From contig NZ_DXUU01000004.1 of assembly GCF_019417665.1 (NCBI RefSeq), positions 11,319-75,318 on the forward strand: a DNA stretch of 64,000 nt, given 5' to 3'. The notes beneath the pieces are model-generated. The model was not told the DNA's origin and made no database searches. It saw only the letters and a list, made by a program, of their open reading frames with translations. The translations under genes and the position numbers were made by a program. The first letter of the stretch is position 1; each line of letters starts with the position of its first letter. Below, one piece after another: positions 1 to 64,000 of the stretch. This DNA comes from Ruminococcus sp. Lineage in GTDB: Bacteria > Bacillota > Clostridia > Oscillospirales > Ruminococcaceae.

Positions 1-42
1 CCGGCGGTAGCCGGGTGGAGGTTATCCGATAGACATCACTAT

Positions 43-58
43 CTTACAAAAATGTAAG
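43..58 (+). promoter_or_regulatory. Candidate BceR-type response-regulator box upstream of the bceAB-like operon
   Basis: Perfect inverted repeat CTTACA-aaaa-TGTAAG at 43-58, plus an extra TGTAAG half-site at 74-79. It lies about 55-70 nt upstream of an extended -10 (tggTATACT, 110-118). Same architecture as the TNACA-N4-TGTAA sites described for BceR-like regulators. Confidence 0.5.
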
Positions 59-241
59 ATTCACCACGGGAAATGTAAGCCAAATCGATGGCGGCACATT
101 TCCCGTTTGTGGTATACTGAAGTTGTTAAAGCAATTCGGAATCGGGAGCTAGAAATGAAGAATTGCGGTTTCTGCTTTGTTACAGATTCCTCTTATCATT
201 TTTCATTTCGAACTTCTCGTTCCAAAAAGGAGGTCATTGCA

Positions 242-1006
242 ATGGCAATGTTAGAGGTATCCCATATCAAAAAAATCTATACCACCCGCTTCGGCGGCAA
301 TCAGGTGGAGGCACTCCGGGATGTGTCCTTTGTGGTGGAACAGGGGGAATATACCGCCATCATGGGGGAATCCGGTTCTGGAAAGACCACGCTGCTGAAT
401 ATTCTGGCGGCACTGGATCGTCCCACCAGCGGCAGCGTTCAGTTGGATGGAAAGGATCTCACCCAGATCCGGGAATCCCAGATCGCCGCATTTCGCAGGG
501 ACAATCTGGGTTTTGTCTTTCAGGATTTCAACCTATTGGACACTTTTTCTCTGGAGGACAATGTCTACCTGCCCTTGGTGCTCATTGGCAGACCCTATGC
601 GGAAATGCAGCAGCGGCTGGCACCCATTGCCCAGCAGCTTGGCATTACAGAACTATTGAAAAAATATCCTTATGAGGTTTCCGGCGGTCAGAAACAGCGT
701 GCTGCTGTGGCACGTGCTTTGATCACCAATCCCAGACTGATCCTGGCGGACGAACCCACGGGTGCACTGGATTCTCGTTCTACCGACGAGCTGTTGTCTC
801 TGTTCTCTGCCATCAACCAGTCAGGACAGACTATCGTCATGGTGACCCATTCCGTGAAAGCTGCAAGTCACGCCGGACGGGTTATGTTCATCAAGGATGG
901 TCAGGTGTTCCATCAACTGTACCGGGGCAATGATACCAACGAACAGTTCTATCAGAGAATTTCTGCCTCTCTTGCACTTCTGACCACGGGAGGCGAGAAC
1001 GCATGA
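242..1006 (+). CDS. ABC transporter ATP-binding protein, BceA/MacB-type (peptide-antibiotic sensing/resistance)
   Basis: Walker A GESGSGKTT, signature VSGGQKQR, Walker B LILADEPTGALD. ATG at 242 follows AGGAGG. The track ORF from 107 is an upstream extension. 4-nt overlap with the permease gene. Confidence 0.9.
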   Translation: MAMLEVSHIKKIYTTRFGGNQVEALRDVSFVVEQGEYTAIMGESGSGKTTLLNILAALDRPTSGSVQLDGKDLTQIRESQIAAFRRDNLGFVFQDFNLLDTFSLEDNVYLPLVLIGRPYAEMQQRLAPIAQQLGITELLKKYPYEVSGGQKQRAAVARALITNPRLILADEPTGALDSRSTDELLSLFSAINQSGQTIVMVTHSVKAASHAGRVMFIKDGQVFHQLYRGNDTNEQFYQRISASLALLTTGGENA

Positions 1007-3012
1007 AAATGAATTTGTACCCAAAGCTTGCTTGGCACGGCATTGTCAAGAATAAAAAGACCTATCTTCCTTTTCTATTGACCAGCGTTGGCATTGTCAT
1101 GATGTACTATATTGTCGCCTATCTGACCTACAGCAAATCCGTTTATGAAATGCGCGGTGGTCGGAACTTGCAGATGATTTTGTCCTGGGGCATGGCGGTG
1201 ACGGCAATTTTTGCAGTGATCTTCCTGTTCTACATGAATTCTTTCCTCATGCGCCGCCGCAAAACTGAGTTCGGACTGTACAACATCCTGGGTATGGGAA
1301 AGTGGAACATTGCCCGAATCCTGCTATGGCAGAACCTCATACTCTTTGTGGTCTCTCTGGTGGGCGGTCTGGGATTGGGTATCCTCTTATCCAAACTGGC
1401 AGAGCTTTGTGCCACACGAATGTTGGACAATGAAGCGGTTCTGGCATTTTCCATTGAACCTACGGCGGTACGCAATACGCTGCTGCTGACGTTGATTTGT
1501 TTTGCTCTGATCCTGCTGTATTCTCTGGGACAGATTCATGTGGCAAAGCCGGTGGAGCTGCTCCGGGGCGAAAAGGTTGGCGAAAAGCCCCCGAAAGCCC
1601 GGTGGATTCTAGCAGCGATCGGCGTGATCCTGTTGGGCATCGCCTATTATCTGGCAGTGACCACGGAAGAACCTATAGCATCGCTGAGTGTCTTTTTCAT
1701 TGCCATTGTGATGGTCATCATTGCTTCTTATTTGCTGTTCATCTGCGGTTCTGTGGCACTGTGCAAAATTCTGCAAAAGAACAAACGGTATTATTATAAG
1801 ACTAGTCACTTTGTTTCCGTTTCCTCTATGGCGTACCGCATGAAGCGCAACGGCGCAAGTCTCGCTTCCATCTGCATTCTGTCTACGGCGGTGCTGGTCA
1901 TGATTTCCTCCTCCCTGTGCCTGCGCATCGGTGAAGAAGATATTCTGCTCAGCCGATATCCCAGAGATTTGGAGATGAATAGCTACTCTGCGGATGCAGA
2001 ATATATCTCGTCCATAGACAATGCCACTGCAGAAGTTATGCATACTTATGACATAACACCGGAAAATGAAATACGCTATCAGGCGTTAAGCATCAGCGGT
2101 TTGCAGTATGGAGACAAACTCTCTATGAATCTTAGTGACAGTGGTGTTTATATTGATTATGACAATGTGATTGCTGTCGCAATTTTTACATTGGATGAAT
2201 ATGAAGCACTTTCGGGAAGAACGGAAACTTTGGCAGAGGGGGAAGTGTTGGCGTACATGTTCCGAGGTGAATATGATTATGATACCATCCAGCTAGGTGA
2301 ACTTGCCCCTTTTCATATTAAGAAACAGGTGGACAATTTTATTGATCTTGGAAACAGCGTGGCCTCTGTCGTTTCCACGATGTATCTTGTAGTGCCGGAT
2401 ACAGATACAATGCAGGAGATTTATAATTACCAGAAGCAGGTATACGGCGACAATGCCTCTGAGATGGAAACCTACTATGGCTTTGACCTGGACTGCGATG
2501 AGGAAACCCAGATTGCCATTCTGGATGATATTGACAGCAGCATACAGGCGCTGCAATTGCAGGACGAAGCCTTTCCCAGAGTGGACACCGCCTGCCGTGC
2601 GAAACAGCGTTCCAATTTCTATTCTCTGTACGGCGGTCTGCTGTTTCTGGGAATCCTGTTGAGTATTGTCTTTTTGTTCGGCACGGTGCTGATCATGTAC
2701 TACAAGCAGATCTCCGAGGGCTATGAGGACGCATCCCGGTTTGAGATCATGCAGAAAGTGGGCATGACGCAGAAAGAGATCCGGAAGAGTATTAACTCCC
2801 AGGTATTGACCGTCTTTGCTGCACCGCTTTTGGCGGCAGGGGTACACACGGGCTTTGCTTTTCCGCTCATACGCCGGCTGTTGATATTGTTCGGGATGAC
2901 CAATACGCCGCTATTGGTAGGTGTCACAGTGGGCAGTTTTCTGGTATTTGCGTTGCTGTATGTGCTCATGTACAAACTGACCTCTCGGAGCTATTATCAG
3001 CTGGTGAAATAA
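1003..3012 (+). CDS. BceB-type FtsX-family ABC permease (about 10 TM segments with a large extracellular domain)
   Basis: 669 aa with hydrophobic N- and C-terminal blocks flanking a roughly 200-aa soluble region. Translationally coupled to the BceA-like ATPase. Confidence 0.85.
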   Translation: MKMNLYPKLAWHGIVKNKKTYLPFLLTSVGIVMMYYIVAYLTYSKSVYEMRGGRNLQMILSWGMAVTAIFAVIFLFYMNSFLMRRRKTEFGLYNILGMGKWNIARILLWQNLILFVVSLVGGLGLGILLSKLAELCATRMLDNEAVLAFSIEPTAVRNTLLLTLICFALILLYSLGQIHVAKPVELLRGEKVGEKPPKARWILAAIGVILLGIAYYLAVTTEEPIASLSVFFIAIVMVIIASYLLFICGSVALCKILQKNKRYYYKTSHFVSVSSMAYRMKRNGASLASICILSTAVLVMISSSLCLRIGEEDILLSRYPRDLEMNSYSADAEYISSIDNATAEVMHTYDITPENEIRYQALSISGLQYGDKLSMNLSDSGVYIDYDNVIAVAIFTLDEYEALSGRTETLAEGEVLAYMFRGEYDYDTIQLGELAPFHIKKQVDNFIDLGNSVASVVSTMYLVVPDTDTMQEIYNYQKQVYGDNASEMETYYGFDLDCDEETQIAILDDIDSSIQALQLQDEAFPRVDTACRAKQRSNFYSLYGGLLFLGILLSIVFLFGTVLIMYYKQISEGYEDASRFEIMQKVGMTQKEIRKSINSQVLTVFAAPLLAAGVHTGFAFPLIRRLLILFGMTNTPLLVGVTVGSFLVFALLYVLMYKLTSRSYYQLVK

Positions 3013-3162
3013 ATGGAGCGACTCATGCGTATGATAACCATGATAATTGGTTTTTCCCTGTTGGCAGTTGTGGCAGTTCCGCTGGGTGTGCTGCTGATTC
3101 TGGCGGCAGGCATCTGGAACGGCATGGATTGGATGCTGCAAAAGCTGACGAAAGAAAGGTGA
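3013..3162 (+). CDS. Possible 49-aa single-pass membrane peptide (below the ORF-track cutoff)
   Basis: ATG at 3013 directly after the bceB-like stop, with GGTGA 5 nt upstream. Translation MERLMRMITMIIGFSLLAVVAVPLGVLLILAAGIWNGMDWMLQKLTKER has one TM helix. Stop at 3160-3162. Confidence 0.3.
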   Translation: MERLMRMITMIIGFSLLAVVAVPLGVLLILAAGIWNGMDWMLQKLTKER

Positions 3163-3168
3163 GGGAAT

Positions 3169-3633
3169 ATGCGGTTACGAATCCTCTGGCTGCCGTTGTG
3201 CTGTATACTGCTGTGTAGTACGGGATGCAGCGGGAAAGATGCCATTTTGCATGGTTATGAAAAAGTCGTTTCTACCATGGGCGCACTGACACGCACCAAA
3301 AAATCGGACTTGATTGGAAACCGTACAGACGGCAAAGATGACTATACTGGTGCCTATGCCGCTGCTTGTAAAGCTGCACGAGGAAAAGATGTTGTATTCG
3401 GCGGCTGTGATTTACAAACACGTCAATTGAATATCACCGGTTCTGTATCTTGTCAGGCAGGAATCATACAGATTATGATAAAAAATGGAAGTGAAGAAAT
3501 CTATGTCACCCCTGATGCAAAGGGAAATATTGCAGAAGAAATCACCGGAACAGGTGGTGACTGGTATCTGATCGTGGACTATGCAGACTTTACTGGAACA
3601 GTTTCTCTTTGCAGTTCCTATATAGCGTCATAA
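3169..3633 (+). CDS. Putative lipoprotein, unknown function
   Basis: Signal peptide ending LLCSTGC|SGK (relaxed lipobox). RBS AAGGTGAGGG precedes the ATG. Confidence 0.6.
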   Translation: MRLRILWLPLCCILLCSTGCSGKDAILHGYEKVVSTMGALTRTKKSDLIGNRTDGKDDYTGAYAAACKAARGKDVVFGGCDLQTRQLNITGSVSCQAGIIQIMIKNGSEEIYVTPDAKGNIAEEITGTGGDWYLIVDYADFTGTVSLCSSYIAS

Positions 3634-3635
3634 AA

Positions 3636-3680
3636 AACAAACCGGACAGTGCGGAAAAATCTCCGTCTGTCCGGTTTTTG
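3636..3680. terminator. Bidirectional rho-independent terminator
   Basis: Stem accggacag(3641-3649)/ctgtccggt(3667-3675) flanked by an A-run and a T-run, between convergent genes. Confidence 0.75.
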
Positions 3681-3698
3681 ATATTATGGTAAAACCAT

Positions 3699-4763
3699 TT
3701 AGAATATGCTGTTCCAATCCGGCGCTTTCCCCACAGAAGCGGCCGCATAATAGCAGAGAATGCCATACGCATCGTCACCGTTTATCATGCCGTCGCCGTT
3801 CACATCCCCGGCGCAGAACGCAGCCGCTTCGGCAAATTCGTCAGCATCGGGTGCGGTGAGCTTTGCATCCGCTTTGCCCACGGACTGCTCTGCGTAGTAG
3901 GCAAGAACACGGTAGGCATCATCTGCATTGACAGCACCGTCACTGTCGATATCGCCGTAGGCGTCCGGGTCGGCAATGCGGGTGAGGGTGTAGGTGGTGG
4001 GGGTTGTCTCAGATGCATCACGCACAATGCATTGCGGTATTGCACAGTGCACCTTTTCCACCTGCTGTAAATCCTTGATCGTTTCAAAATACACTTTTGC
4101 TTGTTCCGCAGTTTCGCTCAATGAACCAGAAAAGCCGTTATTCACCTGAACTTCATATACGGATTGAGTATCGTTTGCTGTCTCCATTGCATCTCCCACA
4201 GAAACCACTTCTGGAATCTGAGAAAAATCCTCCAGCGTCAGCTGTACGCCAGAATCCGTATAGACAGCAAAGCCGCCCAAACCAAAGCTTGTTGTCTGAG
4301 AAACAACGCTGTTCATCTGGTATACATGCAAAACGCCGTCTGTTTCATACAATTTCTGTGGGTCAGCCACATCAGCCAGCACAACTGTATGTTCATCAAA
4401 TTCCGAAAAGTCGAATGTCTGTTCTTCCCAAGGATGTATCTTAGTGACATCAAAACCGTCCTGCCCTGCCGTTTCCAATGCAACGACATTCCAATCTTCC
4501 GGCGCAGACGTACCTTCTTCTAATGTAACAGCATAATAATCTGTTGTGCGCTCTTTCCAATAGAAGCAGTTATTGTCAGCGCTGATCGTCAGATAGTCAT
4601 AATCAATATCGCCTATCTGAAACGTGATCGTATCCTCTGATGCTTTCGTGATCTCTGCCCTGTCTCCATAAGCCGCAGAAACAGGCAAAGCCGAACCGAA
4701 GATGCAACAGAATGAAATCGCTGCGGCGAGTGTACTTGTAAAATACTTTCTTCCATTTTTCAT
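3699..4763 (-). CDS. Secreted dockerin-containing protein, unknown N-terminal domain
   Basis: Signal peptide ...ALPVSA|AYG. C-terminal duplicated Ca-binding segments GDIDSDGAVNADDAYRVLAYY and GDVNGDGMINGDDAYGILCYY. ATG at 4763 follows AAGGTG (the track start at 4772 is GTG). Confidence 0.8.
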   Translation of the reverse strand: MKNGRKYFTSTLAAAISFCCIFGSALPVSAAYGDRAEITKASEDTITFQIGDIDYDYLTISADNNCFYWKERTTDYYAVTLEEGTSAPEDWNVVALETAGQDGFDVTKIHPWEEQTFDFSEFDEHTVVLADVADPQKLYETDGVLHVYQMNSVVSQTTSFGLGGFAVYTDSGVQLTLEDFSQIPEVVSVGDAMETANDTQSVYEVQVNNGFSGSLSETAEQAKVYFETIKDLQQVEKVHCAIPQCIVRDASETTPTTYTLTRIADPDAYGDIDSDGAVNADDAYRVLAYYAEQSVGKADAKLTAPDADEFAEAAAFCAGDVNGDGMINGDDAYGILCYYAAASVGKAPDWNSIF

Positions 4764-4788
4764 AAATATCACCTTTGTCCTTTCTTAC

Positions 4789-5685
4789 TTACCAATCGTA
4801 TACACCAAGATAATCATTATTGTAGTAGAATTTCAACAAATCAGACGTCACTCTTGTTCCATAAAATCTTCCTAAAGGTTCATAAATACTTGTAAAAACA
4901 CCAATCGCAGTTTTATACTCTTTCCCTAGACATGTAGTAGTTACATAAATTGGTCCACCGCTGTCACCACCACTGCCATAAGCGTTACAAAGTATCATAT
5001 ATGGGAACCAACGGACAAGGTCACTGACATTTCTTAAATCTTGAATTTGACCATCAGCATAATAACGTATTTGGCAATGAGCATTTGGATTAGATGCTGT
5101 ATTATCTGGGAATCCACTAATCGTAACAGTTGAATTACTACTCATGAAATTATCCGTTGGAACTGCCAATGGGATTACACCGTATTGTGATAGATCTTCT
5201 TCTACATAAAGTAACGCATAATCGTATTCGCCCGAATCATATCCATCCTCATCAAATATATACTGATTAGGAACATGCACTTCTTTCGGTGTAATTGTTT
5301 TTAAAACAGCAGTGCAGTTTTCATTATATATTTTAATCCGCATAGACGAAATAAAACCATGATTATACACACAATGTGCCGCAGTTGCAATAGTATGATC
5401 ATCCACAATAAAACCGCTTCCGCCCACGTCCATTAACTGCACTACTGCTACATTTTCATGATCTGGAACACGATCATCCACAGTGCCAGACCTAGAAGAT
5501 ACAGTTGAAACAATATCTTCTCCATACAGTGTATACGTATCACTTTCTCCTGTTGCATAGACATAATATTGATATGATCTACCATACTCCATCGCATTTA
5601 CAGTATAAATTTTACCAGCCAAGCCCAATGAAATCGCAATAGTACAAAGCACCGCAGTTGCAAAAGCAATCAATTTTGTTCTCAT
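4789..5685 (-). CDS. Secreted trypsin-like (S1 family) serine protease without a dockerin
   Basis: Signal peptide. Catalytic His in TAAHCV, Asp in DYALL, Ser in GDSGGP. Strong RBS AGGAGGG. AT-rich coding sequence. Confidence 0.85.
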   Translation of the reverse strand: MRTKLIAFATAVLCTIAISLGLAGKIYTVNAMEYGRSYQYYVYATGESDTYTLYGEDIVSTVSSRSGTVDDRVPDHENVAVVQLMDVGGSGFIVDDHTIATAAHCVYNHGFISSMRIKIYNENCTAVLKTITPKEVHVPNQYIFDEDGYDSGEYDYALLYVEEDLSQYGVIPLAVPTDNFMSSNSTVTISGFPDNTASNPNAHCQIRYYADGQIQDLRNVSDLVRWFPYMILCNAYGSGGDSGGPIYVTTTCLGKEYKTAIGVFTSIYEPLGRFYGTRVTSDLLKFYYNNDYLGVYDW

Positions 5686-5704
5686 ATGATATCCCTCCTA
5701 TCTT

Positions 5705-5998
5705 TTAATACGGTAAAGTGTTAATCGTACCGGTCAGAAACGCCAGCAAGACCTTGCTATCTACCACATCAATTACATAATTCGCATTCGTGTCTGCATT
5801 AGTCAGATTTGATAGTTCGCACATACCGTTTAAATAACGGTTCAATGCAACGTTGTCTGACAAGTTCACACTGCCGTCACAGTTAACATCGCCAATCAAA
5901 TTTACAGCAGATACGGACATTGTGGGCATTGCACCAAGAATCGTACCAAGCAATGCAGCACTTGTGCAGACGGATAAAAGTCTTTTTTTGAATTTCAT
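5705..5998 (-). CDS. Stand-alone dockerin protein (signal peptide plus a single dockerin module)
   Basis: 97 aa. Signal peptide ...MSVSA|VN, then GDVNCDGSVNLSD...ADTNANYVIDVVD (two F-hand-like repeats) and nothing else. RBS GGAGGG. Confidence 0.75.
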   Translation of the reverse strand: MKFKKRLLSVCTSAALLGTILGAMPTMSVSAVNLIGDVNCDGSVNLSDNVALNRYLNGMCELSNLTNADTNANYVIDVVDSKVLLAFLTGTINTLPY

Positions 5999-6074
5999 TT
6001 AAATTCCCTCCGATCTTTGTGAATAAGAATGTTTTCGTATACAAGTCATTCGCCGGCATTGACTTTCTGTTTAC

Positions 6075-6103
6075 ATTATATCATTTTACATTTTGTTTGT
6101 CAA
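6075..6103 (-). promoter_or_regulatory. Consensus sigma-A promoter for the dockerin/protease operon
   Basis: Minus strand reads TTGACA (6098-6103), a 17-nt spacer, then TATAAT (6075-6080). Confidence 0.6.
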
Positions 6104-6143
6104 CACTCAACATTAAAATTCGTCAATATGCACAAAAATCATC

Positions 6144-7136
6144 CTATTCCATTTCCATCCGTTCCCGATGCAGATCCAGCCGCACCACAGTTCCCACGTC
6201 CACCTGGGAAGAAATTGTAATGGTATGGTTCAGATTGCGGCAGATTCGGCGGCATAGGTACAGACCTATGCCGCTGGCTTTTTTATCGGTGCGTCCGTTA
6301 TAGCCCGTGTATCCTTTTTCGAAGATCCGGGGCAGATCTGCCGGCTCAATACCAATACCCGTATCCTGGATGCAGAGGATCTCGGGCTGTTCCAGAAAAA
6401 TGGTGATCGTGCCGCCGGAGGGGGTATATTTCAACCCATTGGACAGCACTTGTTCCAGCACAAACAGCAGCCATTTTTTATCTGTCAGCACACTGCAATG
6501 AAGCGGTTCATATTCCAGCCGAATCTTCCGGGTAATAAATTGGGACGAAAACCGGCGTATTGCCTGATGCACGATCTTGTCCAGGTCATATTCCGCAAAG
6601 AGATAATCTGTGGAATCTGAGTCCAACCGCAGATAGCACAGTACCATTTCCACATACTGCTCTACACGCTGGAGATCTTCCAGTAACGCCCGGCTCTGGT
6701 GTGTATCCTCCGCCTGGAGATGGAGCCGCATGGCGGCAATGGGCGTTTTGATCTGATGCACCCACGCCGTATAATATTCCATCATTTCCCCATAACGCCC
6801 CTGCCAGTCTTGTTCCAGATGCTGCCGCTTGTGGAACAGATCGTGCAGCAGGATCTGATAGTCTTCTTCCAGAGGTGTGCACGCCTCCGGCAGATGTTCT
6901 AAGGTAATGCTTAGTTCTTGCTGGATCTGTTTCAGAATATGGTGCTTCTTTCGGAAATGTATATAATCCCATATCAAAAATGCAAGACAGCCAATGCCGC
7001 TCAGAAGCGCCGCATAGCCTATTGCCATGAGGGGCAGGTGGTATAAATAAAATATCAGGCAAAAGATGCCGCAGCAGAGAAGAAATACGGCAATGTTGCC
7101 TTTTTTTGTTTTGATATAATTCCAGAATAAATACAT
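6144..7136 (-). CDS. BceS-like intramembrane-sensing histidine kinase
   Basis: 330 aa. Two N-terminal TM helices with almost no extracellular loop. H-box HQIKTPIAAM. HATPase motifs (NGLKYT, DTGIGI, GIGLYL). Confidence 0.85.
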   Translation of the reverse strand: MYLFWNYIKTKKGNIAVFLLCCGIFCLIFYLYHLPLMAIGYAALLSGIGCLAFLIWDYIHFRKKHHILKQIQQELSITLEHLPEACTPLEEDYQILLHDLFHKRQHLEQDWQGRYGEMMEYYTAWVHQIKTPIAAMRLHLQAEDTHQSRALLEDLQRVEQYVEMVLCYLRLDSDSTDYLFAEYDLDKIVHQAIRRFSSQFITRKIRLEYEPLHCSVLTDKKWLLFVLEQVLSNGLKYTPSGGTITIFLEQPEILCIQDTGIGIEPADLPRIFEKGYTGYNGRTDKKASGIGLYLCRRICRNLNHTITISSQVDVGTVVRLDLHRERMEME

Positions 7137-7192
7137 AGGGTTCTCCTGTTCAGGGGTGATTTTTGAGAAAAGCGATCATGATGCACTGCACT

Positions 7193-7864
7193 TCATTCCA
7201 CCAGATATCCCATTCTCACTTTGGTGTGGATGAAGTCATGCAGTCCCGCCTGATCCAGCTTTTTTCGCAGTCGGTTGACGTTGACTGTCAGCGTATTTTC
7301 GTTCACAAAACTGTCTGTCTCCCAGAGCCGCTGCATCAGTGCCTCCCGGCTGACTACTTTGCCCTTGTGCTCCATGAGCATCTGTAGGATCCGGTATTCG
7401 TTTTTGGTCAGGTCAATGCGCTGTCCATGATAAGTCAGCACCGCATCGGCAATGTTCAGCATTGCCTCCCGATGTTCCAGCACAGAGACCTGTCCGCCGA
7501 AATCATAGGTGCGCCGCAGAAGTGCCTGGATCTTCGCCAGGAGCACATTCCAGTCAAAGGGCTTTGCAATAAAATCATCTCCGCCCATGTGGATCGCCAT
7601 GATCAGGTTCATATTGTCCGATGCAGAGGATAAGAACACAATGGGTACTTTGGAAACCTGACGGATCTCCTGACACCAGTGATAGCCGTTATAACATGGC
7701 AGCGCAATGTCCATGAGCACCAGATGGGGCTGAAATGCGGAGAATTCCGCCAATACTTTCCGGAAATTTTCCGCCACGTGTATCTCAAAATCCCATTGTT
7801 CCAACTGATGCCGCAGTGCGTCGGCAATACTGCGGTCATCCTCTACCAGAAAAATTCGATACAT
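7193..7864 (-). CDS. OmpR-family response regulator (BceR-like)
   Basis: Receiver domain (LVEDD, LMDIALP, KP) plus a winged-helix C-terminus (LTKNEYRILQ...VRMGY). Confidence 0.9.
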   Translation of the reverse strand: MYRIFLVEDDRSIADALRHQLEQWDFEIHVAENFRKVLAEFSAFQPHLVLMDIALPCYNGYHWCQEIRQVSKVPIVFLSSASDNMNLIMAIHMGGDDFIAKPFDWNVLLAKIQALLRRTYDFGGQVSVLEHREAMLNIADAVLTYHGQRIDLTKNEYRILQMLMEHKGKVVSREALMQRLWETDSFVNENTLTVNVNRLRKKLDQAGLHDFIHTKVRMGYLVE

Positions 7865-7874
7865 ACTGTTCTCC

Positions 7875-8687
7875 TCAATCCCACCAGAAATACCACACTG
7901 TGGACTGTTCCAGCGTTTTCGCCAGTGCCGGAACAGATTCTACGCCTTGGTACACAATATCCTCGCAAAACATGAACTGTTCCTGTGCGAGCTGTATGGC
8001 CGCTTCTCCTTCTCCCACCGGCTGCGGCACGTACAATTCCAGGGTATCATGTCCGATACAGCCTGGCACTGCGCCGTATTTCTCGTACCAATGCTTGAGA
8101 ACTGCCATGGCTTCTTCTGGCATGGGACAGGCATTCCAGCCGCCGAAGGGAATCCATGCCAGAACTTCCCATGGATTTTTTGTGGGTATCTCTGCCAGGA
8201 GAACCGGTGCTTGTTTTTGCAGCATTTGCTTTAGCAGATTCATCCGCAAAGACAAAAAACGATGTGTAACCTCCATCTCTGCCGGCGCAGGTTCTGTCAG
8301 CACCTGCAATCCCTCCGGGTCATTGCTGCGCAGATCCGTTTCCCATTGTGTGAACATCTGTTCCAGCCATGCTTTACCGTCCAGCTGCGCCGGGATCTCC
8401 ATATGGCTCTGTCCCTCCGGCAGATTTTCTTCCATCATCTCCAGCAGCAGATCATCGCAGATCATCAAAACCGGCGTAAAGCCCTGTTGTTTTCCCCATT
8501 TCAGTGCCTCCTGGTATGCGTCCCACATATCTTCCAGATCAATGGGATCTTCTGCCTGGGGCAATTCCGTCACGGGACATTGCAGCAAATCACTGATCTG
8601 CTGGGCAATAGTCAGCTCCGGTGTTTCTGGTGTCGGAGACGGCTGAGGCTCTTCGTTTTTGTGAAACAGATTCTTGAAAAATGACAT
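7875..8687 (-). CDS. DUF4253-like protein
   Basis: C-terminal region FGGWNACP...HWYEKYGA...LELYV...FCEDIVYQG...WYFWWD matches my recollection of the DUF4253 signature. Only 10 nt upstream of the response-regulator gene (RBS GGAGAA), so probably co-transcribed. Confidence 0.55.
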   Translation of the reverse strand: MSFFKNLFHKNEEPQPSPTPETPELTIAQQISDLLQCPVTELPQAEDPIDLEDMWDAYQEALKWGKQQGFTPVLMICDDLLLEMMEENLPEGQSHMEIPAQLDGKAWLEQMFTQWETDLRSNDPEGLQVLTEPAPAEMEVTHRFLSLRMNLLKQMLQKQAPVLLAEIPTKNPWEVLAWIPFGGWNACPMPEEAMAVLKHWYEKYGAVPGCIGHDTLELYVPQPVGEGEAAIQLAQEQFMFCEDIVYQGVESVPALAKTLEQSTVWYFWWD

Positions 8688-8732
8688 GATAATTTTCCTT
8701 TCTGATTTATATTTCAGTCCAACATTTCATTC

Positions 8733-8765
8733 GTGAGCGCAGCGAACACCGCCATTCCTCATTGC
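8733..8765. repeat. Partial copy of dispersed repeat family A (GC hairpin part)
   Basis: gtgagcgcagcgaacaccgccattcct matches the reverse complement of 22300-22332. It overlaps the trmO stop codon. Confidence 0.6.
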
Positions 8766-9430
8766 AAATGTTCCACGCCACACACGGTCAGCACCTCTCC
8801 CTGGACGGTGAACTTTACTTCCAGATCGGCGAAGCGGAAACCATACACACGTTCCGGGTCATGTTGATAAGAAGGGCGTGGATCTTGGGCGAGCACCTGG
8901 GTCAGTCCCTCTTGCAAATGGGACGGCACTTGTTCCAGCCACACCGCCGGGAAAACCACTTCTAGTCCATGCGCCGCTGCATCCACAGCGAAGCCGCCCT
9001 TTGCTTCGGGATGGCTGTCAATGTGTGGCAGATAGGGCTTGATATCATAAATCGGCGTACCATTCATGAGATCTGCGCCGGAAATCACCAGAAAGGGTGC
9101 TTTGTTCCCATGGAGTACAATTTCGTCCAGCTGCACCACAGAGAGCCCCATGGGATTGGGGCGAAAGGGCGAGCGTGTGGCAAAGACGCCCATCCGGGTA
9201 TTGCCGCCCAGTCTTGGCGGACGGACGGTAGGCGACCAGTTTTCACGGATAGCTTCGGAAAACTGCCAGATGAGCCAGATATGAGAGAAATCCTCCAACC
9301 CCCGGAACGCATCGGGATTACGGTACGGCGGTTCAAACACGATCCGGGAAGGAAGCTGTACTAGACCACTCTGCCGGGGAATACCAAATTTTGTGGGGAA
9401 ATCGTTTTCAATGTGGGCGATAATTTTCAT
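8759..9430 (-). CDS. trmO: tRNA (N6-threonylcarbamoyladenosine37-N6)-methyltransferase TrmO (YaeB/TsaA family)
   Basis: FGIPRQSG, HIWLIWQF, RSPFRPNPMGLS and IYDIKPYLP motifs typical of the TsaA/YaeB fold. Confidence 0.8.
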   Translation of the reverse strand: MKIIAHIENDFPTKFGIPRQSGLVQLPSRIVFEPPYRNPDAFRGLEDFSHIWLIWQFSEAIRENWSPTVRPPRLGGNTRMGVFATRSPFRPNPMGLSVVQLDEIVLHGNKAPFLVISGADLMNGTPIYDIKPYLPHIDSHPEAKGGFAVDAAAHGLEVVFPAVWLEQVPSHLQEGLTQVLAQDPRPSYQHDPERVYGFRFADLEVKFTVQGEVLTVCGVEHLQ

Positions 9431-9539
9431 GGGGTGCTCCTTTTCAGTATGTTTATTTCATCATAGCATATTTTCGGGGAGATGTCCAGCAAACAGAAAA
9501 AAGCGTACCAGATCGGCACGCTCTTTGTGCGGTATTACC

Positions 9540-10220
9540 TTAGGTTTTCCGGCAAATAAGATTTACGATTCGTTGATATAATAGGCTTAATAAATTACCG
9601 CTATAATTCGGAACACCATATCCTACAATGTTAGAATATGTAAGAGGATAGCGATTTCTGGCAACGACATTTCCACTGGTATTTGCTTCAATTGTGTGCA
9701 CATAGCCGTCAGAAACATCGGTAACAATTCCTGCATGACGATGGCTGTTGCTGGTAGAGGAATAAAAATAAATAATATCCCCACGCTGCGGCGTATAGCT
9801 TGCTCCATAATACGGACCATCGTGCCATACATCCTGGCTTTTGAAAAAATCAATCTCATCAATTGTCCCGGCAGTTCTCTTGATCACACTGCTTGAAACG
9901 CCTGCCTGTATTGCACACCAAGAGACAAAAGCCTGACACCATGCGTAATGATAAGAGCTGTCTATCTGGTATAGGTCTATATCATATTTCGTATCATTAT
10001 TGTTTCCAGATGTTCTACCCTCCAGACCGCTTTCATGATAGCCAACCTGCGTTTCAGCTATAGCGACAATATCTTCCCGTTGGTTTCCAGTGTTGGTATG
10101 CGTGTTCTCATAAGCCGCACTGACCCACAATCCCGAATACATTCCCAACATCATGACTGCTGCAGCCATCATCGCAGTCCACTTCATAAACCAACGTTTC
10201 TGCCTTTGCGCTATTTTCAT
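9540..10220 (-). CDS. Secreted CHAP/NlpC-P60-type cysteine peptidoglycan hydrolase
   Basis: Signal/TM segment MKWTAMMAAAVMMLG. Catalytic Cys in WCQAFVSWC and His in HAGIV, followed by TIEANTS. ATG at 10220 is preferred over the track start at 10298. Confidence 0.7.
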   Translation of the reverse strand: MKIAQRQKRWFMKWTAMMAAAVMMLGMYSGLWVSAAYENTHTNTGNQREDIVAIAETQVGYHESGLEGRTSGNNNDTKYDIDLYQIDSSYHYAWCQAFVSWCAIQAGVSSSVIKRTAGTIDEIDFFKSQDVWHDGPYYGASYTPQRGDIIYFYSSTSNSHRHAGIVTDVSDGYVHTIEANTSGNVVARNRYPLTYSNIVGYGVPNYSGNLLSLLYQRIVNLICRKT

Positions 10221-10391
10221 AAAAAATGCCACTCCTTTGAAAAATCCATCTTCCGACGTATTTCTACACTTTAAATACAACAAACGATGTATTCCCAAAA
10301 TATAATACTACATTTGTTGTAAAAAATCAAGTGTCTGTCCGTGTTTGTGGTATAATTTTGGTGAAATCAATAAATGGGAGCGAGTGTTATT

Positions 10392-12189
<1,798 letters not shown>

Positions 12190-12207
12190 TTACAGAATAT
12201 TGATGCC

Positions 12208-12248
12208 AAAACGGGCGAACCTGATAAAATGGGTTCGCCCGTTTTGTT
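12208..12248 (+). terminator. Rho-independent terminator of eno
   Basis: Stem acgggcgaacc(12211-12221)/ggttcgcccgt(12232-12242) followed by a T-tract. Confidence 0.8.
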
Positions 12249-12250
12249 AT

Positions 12251-12422
12251 GGCAATACCACACAAAGATTGTGCGTCAGATGCGCAGTCAGATTTTTCGT
12301 CAGATGAAACAAAAAGCGGAGTGAATACTTTGTGTATTCACGAGCATTTTTGTGAAATATGACGGAAAAGATGCAAGCATATGACGTGCAAAGCCGTCAG
12401 GCGTTCTTTGTGCGGTATTGCC
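12251..12422. mobile_element. 172-bp palindromic MITE-like element (repeat family C, copy 1)
   Basis: 18-bp terminal inverted repeats ggcaataccacacaaaga / tctttgtgcggtattgcc (17/18 complementary). Flanked on both sides by TTAT. The whole element is an imperfect palindrome centred on the hairpin gtgaatac-tttgt-gtattcac (12321-12341). No ORF. Confidence 0.6.
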
Positions 12423-12457
12423 TTATAATTGATTTTGTATGGTGTTGCTTTTTGGAT

Positions 12458-14290
12458 TTACGCAGTCTGTGCAAACTGTGACCGATACAGATCCGCATAG
12501 AATCCGTTCTTCGCCAGAAGCTCGTCATGAGTGCCCTGTTCGATAATGTCGCCGTCCTTCATGACCAGAATCAAGTCTGCATTGCGGATGGTGGAGAGCC
12601 GGTGGGCAATGACAAAGCTGGTTCTTCCCTCCATAAGATGATCCATTGCCTTTTGGATCTGGATCTCTGTCCGGGTGTCTACGGAAGAAGTCGCTTCGTC
12701 CAGGATCATGACCTTGTTGTCTGCCAGAATCGCCCGGGCAATGGTCAGCAGCTGCTTTTGTCCCTGGGAGACATTGCTTGCATCCTCGTTCAGCTCCATA
12801 TTGTAGCCGCCTGGCAGCTGCCGGATGAAGCTGTCAGCATGAGCTGCCTTTGCAGCTGCAATGACTTCTTCGTCTGTGGCATCCAGTCTGCCGTAGCGGA
12901 TGTTCTCCATAATGGTGCCCTGGAACAGCCAGGTGTCCTGTAAGACCATGCCGAATGCTTCTCGCAGATCATTTCGATTGAAGTCCTGGACATTGTGTCC
13001 ATCCAGAAGAATAGCGCCGCTGTTGACATCGTAGAACCGCATGAGAAGCTTTACCATAGTGGTTTTGCCTGCACCCGTAGGTCCAACAATGGCGATCTTC
13101 TGTCCTGGCTTTACATCGGCGCTGAAATCGTGAACGATCAGCTGTTCTGGATGATAGCCAAAGGAAACGTGCTGGAAGGAGACTGTGCCGGTGATCTGTT
13201 TCGGCTGTACGGGATGTTCAGCAGTCTGTACCTCTTCTTCCTCTCCCAGAAATTCAAAGACACGTTCTGCTGCTGCTGCCATAGACTGCACCTGGTTCAG
13301 CACCTGGGCGATCTGCTGGATTGGTTGGGTGAAGTTCTTCACATATTGGATAAAGGCCTGGATGTCGCCGATGGTGATAGTACCCCGGATCGCCAGCAGA
13401 CCGCCGGAAAGTGCCACAGCAGCATAGCCCAGATTGCCTACGAATACCATAATGGGGTGCATCAGACCAGACAAGAACTGAGATTTCCAGGCGGAACGGT
13501 ATAGGGTGTCGTTGGTCTCCTGGAACTTCTGGATCGTCTCCTGTTCCTTGTTGTATGCCTTGATGACCGTGTGGCCGGCATAGGTCTCCTCTACCTGTCC
13601 GTTGATGTGTCCCAGATATTCCTGCTGCTGCTTGAAGTATTTCTGGGATTTCTTTACCACCAGGGAAATGAGGGCGATGGAGATGGGCAGAACGACAAGT
13701 GCGATCAGAGTCATGAGGGGCGAAATACGCAGCATCATGACCAGAACACCTATCATAGTCGCTACAGAAGTGATGATCTGTGTAATGCTCTGGTTCAGAC
13801 TCTGTCCCAGAGTGTCCACATCGTTGGTGATCCGGGAGAGCACTTCGCCGTAGGTACGGCTTTCGAAGTATGCCATGGGCATCCGATTGATCTTTTCGGA
13901 GATATCCCGGCGCATCCGGTAGCACACCTTCTGGGTAACACCGGTCATGAGCCAGCCCTGAATGAAGCTGAACAGGGAACTGAACAGATACAGTCCCAGC
14001 ACAAACAGCAGGATCTGTCCGATCTTGGTGAAATCAATGCCGCCAGTGCCCTGGATTTTTGCCATGAGTCCGTTGGACAGCTCTGTTGTTGCCTTACCCA
14101 GAATATCCGGACCAATCACGCTGAACACAGTGGAGAGAATGGCACACAGAATCACGACAACAACTGCTGCATGATATTTCTTGATATACACGAACAGCTT
14201 TCCGATAGAGCCTTTAAAATCCTTGGCTTTTTCCACGGGCATCTGACCGCCGCCGTGCCGGGGCATTCCATGTTTTCTTTCATTCGCCAT
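12458..14290 (-). CDS. ABC exporter, fused permease/ATPase (heterodimer partner B)
   Basis: 610 aa. Six-TM domain, then Walker A GPTGAGKTT, signature VSQGQKQLL and Walker B ILDEATSSVD. Confidence 0.9.
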   Translation of the reverse strand: MANERKHGMPRHGGGQMPVEKAKDFKGSIGKLFVYIKKYHAAVVVVILCAILSTVFSVIGPDILGKATTELSNGLMAKIQGTGGIDFTKIGQILLFVLGLYLFSSLFSFIQGWLMTGVTQKVCYRMRRDISEKINRMPMAYFESRTYGEVLSRITNDVDTLGQSLNQSITQIITSVATMIGVLVMMLRISPLMTLIALVVLPISIALISLVVKKSQKYFKQQQEYLGHINGQVEETYAGHTVIKAYNKEQETIQKFQETNDTLYRSAWKSQFLSGLMHPIMVFVGNLGYAAVALSGGLLAIRGTITIGDIQAFIQYVKNFTQPIQQIAQVLNQVQSMAAAAERVFEFLGEEEEVQTAEHPVQPKQITGTVSFQHVSFGYHPEQLIVHDFSADVKPGQKIAIVGPTGAGKTTMVKLLMRFYDVNSGAILLDGHNVQDFNRNDLREAFGMVLQDTWLFQGTIMENIRYGRLDATDEEVIAAAKAAHADSFIRQLPGGYNMELNEDASNVSQGQKQLLTIARAILADNKVMILDEATSSVDTRTEIQIQKAMDHLMEGRTSFVIAHRLSTIRNADLILVMKDGDIIEQGTHDELLAKNGFYADLYRSQFAQTA

Positions 14291-16613
14291 CTGTTGTCAC
14301 TCCTTCCTCGGATGTCTCTAATCCCAGTTCCTCTGCGGAGAGCTGGGATTTTGCGATCTGCTGATAAACCTCACAGTTGTGCAGCAGTTCCTCGTGAGTA
14401 CCCTTTCCGACGATTTTTCCTTCTTCCAGCACCAGGATCTGGTCTGCATGGAGAATGGTACTGATACGCTGTGCTACAATAATGACCGTGCTGTCCTGTA
14501 CCTGAGATGCCAGTGCTTTTCGCAGTGCTGCATCGGTTTTCAGATCCAGTGCCGAGAAGCTGTCGTCAAAGACGAACACCTTCGGCTGCTTTGCAATGGC
14601 ACGGGCAATGGTCAGACGCTGTTTCTGACCGCCGGAAACATTTGTACCGCCCTGTGAAATGACGCTGTCGTATTTGTCCGGCTTTTCTTCGATAAAATCA
14701 GCCGCCTGTGCAATTTCAGCCGCCTGCCGGATCTCTGCGTCTGACGCGTCAGGACATCCGAAGCGCAGGTTCGTGGCAATGGTACCGGAGAACAGTACGC
14801 CCTTCTGGGGTACAAAGCCGATCTGCTGCCGCAGTTCCTTCAGTTCCATTTGCCGGATATCCACGCCGTCCAGGGTAATGCTTCCCTCTGTTACGTCGTA
14901 CAGACGGGGGATCAGGTTCACCAGAGTGGACTTGCCGCAGCCGGTGCTGCCGATAATAGCAGTGGTTTTTCCTGGTTCTGCGGTAAAGTCCAGATCAGTC
15001 AGTGCGTCCTCTTCTGCATTGGGATAGTGGAAATGCACATGGTCAAACCGCAGCACGCCGTGTACCGGTTTTGGATTTTGAGGTTGTTCTGCTTCTTGGA
15101 TGGAAGTTTCTGTTTGCAAAACTTTATCGATTCGTCCGGCAGCAACAGAAGCACGAGGCAGCATGACGGACATCATGGTCAGCATCAGGAATGACATGAC
15201 GATCATCATGGAATAGGTGATGAATGCTGTCATGGAACCAACCTGCATCACACCGTCGTCGATACGGTGTGCACCGACCCATACAATGAGAATGCTCAGG
15301 CCGTACATGATCATCATCATGATGGGCATCATGAAGGTCATGACCCGGTTGACAAAGAGGTTTGTCTTGGTCAGATTACGGTTTGCCTGGTCGAAGCGTT
15401 CTTCTTCTGTTTTTTCCCGGCAGAAGGCACGAATGACCGGCAGTCCTGTCAGGATCTCACGGGAAACCAGGTTCACCCGGTCTACCAGCACTTGCATTTT
15501 CTTGAACTTTGGCATAGCAATGGACATGAGCACGCCCACGATACCCAGAATCACAAGCACAGCCAGGACAATGACCCATCCCATGCCTGCGCCGGTGTTT
15601 ACGACCTTGATGATGCCGCCGATGCCCAGTACCGGAGCATACAGAAGCATCCGCAGGAAGATTGCTGTAACCATCTGCACCTGTTGAATATCATTGGTGC
15701 TTCTGGTGATCAGAGAAGCAGTGGAGAATTGATCCATCTCTGCACCGGAGAAGTGCATGACTTTGGAGAACACTTTCACTCTCAAATCACGTCCTACGCC
15801 TGCACCCACACGGGATGCCAGATAGCTGACGCCGATGGCAGTTACCATCATGACCAATGCCATGAGCAGCATTTTGCCGCCGGAAATCCACAGATAGGTT
15901 TTCTGAAGGTGATCCATATCCAGTCCGGCATCCCTGTCGCACTGTACGGCATAGGCAATGCCCATGGACTCCACAAGAGAACTGCCCATGGTATCCAGCA
16001 TATCTTCCAATTGGGTGCGCATGTCGTTCAGGACAGTATCATTCATTTGACCGCTTTCCTGCATGGCAAGGAACAGGGGACGGACATCGACGCATGTGAC
16101 TTCAGTCTCGTTGCCGTCTTCGTCTTCTTCCGTCCGGACGAAAGGCTTCAGTTCCACGCCCATAGATGCACCGATCTCTTCGATACTCATCTGCGCCAGC
16201 TGATCTGCGGCGGCAGGGTCGCTCTGCTGTGCCACGATCTTCCGGAAACTGTCTTCGTCTACCATGGACATCTCATAGTTGAGCAGGATGGGGATCATCA
16301 GTTCCTCATCCAGTTCGTCCAGTGTGTCTCCGCTCAGATCCTTTTGACCGCAGAGTTCGCCTTGAACCTCATATGCGTCCTCCCACTGCTTCTGTTCCTC
16401 TTCTGTCATGAAGATCTGTGCTGTATGATATTCTGTCAGCGTCATTTTTTCCGGCAGAAGATGTTCTACGCCGCTGTTCTGGATGCCCACATCGATGATA
16501 TTCGAAGTGTACTGCGGCAGGGACAGGTCGCAAAACGCCTGCACAATCAGCAGCAGCAAGATCAGTAGTGCTGACTTCCAGTAAGGCTTTAGGTTTTTGA
16601 AAAGTTTACCCAT
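14280..16613 (-). CDS. ABC exporter, fused permease/ATPase (heterodimer partner A) with a roughly 220-aa insertion after TM1
   Basis: 777 aa. GSTGCGKST, VSGGQKQRL, FVFDDSFSALD. A long acidic soluble insert lies between the first two TM helices. Overlaps both neighbouring genes. Confidence 0.9.
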   Translation of the reverse strand: MGKLFKNLKPYWKSALLILLLLIVQAFCDLSLPQYTSNIIDVGIQNSGVEHLLPEKMTLTEYHTAQIFMTEEEQKQWEDAYEVQGELCGQKDLSGDTLDELDEELMIPILLNYEMSMVDEDSFRKIVAQQSDPAAADQLAQMSIEEIGASMGVELKPFVRTEEDEDGNETEVTCVDVRPLFLAMQESGQMNDTVLNDMRTQLEDMLDTMGSSLVESMGIAYAVQCDRDAGLDMDHLQKTYLWISGGKMLLMALVMMVTAIGVSYLASRVGAGVGRDLRVKVFSKVMHFSGAEMDQFSTASLITRSTNDIQQVQMVTAIFLRMLLYAPVLGIGGIIKVVNTGAGMGWVIVLAVLVILGIVGVLMSIAMPKFKKMQVLVDRVNLVSREILTGLPVIRAFCREKTEEERFDQANRNLTKTNLFVNRVMTFMMPIMMMIMYGLSILIVWVGAHRIDDGVMQVGSMTAFITYSMMIVMSFLMLTMMSVMLPRASVAAGRIDKVLQTETSIQEAEQPQNPKPVHGVLRFDHVHFHYPNAEEDALTDLDFTAEPGKTTAIIGSTGCGKSTLVNLIPRLYDVTEGSITLDGVDIRQMELKELRQQIGFVPQKGVLFSGTIATNLRFGCPDASDAEIRQAAEIAQAADFIEEKPDKYDSVISQGGTNVSGGQKQRLTIARAIAKQPKVFVFDDSFSALDLKTDAALRKALASQVQDSTVIIVAQRISTILHADQILVLEEGKIVGKGTHEELLHNCEVYQQIAKSQLSAEELGLETSEEGVTTDGE

Positions 16614-17067
16614 TCGTTTCTGCTCCTTTCTTCATCTTTTCCAGCTGGATTTCAGCTGCTTCATATAGCCGTTCCATCAGCAGGATCAGTTGTTCCATTT
16701 CTTCTGGTGCGAACTGCTCCCGGATCCCCTGGTGGAACTGTTCCAGTACGCGGTCTGCTTCTTTAATGGTCAGCTGCCCTTCCTGGGTCAGCGTTACATA
16801 GGTATTGCGTCGGTCTTCCTGGCTCACGTCTCGTCGGATGAGTTCCAGTTCTTCCAGACTGCGCAGTGTCCGTGATACTGCCGGCTGTACCACATGCATT
16901 TCCTTTGCCACCGCAGAGACGGTGAGGCCGCCGCTGTATTTCTTTTGCAGGCAGCGTATGGTGAACAACACCATATAATCGTGCCGTGCCAGCGGCAGCA
17001 AAGTAAATACATTCAGATTGTGAAACCGGTTTGTAATGGACAGAAAGGTTTCTAACGGATCTGCCAT
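16606..17067 (-). CDS. MarR-family transcriptional regulator
   Basis: Winged-helix core TVSAVAKEMHVVQPAVSRTLRSLEELELIRR...DRRNTYVTLT. ATG at 17067 follows GAGGG. First gene of the operon with the two ABC genes. Confidence 0.85.
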   Translation of the reverse strand: MADPLETFLSITNRFHNLNVFTLLPLARHDYMVLFTIRCLQKKYSGGLTVSAVAKEMHVVQPAVSRTLRSLEELELIRRDVSQEDRRNTYVTLTQEGQLTIKEADRVLEQFHQGIREQFAPEEMEQLILLMERLYEAAEIQLEKMKKGAETNG

Positions 17068-17091
17068 TTTCACACCCTCTTTCCCAATTCT

Positions 17092-17120
17092 ATAACAACG
17101 TTATCAAATAACGTTGTTTT
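17092..17120. promoter_or_regulatory. Candidate MarR operator
   Basis: 13-bp inverted repeat ataacaacgttat (17092-17104) / ataacgttgtttt (17108-17120), 12/13 complementary. It lies directly downstream of the -10 of the marR-ABC promoter. Confidence 0.5.
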
Positions 17121-17149
17121 ATTATAACGTATGTTATTTTTATTGTCAA
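17121..17149 (-). promoter_or_regulatory. Consensus sigma-A promoter of the marR-ABC operon
   Basis: Minus strand reads TTGACA (17144-17149), a 17-nt spacer, then TATAAT (17121-17126). Confidence 0.65.
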
Positions 17150-17239
17150 CGGCTTTTCTGTCGTTTTCATGGAGCTGTCACAAAAAAAGTGCATTCCGCT
17201 GAAAAGCTGCGGAATGCACGAAAAAGTTTTATTCAATTT

Positions 17240-17830
17240 TTATCCGAATCGTTTCCCCAGTTCTTCCCGGACACGCCGGGAAATTTCTGCCGTATGATCC
17301 GCTTCGCCTTCCGGCAGGGAGATGAGAAGCAGTGTCCGTACGGACACAACCAGGTCTACCAGTGCCAGCAGAACGATGCCGGTCAGAAACTTATTGGAGA
17401 TCCCCGGGGGAATCCGGTGAAAAACTGCCATGAGAAAAGGGTTGATCTGATATAATGCAAATGTTCCCAGCACGCCGAAAGGCAGCATGGTCTCCAGGCA
17501 GATCCTGCCATGAAGATTGAATTTCATGTCATGATAATCCCACCAGCGGGTGTGGAACAACCGTTCCATGAGCACACTGACGGTGTATTCCAGCACACTG
17601 CAAAGCAAGATGATGGAGACAAAGACATACCAGAAGCCGTGCCTTGTGTTCTGGAACAGCATGGTGATGCCTATGAGTCCGATGCCGTAGATCGGACAGC
17701 ACGGTCCCAGCAGAAACCCCCGGTTTGTGATATGGCGTTCCCGTACGCCCATGTACAGGGTCTCCATGCACCATCCCAGTGTGGAATATGTAAAAAAGAG
17801 CAGAACATAGTCTGCCAGGCTCGATACCAT
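17240..17830 (-). CDS. Polytopic membrane protein of the putative ABC-transporter type IV (PF06541-like) family
   Basis: N-terminus ...FFTYSTLGWCMETLY...RGFLLGPCCPIYGIG is typical of that family as I recall it. About six TM segments. Confidence 0.5.
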   Translation of the reverse strand: MVSSLADYVLLFFTYSTLGWCMETLYMGVRERHITNRGFLLGPCCPIYGIGLIGITMLFQNTRHGFWYVFVSIILLCSVLEYTVSVLMERLFHTRWWDYHDMKFNLHGRICLETMLPFGVLGTFALYQINPFLMAVFHRIPPGISNKFLTGIVLLALVDLVVSVRTLLLISLPEGEADHTAEISRRVREELGKRFG

Positions 17831-17834
17831 AAAA

Positions 17835-18335
17835 TTATACCCTCCTTTTTCGTCCTAGTGTTTTGGCATGACGCCAGAATCCTGAGACTGTCTCCAACGT
17901 AGAGCAGTACTTGTCCGCAAGGCAGACGATGATTGCCTCCCGGGAACGCGGCACAAACCGCAGCGTCAGAGGCCACATATGGGTGCGGATAATATGCTGA
18001 ACTTCCGGGCTGATATGAAATCGCATCGCTGCATTCCGGCAGGCAATGCGAGGATGGGCAAAGCCGTGAAGCGTACCCTCGTCCTGGTGGGTGTGCCAGT
18101 CATACAGATAAAAATCGTGCAGTAGTGCGCCCACAATCAGGTTCTTATAGTTGATACGAAGATGCAGATGTTCTGCGATGGCGCAGCTGGCAGAAACCAC
18201 AGAGAGGCAGTGCTCTAAAGTCGTGGTAGTGCCGTGCTGGATGAACTCATCCATGGAACAAACGGCGCGGTCTGATAGATAAGCAGACAGATGCGCCTGT
18301 ACCTTATCCGGCTGTTTCATATTTTGTAAAGACAT
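17835..18335 (-). CDS. HD-domain phosphohydrolase
   Basis: H...HD metal motif (LEHCLSV...GALLHDFYLYDWH). ATG at 18335 follows AGGAGGA (the track start at 18365 is GTG). Confidence 0.7.
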   Translation of the reverse strand: MSLQNMKQPDKVQAHLSAYLSDRAVCSMDEFIQHGTTTTLEHCLSVVSASCAIAEHLHLRINYKNLIVGALLHDFYLYDWHTHQDEGTLHGFAHPRIACRNAAMRFHISPEVQHIIRTHMWPLTLRFVPRSREAIIVCLADKYCSTLETVSGFWRHAKTLGRKRRV

Positions 18336-18545
18336 GTGATTCCTCCTGTTATCTTCAGACGGCACTTAAGCTTTTCTACATTATAGCTGATTTTTGTCGT
18401 ATTGTCAACAAATTCGGTGTTATTTTTTTCTTATTGTTCCCGAAAAAACGTCATATTTTCTTTGAAAATTCTTACAAAATGACGAAAACACGTCTCCTCT
18501 GTCGGTAGTGTTCTGTGAGAAATTCAACGAAATTCACAAAAATGG

Positions 18546-18574
18546 TTGACCATCTCGAAAAAATATGGTACAAT
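18546..18574 (+). promoter_or_regulatory. Sigma-A promoter of the autolysin gene
   Basis: TTGACC (18546-18551), a 17-nt spacer, then an extended -10 tggTACAAT (18566-18574). Confidence 0.55.
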
Positions 18575-18654
18575 AAAAAACGAATGTGCATGGAAGGTGC
18601 CTGTTTCCAGGTGACTGATGCAGTGCAAAATCAAAGATCCTAGGAGGAATCATT

Positions 18655-20091
18655 TTGAAGTCTTTTCATATATTACTTTTTGCTGTTGCAGCTGGTGCAG
18701 CCCTTTGCCTGGGCGGGATGACTGCTGCAGCAGAAGAAACTGCCATGGAAACGCCTTTGGTCGCTACGGCAACCACAGACCTGGAGCCAGTGGATGCGGT
18801 GCCCGATACTTGGGTCACCAACAGTGCCGGTGCGCTGGTCTATTATGATGCGGCAGGCAACATCGTTACAGGAGAAGCTGTTATTGACGGCGAGACTTAT
18901 CTTTTTGCACCGGATGGCACGCTTCGTACCGGATGGCAGACTGTGGGTGGTGTGCGGCGGTATTATGAACCGGAAACGGGGATTGCCCGGACAGGCTGGA
19001 TCCGCTATGGAGAAGGGTACTATTATATAGATGCAGATGCCGGAAAGCTCATAGGCACTCAAACGGGGCTTGTGACGCTACAAGGAGAGGAAACAGATGC
19101 GGACACCTTGTTTCTGCTGGATGAACATGGCGAATTGCAACTGGGATTCTTTACGGACGAAAGCGGATGCCGCTATTATTCCGGAGAAACCGGCGCGGCA
19201 GCTGTGGGCGATGTGCAGATCGATGGTACATGGTATCAGTTCGGAGCAGACGGCGTGCAGGCCACCGGCTGGACAGAAATTGGCGGCAAGACATATTATT
19301 TTGATCCCAGAACCGGAAACAGTCTCACGGGGCTGTGCCGGATTCAAGGGGACTTGTATGAAATCACACCAGAAGGCGGCGTGCAGACAGGCTGGCAGAC
19401 GGTGTCAGGTGAAGTGTATTATTTCGATCCGGATGCCGGGACGGCAGTTACCGGAATGCAGACGATTGACGGGAAAAACTGTTATTTTTATGGAGACGGC
19501 ACAATGCTCTGTAATGGCAGTATTTTAATCGACGGCGTGGAATATCAAGCAGCAGCGGACGGCACTCTGACTGTTGAAAAAACTGCTGTTATGGGTACGT
19601 CACGGGCAACTGCTGCGCAAATGACCGCTTATCTGAAGTCGGTGAATCCCAATGTATCTCAGAGTGTGTTGGATATGATTCCTTATTATCTCAGCGAGGG
19701 CGAAGCAGAAGGTGTTCGGGGAGATGTGGCATTTGCACAGTCTCTTTTGGAAACGGGAAATTTCACCTTTCAGGGCTCGGCAGTGACGTTGGATCAGAAT
19801 AATTTCTGCGGCATGGGCGTCACGAGCTGCGGTATGAAGGGCAATTCTTTTGCCACGCCGCAGCTGGGTATTCGTGCGCAGATCCAGCATCTGAAAGCCT
19901 ATGCGGATACCGGAGACCTGGTGCAGGCGTGTGTTGACACGAGATTCCGCTATGTGCAGCGAGGTTGTGCACCTTACGTGGAATGGCTGGGCATCCAGGA
20001 AAATCCCTACGGCAAAGGCTGGGCGGCAGGTGCTGACTATGGTGCAAAAATTCTGCGGATCTTATTAGCAATTTTGAGAATGCCGAAATGA
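18655..20091 (+). CDS. Cell-wall-binding-repeat protein with a C-terminal glucosaminidase-like peptidoglycan hydrolase domain
   Basis: Signal peptide. Many roughly 20-aa GW/YYF repeats (TGWQTVGGVRRYY, YYFDPDAGTAVTG...). C-terminal AFAQSLLETGNF...NNFCGMG motif. TTG start 6 nt after AGGAGGA. Confidence 0.75.
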   Translation: MKSFHILLFAVAAGAALCLGGMTAAAEETAMETPLVATATTDLEPVDAVPDTWVTNSAGALVYYDAAGNIVTGEAVIDGETYLFAPDGTLRTGWQTVGGVRRYYEPETGIARTGWIRYGEGYYYIDADAGKLIGTQTGLVTLQGEETDADTLFLLDEHGELQLGFFTDESGCRYYSGETGAAAVGDVQIDGTWYQFGADGVQATGWTEIGGKTYYFDPRTGNSLTGLCRIQGDLYEITPEGGVQTGWQTVSGEVYYFDPDAGTAVTGMQTIDGKNCYFYGDGTMLCNGSILIDGVEYQAAADGTLTVEKTAVMGTSRATAAQMTAYLKSVNPNVSQSVLDMIPYYLSEGEAEGVRGDVAFAQSLLETGNFTFQGSAVTLDQNNFCGMGVTSCGMKGNSFATPQLGIRAQIQHLKAYADTGDLVQACVDTRFRYVQRGCAPYVEWLGIQENPYGKGWAAGADYGAKILRILLAILRMPK

Positions 20092-20123
20092 AATATGCAA
20101 TGAATGTATGATTTATGATGTAT

Positions 20124-20171
20124 AAAAAACCGGACGGTTCCTTTTGCACAGGGAACTGTCCGGCTTTTTTT
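20124..20171. terminator. Bidirectional rho-independent terminator
   Basis: Stem ccggacggttcc(20130-20141)/ggaactgtccgg(20152-20163) flanked by an A-run and a T-run. Confidence 0.75.
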
Positions 20172-21654
20172 ATGCTTGGATGAGTGCGGCGATAATGGTT
20201 CTCGCAGCCTGTTCAGGGAGTGCCGTCAGTTTGAATCGCTGCTGCCGAGGGCCGTTACAGACCAGATAAAGATGCCCTACACCGTATTGCTTTTGCAGGG
20301 GTGTCTGTTTGAAATCTGCCCGGACAATGTGGCTTCGCTGGACGGTAATGGTGTGGAATGTGAACCATCGGCTGAAATGGAATTGAACTGTTTCACCGTC
20401 CATTGTCACATATTGCGTCATCAGGGAGACAATTCGGATCAGCAGCAGCCATACCAGAGGGATCACCAGCATGACCGAGAAAAAGCGGATCATGGAGTCG
20501 AATTCAGGCAGAAGCCGCAGCAGCAGGAATCGTACCGGGAGAATGGCACACAGTCCGATGACCGGCGGCCAGACAAATGACCAGAAAAAACGCAGGTTTG
20601 AACGGGCGATCATACGGGGATTTTTCAGGATCTGGGCGGCATGAAGTTTTTGCAGCAGCGCCTGAGAAGAACGCTTTCGCACCAGAGGGATGAGCACAGG
20701 CAGAGTGTCCCGGCGGCTTCCATAGCCCGGACAGCGGATGTGTAAGGAGACCATACCGCAGATCTTCATGATCAGGTTCTGCCGCAGGTCGGGAAAAACA
20801 ATGGCAGAGTCTCGAAGATGATATCGCCGCCGGGTGAGGATCCCCATGTGGACAGAAATAAATTGACTGCCGAATCGGATACGGAATCTGGCATATCGCA
20901 AGAGATTCCGCCCGAAGGAGATCAGCCACAGTGACAGGATCACGATGCCGATGGTGATGGCAATACGAGGAACACCGTGAAATGCCGAGGAAGCTCGTTC
21001 TGTGGCATCCTCCAAAAGCTGCTGTGCCTGGAACTGCTCCAGCAGATCCGATGTGATCCTGCCGCCTTCGAAAAAGAGGGCAGCAATGTACAGGGCGCCG
21101 GAAAAGCTGCTGGAAAACAGTGCCGAAAAGAGCAGCACACGCCATGCCGGGGTGTGATATGCCACGGCCTTGGAACTGTCGTTTTGCAGTACGGGAATAT
21201 GCTGCCGCATATGGTGCAGATCCCGGAGATAGAGGATCAGTTTCATGTCTGCCTCGGGGACAGCGCCGGACGCTGTGCTGATCTGTAACCGGACGGCACG
21301 GATGGGGCGCAGATAAAAGGAGTGTTCTTCCACAGTGCAGGTGATGCGCTCCAAAGGGATCTCCGTGCCCCTTTGCAGCAGCAGACCGCTTTGAGAGTGA
21401 ATGGAGACTTCGTCAAAGTAGTAGATACAGGACTGCCACCGCAGCGTACCGATCCCCAGGATCAACAAGGCAATGAGCAAGTCAAACCATGTACCGGCGC
21501 CCCAGTCAATAAGATTTTGCAGGGAAAAGGGGTAAAAACGCAGACTGCGCAGTAGGGGGAAAATCAACAGCCAAAGGTTCTTGGCGCTGTAGCGCAGGAT
21601 CTTGATAGGATGCTCCCGATAAATGGTGACATCCGGCGGTGCATTTATCGACAT
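20170..21654 (-). CDS. YdbT-like membrane protein with repeated bacterial PH (bPH_2) domains
   Basis: 494 aa, alternating TM pairs and roughly 80-aa soluble modules. Size and pairing with a 155-aa YdbS-like gene mirror B. subtilis ydbS-ydbT. Confidence 0.6.
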   Translation of the reverse strand: MSINAPPDVTIYREHPIKILRYSAKNLWLLIFPLLRSLRFYPFSLQNLIDWGAGTWFDLLIALLILGIGTLRWQSCIYYFDEVSIHSQSGLLLQRGTEIPLERITCTVEEHSFYLRPIRAVRLQISTASGAVPEADMKLILYLRDLHHMRQHIPVLQNDSSKAVAYHTPAWRVLLFSALFSSSFSGALYIAALFFEGGRITSDLLEQFQAQQLLEDATERASSAFHGVPRIAITIGIVILSLWLISFGRNLLRYARFRIRFGSQFISVHMGILTRRRYHLRDSAIVFPDLRQNLIMKICGMVSLHIRCPGYGSRRDTLPVLIPLVRKRSSQALLQKLHAAQILKNPRMIARSNLRFFWSFVWPPVIGLCAILPVRFLLLRLLPEFDSMIRFFSVMLVIPLVWLLLIRIVSLMTQYVTMDGETVQFHFSRWFTFHTITVQRSHIVRADFKQTPLQKQYGVGHLYLVCNGPRQQRFKLTALPEQAARTIIAALIQA

Positions 21655-21701
21655 GCGTTCCTCCTTTCCGACGGTTGTTTTGTGTGAATATGCACGCTGG
21701 G

Positions 21702-22169
21702 TCAGACTTTTTTTGGCTGCGTCTGACCATTCTGATACACTGTTCTTTGCAGGAATGCCTGGATCTCTGCTGCATCAGACTTGCTCAAAAATGCAAGAAA
21801 AACTGTACCGCCGTATGCATGCAGAGGAATGAAATTCATGCCGGTCTTGTGGGAACCTGGTATCCGAAAGATGCTGCTGAACTGGAGCGCCTGGGTGCGC
21901 ATGGTCTGTTCCTGAATGAAGAAAATGCCGCAGCGTTTGGTGATATGGGTGTCAGAGACCGTATAGGAAACGGTGCAGAACCACATGGGCAGAAGCAGCG
22001 TGGAAAGCAGTATCGCTGCTGCCGCAAAAATAATTGTCAGTGTCCAGAGCATCCAATGGGGCAGAAAAGCAAGAAAATACCACACCAGAATGATCAGAAC
22101 AACGGCAAGAATGGGTGTTGCAATTTGTAATGTATACTGCGCATGGCGATCGGCATTGTACTGTTTCAT
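21702..22169 (-). CDS. YdbS-like membrane protein (single bPH_2 domain)
   Basis: 155 aa. Two N-terminal TM helices and a C-terminal soluble domain. Located immediately upstream of the YdbT-like gene. Confidence 0.55.
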   Translation of the reverse strand: MKQYNADRHAQYTLQIATPILAVVLIILVWYFLAFLPHWMLWTLTIIFAAAAILLSTLLLPMWFCTVSYTVSDTHITKRCGIFFIQEQTMRTQALQFSSIFRIPGSHKTGMNFIPLHAYGGTVFLAFLSKSDAAEIQAFLQRTVYQNGQTQPKKV

Positions 22170-22279
22170 GCGTTCCTCCTGAGGGCATACTTTTCTATGT
22201 CACTATCATATAATAATATATCAATATTATACCTTATGAATGCGGATACGTCAAGAAAAAATGTGCGAGAATTTTGATT

Positions 22280-22420
22280 GAATGAGGAATGAGGAGTTAG
22301 GAATTAGGAATGGCGGTGTTCGCTTCGCTCACAAATAAAAAACACTATGGTTTACATTTTTTAATGTATCGCCGTAGGCGATACCATCATTCTTCATTCC
22401 TAACACCTCATTCCTAATTT
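22280..22420. repeat. Dispersed repeat family A, composite copy (long imperfect inverted repeat)
   Basis: Arms aggaatgaggagttaggaattaggaatg (22286-22313) and cattcttcattcctaacacctcattcct (22389-22416) are inverted copies. They flank GC-rich cores, including the perfect hairpin gtatcgcc-gta-ggcgatac (22366-22384). Confidence 0.7.
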
Positions 22421-22438
22421 TAAAACGGGGAGATTGTT

Positions 22439-23803
22439 ATGCTGGAACGAATTGCATCTATGGTCTGGGGGACGGGTCTGTTGGTACTTTTGCTGGGGAC
22501 AGGACTGTGGCTGAGTCTGCGCAGCCACTTTTTTCAACTGCGCAGCTGGAAAACCATTCTTCACGAAACGTTCGGCGGTCTGCGCCGGGGTTCTGGCGAG
22601 ACAAAAGACGGCACGCCTGCCTTGACGCAGTTCCAGACTTTTTCCGCAGCATTGGCGGCGGCGATGGGTACGGGGAATGTCATTGGCGTGGCAACTGCCC
22701 TATGCATCGGCGGCCCGGGAGCAATTTTCTGGATGTGGATCTCGGCTCTGCTGGGCATGATGCTGACTTATACGGAAAATGTATTGGCAATGCGCTATGC
22801 CCGTGAATTGCCGGATGGTACTCGTGTGGGCGGCCCTATGGCGTATCTGCGCTATGGTCTGGGCAGCCGGACGCTGGCGGCGCTGTATGCAGTTTTTTGT
22901 ATCGCTGCATCTTTGGGGATGGGCAATATGACCCAAAGCAGTGCCATTTCTGCGTTGGCAGAGGAGGCATTTTCTGTGCCGCCTCTTGCAGTGGGGATTA
23001 TTGTAGCGGTTTTGCTGGGCTGTATTTTGCTTCGTGGGGTGCGAGGTGTGGGCAGCGTGATTCAGTGGCTCATGCCTTTGCTGTCAGCGGCGTATATGCT
23101 GTCTGCACTGGCAGTGATCGTTTTGCATGGAGAGGCTTTGCCCCAGGCATTTCAGTCGATATTTCGGGGCGCATTTGGGCTTGATGCAGTGGGCGGTGGC
23201 ATTTCTGGTGCATTGCTTCGGGAGGCAGTGCGGACGGGTCTGCGCCATGGGGTATTTTCTAACGAAGCCGGTCTGGGAAGCAGCGCTCTGGTTCATGCTG
23301 GGGGATGCTCACGGGATGCGTCTCTTCAAGGCATGTGGAGCATGGTAGAGGTAGCACTGGATACCCTGGTATGCTGTACACTGACAGCTCTGGCAGTGCT
23401 TACCAGCGGTGCTATGGAACAGGCAGAGGATGCCGGAGGAATGATTACAGCAGCATTTTCCGGCATCTTCGGCGGTGCTTCGCCTCAAATCATGGCAATT
23501 ATGACAGCACTTTTTGCCTTCTGTACCCTTATCGGCTGGTGCTGCTGCGGGGAACAGGCAGTACACTATCTCTGGGGCACACGGGGACTTCAGCCCTATC
23601 GCATTTTATTCTGTCTGGCTGCCGGTGTCGGCGCTGTAGTCTCTCTGGGGGCAGTGTGGGCTGTCTCAGATATTGCCAATGGACTCATGGCGATTCCCAA
23701 TCTTCTGGGGCTTCTTTTGCTGTCGGGAAAGGGAACGCCGCATTGTGCCGAAAAAAAGAAGGTTTCTGGCGGTTTTGTAGAAATTCCGGAGTGTGAGTCG
23801 TGA
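22439..23803 (+). CDS. Alanine/glycine:cation (Na+) symporter, AGCS family
   Basis: Signature AMGTGNVIGVATALCIGGPGAIFWMW. About 11 TM segments. Confidence 0.85.
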   Translation: MLERIASMVWGTGLLVLLLGTGLWLSLRSHFFQLRSWKTILHETFGGLRRGSGETKDGTPALTQFQTFSAALAAAMGTGNVIGVATALCIGGPGAIFWMWISALLGMMLTYTENVLAMRYARELPDGTRVGGPMAYLRYGLGSRTLAALYAVFCIAASLGMGNMTQSSAISALAEEAFSVPPLAVGIIVAVLLGCILLRGVRGVGSVIQWLMPLLSAAYMLSALAVIVLHGEALPQAFQSIFRGAFGLDAVGGGISGALLREAVRTGLRHGVFSNEAGLGSSALVHAGGCSRDASLQGMWSMVEVALDTLVCCTLTALAVLTSGAMEQAEDAGGMITAAFSGIFGGASPQIMAIMTALFAFCTLIGWCCCGEQAVHYLWGTRGLQPYRILFCLAAGVGAVVSLGAVWAVSDIANGLMAIPNLLGLLLLSGKGTPHCAEKKKVSGGFVEIPECES

Positions 23804-23839
23804 ATAATTGTCCAAAAAGCAAATTTTTCTCAAATTCCA

Positions 23840-23868
23840 TTGACATTGAATTCAGGAAATCGTATAAT
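23840..23868 (+). promoter_or_regulatory. Perfect consensus sigma-A promoter with no ORF behind it
   Basis: TTGACA (23840-23845), a 17-nt spacer, then TATAAT (23863-23868). The next credible start codon is rnj at 24500. Confidence 0.6.
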
Positions 23869-24061
23869 AAAACTATGTATTGCTGTACGTGAAAGTGGAA
23901 TTGCAGAAACAGAACGCATTTTTATAGGGCGAAGATTGTTTCTGCATCGGAATTTATTGTATGAGAATGCTGCCTGCTGTGCGGACGTTTTATTGCCGGT
24001 AGGCCGTATTTTATATTTTATACATACGGGAATGCTGTATTCTTGCGTGATACAGTAAGAG

Positions 24062-24216
24062 TCTGTTCAGTATCTGGGCGTGCGCAGATTGCACAGTCAG
24101 ATTTTTTGGGAGATGAAGTGAAAAACGGAGGAAATCCTTTGTGGATTTCCGAGTATTTTCGCAAAATCCCCCAGAAAAGATGCAAGCAAGATGCGTGCGA
24201 AAAGATGCTGAACAGG
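24062..24216. repeat. Palindromic element, repeat family C copy 2
   Basis: Collinear similarity with 12281-12395 (cagtcagattttt, agatgaa, aaaa(a)cggag, cgag(c/t)atttt, gaaaagatgcaagca). Outer arms ctgttcagtatct (24063-24075) / agatgctgaacag (24203-24215). Central hairpin ggaaatcc-tttgt-ggatttcc (24130-24150). Confidence 0.6.
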
Positions 24217-24499
24217 CTCTAAGAACCGGTGAAATCCAGGGCGATGTGTACAGGATGTGCTGTGTACAATGGCTGTCCCCGAAGAGAATGGAACGATGCA
24301 AATTCGGTGTGAACGACCGGAAAACAGGGACTGCTGCACGAAAAAGCACGGAATTGCAGAACGATCAAACAATGCACGAACCTTGTTAAAAAGAGAATAC
24401 GGATCTTTTGGGAAAGCGATAGAAAGAACTTTGGAGATCTGTAGGAATACTGCAAATTGACACTGCCATCGCCAATTGGAAGAAAGCGAGGATATTTGA

Positions 24500-26341
24500 T
24501 TGGCTACAGAAAAGGAACAGGTACGTGAACCACGCAACGGTTCACAGACAAGAAAGAGAAATTATGGTGCAAGACTGCGTCAGCAGAGCGGTGAACGGAA
24601 AAACGCCGGCGGATACCGCAGCAATGGCAGCCGTGGCGGTGCAGCACAGCAGACAAAAACACCAAAACGGGAACAGCAGAAGCGTACACCGGTACGGATC
24701 ATACCTTTAGGCGGTCTGAATGAGATCGGAAAGAATATGACTGTGTTCGAGTGCAGCAATGACATGTTCATTCTAGACTGCGGATTGGCATTCCCGGATA
24801 TGGACATGCCGGGTGTCGATATTGTCATTCCGGATTTCACCTATGTGGAGGGAAACAAGGACCGTGTGCGTGGTATTGTCATTACCCATGGTCATGAGGA
24901 TCATATCGGCGGTCTGGCATATCTTCTGAAAAAAATGAATGTGCCCATTTACGGCACCCGCATGACCCTGGGGCTCATCCGGGGCAAGCTGGAGGAACAT
25001 GGTCTCCTCAAGCAGGCGAAGCTCATTGAAGTTGAACCACGGAAAACTGTAAAAATGGGCTGTATGGCAGTGGAATTCATCAAGGTGAACCACTCTATCC
25101 CCGGCGCAGTGGGTATGGCGATCCATACCCCGGCAGGCATTATTGTGCATACCGGTGACTTCAAGGTGGACTTTTCACCGATTGACGATGAAATCATTGA
25201 TCTGGCACGTTTCGGCGAGTTGGGCAGCCGCGGCGTTCTGGCACTTATGGCAGATTCTACTAATGCAGAACGGACAGGGTTTACTTGCTCTGAGCGCACC
25301 GTAGGCGGCTCCTTTGAGAAATTGTTCAAACGTGCTGAGGGACGGCGTATCATCATTGCGACATTTTCATCTAATGTGCATCGTGTACAGCAGATTATTG
25401 ACCAGGCAGAGCACTACGGCAGAAAGGTTGCCGTATTCGGGCGCAGCATGATCCATGTCATTGAAACAGCTACAGAACTGGGCTATTTGACGGTACCCAA
25501 GGGTATGATCATTGACATTGACGAAATGAGCCGTTATCCTGACGAGAAGATTGTTCTTGTGACAACAGGAAGCCAGGGTGAGCCGCTTTCGGCACTGACA
25601 CGGATGGCCATGAACAGCCACAAAAAGGTGTCCATTACGCCCAATGACTTTATTATTATTTCGGCAAAACCCATTCCGGGCAACGAAAAATATGTGACTC
25701 GTGTGGTCAACGAATTGATGAAATCTGGGGCAGAGGTGATCTATGAGTCTATGTACGAGGTGCATGTCTCCGGTCACGCCTGTCAGGAAGAACTGAAACT
25801 CATTCAGGCACTGACAAAGCCCAAGTTCTTCATCCCGGTGCACGGTGAATATAAGCATCTGGTGAAACATGCGGAAATTGCGAAATCTATGGGAATGCCG
25901 GAAGAGCGCATCCTGATCTCCAGTATTGGTGATGTGATCGAAACAGACGGTCAGACCATGCGTGTGGTATCTCAGGTGCCCGCAGGTCGTGTTATGGTAG
26001 ACGGTCTGGGTGTAGGTGACGTTGGCTCTATCGTACTTCGTGATAGAAAGCATCTGGCGCAGGATGGTCTGATCATTGTGGTGATCGGCATTGAGCGCAT
26101 GTCGAATACGCTGGTTGCCGGCCCGGATATTATCTCCCGCGGATTTGTCTATGTCCGGGAATCGGAAGAGCTTATGGACGAGGCACGCCGTGTGATGGTA
26201 AAGGTGCTGGACGGATGCAGCGCCCACGATCTGAAGGAGTGGGGCACGCTGAAAACCAAGCTGCGTGACGTTCTGTCTGACTTTATCTATGAAAAGACCA
26301 AGCGCCGTCCCATGATTCTACCCATTATTATGGAAGTATAA
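24500..26341 (+). CDS. rnj: Ribonuclease J
   Basis: Metallo-beta-lactamase motif HGHEDHIGG plus beta-CASP and C-terminal domains. Basic N-terminal extension. TTG start after GAGGA. Confidence 0.9.
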   Translation: MATEKEQVREPRNGSQTRKRNYGARLRQQSGERKNAGGYRSNGSRGGAAQQTKTPKREQQKRTPVRIIPLGGLNEIGKNMTVFECSNDMFILDCGLAFPDMDMPGVDIVIPDFTYVEGNKDRVRGIVITHGHEDHIGGLAYLLKKMNVPIYGTRMTLGLIRGKLEEHGLLKQAKLIEVEPRKTVKMGCMAVEFIKVNHSIPGAVGMAIHTPAGIIVHTGDFKVDFSPIDDEIIDLARFGELGSRGVLALMADSTNAERTGFTCSERTVGGSFEKLFKRAEGRRIIIATFSSNVHRVQQIIDQAEHYGRKVAVFGRSMIHVIETATELGYLTVPKGMIIDIDEMSRYPDEKIVLVTTGSQGEPLSALTRMAMNSHKKVSITPNDFIIISAKPIPGNEKYVTRVVNELMKSGAEVIYESMYEVHVSGHACQEELKLIQALTKPKFFIPVHGEYKHLVKHAEIAKSMGMPEERILISSIGDVIETDGQTMRVVSQVPAGRVMVDGLGVGDVGSIVLRDRKHLAQDGLIIVVIGIERMSNTLVAGPDIISRGFVYVRESEELMDEARRVMVKVLDGCSAHDLKEWGTLKTKLRDVLSDFIYEKTKRRPMILPIIMEV

Positions 26342-26365
26342 CAGAAAATCCGAGGAGAATGCAGC

Positions 26366-28333
26366 ATGAAACGAAAATATGGGGTAATCATCGCCACAGG
26401 GATCTTGTGGTTCATCAGCGTTCTGGTACCGCTGTTTTTGGCGGTGCTCAGGCGGATGCCCCAGCGGTGGCTGGCGACACAGTTCCTGGTGATTTTGCTG
26501 CTCAGTATTGTACTTTGTGCAGAGTGGTTCTGGCTGCGCCGTGCAGAACGGCAGCAGACCACAGCTGTCCGCGGAGAGATCGAAGGAGCTGGTATGGCAG
26601 CGCTTCAGAGCTTGGGTGTGCCAGTGATCCTGACATCCCACAGTGGAGAAATTGTCTGGTGTAACGATATGTTCCGTAGTCGTTTTGTGCCCAATCGTTC
26701 TGTTCTGGGACGATCGGTGCAGGATGTGATCCATCTGAATCTAGCTGCGTTGGGACAGAATCGGGATCTGCTTATGGAGCACAACGGCTTGAGCTATCGG
26801 GTGCACGCTGTTCCCAGTGTGCAGAATCAGCAGGAATTCATTGCTGTGCAGTTCTTGGAAATCACCGATATTTTGCGGCTGCAAAATGAAAATACCAATT
26901 CCAGACCTTGTGTCATGCTGCTGGTCATCGATAGCTATGACGATTTGCTGCAATACGCTAAGGAAAGTGAAAAAGCGCAGGTTTCTGCTGAGGTGGAGCG
27001 TGTGCTGGAAAACTTTATGCAGGGTACAGATGGCGTGATCCGCAAGGTGGAGAACGATCTGTTCTATGCGGTCATGGAGTCCCGGCATCTGCATGAGATC
27101 ATGAACAACCGCTTTCATGTGTTGGACGAGGCACGGCAGATCCGGGTCAATGATCGGATGCATATTACTTTTTCCATTGGTGTAGGAGACGGTGCAGCTT
27201 CGCTGGCAGAGAGTGAAAAGTTTGCCCGGCAGTCTCTGGATATGGCACTGGGACGCGGCGGCGATCAGGCGGCAGTCAAGACGGAAAATGGGTTCTGTTT
27301 CTTCGGCGGCGCTTCTAAGGGCGTGGAGAAGAAGTCCAAGACCAAGATTCGTTCCATTGCCCTGGCGCTTCAGGAACTCATAGAGAATTCCGATCAGGTA
27401 TTTCTCATGGGACACCGTTTCGGTGATCTGGACTCCATTGGTTCGGCGTGCGGACTTGCCGGTGCAGTGTGGCTTATGCAGAAGCCGGCGTATGTGGTAG
27501 TACACCAGCAGAGTTGCCTTGCCACTCAGCTGATTCAGCGGATGAAGCAGTGCAGCGACAGCCCCTGTTTCATCGAACCCATGGATGCCCTGGCGCAGGT
27601 GACAGAGAACAGTCTGCTCATTGTGGTGGATACCCACAACAAGGATATTCTGGAAAGTCTGGACTTGTACCATGCGGCACGGTATGTGGTGGTTATTGAC
27701 CATCACCGAAAAAACGTCAATTTCATCGAAAATGCGGTGATTTTTCACCACGAACCCTACGCTTCATCGGCGTCGGAGATGGTGACGGAGATCATACAGT
27801 ATTTCCGTCTCGATACGGAGATATCGGCGGCATATGCCGATGCGCTTCTGGCAGGCATTATGCTGGATACAAAAAATTTCGTCATGCGCACTGGTGTGCG
27901 TACTTTTGAAGCGGCGGCATATTTGCGGAAGATCGGTGCAGATACCATTCAGGTAAAAACGCTGTTTTCCAATACCATTTCCGCCTATTCCATGCGGTCG
28001 CAGATTGTTTCCCATGCAGAATTGTACCGCAACAACGCCATTTCCGTAGTGAAAATGCAGGGGCAGGACATGCGTGTGATTGCTTCTCAGGCGGCAGACG
28101 AACTGCTGAGCATTCAGGGGGTGGAGGCATCCTTTGTGCTGTATCTGGAGGAACACGGCGTGAGTATTTCTGCACGCTCTATGGGAAATGTCAATGTCCA
28201 GGTGATCATGGAACAGCTGGGCGGCGGTGGTCACCAGACTATGGCTGCGGCACAGCTGCCGAAGTGTACCATTCAGGAGGCAAAGGAACAGCTGCTGCTG
28301 ATCCTGGAGGCGCAGGAAATGCAGAAAAATTAG
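26366..28333 (+). CDS. gdpP: Cyclic-di-AMP phosphodiesterase GdpP (TM-PAS-degenerate GGDEF-DHH/DHHA1)
   Basis: Two N-terminal TM helices. DHH motif VVIDHH and DHHA1 motif GGGGH. Conserved position upstream of rplI-dnaB. Confidence 0.85.
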
Positions 28334-28373
28334 GGATGCTAAATTCTCGTTTTATATAGAAAGGATGATCACA

Positions 28374-28820
28374 ATGAAGGTTATTTTTACACAGGATGTG
28401 AAGGGCTCCGGCAAAAAGGGCGAGGTCAAGAATGTGTCTGACGGTTATGCACGGAATATGCTGCTGAAGAAAGGACTTGCAGTAGAGGCAACGGCAAAGA
28501 ATCTGTCAGAACTGGCAGGCAAGCAGTCCTCTGTGGCACACAAGATCGATGTGGAAAAGCAGAATGCCCAGGAGACAGCGGATAAGCTGAGCGGTAAGAC
28601 TGTAAAGGCTGTGGCGAAGGCAGGAAATGGCGGCAGACTGTTTGGTGCAGTGACTGCGGCACAGATCGCTGAGTGCATTGAAGCGCAGTATCAGTGCAAG
28701 ATCGACAAGAAAAAGATCAGCCTGAAGTCAGATATCAAGAATTTCGGCACTTATGAGGCGGAGATTCGTCTGTATGCCGGCATTACGGCAAAGGTGACGG
28801 TGGAAGTTGTCGAGGGGTAA
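28374..28820 (+). CDS. rplI: 50S ribosomal protein L9
   Basis: [31 protein letters not shown] at 28374. Confidence 0.95.
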
Positions 28821-28841
28821 GTGATCTCTTGGAAATGGATG

Positions 28842-28871
28842 GAATGCGGGTCGTGGTTGCGTCCCGCATTC
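28842..28871 (+). terminator. Hairpin after rplI (possible weak terminator)
   Basis: 9-bp stem gaatgcggg/cccgcattc followed by attattct, only a weak U-tract. Confidence 0.4.
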
Positions 28872-28906
28872 ATTATTCTATGGATTTGGGGAAAGAGGTT
28901 TAGAAT

Positions 28907-29545
28907 ATGGCAGCAACGATAAAACTTGTTATTTATGTGATAGTGTTGATTGCAATATTACTTGTGTATCGCCAATATAAAAAAAGACAAAAGAATGCAA
29001 AAGCCACGTTGCTTCTGATTTTTTCTGTTAGTGCTCTAGTTGCTCTTTATTCCTTGCGGTTGGAAAATCTGGTGCTGTCTTATGAATCTCCGCAAAGTGC
29101 TTTTTTAAATAGTGGCTGTCATGGTACCATGCAGAAGATTGTGGATACAGAGGATTCTACATTTATAATCTATAATCAGAGTGGTGGAGAATCATATCTT
29201 TTTCTTACAAAGCAAAATGGTAGATGGAAAGTGCCGTTGAACAGGAAAACGCCGCTTATCGCCGCAGTAAATCCCAATATTTTGGTGTCAGTGTGCAAGG
29301 AAGATGATGTTCAAAATTGTTACATTGCATTGACGGTAATGGATGAGAGAAAAGTGAATGTTTCAGATAACAAAAGCACTGTGTTCGAACAATATAGCGA
29401 AAGCATGTATACTCAAAAATATGTAGCCTTTGTGGAAAATGTGGATGAAACATACTGTATTCAGGTGAACAATTTAGAAATATATCTGAATATACTTATG
29501 CCTTCGTTATTTTCTGCTCCGGCAAAAGGAACAATTATATCATAA
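28907..29545 (+). CDS. Hypothetical membrane-anchored protein, AT-rich orphan between rplI and dnaB
   Basis: 212 aa. Two N-terminal TM helices. No motif I recognise. RBS GAAAGAGG. Hand counts on two 60-nt lines gave 28% and 37% G+C. Confidence 0.55.
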   Translation: MAATIKLVIYVIVLIAILLVYRQYKKRQKNAKATLLLIFSVSALVALYSLRLENLVLSYESPQSAFLNSGCHGTMQKIVDTEDSTFIIYNQSGGESYLFLTKQNGRWKVPLNRKTPLIAAVNPNILVSVCKEDDVQNCYIALTVMDERKVNVSDNKSTVFEQYSESMYTQKYVAFVENVDETYCIQVNNLEIYLNILMPSLFSAPAKGTIIS

Positions 29546-29561
29546 TACAGGAGGTTATGTT

Positions 29562-30905
29562 ATGGCAGAATATATGCCTAACGAAAGTGCAGAACTGCCC
29601 TACAGTCTGGAGGCAGAACAAACCATTCTCGGTGCAATTCTAATTGATTCTGCTGTGCTGCCAGTGGTACTGGAAACCATTCGTTCGGAGTGCTTTTTCA
29701 ATGAACAGCACCGGACGCTGTTCCAGATCATTATGCAGATGTTTACATCCGGAGAAAAAGCCGATGTCATTACCGTACTCAATGCTGCCGTAGAACAGGG
29801 TGTGTTTGAGACGGCAGCGGAGGGCAGAACTTATCTGGCGGCACTCATCAATATCGTGCCGTCTACAGCCAATATTGAAAGCTATTGCCACATTGTGGCG
29901 GAGAAATATTACATCCGTTGCCTTGCCTTTGCCGCAAGAGGCATTTTGCAGGATATCCAGTCCGGGGCACAGAATGCCCAGACTCTGATGGATGCTGCGG
30001 AACAGCGTATTTTTGACATTCGTCAGGGTAGGGATGTCCAGGGTCTGGTGAAGATCGGCGATGCGATCTGCGAAGCGTATGACCGTATCGGTAAGATCTC
30101 CGGTCCGGATAAGGAAAAATATTTGGGCGCAAAAACTGGCTTCAAATACCTGGACACCGTGACTTCCGGTCTGAATAAGTCTGACCTGATCCTGATCGCT
30201 GCCCGTCCGGGTATGGGTAAAACGTCCTTCGCCCTGAATATTGCCACCAATGTGGCACGGCACAGTGAAAAGGAAGTCGCCGTATTCTCCTTGGAAATGT
30301 CCAAGGAACAGCTTGCCACACGTATGCTCTCTACGGAAGCACTGGTGGATTCCAACAAGCTGCGAAACGGCTTCCTCACTAACGAGGACTGGGTACGCCT
30401 TGCCACAAGTGCCGGCGTGCTCAGCGGTCTGCCCATGTTCATTGACGATACGGCAAGCGTGACAGTGCAGCAGATCAAGGCAAAGCTTCGCCGGATGAAA
30501 AATCTCGGTCTGGTAGTGATTGACTATCTCCAGCTTATGGGTTCTACCCTGAAAACGGATAATCGTGTGCTGGTCATTTCGGAAATCACCCGTCAGCTGA
30601 AAATTATGGCGAAAGAACTGGATATTCCGGTCATTGTGTTATCGCAGCTTTCCCGTGGCCCAGAGAGCCGTACCGATAAGCGTCCGATGTTGTCCGATCT
30701 GCGTGAATCCGGTTCTATCGAACAGGATGCGGATATTGTTATGTTTCTCTATCGTGACGCTTATTATAATAAGGACAGTCCTACCCCCAATGTGTCTGAG
30801 TGTATCGTGGCAAAAAATCGTCATGGCGAAACCGGCACTATTCAGCTGGTATGGGATGGTCAGTTCACACGATTCTCCAATGCGGAGATGCGAAATGAAG
30901 GCTGA
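29562..30905 (+). CDS. dnaB: Replicative DNA helicase DnaB (DnaC of B. subtilis)
   Basis: Walker A ARPGMGKTSFALN. QLSR and SGSIEQDADIV motifs. Confidence 0.95.
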   Translation: MAEYMPNESAELPYSLEAEQTILGAILIDSAVLPVVLETIRSECFFNEQHRTLFQIIMQMFTSGEKADVITVLNAAVEQGVFETAAEGRTYLAALINIVPSTANIESYCHIVAEKYYIRCLAFAARGILQDIQSGAQNAQTLMDAAEQRIFDIRQGRDVQGLVKIGDAICEAYDRIGKISGPDKEKYLGAKTGFKYLDTVTSGLNKSDLILIAARPGMGKTSFALNIATNVARHSEKEVAVFSLEMSKEQLATRMLSTEALVDSNKLRNGFLTNEDWVRLATSAGVLSGLPMFIDDTASVTVQQIKAKLRRMKNLGLVVIDYLQLMGSTLKTDNRVLVISEITRQLKIMAKELDIPVIVLSQLSRGPESRTDKRPMLSDLRESGSIEQDADIVMFLYRDAYYNKDSPTPNVSECIVAKNRHGETGTIQLVWDGQFTRFSNAEMRNEG

Positions 30906-32253
30906 GTCTCTGCCCCGGCAGGTGTTGGCGCAGTTTCGGGCATTGGAATGCGTGCAGCCGGGTGACACGGTATGCTGTGCCCTTTCCGGTGGAGCGGACA
31001 GCGTCTGTCTGCTCCGGTGTCTACTGGAATTGCAGGAGGAACTAGGAGTTTCTGTGACGGCAGTTCACGTAGATCACCAGCTGCGTGGAACGGAAAGCGA
31101 CAGGGATCGGCAGTTCTGTGGGCAACTCTGTGCATCGCTGGGGGTGTCTCTGGAAGAATACACTGTGGATGTGGAAACACGTGCCTGGCAGGAACACCTT
31201 TCCACGGAGCTTGCCGCCCGGCAGTGCCGCTATGAAGCCTTTTCGCAGGTGCAGGCGGACTGGATCGCCACGGCGCACACGGCTTCGGATAATCTGGAAA
31301 CTCTGCTGCATCGCCTGATCCGGGGCAGCAGTCTCCATGGACTGACAGCCATTCCGCCGAAAAACGGCAGGATACTCCGACCGCTGCTGACAACGACCAG
31401 GGAACAGGTGGAGGCATATCTTGCGGAACTGGGGCAAACATATGTGACAGACAGCACTAATCTGACAAATCTGTATACACGCAACCGGATCCGGCACAGA
31501 ATCGTTCCGGAGCTGAAACAACTCAACCCTTCTGTGGAACGCACCGCAGCGCACACCATCACTAGTCTATGCCGGGAGGATGACTACATGACACAGCAGA
31601 CAACGGCGGCATATGCACAATGCCATACCAGTGCGGACATGTTGGAACATCTGGAGCAGATACACCCTGCACTGCAAACGCGTTGTCTGGCAATGCTGTT
31701 GGAGGAGCATGGACTTTCTTATGATGCGGCTCTGTTGGAACGTCTCATGGCATTGGCGGTGTATGGGGGCAGGTGGAACTTGTCCCGGCGTGTTTATGCG
31801 GCGGCAAAACCGGGCATCCTTTGGATAGAGACAGCACCGCCAGAACCGCTGGGGGAAAAGGCACTGCTGAAATTGGGAGAAAATCAAATTTTTCCGGGTT
31901 TTATCCTGTACGCTTCTCTGATAGAAGCAGAAAATCATGAGAAAGTAGAAAATGTTCACGGAAAATTTGCAAATAGTTGCCTGGATTATGATAAAATAAA
32001 GGGTAACATCTTCCTGCGTCTGCGACAGCCCGGGGAACGGATTCGTCTGCCCGGCAGAGCCTTTACTTCGTCCCTAAAAAAAGTCATTCAGGCACAAGTG
32101 CCCCAAGGACGCCGGAAGACCCTGCATATTCTAGCAGATGATGACGGGATCGTATTTGCGGAGTATATTGGTGCAGCCGACCGTGCAGTTCCCGATGAGA
32201 ATACACGGCGGCTTCTGGTCGTAGAAATCAGAGAGGAGCAGAATGATGCCTGA
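30895..32253 (+). CDS. tilS: tRNA(Ile)-lysidine synthase
   Basis: PP-loop ALSGGADSVCLL. ATG at 30895 overlaps the dnaB 3' end by 11 nt. The track ORF from 30634 is an extension. Confidence 0.85.
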   Translation: MKAESLPRQVLAQFRALECVQPGDTVCCALSGGADSVCLLRCLLELQEELGVSVTAVHVDHQLRGTESDRDRQFCGQLCASLGVSLEEYTVDVETRAWQEHLSTELAARQCRYEAFSQVQADWIATAHTASDNLETLLHRLIRGSSLHGLTAIPPKNGRILRPLLTTTREQVEAYLAELGQTYVTDSTNLTNLYTRNRIRHRIVPELKQLNPSVERTAAHTITSLCREDDYMTQQTTAAYAQCHTSADMLEHLEQIHPALQTRCLAMLLEEHGLSYDAALLERLMALAVYGGRWNLSRRVYAAAKPGILWIETAPPEPLGEKALLKLGENQIFPGFILYASLIEAENHEKVENVHGKFANSCLDYDKIKGNIFLRLRQPGERIRLPGRAFTSSLKKVIQAQVPQGRRKTLHILADDDGIVFAEYIGAADRAVPDENTRRLLVVEIREEQNDA

Positions 32254-32800
32254 GCTGGAAGCGAATATTGTGCAAGTGCTGCTGACCAAAGTGCAGATAC
32301 AGACACGGGTGCAGGAACTAGGCGCACAGTTGGCATCAGATTATGCGGACAAAATGCCGCTGTTTGTGTGTCTGCTGAAAGGTTCTAGTATCTTTTTTGC
32401 CGACCTCGTACGTGCAGTGACGATTCCTCTGGAACTGGACTTTATGCGAGCATCCAGCTATGGAGACAGCATGGTCACTTCTGGTCATGTACAGTTTGAA
32501 GTACCGTTGTCCCAAACTCTGACAGGACGGCATGTGGTGCTGGTGGAGGACATTCTGGACACGGGCACGACGCTTCATGCAGTGCTTCCGGTACTGGAAG
32601 CACAGAAACCGGCTTCGCTGGCAGTCTGCACGCTGTTGGATAAACCAGAACGGCGAAAATTTGAGGTGTCGTTGGCATATCGCGGCTTTTCCATTCCTGA
32701 CGCTTTTGTGGTGGGATATGGACTGGATTATGCAGGACTTTATCGTAATTTGCCGTATATCGGGATTTATGAAAATTCTGAGGAACAACAAATGCATTGA
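32243..32800 (+). CDS. hpt: Hypoxanthine phosphoribosyltransferase
   Basis: PRPP-binding VVLVEDILDTGTTL. Canonical tilS-hpt-ftsH order. Confidence 0.9.
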   Translation: MMPELEANIVQVLLTKVQIQTRVQELGAQLASDYADKMPLFVCLLKGSSIFFADLVRAVTIPLELDFMRASSYGDSMVTSGHVQFEVPLSQTLTGRHVVLVEDILDTGTTLHAVLPVLEAQKPASLAVCTLLDKPERRKFEVSLAYRGFSIPDAFVVGYGLDYAGLYRNLPYIGIYENSEEQQMH

Positions 32801-32845
32801 GAAAAAGGCGCAGAGATCGCCGAAACAGAATGGAGTGAATGTGAT

Positions 32846-34831
32846 TTGACACCAAAGAGAGGCAGAGGCATCGGAACTTATCTTGTGATCGTATTGCTGC
32901 TCATTGCAGCCCTGGTCTTTTTGCTGCCGAATTTGAAGGGCAACGTCAAGACACCGGAATATTCTGAGATCATCCAGCATTTTGATGATTATGATGTCAA
33001 GGAATATACCCTGGATCTGGGATCCGGCGAACTGGAGATGGTGCTGCAGAATGACGAGAAAATTGCATATGAAGTGCCGAATGTCCAGATTTTCCTGGAG
33101 GATACCCAGTATTACCGGGAGAAGTATAACGCCAGAAACGAAGTACCTCTGAAAGAGGATTTCTATAAAATCAAGGATACTTCCTGGCTGCTGACGATTA
33201 TTCCCACAGTGATCCTTGTGATCCTGATGATTATCCTGTTTGCATTTATGATGCGACAGGCAAACGGCGGCGGAAAGTACACTACATTCGGAAAGGCGAA
33301 TATCAAGAACCAGATGAACACCCGGAAGGCTACCTTTGCGGATGTTGCCGGTGCGGATGAGGAAAAGCACGAGCTGGAAGAAATCGTGGACTTTTTGAAA
33401 AATCCCCGGAAATATGCGGAGTTGGGTGCAAGAATCCCCAAGGGCGTATTGCTCATGGGACCGCCCGGAACCGGTAAGACGTTGCTGGCAAGAGCCGTCG
33501 CCGGAGAAGCAGGCTGTCCGTTCTTCTCCATTTCCGGTTCGGATTTTGTGGAAATGTTCGTGGGCGTAGGTGCATCCCGTGTGCGTGACCTGTTCGAACA
33601 GGCGAAGAAGAATGCACCGTCCATTATCTTCATAGACGAGATTGACGCTGTGGGTCGGCACCGTGGTACGGGCATCGGTGGCGGACATGATGAACGGGAA
33701 CAGACCCTGAACCAGTTGCTGGTAGAGATGGATGGTTTTACCGGAAAGGACAATGTCATTGTTATTGCGGCAACCAACCGCCGGGATATACTTGATCCGG
33801 CACTGCTGCGTCCGGGACGGTTTGACCGCCAGATCGTGGTGGGCTATCCCGATGTCAAGGGTCGTGAAGCCATTCTGAAAGTACACACAAAATCCAAGAG
33901 CGTTGGCCCTGATGTGGATCTGTCCACCATTGCGAAGTCCACTGTGGGCTTTACGGGTGCGGATCTGGAGAATCTGGTCAACGAAGCCTGCCTGCTGGCG
34001 GCACGGAAGAATAAAAAGGCGATCACCATGGAGGAAATCCAGGAATCGACCATCAAGGTCATTGCCGGCCCGGAGAAGAAATCTCACAAGGTGACGGAAA
34101 AGGAAAAGCGTCTGACAGCATTCCATGAGGCAGGTCACGCCGTCTGCACGTACTACTGCGATCACCAGGATAAGGTGCACCAGGTATCCATCATCCCTCG
34201 TGGCATGGCTGGGGGATATACCATGTCCCTGCCGGAACAGGACAAGAGCTTTGTCTCCAAAAAGGAGATGGAGGAGAATATCATCACACTGCTGGGCGGC
34301 CGTGTTGCGGAGCAGCTGGTACTGGAGGACATCTCCACCGGTGCATCCAACGACCTGGAGCGTGCCACATCCACGGCACGGAGCATGGTGACACGTTATG
34401 GTTTCAGCGAGAAGATGGGACCTGTGGTTTACGGCAACGACCAGAGTGAAGTGTTCCTGGGACGGGATCTGGGTTCGTCCAGAGACTATTCTGACCGTGT
34501 GGCAGCGGAGATTGACGACGAAGTGCGTTCCATCATTGAAAAGGCGTACGACAAGGCAAAGGAAATTTTGCAGGCGCACATGGATCAGCTCCATCTGCTG
34601 GCGAAGTATTTGATGCTTCATGAGAAGATCGAACGGGAAGATTTCGAGGTGCTCATGCGCGGCGAGATGGACCCGGCGATGTTCGAGGATACACCGGCAG
34701 AACCGGAGGAAACCGCACCGGAGACGGCGCAGCCGGCAGAGCCTGCGGTGGAAACCACTGAGGCAGAGCTGCAAACAAAGACGGAACCGGCGGCAGATAT
34801 GCTGGAGAATCCGGAGAAAAAGGAAGAATAA
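32846..34831 (+). CDS. ftsH: ATP-dependent zinc metalloprotease FtsH (copy 1)
   Basis: Walker A GPPGTGKT, Walker B IIFIDEID, zinc motif HEAGHA. TTG start 7 nt after GGAGTG. Confidence 0.95.
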
Positions 34832-34836
34832 TGGAA

Positions 34837-34878
34837 AAGGCTGCTGTGCTTGGAATGAGTATGGCAGTCTTTTTGTTT
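34837..34878 (+). terminator. Rho-independent terminator of ftsH
   Basis: 8-bp stem aaggctgc/gcagtctt (one G-U pair) followed by a T-tract. Confidence 0.5.
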
Positions 34879-34971
34879 GAACTTTGTTCACACTATTAAA
34901 TGTGATTTGTGATATAATGGAAGAAAGTGACGAATGTGTGCGATCATTCGGAATAAAAAGGAGAACTTGAT

Positions 34972-36000
34972 ATGGGTAGTTGGAAACGGGTATTGGCGGC
35001 GGTTGCTGCTGGGGTGATTTTTGCGGTGAGTGTACCATGGACTGTCAGTGCGGTGGAAGCCTTAGAAACCGGTACATATGGTGATTTGACGTATATGGTA
35101 CTTGAGGATGGAACTGTTGCGATCACGGACTGTGATGAAAGTGTGAAGGAAGTAAAAATCCCGGCGGAAATTGATGGGATGGCAGTGACCGGCATAGGTT
35201 GGCGTACATTTTTTGGCTGTAAAAGTCTGACTACTGTCATCATTCCAGACAGTGTGACCATCATAGGAAATTGTGCGTTTGAGTGGTGCACCAGTCTGAC
35301 TGAAATTACAATTCCAGACAGTGTGACCAGCATTGGAGATTATGCGTTTTTTGAGTGCGACAGTTTGACTGGGATTACTATTCCAGATGGTGTGACCAGC
35401 ATTGGAAGGGGTGCGTTTTCTGGATGCAATAGTTTGCCTGGGATTACCATTCCAGACAGTGTGACCAGTATTGGAGATTATGCGTTTTCAGGCTGTAACA
35501 GTTTGACTGGTATCAAGATTCCGAATGGTGTGACCAGCATTGAGACGAATACGTTTTTTGGATGTACAAGTTTGATTGAAGTTACCATCCCGGAGAGTGT
35601 GATCAGTATTGGAAATTATGCGTTTTCTAGTTGTGACAGATTGACCGATGTTTATTACAGTGGCACGGAAGAAGCGTGGAACGCAATTGAAATTGGAGAG
35701 TCTAATGAATCTCTTCTAAACGCTACAATTCATTTTAACAGCATCGAAGAAACTACTACTACAACGACAACAGAAACAATTACAGAAACAACCACTACAA
35801 CAGAAGTCACAGCAACAGAAACTATTACGACAGAAGAAACGACAACAGACACCACTACGACAACAGACATCGCAGAGCTTCCCCAATCCGCTGGCGACAT
35901 CGACGGCGACAATATTATTGACGCTAACGATGCCTACTATTGTCTCCTCGCCTATGCGAAAATGTCCGTGAGCGGTGATTCCGGTCTGACCGATGCATAA
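34972..36000 (+). CDS. BspA-type leucine-rich-repeat protein with a Thr-rich linker and a dockerin truncated by an internal TAA
   Basis: Signal peptide ...WTVSA|VE. Roughly 23-aa repeats IPDSVTSIGDYAFxGCxSLTxI. Linker TTTTTTETITETTTTTEV.... First dockerin segment GDIDGDNIIDANDAYYCLLAYAKMSV. TAA at 35998-36000. Confidence 0.85.
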   Translation: MGSWKRVLAAVAAGVIFAVSVPWTVSAVEALETGTYGDLTYMVLEDGTVAITDCDESVKEVKIPAEIDGMAVTGIGWRTFFGCKSLTTVIIPDSVTIIGNCAFEWCTSLTEITIPDSVTSIGDYAFFECDSLTGITIPDGVTSIGRGAFSGCNSLPGITIPDSVTSIGDYAFSGCNSLTGIKIPNGVTSIETNTFFGCTSLIEVTIPESVISIGNYAFSSCDRLTDVYYSGTEEAWNAIEIGESNESLLNATIHFNSIEETTTTTTTETITETTTTTEVTATETITTEETTTDTTTTTDIAELPQSAGDIDGDNIIDANDAYYCLLAYAKMSVSGDSGLTDA

Positions 36001-36123
36001 ATGAAAGCGGCAGATGTAGACAGCAACGGCAGTATTAACGCAGATGACGCTTATTACATCCTGCTGTACTACGCAAAACAATCCGTGGGACAGGATGTCT
36101 CCTGGACGGAACTTCTCGGCTGA
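36001..36123 (+). pseudogene. Orphaned in-frame 3' segment encoding the second dockerin repeat
   Basis: Same frame as 34972-36000. Translates to MKAADVDSNGSINADDAYYILLYYAKQSVGQDVSWTELLG*, collinear with the C-termini of the paralogs at 56851-57801, 61231-62916 and 62947-64000. Confidence 0.8.
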
Positions 36124-36145
36124 ACTCCTGTTTCATAATACACCA

Positions 36146-36178
36146 AACCGGAACGGCACTGACTGCTCCGGTTTTTTG
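36146..36178 (+). terminator. Rho-independent terminator of the LRR-dockerin gene
   Basis: Stem accgga.../...tccggt followed by tttttt. The same terminator type follows the remnant at 54787-54820. Confidence 0.65.
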
Positions 36179-36216
36179 TATGGAAATCAGATTTATCACA
36201 TGATAAAACTTACAAA

Positions 36217-36260
36217 ATTGTAGGGGCGAACTGTGTTCGCCCGCAAATTTCCGAAAATCG
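36217..36260. repeat. Dispersed repeat family B copy
   Basis: attgtaggggcgaactgtgttcgcccgca contains the hairpin gggcgaac/gttcgccc. Near-identical to 49481-49509. Confidence 0.7.
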
Positions 36261-36275
36261 TTTTTTGATACATAC

Positions 36276-36305
36276 TTGACAAGTGCAATGAATGTTTGCT
36301 ATAAT
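36276..36305 (+). promoter_or_regulatory. Sigma-A promoter of luxS
   Basis: TTGACA (36276-36281), an 18-nt spacer, then an extended -10 tgcTATAAT (36297-36305). Confidence 0.55.
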
Positions 36306-36344
36306 AATATCATGGATTACTATGTAAATTCGGAGGAAATACCT

Positions 36345-36839
36345 ATGAAACAGATCACAAGCTTTACCATTAACCATGACCACCTGAAACGGGGCATGTA
36401 TATTTCTCGTGTGGACGGGGATGTGGTGACATATGACATCCGCATGAAGCTGCCCAACAACCCAGAGGGCGACTACCTGGAGGAGAATGCCCTGCATACC
36501 TTTGAACATCTTTTTGCTACCTATGTGCGCAATACACCTTTTTCCGATGACATTGTCTATGTGGGCCCCATGGGATGCCGCACCGGGTTCTATTTCCTAA
36601 CACGGGATACCATCTCTGGCGCAGATGCCATTTGCCTGGTGCAGGAGACATTGCAGTTTGTTCTGGATTTTTCCGGGGAGATCCCTGGGGGAAAACGCTG
36701 GGAATGCGGCAATTATCTCGCCCATGACCTGGATGGTGCAAAGGCAGTCGCACAGGAATTTCAGCCAGTTATGGCGGATTGGTCTCCGGCGCAGCTGCAA
36801 TATCCCCAGGATGTATTAAATGGTACTGCTTCAGTCTGA
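36345..36839 (+). CDS. luxS: S-ribosylhomocysteine lyase LuxS
   Basis: Metal motif HTFEHL and catalytic GPMGCRTGFY. ATG at 36345 follows GGAGGA. Confidence 0.9.
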   Translation: MKQITSFTINHDHLKRGMYISRVDGDVVTYDIRMKLPNNPEGDYLEENALHTFEHLFATYVRNTPFSDDIVYVGPMGCRTGFYFLTRDTISGADAICLVQETLQFVLDFSGEIPGGKRWECGNYLAHDLDGAKAVAQEFQPVMADWSPAQLQYPQDVLNGTASV

Positions 36840-36858
36840 CAGAAAGAGGGGACAGATA

Positions 36859-38670
36859 TTGGAAAACCAGGAATTGAAAGATGTCGTGCAGGGGAAGGAG
36901 GCAATTGTGTCGAAGATTTTAGACACGCCCGATGCGGCTGATGCACCAGAAGAACCGATTGTATCGGATTCTCCGGCTGTGCCTGATGAATCAGAAGTGC
37001 CGGAGAATACACGCTCGTTTTGGAAGGATTTCGGAAAGGGTCTGACGCTTACTTTGCCGCCAATGCTGCTGTTTTTTGTGGCAGCTATTGTGGTTTATTA
37101 TATTCTCTTTCCCAGCAAGGGCGAATTTCATGCGGATTGTACCGATACTATATACTGGGCAAAAGCTTCCTATGACAGCGGCAGTATTTTTAACCCGGAT
37201 TTTTCCTATGCCTGTCTGCTGCCATTCGGCGGAAGTCTGCTCATGCTGATCTTCATGCCCTTTTTTGGCTTGTCTATGACGACCCATACTTTGGGTATGT
37301 TGCTGTTTTTCTTGCTGTTCCTGACGGGATTCTGTCTTATGCTCAAAGAAATGCACTGGAATTATCGTTGGATCTGCGGTGCAGCGGCAGTTTTGCTGGC
37401 TGTTGTCAGTTCCAGCGAAAAGCTGCGTGAGATCTTTTGGGGACATACGATCTATTATAGTCTGGGCATTCTCTTTTTGTTCTACGGGTTGTTCCTGCTA
37501 TTTCGGCTGGAAAATCTGCTGGAGCAGAAAGTGCCTTCGGATGCTTCGAAGAAGGAACGCTCCCGGTGTATCCACGCTTGTATCACACTGATCGTATTAC
37601 TAGTATTTTTCATGTTGTGCAGCACCGATCAGGTGACAGCGCTGACGATTTTTGCTCTGCCCATTCTGGCGGCAATTTTTTTGGAACGTTTGCTGGATCG
37701 CCGAACACCTCTGGTGAGTTTGAAAAATGGCAGAGTGCTGTTGCTGTTGTTGACTCTGGTTGTGATGATCTTGTGCGGCTTGATGTTGGGGCAGCATTGG
37801 GCAGGGGGCATTACCGCAGACTATGCGGATTCCTATTCCAATTATGCAGCCCAATCTACCTGGCTGGAACATGCGCAGACATTTCCGCTGGCATGGCTGA
37901 AACTGTTGGGACTGGAGGATATTCCGGGCACGCCGCTCATGAATGGGGAAAGCGTGAAAAACCTCATTCGTATGGCGGCAGCCATTCTGTTGCTGGTACT
38001 TCCCATTGTAGCGACTTGCTGTTATCCGAAGTATGAGGGAGAATCAGGCAGACAGATCCGGATTCTGATCTGGGCACACTGGATCATGACAGCGCTCATT
38101 ATGGTGGGCTATATCTGTGGCTATTTATCTATGGCGAATTGGCGGCTCAGCCCCATTGTTTGCACTTCTGCCGTTGTTTCCATGGTATTTTTGCATTGGG
38201 CGATCTCCAACCGCACTTCCATGAACCGGATCGCTGGGGTTTTATGTATTCCTGTGGTTTGCTTCTGTGCACTTAGCGTATGGAATGTGGCGGCATTGCC
38301 CAAGGATTATTACAAGGAAAATACCCAGTATCAGCTGGTGGAGGTACTGAAAGAACATGGATTGACTTACGGCTACGCCACATTCTGGCACGCAAATGCC
38401 ATGACTGTGATCTCGGATTCAGAAATGTTGGTTCGCAATGTGGAGGTAAATGAATATGGTGTAAGCCCGGCGGAATATCAGACGGCACAAAGCTGGTACG
38501 AAGATCAACCGGAACAAGAAGAATATTTTCTGCTGTTGGATCAGGGTGAGTACGATATGCTGTTGACTCAGGTAGATCCATTGCTGAAAAAAGCACAGAA
38601 GTCGTTTCCGGTAAGGGACGATAACGGCACAGTTTATTGGGTGCTGGTGTTCACAGAGAATATTTTTTAA
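36859..38670 (+). CDS. Large polytopic membrane protein, possibly a GT-C-type glycosyltransferase
   Basis: More than 10 TM segments followed by a C-terminal soluble domain. TTG at 36859 lies 7 nt after GAGGGG. An alternative ATG at 36820 overlaps luxS. The function is a guess from topology. Confidence 0.45.
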   Translation: MENQELKDVVQGKEAIVSKILDTPDAADAPEEPIVSDSPAVPDESEVPENTRSFWKDFGKGLTLTLPPMLLFFVAAIVVYYILFPSKGEFHADCTDTIYWAKASYDSGSIFNPDFSYACLLPFGGSLLMLIFMPFFGLSMTTHTLGMLLFFLLFLTGFCLMLKEMHWNYRWICGAAAVLLAVVSSSEKLREIFWGHTIYYSLGILFLFYGLFLLFRLENLLEQKVPSDASKKERSRCIHACITLIVLLVFFMLCSTDQVTALTIFALPILAAIFLERLLDRRTPLVSLKNGRVLLLLLTLVVMILCGLMLGQHWAGGITADYADSYSNYAAQSTWLEHAQTFPLAWLKLLGLEDIPGTPLMNGESVKNLIRMAAAILLLVLPIVATCCYPKYEGESGRQIRILIWAHWIMTALIMVGYICGYLSMANWRLSPIVCTSAVVSMVFLHWAISNRTSMNRIAGVLCIPVVCFCALSVWNVAALPKDYYKENTQYQLVEVLKEHGLTYGYATFWHANAMTVISDSEMLVRNVEVNEYGVSPAEYQTAQSWYEDQPEQEEYFLLLDQGEYDMLLTQVDPLLKKAQKSFPVRDDNGTVYWVLVFTENIF

Positions 38671-38680
38671 AAATAATAGA

Positions 38681-38718
38681 AAAACCGCCTGATGTGCAAA
38701 ATCATCAGGCGGTTTTTG
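38681..38718. terminator. Bidirectional rho-independent terminator
   Basis: 12-bp stem aaccgcctgatg/catcaggcggtt flanked by an A-run and a T-run. Confidence 0.8.
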
Positions 38719-38730
38719 TGCAGTGTTGTT

Positions 38731-39459
38731 TTATATTTCTTCTGCACGTTGTATTCGTCGGGCAAACCAGGTCAGCAGTTCTTCTTTTGTCATTGCTCTC
38801 TGGTGCGCCGGCTGGCACACAGTGAAATCCAACGGTAACAGTTCCTGCACCAGTTTTCGCAGCTTTTCCGGGCGTTCCGTCCAAACATCATCTACCAACT
38901 CCTGATAGACTGCATCTCCCAGAAATACCATGCGTTCCTCTTTTACCCAAACGATCATGGTATCTCTGGCGTGGGGACTGGTTACATGCTGTAGGACGCA
39001 GGTGCAGTTGCCCAGATCCAGGGTCATGGATTCAGAAAACGTCAGTGTGGGCAGTGCCACACGGATGGTTTCCAGCTGTGGGAAATGTGCTCGTATCCGT
39101 GGCACGCACAGACGGGGCACAATGCCCTTTTCTGCATTTTTCTCCAGTTCGTCCGGCGTCCATTGCAGTTTTGATACCATTTCCAGAGACTGGCGTGTCT
39201 GCACACAAGCAATGGACGGGATATCCAGCGCACTCAGCCCGAAACAGTGATCCCAGTGGGAATGGGTCAGGGCTACGAGGTCTGGCCGGCGAAAACCGGC
39301 TTCATCCACTGCCGCCTGAAATTCCTGCACGTGTGCAGGAGAATTCCCTGCATCCACCATAAGGGAAAACCGATCTCCCCGGATATATCCCAAAGACGGA
39401 CGATCCTTCGTTTGGGAAAACCGCAGATGGTATACCCTTGGCGTCAATTGCTCCAACAT
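38731..39459 (-). CDS. Metallo-beta-lactamase-fold hydrolase
   Basis: HSHWDH motif. ATG at 39459 (MLEQLTPRVYHL). Confidence 0.75.
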   Translation of the reverse strand: MLEQLTPRVYHLRFSQTKDRPSLGYIRGDRFSLMVDAGNSPAHVQEFQAAVDEAGFRRPDLVALTHSHWDHCFGLSALDIPSIACVQTRQSLEMVSKLQWTPDELEKNAEKGIVPRLCVPRIRAHFPQLETIRVALPTLTFSESMTLDLGNCTCVLQHVTSPHARDTMIVWVKEERMVFLGDAVYQELVDDVWTERPEKLRKLVQELLPLDFTVCQPAHQRAMTKEELLTWFARRIQRAEEI

Positions 39460-39462
39460 AAA

Positions 39463-39487
39463 ACACGCCTCATTCCTAATTTTTATC
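39463..39487. repeat. Short copy of repeat family A arm
   Basis: acacgcctcattcctaattttt matches 22402-22424. Confidence 0.45.
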
Positions 39488-40250
39488 AACCATGCCCCAA
39501 CACCAGCAGCTGAAACAATGCCATCCACTCCCGCACCCAATAGGTGGGCACATAGAGTGGATTGGTATAAGCACTGTATGCCGATGCCTCCAGCCCTGCT
39601 TTTTCCGCAAGCAGTTCGGCACGATACTGGTGAAATCCATCTGTCACGATGACAATTTCCGTGCCCAGTCTGTTTTCCTCTAGAATTTCGGCTGCATTGC
39701 GGAGATTTTCCTGGGTATCCGTAGACTGATCCTCTACCAGAATCCGTTCTTCCGCCACGCCGTGTTCCACGAGCCAGAGTTTCATGGCTTGTCCCTCTGG
39801 AATGTCCTCACCAGCGCCTTGTCCTCCGGTAACTACGCAGGAAACAGAGGGATTTTCATCCAGATATTCCAGTGCAGCCTCTAGCCGTCGGGTCAGCATG
39901 GCACTGGGTTTTGTTCCCCGTACTTTGCAGCCCAGCACCACAACAGTCTCCGGTGTTTTCGGTGTATCAGCAATTGCACGTGCCATCTGCACGGACATGA
40001 TGCCGGAAAAAATCAACCCGGCAGCGACCAGTACGCCCAGTACGGACAGCCCGATCTTTCCAGGGAGATGTTCCCATATCCGGCGGAACAGTTGTCCCAG
40101 TGCATGGGGAAATAGGGTAAGTGCAATCAGAAACAGACAGCCCAATGCACCGCCGATGTTGCCGGGGTTGCAGATACGCTTAAACACCGGTGCAACAAAA
40201 AAGAACAATAAGATCAGTTCAGGGATGAGAAAAAGATATCGTATTCGCAT
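39486..40250 (-). CDS. DUF218 (YdcF/SanA/ElyC-family) membrane-anchored protein
   Basis: VVVLGCKVRG...VVTGGQG...STDTQENL core. ATG at 40250 follows GGAGGAG. Confidence 0.75.
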   Translation of the reverse strand: MRIRYLFLIPELILLFFFVAPVFKRICNPGNIGGALGCLFLIALTLFPHALGQLFRRIWEHLPGKIGLSVLGVLVAAGLIFSGIMSVQMARAIADTPKTPETVVVLGCKVRGTKPSAMLTRRLEAALEYLDENPSVSCVVTGGQGAGEDIPEGQAMKLWLVEHGVAEERILVEDQSTDTQENLRNAAEILEENRLGTEIVIVTDGFHQYRAELLAEKAGLEASAYSAYTNPLYVPTYWVREWMALFQLLVLGHG

Positions 40251-40474
40251 AGGGCTCCTCCTGGATAGTATGGCGTGCTTTCTTCTTTTTATTATAGCAC
40301 AGGAAAAAATCTTTGTCAATTTTCACATTTTTTCTACATAAATAATATTATATTTGACAAAACGTATACTATCTGTTATAATATGATTTGTACGGGGTTA
40401 AATTCAGACAGTACTGTATAATAAGCATTTCATATTTTTATACAGTAAACGTCAAAAAAGAAAGGATTTCTAAA

Positions 40475-41674
40475 ATGAGAAGGTATGAAACAAGATTCTT
40501 AGATTTTTTTCAGAAGAATGTCATCTTCATCGGCTTTTTTGCTGTATCCATCCTTGGACTGCTTCTGCGGATCAAGCTTTTTCCCTTGGAAACTGCTGAC
40601 TATTCCTACTTTATGAAAAGTTGGATTGATCAGTTGAAAGAGCACCCGGGCATTTCCGGCATTGGCGAAAACATCGGCGAATATAATGTGCCATACATGT
40701 TCTTTCTAGCTGTGATCGCCCGCACCCCATTCTCGGATTTATACGAGATAAAAGGCTTTTCCGTATTGTTTGACTTTATTGGTGCTTTTGCCGTAATACT
40801 GCTTCTCTCACATTTTCAGCAGACAAAGCTGTTCACAATGGAAAATCTACTCGCCTATGCAGCCATTTTGTTTACCCCTGTAGTATTTCTCAATTCAGCC
40901 TTTTGGGCACAATGCGACTTCATCTATGTCTCCATGCTGCTGTTTTGCATGTACTTTATGGTAAAGGAACGATATGCCCTCTCTATGATTTTTTTCGGCA
41001 TTGCATTTGCCTTTAAATTGCAGGCGATGTTCTTCTTGCCAGTCATTCTCATTTACTATTTTGCAGCGAAAAAAATGAGAGCCTTGAACTTTCTTTGGAT
41101 TCCCGTTGTTTTTATTATTGCTGCATTGCCGGCGATCTTCGCTGGAAGGGGTATTGTGGACACATTTACCATTTATACCAAGCAGACGTCAATATACGAG
41201 AATCTGACCATGGAATGCCCCAATATTTATGTATTTCTTCCTGGAGACTATGCAATATTTTCCAAAGTCGGCATTATGCTCACCATTCTGACACTGGGCA
41301 TCGGTGCATGTCTGCTGATCCACAAAGGTTCAATGGATTCCAAAGAAATTGTCTTATTGGCTGTCTGGAGTACAATGGTGTGTATTTATTTCCTGCCGGC
41401 AATGCATGAACGATATGTTTTTATCGCCTGCATTTTCAGTATTGTCTGGGCATTCCTATATCATAAGGACTGGTGGATTGCGGTTGGTATCAATCTGGTT
41501 TGCTTCCTAAGCAGTGTTACCTATTTATTTAAGGTCACAATCTTCGACTTAAAATACCTGGCTGTGGCAAATCTAGTATTCCTCATTGCGATTACGATCC
41601 GACTGTTTGCAAGGCTTGATACAGAATCTGTCAAGGTGATGGCTTACGCAGACAACAGTAAAGGTCAAAACTAA
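40475..41674 (+). CDS. Polytopic membrane protein, probable GT-C-fold glycosyl/mannosyltransferase
   Basis: About 11 TM segments. Acidic first loop PLETADYSYFMKSW, as in GT-C enzymes. ATG at 40475 follows GAAAGGA. Confidence 0.5.
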   Translation: MRRYETRFLDFFQKNVIFIGFFAVSILGLLLRIKLFPLETADYSYFMKSWIDQLKEHPGISGIGENIGEYNVPYMFFLAVIARTPFSDLYEIKGFSVLFDFIGAFAVILLLSHFQQTKLFTMENLLAYAAILFTPVVFLNSAFWAQCDFIYVSMLLFCMYFMVKERYALSMIFFGIAFAFKLQAMFFLPVILIYYFAAKKMRALNFLWIPVVFIIAALPAIFAGRGIVDTFTIYTKQTSIYENLTMECPNIYVFLPGDYAIFSKVGIMLTILTLGIGACLLIHKGSMDSKEIVLLAVWSTMVCIYFLPAMHERYVFIACIFSIVWAFLYHKDWWIAVGINLVCFLSSVTYLFKVTIFDLKYLAVANLVFLIAITIRLFARLDTESVKVMAYADNSKGQN

Positions 41675-41783
41675 TATTACCTATGATATCCGCCGATCTG
41701 ACCGCTTTGGTGGTCAAATGTCGTCTCATACAATCCCTTACATTGACTGCATCGGCTAGACTTTTATCTTCCATATACAAAAC

Positions 41784-41820
41784 GGGCGGACACAAACTCC
41801 ACGTGTTCGCCCATTTCATT
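41784..41820. terminator. Bidirectional terminator hairpin
   Basis: Stem gggcggacac(41784-41793)/gtgttcgccc(41803-41812) with T-rich flanks on both strands. Confidence 0.55.
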
Positions 41821-41826
41821 TTTATA

Positions 41827-42678
41827 TCACTTCCGCCGCACCAGCGCACCTACGCCGCAGCATCCTAGGAATACCGCCAGATCCACTGCCACAATGGTTG
41901 CACCCACAGGTGTGGATGCCAGAATGGAGATCAGCAGGCCGCCTACAGCGCATACCATTGAGATCACCGCTGCACACACGATCACGCCACGGAAACTCCG
42001 GAACAGACGCATTGCCGACAGCGCTGGGAAAACAATTAACGCCGAGGTCAGCAGAGATCCCACCAGATTCATAGCAAGAACAATGATGACCGCCGTGACG
42101 ACTGCAATGAGAAAATTATACATTTTCGCACGGATACCCGTTGCCGCAGCAAATGTCTCGTCAAAAGTCACTGCAAAAATCTTGTGATAGCACAAGAAAA
42201 AAATTGCCATAACGACCACAGACATGGCCACACAGATCCACACATCTGTTTCCGACAGCGTCAGAATCAGCGTAGATCCGAACAGGGTACTGCATACATC
42301 TCCGGAAACATTCGCCGAAGCGGAAAACAGATTCTGCACCAGATAGCCTATGGCAAGGGCGCTTACTGAAAGCATGGCAATCGCAGCATCCCCCTTGATC
42401 TTTGCACTTTGGTTGGCACACAGCAGCAGCACTGCACATACCACCGTCACCGGCATAACCAGAATCATCTCGTTGTTCAGCCGTAACACTGTGGCAATTG
42501 CCAGGGCACCGAACGCCACATGGGACAGCCCATCGCCAATGACAGAAAACCGTTTCAGCACCAGTGTCACGCCTAGAAGCGAAGAACAGAGGGCAATGAG
42601 CACTCCGGCAATCAGCGCATACTGTACGAATGTAAAGGATAGATAGCCTGTCAGTTGTTCCCAAAGTCCCATATTCAC
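41827..42678 (-). CDS. Metal (zinc/manganese) ABC transporter permease, ABC-3 family
   Basis: 283 aa, about 8 TM segments. Overlaps the ATPase gene. Confidence 0.85.
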   Translation of the reverse strand: MNMGLWEQLTGYLSFTFVQYALIAGVLIALCSSLLGVTLVLKRFSVIGDGLSHVAFGALAIATVLRLNNEMILVMPVTVVCAVLLLCANQSAKIKGDAAIAMLSVSALAIGYLVQNLFSASANVSGDVCSTLFGSTLILTLSETDVWICVAMSVVVMAIFFLCYHKIFAVTFDETFAAATGIRAKMYNFLIAVVTAVIIVLAMNLVGSLLTSALIVFPALSAMRLFRSFRGVIVCAAVISMVCAVGGLLISILASTPVGATIVAVDLAVFLGCCGVGALVRRK

Positions 42679-43394
42679 ACCGTCCCTTCCCCGGTATATG
42701 CCTGCCCGATCTTGCTTTTGAGATAGTCCGCTTTTGTCCCGAAAAACAGCGGCGTTTTGCTGATGTGCAGCACATGGGTGGCATACCGCACCGCCGCTTC
42801 CATATCATGGGAGACCATGAGTACGGTAATGCCGTCCTGCTGGTTTAGCTGCTGGATCAACTCATACAGCTCCGTTTGTGCTTTGGGATCTAGTCCTGTC
42901 ACCGGTTCATCCAACAGCAGCATTTTTTGCGTCGCACCCAGTGCCCGTGCCAGAAGTACACGCTGCTGCTGTCCGCCGGATAGTTCCCGATAACACCGCT
43001 TTGCCAGGTGGGCAATTCCCAGACGTTCCATATTTTCCTGGGCAAGCTGTTTTTCCTGTTTTGTGTAAAAGGGTCGGAATCCGCTGCGGTTCAGACAGCC
43101 TGAACGGACGATCTCCTGCACTGACGCCGGAAAATCCCGCTGCACTGCTGTCTGTTGGGGCAAATAGCCGATCTCATCGGGCTGCAAGCCGTCACCGGTT
43201 TCGATTTTCCCTGCCATGGGTGCTTTCAGCCGGAGCAGCGCCTTGATGAGCGTACTTTTTCCGGAACCGTTTTCCCCTACAATATACAAATAATCCCCGG
43301 CATTTACCGAGAAGGACAGATGTTCTGTCACCGGCACCCCCTCATATCCTAGAGTCAGGTCGGTACAAGTCAACTGTGCCATATCTTTCACCAT
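42675..43394 (-). CDS. Metal ABC transporter ATP-binding protein (ZnuC/AdcC-like)
   Basis: GENGSGKST, LSGGQQQRV, LLLDEP. An alternative ATG lies at 43382. Confidence 0.85.
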   Translation of the reverse strand: MVKDMAQLTCTDLTLGYEGVPVTEHLSFSVNAGDYLYIVGENGSGKSTLIKALLRLKAPMAGKIETGDGLQPDEIGYLPQQTAVQRDFPASVQEIVRSGCLNRSGFRPFYTKQEKQLAQENMERLGIAHLAKRCYRELSGGQQQRVLLARALGATQKMLLLDEPVTGLDPKAQTELYELIQQLNQQDGITVLMVSHDMEAAVRYATHVLHISKTPLFFGTKADYLKSKIGQAYTGEGTV

Positions 43395-43406
43395 ACTTTC
43401 TATTTG

Positions 43407-43457
43407 AAATTAGGAGTTAGGGATGAGGAATGGTGGTATCTCCTGTGGCGATAAATG
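43407..43457. repeat. Dispersed repeat family A copy (inverted relative to 22367-22420)
   Basis: Its reverse complement, tatcgccacaggagataccaccattcctcatccctaactcctaattt, aligns with 22367-22420. Confidence 0.65.
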
Positions 43458-43470
43458 AAAAAGAGGATTT

Positions 43471-44478
43471 TCATTCCACTGTCAATGCCTTCTGCAATAC
43501 TTCCAGATTTTCCTCCATTCGTGACAAATAGGTCACGCCGTGATCCAGTTCCTCCTGCGTCACAGATTGCAAAGAGTTGAGTACCAATATTTCTGCGTTA
43601 GAATCTGCATTTTCCAGCACCGTTCGGGCAAGGGATTGGTCATTGCCTTCTGTGGTCAGAATGCAAGGCAGTTCCAATTCCTCCAATTTCCGGGTCAGAA
43701 AGACGATGGTCTCAAAGCTTGCCTCCGTCTCTGCGGAACAGCCCGGAAATGCCGCATAATATGTTAGGTTATAATCCTCTGCCAGATAGCGGAAGGGGAA
43801 CCGATCTGCCACCAGAATGGTGCTGCGCACAGCGTCCGCCATCATCTCCTGATATTTCCCATCCAGTGTCTGTAATTCACTGATATAGGCAGCACAGTTT
43901 TCCCGATATTGCGCCGCATGTGCCGGATCTGCTTCACAAAGGGCATCCCGGATGGCTTCGCAGGCAGGCTGTGCCCGACGCAGGGAGAGCCAGACATGCT
44001 CGTCCAGTTCTTCATCCTCTTCGTGGTCGTGATCTTCGTCCTCGTGTTCTTCATGATCATCATGTTCGTGATGGTGGTGTTCCTCTTCCTGCATTCCCTC
44101 CACGATCACTTCCTCGTTGGCGTCAGCCGCCTCCATCATGGAAACGATCTGGACAGTGTCATTTTCCGCTGTTTCCAGCACATCCGTCACCCATTGATCC
44201 GACGCACCGCCCACATAGCAGAAGACATCTGCCTGGGAAATGGCGGCAATGTCCTTTACAGACGGCTGATAGCTGTGCAGATCTGTGCCGCCTTTTATCA
44301 GCAGCGTTACATCCACCCCGGCTGCATCGCCGACGATCCGGCGTGTCCAGTCATATTCCGGAAAGATCGTGCAGACCACTTGCAGTTGTCCTACAGTTTC
44401 CACATCCTCGCCGCAGCCCGTCAGCAGAAAACACCACCCCAGGCATACGGCAAGCATAAGCGCCAATTTTCGTTTCAT
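43471..44478 (-). CDS. Zinc-type ABC substrate-binding lipoprotein (ZnuA/AdcA-like) with a His/Asp/Glu-rich loop
   Basis: Lipobox LLTGC. Loop EEHHHHEHDDHEEHEDEDHDHEEDEE. ATG at 44478. Confidence 0.85.
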   Translation of the reverse strand: MKRKLALMLAVCLGWCFLLTGCGEDVETVGQLQVVCTIFPEYDWTRRIVGDAAGVDVTLLIKGGTDLHSYQPSVKDIAAISQADVFCYVGGASDQWVTDVLETAENDTVQIVSMMEAADANEEVIVEGMQEEEHHHHEHDDHEEHEDEDHDHEEDEELDEHVWLSLRRAQPACEAIRDALCEADPAHAAQYRENCAAYISELQTLDGKYQEMMADAVRSTILVADRFPFRYLAEDYNLTYYAAFPGCSAETEASFETIVFLTRKLEELELPCILTTEGNDQSLARTVLENADSNAEILVLNSLQSVTQEELDHGVTYLSRMEENLEVLQKALTVE

Positions 44479-44841
44479 ATGATTCCTTTCATGAGAGCCT
44501 GTTTCGTATCTTTTCCCACGCACCTTTTTGGTGAATTTTGTTGTTTTCTGCGTTAAAAATTCTTGCCGGACGAAAGCCAGCCTGCGAATTTTTGCCTTGA
44601 AATCAACGAAAATTCACTCAAAAATCTACGCAGAAAAAGTTACGAAACAGACTCTAGGGCAGAAAAACAGGGGCACATCGTGTCCCCCCGTTCGGCTCGA
44701 ATATGAAAATGGTTTTCATATTCATATTATAGCAGATTTGATATGAGATGTCAAGAGATTTTTTATGCGAACAAAAAATAGATTCTCGTGGGGGACAACG
44801 TAGGAATGTTTCTATGATTGCAAAAAATTTTCCAATACCCC

Positions 44842-44870
44842 TTGACAACGTCTTTTGGATATGCTATACT
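44842..44870 (+). promoter_or_regulatory. Sigma-A promoter of the GntR-ABC operon
   Basis: TTGACA (44842-44847), a 17-nt spacer, then an extended -10 tgcTATACT (44862-44870). Confidence 0.6.
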
Positions 44871-44884
44871 TTATGTGTTTCATG

Positions 44885-44899
44885 AAGTGTACAACACTT
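44885..44899. promoter_or_regulatory. Candidate GntR/YtrA-type operator
   Basis: Inverted repeat AAGTGT-aca-ACACTT just downstream of the predicted transcription start. GT...AC palindromes are typical of GntR-family sites. Confidence 0.4.
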
Positions 44900-44980
44900 A
44901 TAACGCATACAACGCATAAAGATTATGCTGAAACTGAATTGGATCACATCATACATCAGAACAGGAATGGAGGTCTTGCC

Positions 44981-45382
44981 ATGTTTCAAATTGATCCCAT
45001 GTCACGAGAGCCTGTCTATGAGCAAATCATTGCACAGGTAGAACGTTTTATTTTGACAGATGTGCTGCTGCCGGGCAGTCAGATTCCGTCGGTGCGAAAT
45101 GTTTCTATGACAAATTCTATCAATCCCCGTACCATTTTAAAGGCATATACAGATTTGGACGCCCGAGGGCTGATCCAATCTGTACCGGGAAAAGGCTATT
45201 TTGTCTGTACAGACGCACAAGAGAAACTGCTACAGAAAGGACGTGCGAAGATGAAGGATCTGACAGAACTACTCACAGAGCTGGCGATTGCCGGCGTGAC
45301 CAAAGAGGAAATCAGTGCCTGTGTGGAACAGGCCTATGCAGATGCTGAAAAGCAGCACCAACAGGGAGGGACTATAGTATGA
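44981..45382 (+). CDS. GntR-family transcriptional regulator, short YtrA-like subfamily
   Basis: EPVYEQIIAQVERFI...LPSVRNVSMTNSINPRTILKAYTDLDARGLI winged helix with a short C-terminal tail. ATGA overlap with the ABC ATPase gene. Confidence 0.8.
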   Translation: MFQIDPMSREPVYEQIIAQVERFILTDVLLPGSQIPSVRNVSMTNSINPRTILKAYTDLDARGLIQSVPGKGYFVCTDAQEKLLQKGRAKMKDLTELLTELAIAGVTKEEISACVEQAYADAEKQHQQGGTIV

Positions 45383-46308
45383 TCGAAGTAAAAAATCTCA
45401 CAAAGCGGTTTCAGGATTTCACTGCATTGGAAAATGTCACCTGTACCATCGGTTCTGGCTGTATCTATGGCATGGTCGGCTCTAACGGTGCCGGAAAATC
45501 CACATTTTTGCGTGCCCTTACCGGTGTATACCAGCCGGACGGCGGACGGATCCTTATTGATGGAATGCCCGTCTGGGACGATCCTGCGGTAAAGCGCCGC
45601 ATTGCTTATGTGCCTGATGAGTTGTATTTTCTCTCCGGTGCCAATCTGAACCGCATGGAGCGGATGTACCGCAATACATACCCGGATTTTGACCCGGAAC
45701 AGTTCCGAAAGCTTTGCAGCCAGTTTCAGTTGCCCCGAAACAAGTCTTTGGGACAGTTCTCCAAGGGTATGCGCCGTCAGGCGGCAACCATTCTGGCACT
45801 GTCCTGCAAGCCGGATTATCTCTTTTTCGACGAGACCTTTGATGGTCTGGATCCGGTCATGCGGAATTTTGTCAAGCGGCTCATTTGTGAGGATGTTCTG
45901 GAGCGCGGTGCTTCGGCAATTATCACATCTCATTCTCTTCGAGAGCTGGAAGATATCTGCGACCAGTTGGCACTGCTCCATAAGGGTGGTCTAGTGCTGG
46001 AAAGCGACATCGAAAACCTCAAGACTTCACAGTTCAAGATCCAGATCGCATTCCGGGAGGAATATGACAAGTCCAAGTTCGACGGCATCCAGATCTCTCA
46101 CTTTGAAAAGAGCGGCAGCGTGGCAAATATGATCGTAGGCGGTGACCGTGACGATATTGTGGATAAACTTCGTGCCATGCAGCCGATACTCCTGGATGTG
46201 TTGCCTCTGTCTCTGGAGGAGATCTTCACTTATGAAATGGAAACGCTGGGCTATACATTCCAGATTGACGAAATGAACGAGGAGGGTGCTGCAAATGCAA
46301 AATCTTGA
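45379..46308 (+). CDS. ABC transporter ATP-binding protein
   Basis: GSNGAGKST, FSKGMRRQ, LFFDETFDGLD. Confidence 0.85.
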   Translation: MIEVKNLTKRFQDFTALENVTCTIGSGCIYGMVGSNGAGKSTFLRALTGVYQPDGGRILIDGMPVWDDPAVKRRIAYVPDELYFLSGANLNRMERMYRNTYPDFDPEQFRKLCSQFQLPRNKSLGQFSKGMRRQAATILALSCKPDYLFFDETFDGLDPVMRNFVKRLICEDVLERGASAIITSHSLRELEDICDQLALLHKGGLVLESDIENLKTSQFKIQIAFREEYDKSKFDGIQISHFEKSGSVANMIVGGDRDDIVDKLRAMQPILLDVLPLSLEEIFTYEMETLGYTFQIDEMNEEGAANAKS

Positions 46309-46453
46309 GAAACGCTATTCTTACCGGCACCAGGACAGACGGGAAATGCGGCATCAGCTGCTGACCAATCTGATTATTTTGCTGCTGGTACTGGGATTGG
46401 GGACAGTTTGTGCAGTGACCTATTTTCATGCAAGAGGAGGATTAGTAAGATGA
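46295..46453 (+). CDS. Possible 52-aa single-pass membrane peptide (below the ORF-track cutoff)
   Basis: ATG at 46295 lies 8 nt after GAGGAGGG. Translation MQNLEKRYSYRHQDRREMRHQLLTNLIILLLVLGLGTVCAVTYFHARGGLVR. Its stop forms an ATGA overlap with the next gene. Confidence 0.45.
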   Translation: MQNLEKRYSYRHQDRREMRHQLLTNLIILLLVLGLGTVCAVTYFHARGGLVR

Positions 46454-48582
46454 ATAAAAAGCAATCAACATTTTCCCTGGGACTGCTGCGGGAAGGATTC
46501 CGGCAGTGCCAGATGATCGGCATTCTCGCTATGGTTGTCATGGTACTGGGTGCTCTGTTTATACCCATTGGTCATGTGATCAGTGTGAGAAATGAACCCT
46601 ATTATGTTACAGAAGCATGGAATGCCTGGAGTGCAAATCCGCTAATACTTCTGGTATTGTTGGTCGCACCGCTGATGACTTTGGTACTGTTCCACTTCCT
46701 GGACAGCCGTGCTGCTTCGGATCTGTATCACGCCATGCCCCACAAGCGCATTACTCTTTATCTCAACTATGCTGGGGCAATTCTCCTGTGGATCGTATTA
46801 TTGATAGCAGTGAGCACGGCAGTATCTCTGATTTCTTGTGCGATCACGCATCAGTACATCACTTTGTTATATGATACTCTTTTGCCCTATCTGTGCAGTA
46901 TTTTTCTGATGTGTGCCCTGATGATCTCTGGCATTCTCATTGCCATGAGCCTGACGGGAACGGTATTCACAAACGTACTGTTTTCAGCGATCTTGTTGTT
47001 TCTGCCTCGGCTTTGTATGTCTTTCCTAAGTGCAACTGTTACGGGCAATATGCCCTTTATGCTCGGTTCAGGCGAATCTGACAGTTTTTTTCGCAGCAGC
47101 AACAACCTGTTGATCTCTCTGCTCGCCGGATTATATGGCATCAGCTCCAGCGATGACATTATTAGTGTATTCAAGCCAGGTTGGCAGGCGCTTGTCTATA
47201 CGCTGCTTCTGGCACTGATCTACTTCGCCATTGGCGCATGGCTGTTTTGCCGTCGCCGCAGTGAAGCTGCTGGACAGTCGGCCCCCAGCCGGATGCTCCA
47301 GAATGTCTACCGTATTGTGGTAACTATGACCTATTGTGTCTTTGTCACTGGGGCACTGCACTCTTGTCTGCACGATGGTGTAGACGGTGTAAACGGTGAG
47401 GACTTGTTTACATTCTTGATCCTATACATCATTGCGCTCCTGATCTATTTTACTTACGAGCTGATCACCACAAAAAAATGGCGCAATCTGCTCCGGTCAA
47501 TGCCGGGTCTGGCAGTGTTGGTTGTCCTGAACGGCGGTATTCTGCTGGGGATGCATGTGGCAGAGAAAAAGATCCTGGATCAGCGTCCGGCAGTGCAGGA
47601 GATCGAAAGTGTTTCCTTCCGCAACAGTAATGACGGCAGCTCTGTTTACGAGGGGGCATATCTGGGATATGGAGAGTACGTGGATCTGACGAGCCAGAAG
47701 ATCGAGATCACCGATCCCACAGTCATTTCTCTGGTATCCTACTATCTGAATGAGAACATTGAGACATGGGAAAAGGGAGAGAATTCCTACTATAACAAAT
47801 ATTACAACCATTCCGGCACAAGTGCATATACAGACTATGCTGTCACCATCCGCACCAAGGATGATACGTTGTATCGTTCTGTTATGATCCCGAATTCCGA
47901 GGCTGGTGCTCTCATGGAATCCTTGCAGAGCAACGAGGAATTTGTTAAGGCATGGATGACACCGCCGGAGCCAGTAGAAAATACGCTATACATGGAAACA
48001 TATGTAGGTGATGGAGAGATTGGCGTAGAAGCTCTGTATGACTCCTATGTAGAAGAACTGAAAACCGTTCCCTTTGAGAAGTTCTATGAAAAACAGACGA
48101 CAAATGCAAACTATGCAGTAAGTTTTGCTTATACCTTCCGTGCAAACGGCGATAATCTGACGATCAGCTGTCCGATTTATGCAGATCTGATGCCGAAAAC
48201 ACTTCAGAAATACTATGACATGCTCTACGATGCACAGGCGGATTCCCGTGACACATTCTTCCATAATGCCGACATCAACGCTTCTCTGAACATCAGTGCC
48301 TATGGCAGAACGGTCAATGGTTCTTACAAATACGCTGACTGTTATGATGATGCAGACAACATGCCGCTCAGTGAATTGGAAACCTACCAGCTGCTTCTGA
48401 AATATGCAGAGGACAGACCTGTTCAGGCTGGCGAAGCGTATGCTGAGATCTTGATCTATCCCTATGTGACTGACGAAGAGGAATACAGTGAAAATTATAT
48501 TATGCTGCCGCTGAAGGATGCTTTCTTCACAGATACACAGGTGAATGAAAACTTTAACACTGGAAGTTATGATGAGTACTGA
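46450..48582 (+). CDS. ABC-2-like polytopic membrane protein with a large C-terminal extracytoplasmic domain
   Basis: About 8 TM segments in the first roughly 380 aa, then a roughly 330-aa hydrophilic domain. ATG at 46450 follows GAGGAGGA. Confidence 0.6.
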   Translation: MNKKQSTFSLGLLREGFRQCQMIGILAMVVMVLGALFIPIGHVISVRNEPYYVTEAWNAWSANPLILLVLLVAPLMTLVLFHFLDSRAASDLYHAMPHKRITLYLNYAGAILLWIVLLIAVSTAVSLISCAITHQYITLLYDTLLPYLCSIFLMCALMISGILIAMSLTGTVFTNVLFSAILLFLPRLCMSFLSATVTGNMPFMLGSGESDSFFRSSNNLLISLLAGLYGISSSDDIISVFKPGWQALVYTLLLALIYFAIGAWLFCRRRSEAAGQSAPSRMLQNVYRIVVTMTYCVFVTGALHSCLHDGVDGVNGEDLFTFLILYIIALLIYFTYELITTKKWRNLLRSMPGLAVLVVLNGGILLGMHVAEKKILDQRPAVQEIESVSFRNSNDGSSVYEGAYLGYGEYVDLTSQKIEITDPTVISLVSYYLNENIETWEKGENSYYNKYYNHSGTSAYTDYAVTIRTKDDTLYRSVMIPNSEAGALMESLQSNEEFVKAWMTPPEPVENTLYMETYVGDGEIGVEALYDSYVEELKTVPFEKFYEKQTTNANYAVSFAYTFRANGDNLTISCPIYADLMPKTLQKYYDMLYDAQADSRDTFFHNADINASLNISAYGRTVNGSYKYADCYDDADNMPLSELETYQLLLKYAEDRPVQAGEAYAEILIYPYVTDEEEYSENYIMLPLKDAFFTDTQVNENFNTGSYDEY

Positions 48583-48606
48583 TGTGCTGGGCGAATGGAC
48601 TGACAT

Positions 48607-49272
48607 ATGAAACAAGGTATGATCCGGAAGATACTTGCGCTTTTCCTTGGACTGCTGTTGATCGGAATTGCCGGTTGGTACATGATTGGAAGATTGCATT
48701 CTGATTCTCATTATGTACAGCGCAGGAATACCGCATGGAACTTAATATTGGTTAACGAATGGAATCCTATTCCGAAAGAATATGAGGTAAATCTGCTGGA
48801 ACTATCCAACGGAAGGCAGATCGATGAAAGAATCTATCCTGATTTGCAGGCAATGTTTGATGCTGCCCGTGCAGATGGTGTATATCCAGTAGTCGGTGAA
48901 GGATATCGTACAGAACAGGAACAGCAAGATATGATGGATGAAAAAATACAAGTCTATCAAAACGAAGGTTACTCTGAAAAAGACGCAGAAGCTCTTGCAG
49001 AAGAAGAGGTTGCTGTTCCGGGTACAAGTGAACATCAGCTGGGTCTGGCGGTGGATATCAATGCAGATACCTCACAAGGCAGTGAAAATGAGACAGTTTA
49101 CTCCTGGCTGGCAGACCATGCGTGGGAATATGGCTTTATTCTACGATATCCGGCAAATAAGACAGAACTCACGGGCATTACCTATGAGCCATGGCACTAT
49201 CGCTATGTAGGGAAAGAAGCCGCAGAAACCATTCATACACAAGGAATTTGCCTGGAGGAGTATCTTTCCTAA
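48607..49272 (+). CDS. D-alanyl-D-alanine carboxypeptidase, VanY/peptidase M15B family
   Basis: N-terminal anchor. LVNEWNPIP, SEHQLGLAVDI and EPWHYRYVG motifs. Confidence 0.85.
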   Translation: MKQGMIRKILALFLGLLLIGIAGWYMIGRLHSDSHYVQRRNTAWNLILVNEWNPIPKEYEVNLLELSNGRQIDERIYPDLQAMFDAARADGVYPVVGEGYRTEQEQQDMMDEKIQVYQNEGYSEKDAEALAEEEVAVPGTSEHQLGLAVDINADTSQGSENETVYSWLADHAWEYGFILRYPANKTELTGITYEPWHYRYVGKEAAETIHTQGICLEEYLS

Positions 49273-49324
49273 TTATTTTCTGACAACTTCTTATGATAAA
49301 ACTTCTTCCTTAAATCCCAAACAG

Positions 49325-49365
49325 AAAAAAGCACTCTTTTGCAATGGCAGAGAGTGCTTTTTTCG
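49325..49365 (+). terminator. Rho-independent terminator
   Basis: Stem aagcactct/agagtgctt followed by ttttt. Confidence 0.7.
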
Positions 49366-49400
49366 TGTATGAATGCTGCTGCATATCTTTTGGCTTGAAA

Positions 49401-49553
49401 ACGTAGGGGCGAGGGCTTGCTCCCATCGGGTTTATCTGAAACCTCCAGTACATAACAACATAAAGTTTTAGATGGGCGATATTGTAGGGGCGAACTGCGT
49501 TCGCCCGCATTTTTCGGTTGGTTTCGCTGCAAGCGTCCCACCGGGACGTTTGC
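49401..49553. repeat. Cluster of repeat family B copies and hairpins
   Basis: Degenerate copy acgtaggggcgagggcttgctccc (49401-49424). Full copy attgtaggggcgaactgcgttcgcccgca (49481-49509). An additional 11-bp hairpin gcaagcgtccc/gggacgtttgc (49529-49553). Confidence 0.65.
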
Positions 49554-49640
49554 AAAATTTTACTTGATGAAAAAGGTTCACAAAGGGGAAAGCAGTTTTG
49601 TTTTTACTGTTACGACGTAATAGAGCGATTTGCTATAATG

Positions 49641-50927
49641 TTACACCTTATCCAGCGCCTGTTCCAGATCTGCAATAATGTCCTCTACATTTTCCAATCC
49701 CACAGAGATCCGGATCAGACCGCCGTCAATACCGGCAGCAACCAGCTGTTCCTCCGTGAGCTGGCGATGGGTGGCAGAAGCCGGATGCAGTACACAAGTG
49801 CGGATATCCGCTACGTGTACCTCAATAGAAGCCAAACGGAGTGCATCCATAAAGCGGACTGCCGCTTCCCTGCCGCCTTTGATGGAGATGGAGATTACGC
49901 CGCTAGTTCCATCCGGGAGATACTTTTCCGCCAGAGCATGGCACGGATCATCCGGCAGACCCGGATAGGTCACAGATGCGATCTTATCAGACGACTTCAA
50001 CATCTTGGCAACTGCCATGGCATTTGCACAATACTGCCGCATCCGCACAGGCAATGTCTCCAATCCGAGGTTCAGCAAAAATGCGGAATTTGCTGCCGGA
50101 TAGCAGCCGAAGTCACGCATGAGCTGCATTCTCGCCTTGATGATATATGCCATTTTTCCGAAATCTCTGGTATAGACAACGCCGTGATAGCTTTCGTCCG
50201 GTTCGGTGAAATCCGGGAACTTCCCACTGGCAGCCCAATCAAAATTACCGCTGTCAACAATGACGCCGCCGCCTTGTACTGCATGGCCATCCATGTACTT
50301 GGTGGTGGAATGTACTACAATATCTGCGCCGAATTCAAAGGGACGGCAGAGCACCGGTGTGGCGAATGTATTGTCCACGATCAGCGGAATATGATTCCGG
50401 TGTGCAATTTTGGCAAACTTTTCAATATCAAACACTGTCAATGCGGGATTGGCAATGGTTTCGCCAAAAACCAGTCTGGTATTGGGCTGGATGGCTGCTT
50501 CGATCTCTTCTTCGCTGGCGTTGGGATCTACCCAGATACACTCAATGCCGAAGCGTTTCAAAGTTACACTAAATAGGTTTACCGTACCGCCGTAAATGGT
50601 GCTTACGGAAACCAGGCTGTCTCCGGCGCTGCACAGGTTCAGAACAGACAGCAGTGAAGCAGCCTGACCGCTGGTGGTGAGCATTGCACCAACACCGCCT
50701 TCCATTGCGGTGATTTTCTGCTCTACAGCATCACAGGTGGGGTTCGCAAACCGGGAATACATGGGTTCTGTAGGCATATCAAACAATGCTGCAACATGCT
50801 CTGTGGAATCAAAGCGATAGGTTGTGCTCTGTACAATGGGCATCACACCGGGGCCACCGTTTTCGGGAGTATATCCGGCATGGAGACATTTGGTTTCAAT
50901 TTTTGCATTTGGACTGCAAGGATACAT
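49641..50927 (-). CDS. metY: O-acetylhomoserine sulfhydrylase (Cys/Met-metabolism PLP enzyme)
   Basis: PLP-lysine motif VHSTTKYMDGH. ATG at 50927 follows AGGAGGA. Confidence 0.85.
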   Translation of the reverse strand: MYPCSPNAKIETKCLHAGYTPENGGPGVMPIVQSTTYRFDSTEHVAALFDMPTEPMYSRFANPTCDAVEQKITAMEGGVGAMLTTSGQAASLLSVLNLCSAGDSLVSVSTIYGGTVNLFSVTLKRFGIECIWVDPNASEEEIEAAIQPNTRLVFGETIANPALTVFDIEKFAKIAHRNHIPLIVDNTFATPVLCRPFEFGADIVVHSTTKYMDGHAVQGGGVIVDSGNFDWAASGKFPDFTEPDESYHGVVYTRDFGKMAYIIKARMQLMRDFGCYPAANSAFLLNLGLETLPVRMRQYCANAMAVAKMLKSSDKIASVTYPGLPDDPCHALAEKYLPDGTSGVISISIKGGREAAVRFMDALRLASIEVHVADIRTCVLHPASATHRQLTEEQLVAAGIDGGLIRISVGLENVEDIIADLEQALDKV

Positions 50928-51034
50928 GGTCAATTCCTCCTGAGTTATTTTAATAGTTCTATTATAGCATAAAAAATCATTTTCTGGTAGTGGGAATTTC
51001 AGATTGCTCCCCATAGATTTTTCCTATAGGGGGA

Positions 51035-51985
51035 TTATACTGTGGTATGTACCGTTTTCTTTTTCCAGATGCGTTCCAGGGCAAGTCCTGTCAGGAAAGC
51101 AAACACATCACCAAAAGTGGAGATAATGCGCATCGTCACAGCATAAAGCATAATGGTATCCGTGCTCATAAAGCTGCCGCACATGAGCACCATGACAGCC
51201 TCCCGGATGCCGATGCCGCCAGGAGCGCCGGGGGTGACGAAACCGATGATCCACGAGAACAGATATGTTCCCAGAAACAGCCCCATTTTTTCTGCCGGAA
51301 CGTCAAACATGAGGTATGCCGGCACAGCGTACATTGCGGTAGAGATGACGTATTGCGTCAGATAGAGCAAGAATACCACGAGGATTCGTGGGAGAATGCT
51401 GCGGCTCAGGAGTTTTCGATATTTTTCAAAGTATTTATGGAGCTGTTCCCGGAATTTCCAGCGCAGGATGACGATCGCCAGCACCAGTACCAGGATACCC
51501 ACGCCCAGAACGATCAGGAAATTTTTGCGGTAGGTCACGAACAATTCCAGCATATCCCGTCCCATGAGGACGACAATCAGCAAAAGAGGCGTGAGCATAC
51601 AGCAGATAATGTCCAGCATTGTGGCACACGCCACATCCACGTGGCTGATATGGAGGTCAGCGGCAAGCTGATTCCGTCCCACATATTGAAAGACGTTTCC
51701 GGGAACGTATTTCATCAGATTGGAACGTGTGTAGACCGGAAGGGCATCCCGGACGGGAATCTGGATGCCGGAGAGAATGCGGATGAACCGCAGCCACGGC
51801 ATGGTCATAAAGAGCACCATTGCCGCCTGAACCAGGGTGCAGCCGCAGATCATGGCAAGGGTCTTTCCGTGGGTGAACATAGACCAGTCCACATCCATGG
51901 TGACGATTTTTTTCACCACAAAGACCATGGCAATGACAGTGATGATCGTGCCGATGAGCTTATAGTATTTTTTGAGAAATCCCAT
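51035..51985 (-). CDS. Flippase-like membrane protein (UPF0104 / lysyl-PG synthase TM-region family)
   Basis: About 8 TM segments. Conserved TPGAPGGIGIREA motif. ATG at 51985. Confidence 0.65.
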   Translation of the reverse strand: MGFLKKYYKLIGTIITVIAMVFVVKKIVTMDVDWSMFTHGKTLAMICGCTLVQAAMVLFMTMPWLRFIRILSGIQIPVRDALPVYTRSNLMKYVPGNVFQYVGRNQLAADLHISHVDVACATMLDIICCMLTPLLLIVVLMGRDMLELFVTYRKNFLIVLGVGILVLVLAIVILRWKFREQLHKYFEKYRKLLSRSILPRILVVFLLYLTQYVISTAMYAVPAYLMFDVPAEKMGLFLGTYLFSWIIGFVTPGAPGGIGIREAVMVLMCGSFMSTDTIMLYAVTMRIISTFGDVFAFLTGLALERIWKKKTVHTTV

Positions 51986-52049
51986 GAAACGTCCTTTCTG
52001 CGGTGTTTGCCGCCGAGTGAAGTTATTGTTTATTGTAAATATTAAAAAA

Positions 52050-53129
52050 TCATTTAGCGAATCCGAAAATTCCACATAGCAATTTATAGGCTGTCATATA
52101 TCCTATTTTTTCGTCGACCATAGAAGCGGTTATCTGACACCATTGAGCAATACGATTTTCAGCAATTTCCTTTACGCCCCAATACTCACAAAGAGTTTCT
52201 TCGCTTGCTGTTAAAATTGTTTCAACAATTAAATCTCTGTTCTTTTTGATTCTTCCAAATGCGGCAGGCATTTTCTCAAAATTGCCATTGATAGTTCGTA
52301 TATCAACTTGACCGCCCGCAGAAAACTGGTCACGAATATTGGTATTGATAATTCCACAATTCGTTGCAAGCCATAGTGCATATCTCTGATATTTTTTACT
52401 ATTCCCACGACTTAATATTTCAGGGAATAGGGCATATCCTTGGACTGTAAAATATGTTTTTGCATCAGGAGAAAGAACGCTCCATAATTTTACTGTCGCA
52501 GGAACTTCACTTGATTCAACATCCGAATCTGAAGCCCACCAAAGACTTTCGCCTTCTTTTAATAGGCTTTTGTAATATTTAGATACAGGTGCAACGGGAT
52601 TATCCATTTTTCGTAAGGTGTCATAAGGGATTCCCATTTTATCAAAAATAGTTTCCCCTTGTTTCAATTCCATATCAATTTGATAACGAGGATAATGCGT
52701 AACCGATATTCCTGATAAGCATTCTTCATAAGGTCTGCTCTTAAATGCAATGGGCAAGCCTAATTTCCCAAATGTTAGATATATTCTTTCAACATTTTGA
52801 TTTCTTGTTGACTCAAGTATGCTACTTCCGATAGATTTCCAATGGTTTTTATTTGTGCTTTTTACCTCTACACCATAATATTTATTTGCGACAATGTCTG
52901 GAAAAGACGCACCTGATACTAATTGTATTGTCCCTTCGAATGGAGTATGAATTGCACATCGTTCCAACGCATCATAAACATCTTCTTCGAGATCTGTGCC
53001 ATTTCTTTTGGAATAATATTTCTCACGACCGACAGCTTCTTTGTTCAATAATTCATCTGTTGCAGTCATCAATTTACGAAATTCTTCAATAGGTGGTTTT
53101 CTATTCTCAGATATTATCATTCTTTTCAT
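52050..53129 (-). CDS. Candidate type II restriction endonuclease (PD-(D/E)XK)
   Basis: SGASFPDIVANKYYGVEVKSTNK gives P-D...(10 aa)...E-V-K. Overlaps the 3' end of the m5C methyltransferase gene. The track start at 53171 is TTG. ATG codons lie at 53129 and 53120. Confidence 0.6.
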   Translation of the reverse strand: MKRMIISENRKPPIEEFRKLMTATDELLNKEAVGREKYYSKRNGTDLEEDVYDALERCAIHTPFEGTIQLVSGASFPDIVANKYYGVEVKSTNKNHWKSIGSSILESTRNQNVERIYLTFGKLGLPIAFKSRPYEECLSGISVTHYPRYQIDMELKQGETIFDKMGIPYDTLRKMDNPVAPVSKYYKSLLKEGESLWWASDSDVESSEVPATVKLWSVLSPDAKTYFTVQGYALFPEILSRGNSKKYQRYALWLATNCGIINTNIRDQFSAGGQVDIRTINGNFEKMPAAFGRIKKNRDLIVETILTASEETLCEYWGVKEIAENRIAQWCQITASMVDEKIGYMTAYKLLCGIFGFAK

Positions 53130-54564
53130 CTCCAAAATATAATGTCCAATTTTTTTCAATTTGTTTTGCAATATTATATGCTAAAAGTGGTGGCACAGCA
53201 TTTCCGATTATCTTATAGGCATCGGAAGCAGATACTCCCTTTTTACCGTTTCTTGACGGTATAATAAAATCATAATCATCAGGAAATGTTTGTATTCTTG
53301 CACACTCACGGATTGTTAGACGGCGTTCTTTTAAACCATTTTCTAATTCTTTTTTATGCTTTCCACCGTGTTCTTCACTTAATCTGCGAAATTCAATATT
53401 TCCGTGATGTTCCGAACGAATTGTCGGGGAGATACTGTCCAAATTCACCTCGTTTTGTCCTTGACAATGTTTCCCCATAAATTTTGCTTTTGAATACCTC
53501 TGCTGTGATAAATCATCCGTTTCATTAGGTTCTTCCAATCCGTAAAACGCCTGGATGAGATTTGTCGGCGGTAATAGGTCTTTCCCCTGAACATTATATG
53601 CGTGTGTAGCCGGCGGATAGGGGTCATATTCAGGAGGAATGTTTGAAGATGATAACGCTATTTTCGCTTCTTCTGTGAGTTCCGATTTCTTAAACCCTAT
53701 AAAAAACACGCGTTCTCTTGATTGTGGCACCCCATAGTTTGCAGCGTGTAAAACTCTTGCACTTACAACCAAATACCCATTGTCTGAAACCGTACGGAAA
53801 TCATTTTCAATAATTTCTTTTGCATCCGCTAAATTGGTAAGACCTTTAACATTTTCCGCTATAAATACCTTTGGCTCTGTAATAGCAATTACAGCACGCA
53901 TCCACATATAAAGTTGTCCTCTGCTTTCACCGCTCGGAACTGAATTGTCAAGAATCTTACTTCCTGTATGACTTTTATCAGAATCAAAACCTAATCTTTT
54001 GCCTGCAACAGAAAAATCCTGGCAAGGAAATCCTCCGGTTACAACATCGACATTTTTTGGGAAAACATTGATACCGTTTTCTTTATGAAGTTTAACCAAA
54101 TCAACAATACTATCTAAACAGTATGTGCTCTCACTTATTCCTTTTTTTGAAAAATAGGCTGTCCAAGCAGTTCTAGCGTCTTCTCTAATGTCATTTGCAA
54201 ATATACTATGAAATCTTGTTTTTGAAAGATGCGTCCACATTGGATTGGTATTTGATGGGATACCCCAATCAGGGTGTATTTTTGTATTCACAGAAGCGGA
54301 AAGCACATCAAAATCACCCTCAAAACCCAAATCCATTCCACCACACCCTGAGAATAGTGACAGAACATTTAGAGTTGACAATCTTTTTTCATTTGCTTTT
54401 AATTTCTTTTGCTTTGTGGGTTTTTGAGTGCTATACGGAATAAACCATACACCTGCTTGTTTTATTGCGCCTGCAATTCTATTTTCATTACATAAAACCT
54501 GAATACGACGAGGAGTTATAGCCCATTTATCTGCCGCCTCTTTAACAGTTATAAAATCCGTCAT
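53107..54564 (-). CDS. DNA (cytosine-5)-methyltransferase with an N-terminal helix-turn-helix domain
   Basis: Motif I LSLFSGCGGMDLGF, IV GGFPCQDFS, VI ENVKGL, VIII QSRERVFFIGF, IX RRLTIRECARIQTFPDDY, X GNAVPPLLA. N-terminal MTDFITVKEAADKWAITPRRIQVLCNENRIAGA (excisionase/MerR-like HTH). ATG at 54564 follows AAGGAG. Confidence 0.9.
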   Translation of the reverse strand: MTDFITVKEAADKWAITPRRIQVLCNENRIAGAIKQAGVWFIPYSTQKPTKQKKLKANEKRLSTLNVLSLFSGCGGMDLGFEGDFDVLSASVNTKIHPDWGIPSNTNPMWTHLSKTRFHSIFANDIREDARTAWTAYFSKKGISESTYCLDSIVDLVKLHKENGINVFPKNVDVVTGGFPCQDFSVAGKRLGFDSDKSHTGSKILDNSVPSGESRGQLYMWMRAVIAITEPKVFIAENVKGLTNLADAKEIIENDFRTVSDNGYLVVSARVLHAANYGVPQSRERVFFIGFKKSELTEEAKIALSSSNIPPEYDPYPPATHAYNVQGKDLLPPTNLIQAFYGLEEPNETDDLSQQRYSKAKFMGKHCQGQNEVNLDSISPTIRSEHHGNIEFRRLSEEHGGKHKKELENGLKERRLTIRECARIQTFPDDYDFIIPSRNGKKGVSASDAYKIIGNAVPPLLAYNIAKQIEKNWTLYFGDEKNDNI

Positions 54565-54598
54565 TTCAACATTGCTCCTTATAAATAGGTATAGTATT

Positions 54599-54627
54599 AT
54601 TATATTCGTTTTGGCGAATATTTTCAA
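54599..54627 (-). promoter_or_regulatory. Sigma-A promoter of the methyltransferase gene
   Basis: Minus strand reads TTGAAA (54622-54627), a 17-nt spacer, then TATAAT (54599-54604). Confidence 0.55.
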
Positions 54628-54671
54628 TAGGCAATTTGTAAACTCTGGAGAACTTTATATTTTAAAACAAC

Positions 54672-54764
54672 ACCGTTGACGCCAATGACGCTTATTACAT
54701 CCTGCTGTACTACGCAAAGAAATCTGTGGGTCAGGAAGTTTCCTGGGCGGAACTTTTCAACTGA
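54672..54764 (+). pseudogene. 3' remnant of an LRR-dockerin gene (last 30 codons plus stop)
   Basis: Translates to TVDANDAYYILLYYAKKSVGQEVSWAELFN*. Nucleotide-level similarity to 57709-57801. No upstream coding sequence (in-frame TAA at 54663-54665). Confidence 0.8.
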
Positions 54765-54786
54765 ACCCCTGTTTCATAAAGATCCC

Positions 54787-54820
54787 AAACCGGAGCGACA
54801 CTGACCGTTCCGGTTTTTTG
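54787..54820 (+). terminator. Terminator retained downstream of the dockerin remnant
   Basis: Stem accgga.../...tccggt followed by tttttt. Same design as 36146-36178. Confidence 0.65.
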
Positions 54821-54892
54821 CTGTCCATCTGCAAGAAATGGTGCATTCCTGCATAGAATAAAGACAGATCATCAGAACAGGAGGCATTCTCT

Positions 54893-56725
54893 ATGTGTGG
54901 AATCACCGGCATGGTGCATATGGAACAGGATTTGCGGAAACAAGAGACATTGCTGCGGCAAATGCAGACAACGTTAAACCGACGGGGTCCCGATCAGGAG
55001 GGCATTTTTCTGGAGGAACACTGCGCATTGGCGCATACACGTCTTGCAGTCATTGACGTGGAACATGGCAGACAGCCTATGGAAACTACCGTCAGCGGCG
55101 AGACCTATACCATCGTCTACAACGGCGAGCTGTACAATACTCCGGAATTGCGTGGGCAGCTGGAACGGGAAGGTGTACAGTTCCAGACCCATTGCGACAC
55201 CGAAGTGATCTTGCAATCTTACGCCAACTGGGGGCCTCGGTGCGTGGAACAATTCAACGGCATTTTTGCCTTTGCCATCTGGGAACACCACGCCCAGCGG
55301 CTCTTTCTGGCGAGAGACCGCATCGGCGTAAAACCGCTGTTTTATGCGGAAATTCCGGGTGGTCTGGTGTTTGGCTCTGAAATCAAGGCACTTCTGAAAC
55401 ATCCAGACGTGCCCCACGAGATCGACAAGACCGGTATTTCTGAGCTGCTCCTTATGGGACCGGGACGCACGCCGGGTTATGGTGTATTCCGCACAGTGCG
55501 GGAGGTGAAGCCGGCGCATTGCGGCTATTATATGCAGGGTACACTGCATCTGCACCCTTACTGGGAACTCCACGCCGCTGTCCATACGGAATCCTTTTCT
55601 CAGACGGCGGAGCATGTCCGGGAGCTTGTCACCGATGCTGTCCGGCGGCAGCTGGTGTCCGATGTACCCATCGGTACGTTCCTTTCCGGTGGATTGGATT
55701 CCAGTCTGCTTTCGTCACTGGCGTGCCGGGAACTGCATAGCCGTGGGGAAGAACTGCATACCTTTTCCGTGGACTATCGGGACAATGACCGTTATTTTCA
55801 AAAAAGCCACTTCCAGCCTACCAGCGACCCTACCTATATCCGCTGTATGGAACGATATCTGGGCAGTCAGCACCACTGGACGGTGTTGGATACGCCGGCG
55901 CTGGCGGAGGCACTTTCTGCGGCAGTGGAGGCAAGAGATCTGCCGGGCATGGTGGATGTGGACAGCTCGCTGCTGCTGTTCTGCCGGGAGATACGTCAGG
56001 AAGTTACCGTTGCCCTTTCCGGGGAATGCGCAGACGAATTGTTCGGAGGGTATCCCTGGTATCGTGACCCAGATGTGCGCCGTGTGAATGGTTTCCCCTG
56101 GGCGCAGAGCACCGCCTATCGCAGTCAGTTTCTGCGCCCGGAGTTTGCGGCGGAGATCGACGCCCAGCAATATGTGCAGGATGCCTATGAACGTACCATT
56201 GCTTCGGCGGAAAAGTTGCCGGACGATTCGCCTCTGGAGGCACGGATGCGGGAGATGATGAAGATGAACCTGGATTGGTTTATGCAGACGCTGCTGGATC
56301 GGAAAGACCGCATGAGCATGTACAGCGCATTGGAGGTGCGTGTACCCTTCTGCGATTATCGTATTGCGGAGTATCTGTATAATGTGCCCTGGGAGTATAA
56401 GGACTGGAATGGCTATGAGAAGGGCTTGCTGCGGACTGCCATGCAGGATGCCCTGCCCCCGGAGGTGCTCTGGCGGAAGAAAAGCCCATACCCCAAGACC
56501 CACAACCCCAGCTATCTGGCAGCGGTGTCCCATATGCTGGAAGAGGTGGTGCGTGATCCCCAGTCTCCGGTATTACAGCTGGTGCGCAAGGATATGCTGG
56601 GGCATCTGCTGGAGAGCGAGGAGTCGGTGCAGTGGTATGGCCAGCTCATGACACGGCCGCAGATTATGGCGTATTTTGTGCAGATGAATGATTGGATGCT
56701 GCGATATCAGGTGAAGATTGTATGA
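54893..56725 (+). CDS. asnB: Asparagine synthase (glutamine-hydrolysing)
   Basis: N-terminal MCGITG nucleophile. PP-loop FLSGGLDSS. Confidence 0.9.
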   Translation: MCGITGMVHMEQDLRKQETLLRQMQTTLNRRGPDQEGIFLEEHCALAHTRLAVIDVEHGRQPMETTVSGETYTIVYNGELYNTPELRGQLEREGVQFQTHCDTEVILQSYANWGPRCVEQFNGIFAFAIWEHHAQRLFLARDRIGVKPLFYAEIPGGLVFGSEIKALLKHPDVPHEIDKTGISELLLMGPGRTPGYGVFRTVREVKPAHCGYYMQGTLHLHPYWELHAAVHTESFSQTAEHVRELVTDAVRRQLVSDVPIGTFLSGGLDSSLLSSLACRELHSRGEELHTFSVDYRDNDRYFQKSHFQPTSDPTYIRCMERYLGSQHHWTVLDTPALAEALSAAVEARDLPGMVDVDSSLLLFCREIRQEVTVALSGECADELFGGYPWYRDPDVRRVNGFPWAQSTAYRSQFLRPEFAAEIDAQQYVQDAYERTIASAEKLPDDSPLEARMREMMKMNLDWFMQTLLDRKDRMSMYSALEVRVPFCDYRIAEYLYNVPWEYKDWNGYEKGLLRTAMQDALPPEVLWRKKSPYPKTHNPSYLAAVSHMLEEVVRDPQSPVLQLVRKDMLGHLLESEESVQWYGQLMTRPQIMAYFVQMNDWMLRYQVKIV

Positions 56726-56850
56726 ATAAACGGTGCGCATTCTTTTGGGGTGCGCACCATTTTTGTGAAAATTTCTGCAATGAGATTGCAATTGTTCTGG
56801 ATTTATGGTATAATATGAAAAATACGTCCGAAAAAAGGAGGATTCAAAAG

Positions 56851-57801
56851 ATGAGGATGTGGAAAAAGATTTGTGCGGTGATGACGGCAGGGACGATTTG
56901 TGCCATGAGTTTACCGTGGACGGTCAGTGCGAAGGATTATACTTATGGTGATTTGACGTATACCGTGTTCGAGGGTGGAACTGTGGAGATCACGGACTGC
57001 AATGAAAGTGCGACGGAAGTAGAGATCCCGGCGGAGATTGATGGGATGGCGGTGACCAGTATTGGGAAGGAAACGTTTTCTGAGTGTACCAGTTTGACTG
57101 ATATCACGATTCCGGACAGCGTGACTAGCATTGGATGGAGTGCGTTTTCTGGTTGCACCAGTTTGACTGAGATTACCATTCCGGATAGTGTGACAAGCAT
57201 TGCAGGGCGTACATTTTTGGGGTGTAACAGTTTGACCCAGATTACCATTCTGGATAGTGTGACAATCATTGGAAGCTATGCGTTTACTGGTTGCACCAGT
57301 TTGACTGAGATTACCATTCCGGATAGTATGATCAGCATTGAACATGGTGCGTTTGGTAGTTGTACCAGTTTGACTGAGGTTATTATTCCAGATAGCGTGA
57401 TCGGTATTGGATGGAGTGCGTTTGGTAATTGTACCAGTTTAACTGATGTTTATTACAGCGGTACAGAAGAAGAGTGGAATGCAATTGAATTATTTACTTC
57501 AGGAAATGACTATCTCCTGAACGCTACCATTCACTTCAACAGTACATCATTCGAAATCACCCCGTCCACCGGCGACATCGACGGCGACAACACAGTTGAC
57601 GCAAACGATGCTTACTTCTGCCTCCTCGCCTATGCGAAAATGTCTGTGGGCAGCAGATCCGGTCTGACCGATGCACAAATTCAGGCGGCAGATGTGAACG
57701 ACGACGGAACAGTCGATGCCAATGACGCTTACTATATCCTGCTGTACTACGCAAAGAAATCTGTGGGTCAGGATGTTTCCTGGGCTGAACTCCTCGGCTG
57801 A
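56851..57801 (+). CDS. BspA-type LRR protein with an intact C-terminal dockerin
   Basis: Signal peptide ...WTVSA|KD. Repeats ITIPDSVTSIGxxAFxGCTSLTE. Dockerin GDIDGDNTVDANDAYFCLLAYAKMSV...ADVNDDGTVDANDAYYILLYYAKKSVG. ATG at 56851 follows AAGGAGG. Confidence 0.9.
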   Translation: MRMWKKICAVMTAGTICAMSLPWTVSAKDYTYGDLTYTVFEGGTVEITDCNESATEVEIPAEIDGMAVTSIGKETFSECTSLTDITIPDSVTSIGWSAFSGCTSLTEITIPDSVTSIAGRTFLGCNSLTQITILDSVTIIGSYAFTGCTSLTEITIPDSMISIEHGAFGSCTSLTEVIIPDSVIGIGWSAFGNCTSLTDVYYSGTEEEWNAIELFTSGNDYLLNATIHFNSTSFEITPSTGDIDGDNTVDANDAYFCLLAYAKMSVGSRSGLTDAQIQAADVNDDGTVDANDAYYILLYYAKKSVGQDVSWAELLG

Positions 57802-57823
57802 ATCAGAACAAACTCATAAAAAT

Positions 57824-57866
57824 AACCCCATGTGCAATCTGAACTGCACACGGGGTTTTTGTTTTG
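57824..57866. terminator. Bidirectional terminator between the LRR gene and ftsH copy 2
   Basis: Stem ccccatgtgca/tgcacacgggg flanked by an A-run and a T-run. Confidence 0.65.
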
Positions 57867-57873
57867 CTTGTAA

Positions 57874-59718
57874 TTACGACGGCTGCTCTGCTTCGATCAT
57901 GGGACGGTTCAGAATCTGCATGAACTCGTCTCCGGTGATGGTCTCGTGCTCGTAGAGATATTTTGCGATCTCGTGGAGCTTTCCCTGATTCGACTGGAGC
58001 ATCTGCATGGCACGGTCGTACTGGGTCTGAATGATTTCCGTGACCTTCTTGTCGATCTTCGTCTGGGTCTCCATGGAACAGGTGAGACTTGCGTCACCGC
58101 CCAGATACTGGCTCTGTACCGTTTCCATTGCCACCATGCCGAATTCTTCGCTCATACCGAAGCGGCTCACCATAGAGCGTGCCAGCTTCGTTGCCTGTTC
58201 AATGTCGTTGGAGGCACCGGTTGTGATCTCGTGGAATATCAATTCCTCTGCGGCACGTCCGCCGGTAAGAGTGGCGATCTTGTTTTCCATTTCCGTTTTT
58301 GTCATGAGGAAATGCTCGCCCTCGTCCACCTGCATGGTATATCCCAGTGCGCCGGATGTCCGGGGAATAATGGTGATCTTCTGTACCGGTGCGGACTGGG
58401 ACTGCATTGCTGCAACCAGGGCATGTCCTACCTCGTGGTAGGAAACGGTGAGTTTCTCCTTGTTGGAGAGTACCCGGTTTTTCTTCTGATATCCGGCAAT
58501 GACCACTTCCACGCTCTCCATGAGATCTTCCTGTGTGGCACAGGATCTTCCCAGCCGGACGGCACGCAGTGCAGCTTCGTTAATGATATTCGCAAGCTCC
58601 GCACCGGATGCGCCGGCGGCTGTTCGGGCAATGGCAGAAAAGTCCACATTGCCGGCCAGCTTGATTTTCTTCGCATGGACTTTTAAAATGTCAATGCGCC
58701 CCTGGAGATCGGGCAGCTCTACGGGGATCCGCCGGTCAAATCGTCCCGGACGCAGCAGCGCCGGATCCAGAGACTCCGGACGGTTGGTGGCGGCAAGAAT
58801 GACAACGCCCTTGGAACCGTCGAAACCGTCCATTTCCGTGAGCAGCTGGTTCAGGGTCTGTTCCCGTTCATCGTTGCCGCCCATCTGTCCGCCGTCACGC
58901 TTTTTGCCGATGGTGTCGATCTCGTCGATAAAGACGATACATGGCGCTTTTTCGTTTGCCTGCTTGAACAGGTCACGAACCTTTGCCGCACCCATGCCGA
59001 CGAACATCTCTACGAATTCCGAACCGGAAATGGAGAAAAAGGGTACGCTTGCTTCACCGGCAACTGCCTTTGCCAATAAAGTTTTACCAGTTCCGGGAGG
59101 GCCTACCAGCAGTGCACCTTTCGGCATGGATGCGCCGATCTCCTTGTAGCGTTCCGGTTTGTGAAGATAGTCCACGATCTCGGCGAGCAGTTCCTTGGCC
59201 TCTTCTTCACCGGCGACATCCTGGAATTTAATACCTGTGGTGGACTTCACATAGACTTTGGCGTTGCTCTTGCCCATGCCGAACATCATGGAACCATCGC
59301 CGCCGCCCATGCGCTCTGTCATTTTCTTGCTGAAGAAGCGGAATATCAAGAGCATCAGGGCGATGGGCAGAACATAGCTGACCAAAATGTAAAGCAGAGG
59401 ATTGGTGCCGCTGTCGATCTCTGACTTGAATTCCGCACCAGATTTGTAAAGGCGGTCGATGAGATCCGGATCATTCAAGGTGCCAGTGCGGTAAATATGT
59501 TTTTCGTCCTTATCTGTAAAGGTAATCTGGTTGGATTCGATTTGTACAGAACCGATCTCCTTATCTTCTGTCATGCTGATAAAAGTGTCATAACCAACTT
59601 CTTCTATCTTGCGGTTGAACAGATTCGGAAATACAAACGCCTGTAATAGCATAAATACGCAGAGGGCGATGATCCAGTAGGAGATCAATGGCTTCCGTGG
59701 TTTCTTTTGTTCTTCCAT
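57874..59718 (-). CDS. ftsH: ATP-dependent zinc metalloprotease FtsH (copy 2)
   Basis: [25 protein letters not shown] at 59718 lies 7 nt after AGGAG. Confidence 0.9.
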
Positions 59719-59831
59719 ATACACGCTCCTGTAGAACGGTGCAGCAAAGCACCGAATGGCAATAGCCTATGATAATACATCATATCATATAAATTTGTCG
59801 AACGCAAGCGTTCTGTGTGAAAGTTTGATGA

Positions 59832-59859
59832 TAAATTCAACTGGAGTAAATTCAACTGG
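59832..59859. repeat. Tandem 13-bp direct repeat upstream of ftsH copy 2
   Basis: taaattcaactgg at 59832-59844 and at 59847-59859, spaced 15 bp apart. Confidence 0.6.
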
Positions 59860-59907
59860 TGCGCTGGATTTTCATAGATGGAACTGCTGTGCTTTCCAAA
59901 GCCGCTC

Positions 59908-59936
59908 TTGACAGTCATTTCAAAGAATGCTATAAT
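59908..59936 (+). promoter_or_regulatory. Consensus sigma-A promoter of the zinc-ribbon membrane protein gene
   Basis: TTGACA (59908-59913), a 17-nt spacer, then tgcTATAAT (59928-59936). Confidence 0.6.
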
Positions 59937-60010
59937 GAAGAAAATAAAAACAACATCGGAACAGCCGTTCGGTATAATGCCCTTCGGCGGCAAGAAACGG
60001 AGGAAACAAC

Positions 60011-61153
60011 ATGGCAAAGGCAAAGAAAGAAAAAACACCATCCGAACCGGGCGGCACAAGATCCGGGAAGAAACCCGGCGGCGGTGCTGTCATTGGGTCG
60101 GTTCTACTGTTTATTTTGACATGTATTCTGGGAATTTTCTTCTTGTGCAGTATGACAATGCACACGGCATTGACCCAGGGCAGTCTTTCGAAGGCACTTT
60201 CTAAAGTAGATCTATCCCAGGCGGAGATCACAGAGGGCGGCAAGACTCAGAAGCTGGGTACGTGGATATACGACTGGTATCTGTGGGATGCACCCAATCT
60301 ATCCCAGGAGTATGCCGAAACAGTCATGGCACAGCCGGAGGTCAATGAATTTTTCTGTGATTATCTGCACGAGCTGAGTGCCTATCTCAACAAGAAGACC
60401 GATACCCTGCCGGAACTGGATGTGAATGACATTGCAGATCTGATGCAGGTGGATCTGGCGACACGGATGCAGAAAGAGACCGGCGTGACCTTTGCAGAAG
60501 CGGATCGTCAGTCGATCCAATGGAGCATGGGCGATGATATTGCAGACTGGAACGAGAATCTTCAGGAGAAAATCGGTTCTGGTTTCGGGAAATTTTTCGT
60601 GCGGTTTTCCTGCACCATGTCAGGTGTGATCACCTTTGGTGTTTACCCAGTTGTTTGCTTTATTCTGTGGCTGTTTCTGGCGATCAAAGGGCACTGGCGC
60701 AAGGGCAGATTCCTTACAGGCTATGGCTGTGCAGTTGCCATTCCCAGTTTGCTTGTGCTGGCAGTCAGCGGTATTCTGCTGTTGCTGGTGAATGTGTTTG
60801 ACATGATCCCAGCGCTATCTTTTGCAGCAGATGGACTTCCCACGCTGCTGCTGCCGGCGGTATGGTCCAGTCTGACAGTTGCACTTTGTGGCATGATCGT
60901 GGCATCCATCGGGATCTGCACCAATGCTGTTGTTAAGGCAAAGCGGAAAAAGGCAAAGATTGCGGAAATGCAGCCGGCAGCACCTGCAGCTGCGGCAGAA
61001 CCAGAACCGACTCCGGAATTTGTCTACACCGAGGCACCGGAAACCAAGGCAGAAACCTCTGCTTCTGAGCCAACCGTGCAGCTCTGTCCTCACTGCGGTG
61101 TACAGAATGAACTAGGCAGTAAGTTCTGCGGCTCTTGCGGTCAGAAAATGTAA
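60011..61153 (+). CDS. Membrane protein with a C-terminal zinc-ribbon
   Basis: Basic N-terminus, several TM helices, an Ala/Pro/Glu linker, then CPHCGVQNELGSKFCGSCGQ. Confidence 0.65.
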   Translation: MAKAKKEKTPSEPGGTRSGKKPGGGAVIGSVLLFILTCILGIFFLCSMTMHTALTQGSLSKALSKVDLSQAEITEGGKTQKLGTWIYDWYLWDAPNLSQEYAETVMAQPEVNEFFCDYLHELSAYLNKKTDTLPELDVNDIADLMQVDLATRMQKETGVTFAEADRQSIQWSMGDDIADWNENLQEKIGSGFGKFFVRFSCTMSGVITFGVYPVVCFILWLFLAIKGHWRKGRFLTGYGCAVAIPSLLVLAVSGILLLLVNVFDMIPALSFAADGLPTLLLPAVWSSLTVALCGMIVASIGICTNAVVKAKRKKAKIAEMQPAAPAAAAEPEPTPEFVYTEAPETKAETSASEPTVQLCPHCGVQNELGSKFCGSCGQKM

Positions 61154-61175
61154 GGTCACACATACATAAGCATAA

Positions 61176-61217
61176 AAACAAAACCGGAACGATCGGTGTG
61201 GTCGTTCCGGTTTTTTG
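61176..61217. terminator. Bidirectional rho-independent terminator
   Basis: 11-bp stem ccggaacgatc/ggtcgttccgg (61184-61210) flanked by an A-run and a T-run. Confidence 0.8.
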
Positions 61218-61230
61218 TGTTATTGTGGTT

Positions 61231-62916
61231 TTATCTCAGGACTTCCTCCCAAGTCACATCTTGTCCCACAGACTTTTTGGCGTAATACACCAGGATATAG
61301 TAGGCATCATTTGCAGTAACACTGCTGTCGTTGTCTATGTCTGCTGCTTTTATTTGTGCATCTGTTAGCCCGGAATCCTGGTTCACGGACATTTTTGCGT
61401 AGGCGAGGAGACAGAGGTAAGCGTCGTTGGCATCAATGATGGTGTTGCTGTCAGTATCCCCCAGAAGATAGCCCTCTTGTACTGTGCCGTCTGCAAAATG
61501 AATGGTGGCACTTGTTAGTGCTTGGTTGCTGTTTGCCACGCTGATGGCATCCCATGTTTCCTTTGTACCATCGTAATAAACATCTGTCAATGCGTTGCAG
61601 CCATAAAATGCACATTTTTCCACGCTGGTCACGCTTTTCGGAATGGTAATAGAGGTCAGACTGGCACAGGCATCAAATGTATAATCTTTCAGGCTTGTGA
61701 TACCGTCCGGAATTGTAATTGTCGTCAGTCTGGTGTTATACGCAAATGCAGTGTCTCCAATGTATGTCACACTGTCCGGGATTTCCACCTTCGTCAGCCG
61801 GCGGCAGCCGTTGAATGCATAGTGTCCGATACTTGTTACGCTGTCTGGAATGGAAACATCAGCTAAGTTGCTGCAGGATAAAAAGGCAAAGCTGCCAATA
61901 TTTGTGACACTGTTTGGGATGGTAACAGCGGTGAGACTTTTGCATCCACTGAATGTAGAATTTTTAATGCTTGTGATACTGCCGGGAATCGTCAATTCTG
62001 TGACAAGATTGTCATTGAGATAGAGCTTTTCTGCATAGTATAGGGGGCTGCTGTCATAGGAGCTGATGTTCATTCTGCACCATGCTGCCAGATCTGTAAT
62101 ATATACAGCCTCTAAATTGTCACAGTCGTAAAATGCGCTTGACGAGATTCCTACCACACTGTCAGGAATGGTGACCGTGGTCAGGCTTGTGTTCTTGTAA
62201 AAAGCCCTTCCTGCAACGCCCTTTGTTCCATCTTTGAGTGCTGCGTCTGTTACATCGCCATCGCAGCCAATGGCCCATGTATCTGCATATTTGATGCCAG
62301 TCTGATTGTTGAGCAAAGGTGTACCCGAAAACGCATCCTCTCCAATGTATGTCACGCTGTCTGGAATGATAACGGAGACTAAACTTTCACAGCCTGCAAA
62401 TGCAGATTTGCCAATGCTTGTCACGCCGTCTGGAATGACAACAGAAGTCAGATTGGTGCAGTCCTGGAACGCTTCATTTGCAATTCCCCTTGTTCCGGCT
62501 TTGAATTCTGCGTCGGTCACATCGGTATCGCAGTCTATCACCCATGTATCTGCATATTTGACGCCAGTTTGCTCATTTAATAAGGGCGTATTCTTAAACG
62601 CATTCCTTTCAATTCTTGTGATACTGTCTGGAATGATGACAGAAGTCAGATTGCGGCAATATTCAAATGCCACATTATTAATAGCAGTTACCGCTAATCC
62701 GTCGATCTCAGCCGGAACTTCCAATTCTGTTGCATTGGAAATGCATTGTGTAATTGCAATTGTTCCGCTGAACATCACTCCATATTTGAAACCGTCATCC
62801 GTTTCCGCACTCGCCGTAATTTTCATCTCTGGCTGAGCCGTCTGTACAACAGGGGCAATACTAATACAAAGCAGACCGGCAGTCAAAGCTGCCATAACAC
62901 GTTTCCAAAATTTCAC
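61231..62916 (-). CDS. BspA-type LRR protein with a C-terminal dockerin
   Basis: Signal peptide, more than 15 LRR units, dockerin GDTDSNTIIDANDAYLCLLAYAKMSV...ADIDNDSSVTANDAYYILVYYAKKSVG. GTG at 62916 lies 9 nt after AAGGAG (the track start at 62922 is TTG). Confidence 0.85.
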   Translation of the reverse strand: MKFWKRVMAALTAGLLCISIAPVVQTAQPEMKITASAETDDGFKYGVMFSGTIAITQCISNATELEVPAEIDGLAVTAINNVAFEYCRNLTSVIIPDSITRIERNAFKNTPLLNEQTGVKYADTWVIDCDTDVTDAEFKAGTRGIANEAFQDCTNLTSVVIPDGVTSIGKSAFAGCESLVSVIIPDSVTYIGEDAFSGTPLLNNQTGIKYADTWAIGCDGDVTDAALKDGTKGVAGRAFYKNTSLTTVTIPDSVVGISSSAFYDCDNLEAVYITDLAAWCRMNISSYDSSPLYYAEKLYLNDNLVTELTIPGSITSIKNSTFSGCKSLTAVTIPNSVTNIGSFAFLSCSNLADVSIPDSVTSIGHYAFNGCRRLTKVEIPDSVTYIGDTAFAYNTRLTTITIPDGITSLKDYTFDACASLTSITIPKSVTSVEKCAFYGCNALTDVYYDGTKETWDAISVANSNQALTSATIHFADGTVQEGYLLGDTDSNTIIDANDAYLCLLAYAKMSVNQDSGLTDAQIKAADIDNDSSVTANDAYYILVYYAKKSVGQDVTWEEVLR

Positions 62917-62946
62917 TTTCAAAACTCCTTTTTCATAATCTCCAAA

Positions 62947-64000
62947 TTACAGAATTTCTTCCCATGTGACATCTTGTCCCACAGACTTTTTGGCATAATA
63001 CAGCAGGATATAGTAGGCATCATTTGCAGTAACACTGCTGTCGTTGTCTACGTCTGCTGCTCTCATCTGTGTATCGGTCAGCCCGGTGTCACTGCCTAAG
63101 GATTGTTTTGCGTAGGCGAGGAGACAGAGGTAAGCGTCGTTGGCATCAATGATGGTGTCGCAGTCGATGTCACCGGGCTGTATTTCCGGTGCAATGTCGC
63201 CGTCACTGCAATGGATCGTGGCATAGGAAAGTGTGCTATTTCCTGTATCTGAAATGGAAATTGTATGCCATTGATCTATCGTTCCGGCGTAGTATACATT
63301 CGTTAGCTTTTTGCAGCCGTTGAATGCATTCGATTCGATCTGGACAATGCTGTCCGACAAGGTCAGGCTGGTGAGATTGGACGCTGCAAATGCATTGCTG
63401 CTGATTCCAGTTACAGGCACTCCCATCAGTTCTGCGGGGATTTCCGTTTCTGTTATATCAGCATCACATCCGCTTACGACAAATGCATTGTTTTCTACCT
63501 GCTGATAAGAAACGCCATAGTGTATCGCTGCATTCTCCAATGCTTCATTTTCGCTATACAGCGTGATTTTTTCCCATTGGTCTGCGCTGCCGTTGTAGTA
63601 AATATCCGTCAGGGCAGCACATCCTGTGAACGCACGCTGCCCGATGAGCGTTACCGTATCTGGAAGAACGACTTCCTTGAGATTCTCACAACCGTAAAAT
63701 GCCCCTTTCATAATGCTTTCGGTCTTCACCGGGACAATGAAATATTCCAGAGCCGTACAGTTATACAGCATCTCCGAGGGAATTTTCGTCACACTATCGG
63801 GAATAGAGAGCCGTGTCAGAGAAGTGCAGCCTCGGAATGCGCTTTCGCCAATTGTGTTAACGCCTTGCGGCAAAACAACTTCTGTCAATCCGATGCAATT
63901 CTGAAAGGCGCTTTTCCCGATGTAGACAATGCCTGTAGACATGGTGATCTGTGTCAAACTGGTACAATCCTGAAAAGCGCTGTTCCCAATACTGGTCACA
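62947..64000 (-). CDS. BspA-type LRR protein with a C-terminal dockerin (5' end outside the window)
   Basis: LRR units plus dockerin GDIDCDTIIDANDAYLCLLAYAKQSL...ADVDNDSSVTANDAYYILLYYAKKSVG. The ORF is open at the window edge. Confidence 0.85.
   Translation of the reverse strand, partial: VTSIGNSAFQDCTSLTQITMSTGIVYIGKSAFQNCIGLTEVVLPQGVNTIGESAFRGCTSLTRLSIPDSVTKIPSEMLYNCTALEYFIVPVKTESIMKGAFYGCENLKEVVLPDTVTLIGQRAFTGCAALTDIYYNGSADQWEKITLYSENEALENAAIHYGVSYQQVENNAFVVSGCDADITETEIPAELMGVPVTGISSNAFAASNLTSLTLSDSIVQIESNAFNGCKKLTNVYYAGTIDQWHTISISDTGNSTLSYATIHCSDGDIAPEIQPGDIDCDTIIDANDAYLCLLAYAKQSLGSDTGLTDTQMRAADVDNDSSVTANDAYYILLYYAKKSVGQDVTWEEIL

What the first reader, a model, noticed from the sequence alone, without database searches (positions are those of the whole stretch)
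52045..54665. Lower-GC type II restriction-modification cassette: HTH-fused m5C methyltransferase plus an unclassified PD-(D/E)XK partner
Seen: two overlapping minus-strand genes in a block that is visibly more AT-rich than its surroundings. Hand counts on six 60-nt lines inside gave 30-48% G+C, against 52% on one line in each flanking gene.

The 485-aa protein has all the m5C methyltransferase motifs (FSGCGG, PCQ, ENV, QSRER, RE..ARLQ-like, GNAVP). It also has an N-terminal excisionase/MerR-like HTH.

The partner (356-373 aa) has a clean PD...EVK nuclease motif near residue 100. Its remaining roughly 230 residues match nothing I can name.

Established: some m5C methyltransferases (SsoII/EcoRII type) use an N-terminal HTH to autoregulate R-M expression in place of a C protein.

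Inference: this is an active or recently acquired defence islet with a possibly new endonuclease family and unknown specificity. I found no integrase, transposase or terminal repeats. There is no terminator between the nuclease gene and the downstream flippase-like gene, so the cassette may now drive that gene.
Basis: partly seen in the sequence, partly recalled or inferred. Interest (0 to 1): 0.75.

Follow-up and report, generated by a model that had tools for sequence, protein, structure and literature searches.

The report
Self-regulated restriction-modification cassette, horizontally acquired
This is an intact two-gene bacterial DNA defence unit (a cytosine methylase plus its cutting enzyme) that replaced part of a surface-protein gene in a gut Ruminococcus; it is an ordinary kind of system, but its exact borders and its probable built-in on/off switch can be read unusually clearly.

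Summary
Window 52038..54671 (2,634 bp) is a foreign block with 36.2% GC, against 48.9% for the rest of the window. It holds only two overlapping minus-strand genes: an HTH-fused m5C methyltransferase (485 aa) and a PD-(D/E)XK nuclease (356 aa).

A sister Ruminococcus genome has, at the same site, a full LRR/dockerin gene and an intact promoter for the downstream gene. The cassette is therefore a clean substitution with no repeats and no mobility genes.

The nuclease is not a new family. It matches a REBASE-derived Type II REase model (E 1e-38) and has about 890 clusters of relatives. In 81 of 87 related loci it lies beside an m5C methyltransferase, in three gene orders. It does lack any Pfam or NCBIfam model and any close solved structure.

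The HTH is HTH_17-type. A palindrome (ATATTCG-N6-CGAATAT) fills the spacer of the cassette's near-consensus promoter. It is conserved across relatives whose flanks are unalignable, and a second HTH variant pairs with a different palindrome. This supports SsoII-like autorepression by a non-homologous HTH.

One junction removes the -35 of the downstream gene's promoter, so read-through from the cassette is plausible. Specificity remains unknown. Verdict: a real system, a new member of a known kind, of moderate-to-low interest.

The parts
52038..54671 (.). Acquired cassette (substitution block), 2,634 bp, GC 36.2%
   Evidence: blastn against the empty-site locus L010: window 51035-52037 matches L010 6505-7507, and window 54672-55200 matches L010 9780-10308, both about 90% identical. 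Nothing in between is alignable. GC outlier, z = -5.4.
53107..54564 (-). M gene: HTH_17-fused DNA (cytosine-5) methyltransferase, 485 aa
   Evidence: PF00145 E 2.6e-54 over the full profile. TIGR00675 scores 169 bits against a cut-off of 100.65. PADLOC MTase_II E 3.1e-76. Best solved relative is M.HaeIII, E 7.7e-24. Called as 485 aa on public contigs.
54415..54564 (-). N-terminal HTH_17 (excisionase/MerR-like) DNA-binding domain of M, about residues 1-50
   Evidence: On the isolated domain: HTH_59 E 1.2e-4 and HTH_17 E 3.2e-4. HTH_17 is hit by 22 of 22 aligned family N-termini, best E 2e-8.
54599..54627 (-). Cassette promoter TTGAAA-N17-TATAAT (-35 at 54627..54622, -10 at 54604..54599)
   Evidence: Best sigma-70-like site in 51700-55000, matching 11 of 12. 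The -35 and -10 are conserved in homologous leaders. DNA homology between cassettes in different genomes begins at this -35.
54602..54621 (.). Inverted repeat ATATTCG-N6-CGAATAT in the promoter spacer, overlapping the -10: candidate operator for the M HTH
   Evidence: 7-nt perfect arms. The core TTCG-N6-CGAA is present in 48 of 70 homologous leaders, against 62 copies in all 510 kb of loci. Box type tracks HTH type with no cross-pairs.
52050..53120 (-). R gene: PD-(D/E)XK Type II restriction endonuclease, 356 aa
   Evidence: PADLOC PDLC03508 REase_II E 1.1e-38. P74, D75, E85 and K87 are invariant in 62 homologues at 32-57% identity. AF2 pLDDT 91.9. Weak EcoRV, SwaI, HincII and Hjc fold matches. 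Adjacent to an m5C MTase in 81 of 87 related loci.
53107..53120 (-). 14-nt overlap between the end of M and the start of R (one operon, possible translational coupling)
   Evidence: Coordinates. The same overlap is seen in L004, L042 and L130.
54672..54764 (+). 3' remnant (30 codons plus stop) of a BspA-type LRR/dockerin gene truncated by the cassette
   Evidence: Translation TVDANDAYYILLYYAKKSVGQEVSWAELFN*. About 90% DNA identity to the end of the 694-aa LRR_5 + Dockerin_1 gene of L010.
54787..54816 (+). Terminator-like hairpin plus T-run belonging to the truncated gene
   Evidence: 11-pair stem with 6 GC pairs, followed by TTTTGCTG. It lies in the flank shared with L010.
52032..52037 (-). 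Retained -10 hexamer (TACAAT) of the downstream gene's native promoter. The -35, the TG and the spacer are replaced by cassette DNA, and the R stop codon lies in the new spacer.
   Evidence: L010 has TTGACA-N17-TACAAT with TG, matching 11 of 12, at 7530..7502. The breakpoint is at 7507/7508.
51035..51985 (-). Downstream LPG_synthase_TM ('flippase-like') membrane protein gene, probably now transcribed partly by read-through
   Evidence: PF03706 E 4.7e-12. A 64-nt gap follows the R stop and no minus-strand terminator-like site is found. Read-through itself is an inference.

Best explanation
This is an intact, self-contained Type II restriction-modification operon. It consists of promoter, operator, M and R, in a human-gut Ruminococcus sp.

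How it arrived. It entered by illegitimate, substitutive recombination. 2,634 bp of AT-rich foreign DNA replaced about 2.27 kb of resident DNA. The lost DNA was the 5' 95% of a BspA-LRR/dockerin surface-protein gene, its promoter region, and the -35 half of the neighbouring gene's promoter.

How it works (inferred from family knowledge). The methyltransferase methylates C5 of a cytosine in an as yet unknown short site. The PD-(D/E)XK nuclease (E45?/D75/E85/K87, EcoRV-like core) cuts that site when it is unmethylated.

How it is regulated (inferred from comparative sequence evidence; no binding data). The HTH_17 domain at the N-terminus of M binds as a dimer to the palindrome in the -35/-10 spacer of the operon's only promoter. 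The half-sites TTCG and CGAA are 10 bp apart centre to centre. As M accumulates it represses the whole M-R transcript. This would be negative feedback analogous to M.SsoII, M.EcoRII and M.MspI, but it uses a non-homologous HTH and a co-directional, overlapping M-then-R layout.

Effect on the neighbour (inferred). No terminator follows R and the downstream gene has lost its -35. That LPG_synthase_TM gene is therefore probably now expressed at least partly from the cassette promoter.
For: Identity of the two genes:
- M.
- R: PADLOC REase_II E 1.1e-38. The catalytic P-D...E-x-K is invariant in 62 diverse homologues. The AF2 model is confident, and its only fold matches are EcoRV-class restriction enzymes and Hjc.

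Functional linkage of M and R:
- 81 of 87 M-anchored loci have an R-family gene adjacent, in three gene orders, with R identity from 28 to 74%. Four of the six exceptions are cut by contig ends.
- Annotated examples: Klebsiella plasmid (REase + dcm + vsr), Parabacteroides (dcm + R), Blautia phage.

Acquisition by substitution:
- Empty site L010 and exact breakpoints. GC and GC3 outlier.
- Truncated gene remnant. No mobility genes.
- The same cassette sits in unrelated neighbourhoods elsewhere. DNA homology between cassettes starts at the -35 and ends at the end of R.

Autoregulation:
- Near-consensus promoter with a perfect 7-nt inverted repeat in its spacer.
- The core box is present in 48 of 70 homologous leaders, where about 0.003 per leader is expected by chance. 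It is almost absent from the remaining ~500 kb.
- HTH type A pairs with box A in 46 of 47 loci and HTH type B with box B in 8 of 9. There are no cross-pairs. Box A occurs in all three gene orders. Five truly HTH-less M genes have no box.
- The N-terminus is HTH_17 in 22 of 22 members.
- Published precedent for the mechanism class: PMC3874152 and PMC6100179.

Read-through:
- The native promoter in L010 is TTGACA-N17-TACAAT, and the break falls at the edge of its -10.
- No minus-strand terminator follows R.
Against: - No experimental data exist for methylation, cleavage, HTH binding or transcription.
- The recognition sequence could not be inferred. Palindrome depletion is equally strong in control genomes.
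- The HTH/operator covariation amounts to essentially two clades, so it is one evolutionary event rather than many independent ones.
- One HTH-less M (L092) keeps a degenerate type-B palindrome, and two HTH-bearing loci (L103, L127) lack a recognisable box.
- A single auto-repressed M-R transcript does not by itself explain how M gets ahead of R when the cassette enters a new cell.
- The retained -10 plus AT-rich cassette DNA might still give the downstream gene some promoter activity of its own, so read-through may not be required.
- The Foldseek matches are weak (E >= 5e-3, TM 0.26-0.44).
Confidence: 0.72

Rival explanations
1. The palindrome in the promoter spacer is not an HTH operator. 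Instead it is, or contains, the system's own methylation site, so that expression is set by promoter methylation (a CfrBI-type switch). Alternatively it is bound by a host factor.
For: Both palindrome types contain CG dinucleotides that an m5C enzyme could target. Methylation-dependent control of R-M promoters is established (PMC3874152). L092 lacks the HTH yet keeps a degenerate palindrome.
Against: M cores that are about 60% identical, and so probably share specificity, sit behind two unrelated palindromes: TTCG-N6-CGAA and CACGATATCGTG. The palindrome type follows the HTH type and not the catalytic core. Five HTH-less relatives lack both boxes. The variable 6-nt centre and the 10-bp half-site spacing fit a dimeric HTH better than a Type II site.
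Confidence: 0.1
2. The cassette is a genetically intact but functionally silent or decaying leftover. For example, R is attenuated and M acts as an orphan or epigenetic methylase. It would then matter only as a promoter donor for the downstream membrane-protein gene.
For: R-less relatives of M exist: L114 and L126 have at least 2.3 kb of room. Activity was not measured. The junction does rewire the downstream promoter.
Against: Both ORFs are full length. All 15 family-invariant R residues and all the m5C motifs are present. Identical M and R proteins recur on eight public contigs from several samples. R is kept next to M in 81 of 87 loci.
Confidence: 0.1
3. The block is the visible part of a larger mobile element (prophage, ICE, transposon or integron cassette), and it moved by that element's machinery.
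For: Family members occur on plasmids and phages. One 3.5-kb contig (L088) is circularly permuted.
Against: The empty-site comparison limits the foreign DNA to 2,634 bp, which holds only M and R. There is no target duplication, no terminal repeat and no attachment-like site. No integrase or transposase lies within +/-10 kb. Four other contexts are equally free of mobility genes beside the cassette; only a TnpV-domain ORF lies about 4.4 kb from R in L131.
Confidence: 0.05

Closest known systems
SsoII / Ecl18kI (also EcoRII, MspI, ScrFI) Type II R-M systems, in which the m5C methyltransferase autoregulates through an N-terminal HTH
   Same: An m5C methyltransferase carries an extra N-terminal HTH domain of about 50-70 aa. 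A palindromic site overlaps the M promoter. The mechanism class, in which the antitoxin-like M represses its own promoter, is established (PMC3874152; PMC6100179).
   Different: Tested here on pCE10C:
- The SsoII-type HTH is Xre-type HTH_3 (E 1e-12), not HTH_17.
- The catalytic cores are only 25% identical.
- The SsoII-type nuclease is of the EcoRII-C family, which is unrelated to this one.
- The genes are divergent around a 109-bp intergenic region with a 15-bp palindrome. Here M and R are co-directional and overlapping behind one promoter, so repression would act on both genes.
Binding is unproven here.
PADLOC PDLC03508 'REase_II' family, e.g. the 'restriction endonuclease' UZL45477.1 on Klebsiella pneumoniae plasmid pINF177.2, next to dcm and vsr
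   Same: The same nuclease family. The window R matches the model at E 1.1e-38 and the Klebsiella protein at 4.7e-115. tblastn gives 31.5% identity over 95% of the length. Both are paired with an m5C methyltransferase.
   Different: The window protein is a distant branch (131 bits against 382). The Klebsiella locus is convergent, includes a Vsr repair gene, and has an M of 366 aa, too short to carry the N-terminal extension. The window cassette has no vsr. Neither the named prototype nor the specificity of the family could be recovered with these tools.
EcoRV-class (beta-class) PD-(D/E)XK restriction endonucleases: EcoRV, HincII, SwaI
   Same: These are the best structural matches to the AF2 model's N-terminal nuclease core. 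The P-D...(D/E)-x-K motif lies on adjacent strands. A nearly invariant upstream acidic residue (E45) recalls EcoRV E45/D74/D90/K92; that last comparison is from my own knowledge, not tested.
   Different: The matches are weak: E >= 5e-3, TM 0.26-0.44, 6-12% identity. There is no sequence-level PDB hit. The C-terminal helical half of about 140 aa, with an invariant R263-D264, has no structural counterpart.
C-protein-controlled Type II R-M systems (PvuII, Esp1396I)
   Same: A small HTH regulator acts on palindromic boxes in the R-M promoter to time and limit expression (PMC2175313 and PMC2504287, listed).
   Different: There is no separate C gene; the 2,634-bp cassette holds only M and R. The HTH is fused to M. 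One relative (L122) has the HTH as a separate 64-aa ORF, which may be a frameshift.

Membership tests
Type II restriction-modification system (separate M and R) | Adjacent, separately encoded methyltransferase and endonuclease genes | tested here: met
   The ORFs overlap by 14 nt. The same pair is present on public contigs and in 81 of 87 related loci.
Type II restriction-modification system (separate M and R) | Methyltransferase with the complete C5-cytosine MTase motif set | tested here: met
   PF00145 matches profile positions 2-324 of 324, E 2.6e-54. TIGR00675 is above its cut-off. Motifs I, IV, VI, VIII, IX and X are visible in the translation.
Type II restriction-modification system (separate M and R) | Endonuclease matches a profile built from known Type II REases | tested here: met
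   PADLOC PDLC03508 REase_II E 1.1e-38. All 10 other family members tested hit the same model.
Type II restriction-modification system (separate M and R) | Site-specific cleavage that is blocked by the cognate methylation | not testable with these tools
   Needs a methylome and cleavage assays. The palindrome-avoidance test was uninformative.
PD-(D/E)XK nuclease superfamily | Conserved (P)D...(D/E)-x-K catalytic motif | tested here: met
   P74, D75, E85 and K87 are invariant in 62 sequences at 32-57% identity.
PD-(D/E)XK nuclease superfamily | Restriction-endonuclease-like alpha/beta core fold | tested here: inconclusive
   The AF2 model is confident (pLDDT 91.9). The top hits are all EcoRV, SwaI, HincII and Hjc, but they are weak (E 5e-3 to 0.3, TM 0.2-0.44).
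SsoII/Ecl18kI-type methyltransferase-autoregulated R-M | Extra N-terminal HTH DNA-binding domain on the m5C methyltransferase | tested here: met
   HTH_17 in 22 of 22 N-termini.
SsoII/Ecl18kI-type methyltransferase-autoregulated R-M | Palindromic regulatory site overlapping the M promoter | tested here: met
   Met at sequence level only.
SsoII/Ecl18kI-type methyltransferase-autoregulated R-M | HTH domain homologous to that of M.SsoII (Xre-type HTH_3) | tested here: not met
   The pCE10C M N-terminus matches HTH_3 at 1e-12. The window M matches HTH_17 and HTH_59. The N-termini do not align.
SsoII/Ecl18kI-type methyltransferase-autoregulated R-M | Divergently transcribed M and R genes sharing the regulatory intergenic region | tested here: not met
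   Here the layout is M then R on the same strand, overlapping. SsoII is divergent.
SsoII/Ecl18kI-type methyltransferase-autoregulated R-M | Demonstrated binding of M to the site and repression of its promoter | not testable with these tools
   Needs EMSA or footprinting and reporter assays.
C-protein-controlled R-M | Separate small controller (C) gene with C-boxes | tested here: not met
   The 2,634-bp cassette holds only M and R.
Recombinase-borne mobile element (IS, transposon, integron cassette, prophage) | Integrase or transposase gene, terminal repeats or target-site duplication | tested here: not met
   No such Pfam domain lies within +/-10 kb. The breakpoints show no duplication and no inverted ends.

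The most novel reading that the evidence does not exclude
The cassette would represent a large, undescribed class of minimal, portable R-M modules in gut Firmicutes. Their conserved unit begins exactly at the -35 hexamer and ends at the R stop codon. An HTH_17 domain fused to the methyltransferase, recruited independently of the Xre-type HTH of SsoII-like enzymes, would repress the whole M-R operon through a spacer-embedded palindrome. At least two co-evolved HTH/operator specificities would exist, which could insulate co-resident systems from cross-talk. The nuclease would be a structurally uncharacterised branch, with an EcoRV-like core plus a new helical domain, and possibly an uncatalogued specificity.
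Probability: 0.45. Interest if true: 0.45.

Novelty: new member of a known kind. Interest (0 to 1): 0.3.

Why it matters
The system itself is ordinary. Three things make it useful.

1. It is a textbook-clean case of an R-M cassette arriving by substitution. Both breakpoints are known to the base, a surface LRR/dockerin gene is destroyed, and a neighbour's promoter is cut between its -35 and -10. This shows concretely how 'selfish' defence genes rewire host loci without any recombinase.

2. It offers a directly testable regulatory design. An HTH_17-methyltransferase fusion and a 20-bp operator sit in a near-consensus promoter, with a natural second HTH/operator pair as a specificity control. 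This would extend methyltransferase-mediated autoregulation beyond the Xre-type SsoII paradigm and to a single-operon layout.

3. The nuclease family is large (about 890 clusters at 50% identity) and spans Firmicutes, Bacteroidota, Proteobacteria, plasmids and phages. Yet it has no Pfam or NCBIfam model and no structure. It is therefore a reasonable target for annotation and structural work, and a practical barrier to know about when transforming gut Ruminococcus.

Tried and rejected
1. Specificity from palindrome avoidance. GGWCC, GGCC, CGCG, CTGCAG and GCATGC are strongly depleted in the window's host DNA, but equally so in control Ruminococcus loci without the cassette. The pooled host flanks come from mixed taxa. 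Result: uninformative.

2. Naming the nuclease.
   - Pfam and NCBIfam gave nothing.
   - A PDB sequence search gave only a spurious E 0.91 hit to vaccinia K7.
   - Two large protein searches returned only 'hypothetical protein' or a generic 'restriction endonuclease'.
   - REBASE is not available here.

3. Foldseek against the PDB found no match with E <= 1e-3, so no close structural prototype exists.

4. Two further TTCG-N6-CGAA boxes at 33286 and 33593 looked like possible extra operators. They lie inside the AAA-domain coding sequence of an FtsH gene. About one box per 64 kb is expected by chance, so they were rejected as chance matches.

5. Accession CP003037 for pCE10C was not in the collections. 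The SsoII-type plasmid was found instead by searching for the published regulatory site.

6. The idea that L088 is a small R-M plasmid: no Rep-like ORF was found, so a circle and a tandem repeat cannot be told apart.

7. Larger mobile element, and decay or orphan methylase: considered and set aside (see rivals).

8. A literature search for an HTH_17-methyltransferase fusion found nothing relevant. This is absence of evidence only, because most subscription-journal papers are not in the searched library.


Full report
**1. Observation**

The region holds two overlapping minus-strand ORFs. M is 53107..54564, 485 aa from the ATG. R is 52050..53120, 356 aa from the ATG. The 506-aa and 373-aa forms start at upstream TTG codons. 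Gene calls on public contigs that carry identical proteins use the 485-aa and 356-aa forms. The genes overlap by 14 nt.

GC in 500-nt windows is 0.34-0.40 inside the block and 0.50-0.57 on either side. Once the block is delimited it has GC 0.362. No other 2,634-bp span of the 64-kb window falls below 0.416 (mean 0.489, z = -5.4). GC3 is 0.25 for R and 0.26 for M, against 0.38-0.66 in six neighbouring genes.

**2. What the two proteins are**

M matches PF00145 over the whole profile (E 2.6e-54). It passes the TIGR00675 cut-off and hits PADLOC Type II MTase models (E 3.1e-76). Its nearest solved relative is M.HaeIII (E 7.7e-24). All the m5C motifs are visible in the translation.

Its first ~50 residues are an HTH. 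On the window protein alone the Pfam evidence is sub-threshold: HTH_59 at E 1.2e-4 and HTH_17 at E 3.2e-4. However, all 22 aligned N-termini from relatives hit HTH_17 (best E 2e-8), and some also hit Exc or MerR models.

R has no Pfam or NCBIfam hit and no sequence-level PDB relative. It does match the REBASE-derived PADLOC model PDLC03508 'REase_II' at E 1.1e-38.
- **Family size.** There are 1,491 word-indexed hits. An exhaustive search found 891 clusters at 50% identity with E <= 1e-3, of which 350 have E <= 1e-30.
- **Catalytic residues.** In 62 members at 32-57% identity, P74, D75, E85 and K87 are invariant. So are G83, G98, E103, Y131, H142, P144, R145, Y146, Y166, R263 and D264. E45 is nearly invariant.
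- **Structure.** An AlphaFold2 model built from that alignment is confident (pLDDT 91.9, pTM 0.77). Foldseek against the PDB returns only weak matches (E 5e-3 to 0.3, TM 0.2-0.44), all to EcoRV, SwaI, HincII and the Hjc resolvase. The C-terminal helical half is unmatched.

R is therefore a PD-(D/E)XK restriction endonuclease with an EcoRV-like core. It belongs to a known but poorly annotated and structurally uncharacterised family.

**3. Is R functionally tied to a methyltransferase?**

Eighty metagenomic loci anchored on M homologues (59-71% identity), plus seven others, were screened for R. Of these 87 loci, 81 have an R-family gene adjacent. Four of the six exceptions are cut by a contig end within 560 nt of M. 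Only L114 and L126 lack R with room to spare.

Three gene orders occur: M then R, R then M, and convergent. R identity ranges from 28 to 74%.

Annotated records agree:
- A Klebsiella plasmid carries 'restriction endonuclease' + dcm + vsr. That R matches the PADLOC model at 4.7e-115.
- Parabacteroides has dcm + R.
- A Blautia phage carries a family member.
- Six IMG/VR viral contigs carry members.

**4. Acquisition and exact borders**

The window comes from a human-gut Ruminococcus sp. MAG. Species-representative genomes were scanned with the flanking asnB gene. This found L010, a sister Ruminococcus MAG in which asnB is 98% identical and the LPG_synthase_TM protein 94% identical. L010 has no M or R. 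Between the same two flanking genes it has a 694-aa BspA-type LRR_5 + Dockerin_1 gene.

blastn gives window 51035-52037 = L010 6505-7507 and window 54672-55200 = L010 9780-10308, each about 90% identical. Nothing in between aligns. Window 52038..54671 (2,634 bp) therefore replaces 2,272 bp of L010.

There is no target duplication, no terminal inverted repeat and no obvious microhomology. No integrase or transposase lies within +/-10 kb.

The window state is the derived one, for two reasons:
- It retains a 30-codon 3' remnant of the LRR/dockerin gene plus that gene's terminator.
- It retains only half of a promoter (section 6).

Closely related cassettes (71-86% protein identity) sit in unrelated chromosomal neighbourhoods, with no mobility gene adjoining the cassette; in L131 a TnpV-domain ORF lies about 4.4 kb from R. 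Those neighbourhoods are serpin/IMPDH, cobW/ABC, response regulator/DUF4097, and epimerase. Their DNA homology to the window always begins at 54628-54642, which is the -35 hexamer, and ends near the R stop. The transferable unit is promoter + M + R and nothing else.

In 38 of 48 loci the cassette has lower GC than its flanks.

**5. Regulation**

The 107 nt of cassette DNA upstream of M hold the best sigma-70-like site of the region: TTGAAA-N17-TATAAT, matching 11 of 12, at 54627..54599. Its spacer is filled by a perfect inverted repeat, ATATTCG-N6-CGAATAT, at 54602-54621. The repeat overlaps the first three bases of the -10.

The leaders of the homologous M genes are unalignable upstream of the -35 and poorly conserved between the -10 and the ribosome-binding site. 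Even so, 48 of 70 contain TTCG-N6-CGAA at the same position, and another 11 contain a half-site variant. The entire 510 kb of loci holds only 62 such boxes. About 0.003 per leader is expected by chance. Some loci carry a second box just downstream of the -10.

A subgroup whose N-terminal domain differs (MLVSLTEYAEIHGKSSDTLRRLAENG...IGRNWVV) instead has CACGATATCGTG in the same spacer position.

Over 66 non-redundant loci:

| HTH type | Loci | With matching box | With the other box |
|---|---|---|---|
| A | 47 | 46 (box A or half variant) | 0 |
| B | 9 | 8 (box B) | 0 |
| Truly HTH-less | 5 | no box of either type | – |

Box A occurs in all three gene orders.

Caveats:
- The A/B split is essentially two clades, so it counts as one covariation event.
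- L092 lacks the HTH but keeps a degenerate B box.
- L103 and L127 have an HTH but no recognisable box.

I conclude, at about 0.7 confidence, that the HTH of M binds this palindrome as a dimer and represses the operon promoter. The half-sites lie 10 bp apart centre to centre. This mechanism class is established for M.EcoRII, M.SsoII/Ecl18kI, M.ScrFIA and M.MspI (PMC3874152; PMC6100179).

**6. Effect on the neighbour**

In L010 the LPG_synthase_TM gene has a near-consensus promoter: TTGACA-N17-TACAAT with an extended TG, matching 11 of 12. The cassette breakpoint falls exactly at the upstream edge of that -10.

In the window the -10 (52037..52032) survives. The -35, the TG and the spacer are now cassette DNA: the -35 position reads TCGCTA, a 3-of-6 match, and the R stop codon lies in the spacer. 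No terminator-like site follows R on the minus strand.

It remains an inference.

**7. Comparison with known systems**

I fetched an SsoII-type system (pCE10C) by searching for its published regulatory site. Its M has an Xre-type HTH_3 domain (E 1e-12). Its catalytic core is 25% identical to the window M, and the N-termini do not align. Its R belongs to the EcoRII-C family, and its genes are divergent.

The window system therefore works like SsoII but is not a member of that family. It is an independent HTH_17 fusion in a co-directional, overlapping M-R operon. It has no separate C gene.

The nuclease's nearest named relatives carry only the generic label 'restriction endonuclease'. The prototype enzyme and the recognition sequence could not be recovered.

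**8. What failed**

Palindrome avoidance could not reveal the specificity, because the same sites are equally depleted in control Ruminococcus loci. Two operator-like boxes near 33.3 kb lie in FtsH coding sequence and are chance matches. A literature search for HTH_17-methyltransferase fusions found nothing relevant.

**9. Verdict**

This is a genuine, intact, horizontally acquired Type II R-M cassette. It is a new member of a known kind.

The added value lies in three results:
- base-exact substitution borders;
- a promoter-capture junction;
- strong comparative evidence for an SsoII-analogous autoregulatory switch built from a different HTH.

Interest is 0.3. It would rise to about 0.45 if the HTH_17/operator switch and a new specificity were confirmed.

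Noticed in passing
L088:1-3545 (metagenome contig X66_Mouflon__coassemble_740): A 3.5-kb contig is circularly permuted. The M core starts at nt 9 and R is at 1280..2347. About 960 bp without ORFs follow, and then the promoter + HTH segment sits at 3312-3519. The ends join in register. This is either a small circle or a tandem repeat of the M-R cassette. No Rep-like ORF was found.
   Followed up: partly
L122:1590-2306: In one relative the type-A HTH is a separate 64-aa ORF immediately upstream of an HTH-less M core, either a natural split resembling a C protein or a frameshift. It is preceded by a 155-aa ORF that looks Vsr-like by eye. The A-type box is still present.
   Followed up: partly
L092:2840-3001; L124 and L125 leaders: An HTH-less M gene (L092) keeps a degenerate type-B palindrome (CACGATATCATG) in its promoter spacer. 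Two other HTH-less leaders show different short palindromes in the spacer (AACAA-N4-TTGTT and AATGA-N5-TCATT, seen by eye). This hints at other regulators, or it may be chance in AT-rich DNA.
   Followed up: no
window 1-52037 and 54672-64000; control loci L009-L029, L036: Host DNA is strongly depleted in several GC-rich palindromes relative to a Markov expectation: GGCC 37 observed against 219 expected, GGWCC 13 against 74, CGCG 14 against 145, CTGCAG 6 against 46, GCATGC 1 against 15. Related Ruminococcus genomes show the same depletion. This suggests long-standing exposure of the lineage to several other R-M specificities.
   Followed up: partly
window 56851-57801, 54672-54764; L010:7785-9866 and 11966-13678: There is a paralogous family of BspA-type LRR_5 proteins with a C-terminal type I dockerin flanking asnB. 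One copy was destroyed by the cassette. The copy number and length of these cell-surface genes differ between the two sister genomes.
   Followed up: partly
window 32846-34831 and 57874-59724: Two FtsH paralogues (AAA + M41 protease) lie in the same 64-kb window. The first contains two chance matches to the operator core TTCG-N6-CGAA inside its AAA-domain coding sequence.
   Followed up: yes
window 44500-45250 and about 3450-6700: These are the other relatively low-GC stretches: 0.38-0.41 over 500 nt near 44.5-45.2 kb, and the lowest non-cassette 2.6-kb spans (0.416-0.421) near 3.4-6.7 kb. Their content was not examined.
   Followed up: no
L001:5056-6866 (Klebsiella pneumoniae plasmid pINF177.2); L002:48-494 (Blautia phage NatCom_24097): Proteobacterial and phage members of this R family are accompanied by a very-short-patch-repair (Vsr) endonuclease or a small 'endonuclease' gene. 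The window cassette has none. Vsr linkage fits a 5mC-generating system but does not reveal the site.
   Followed up: no
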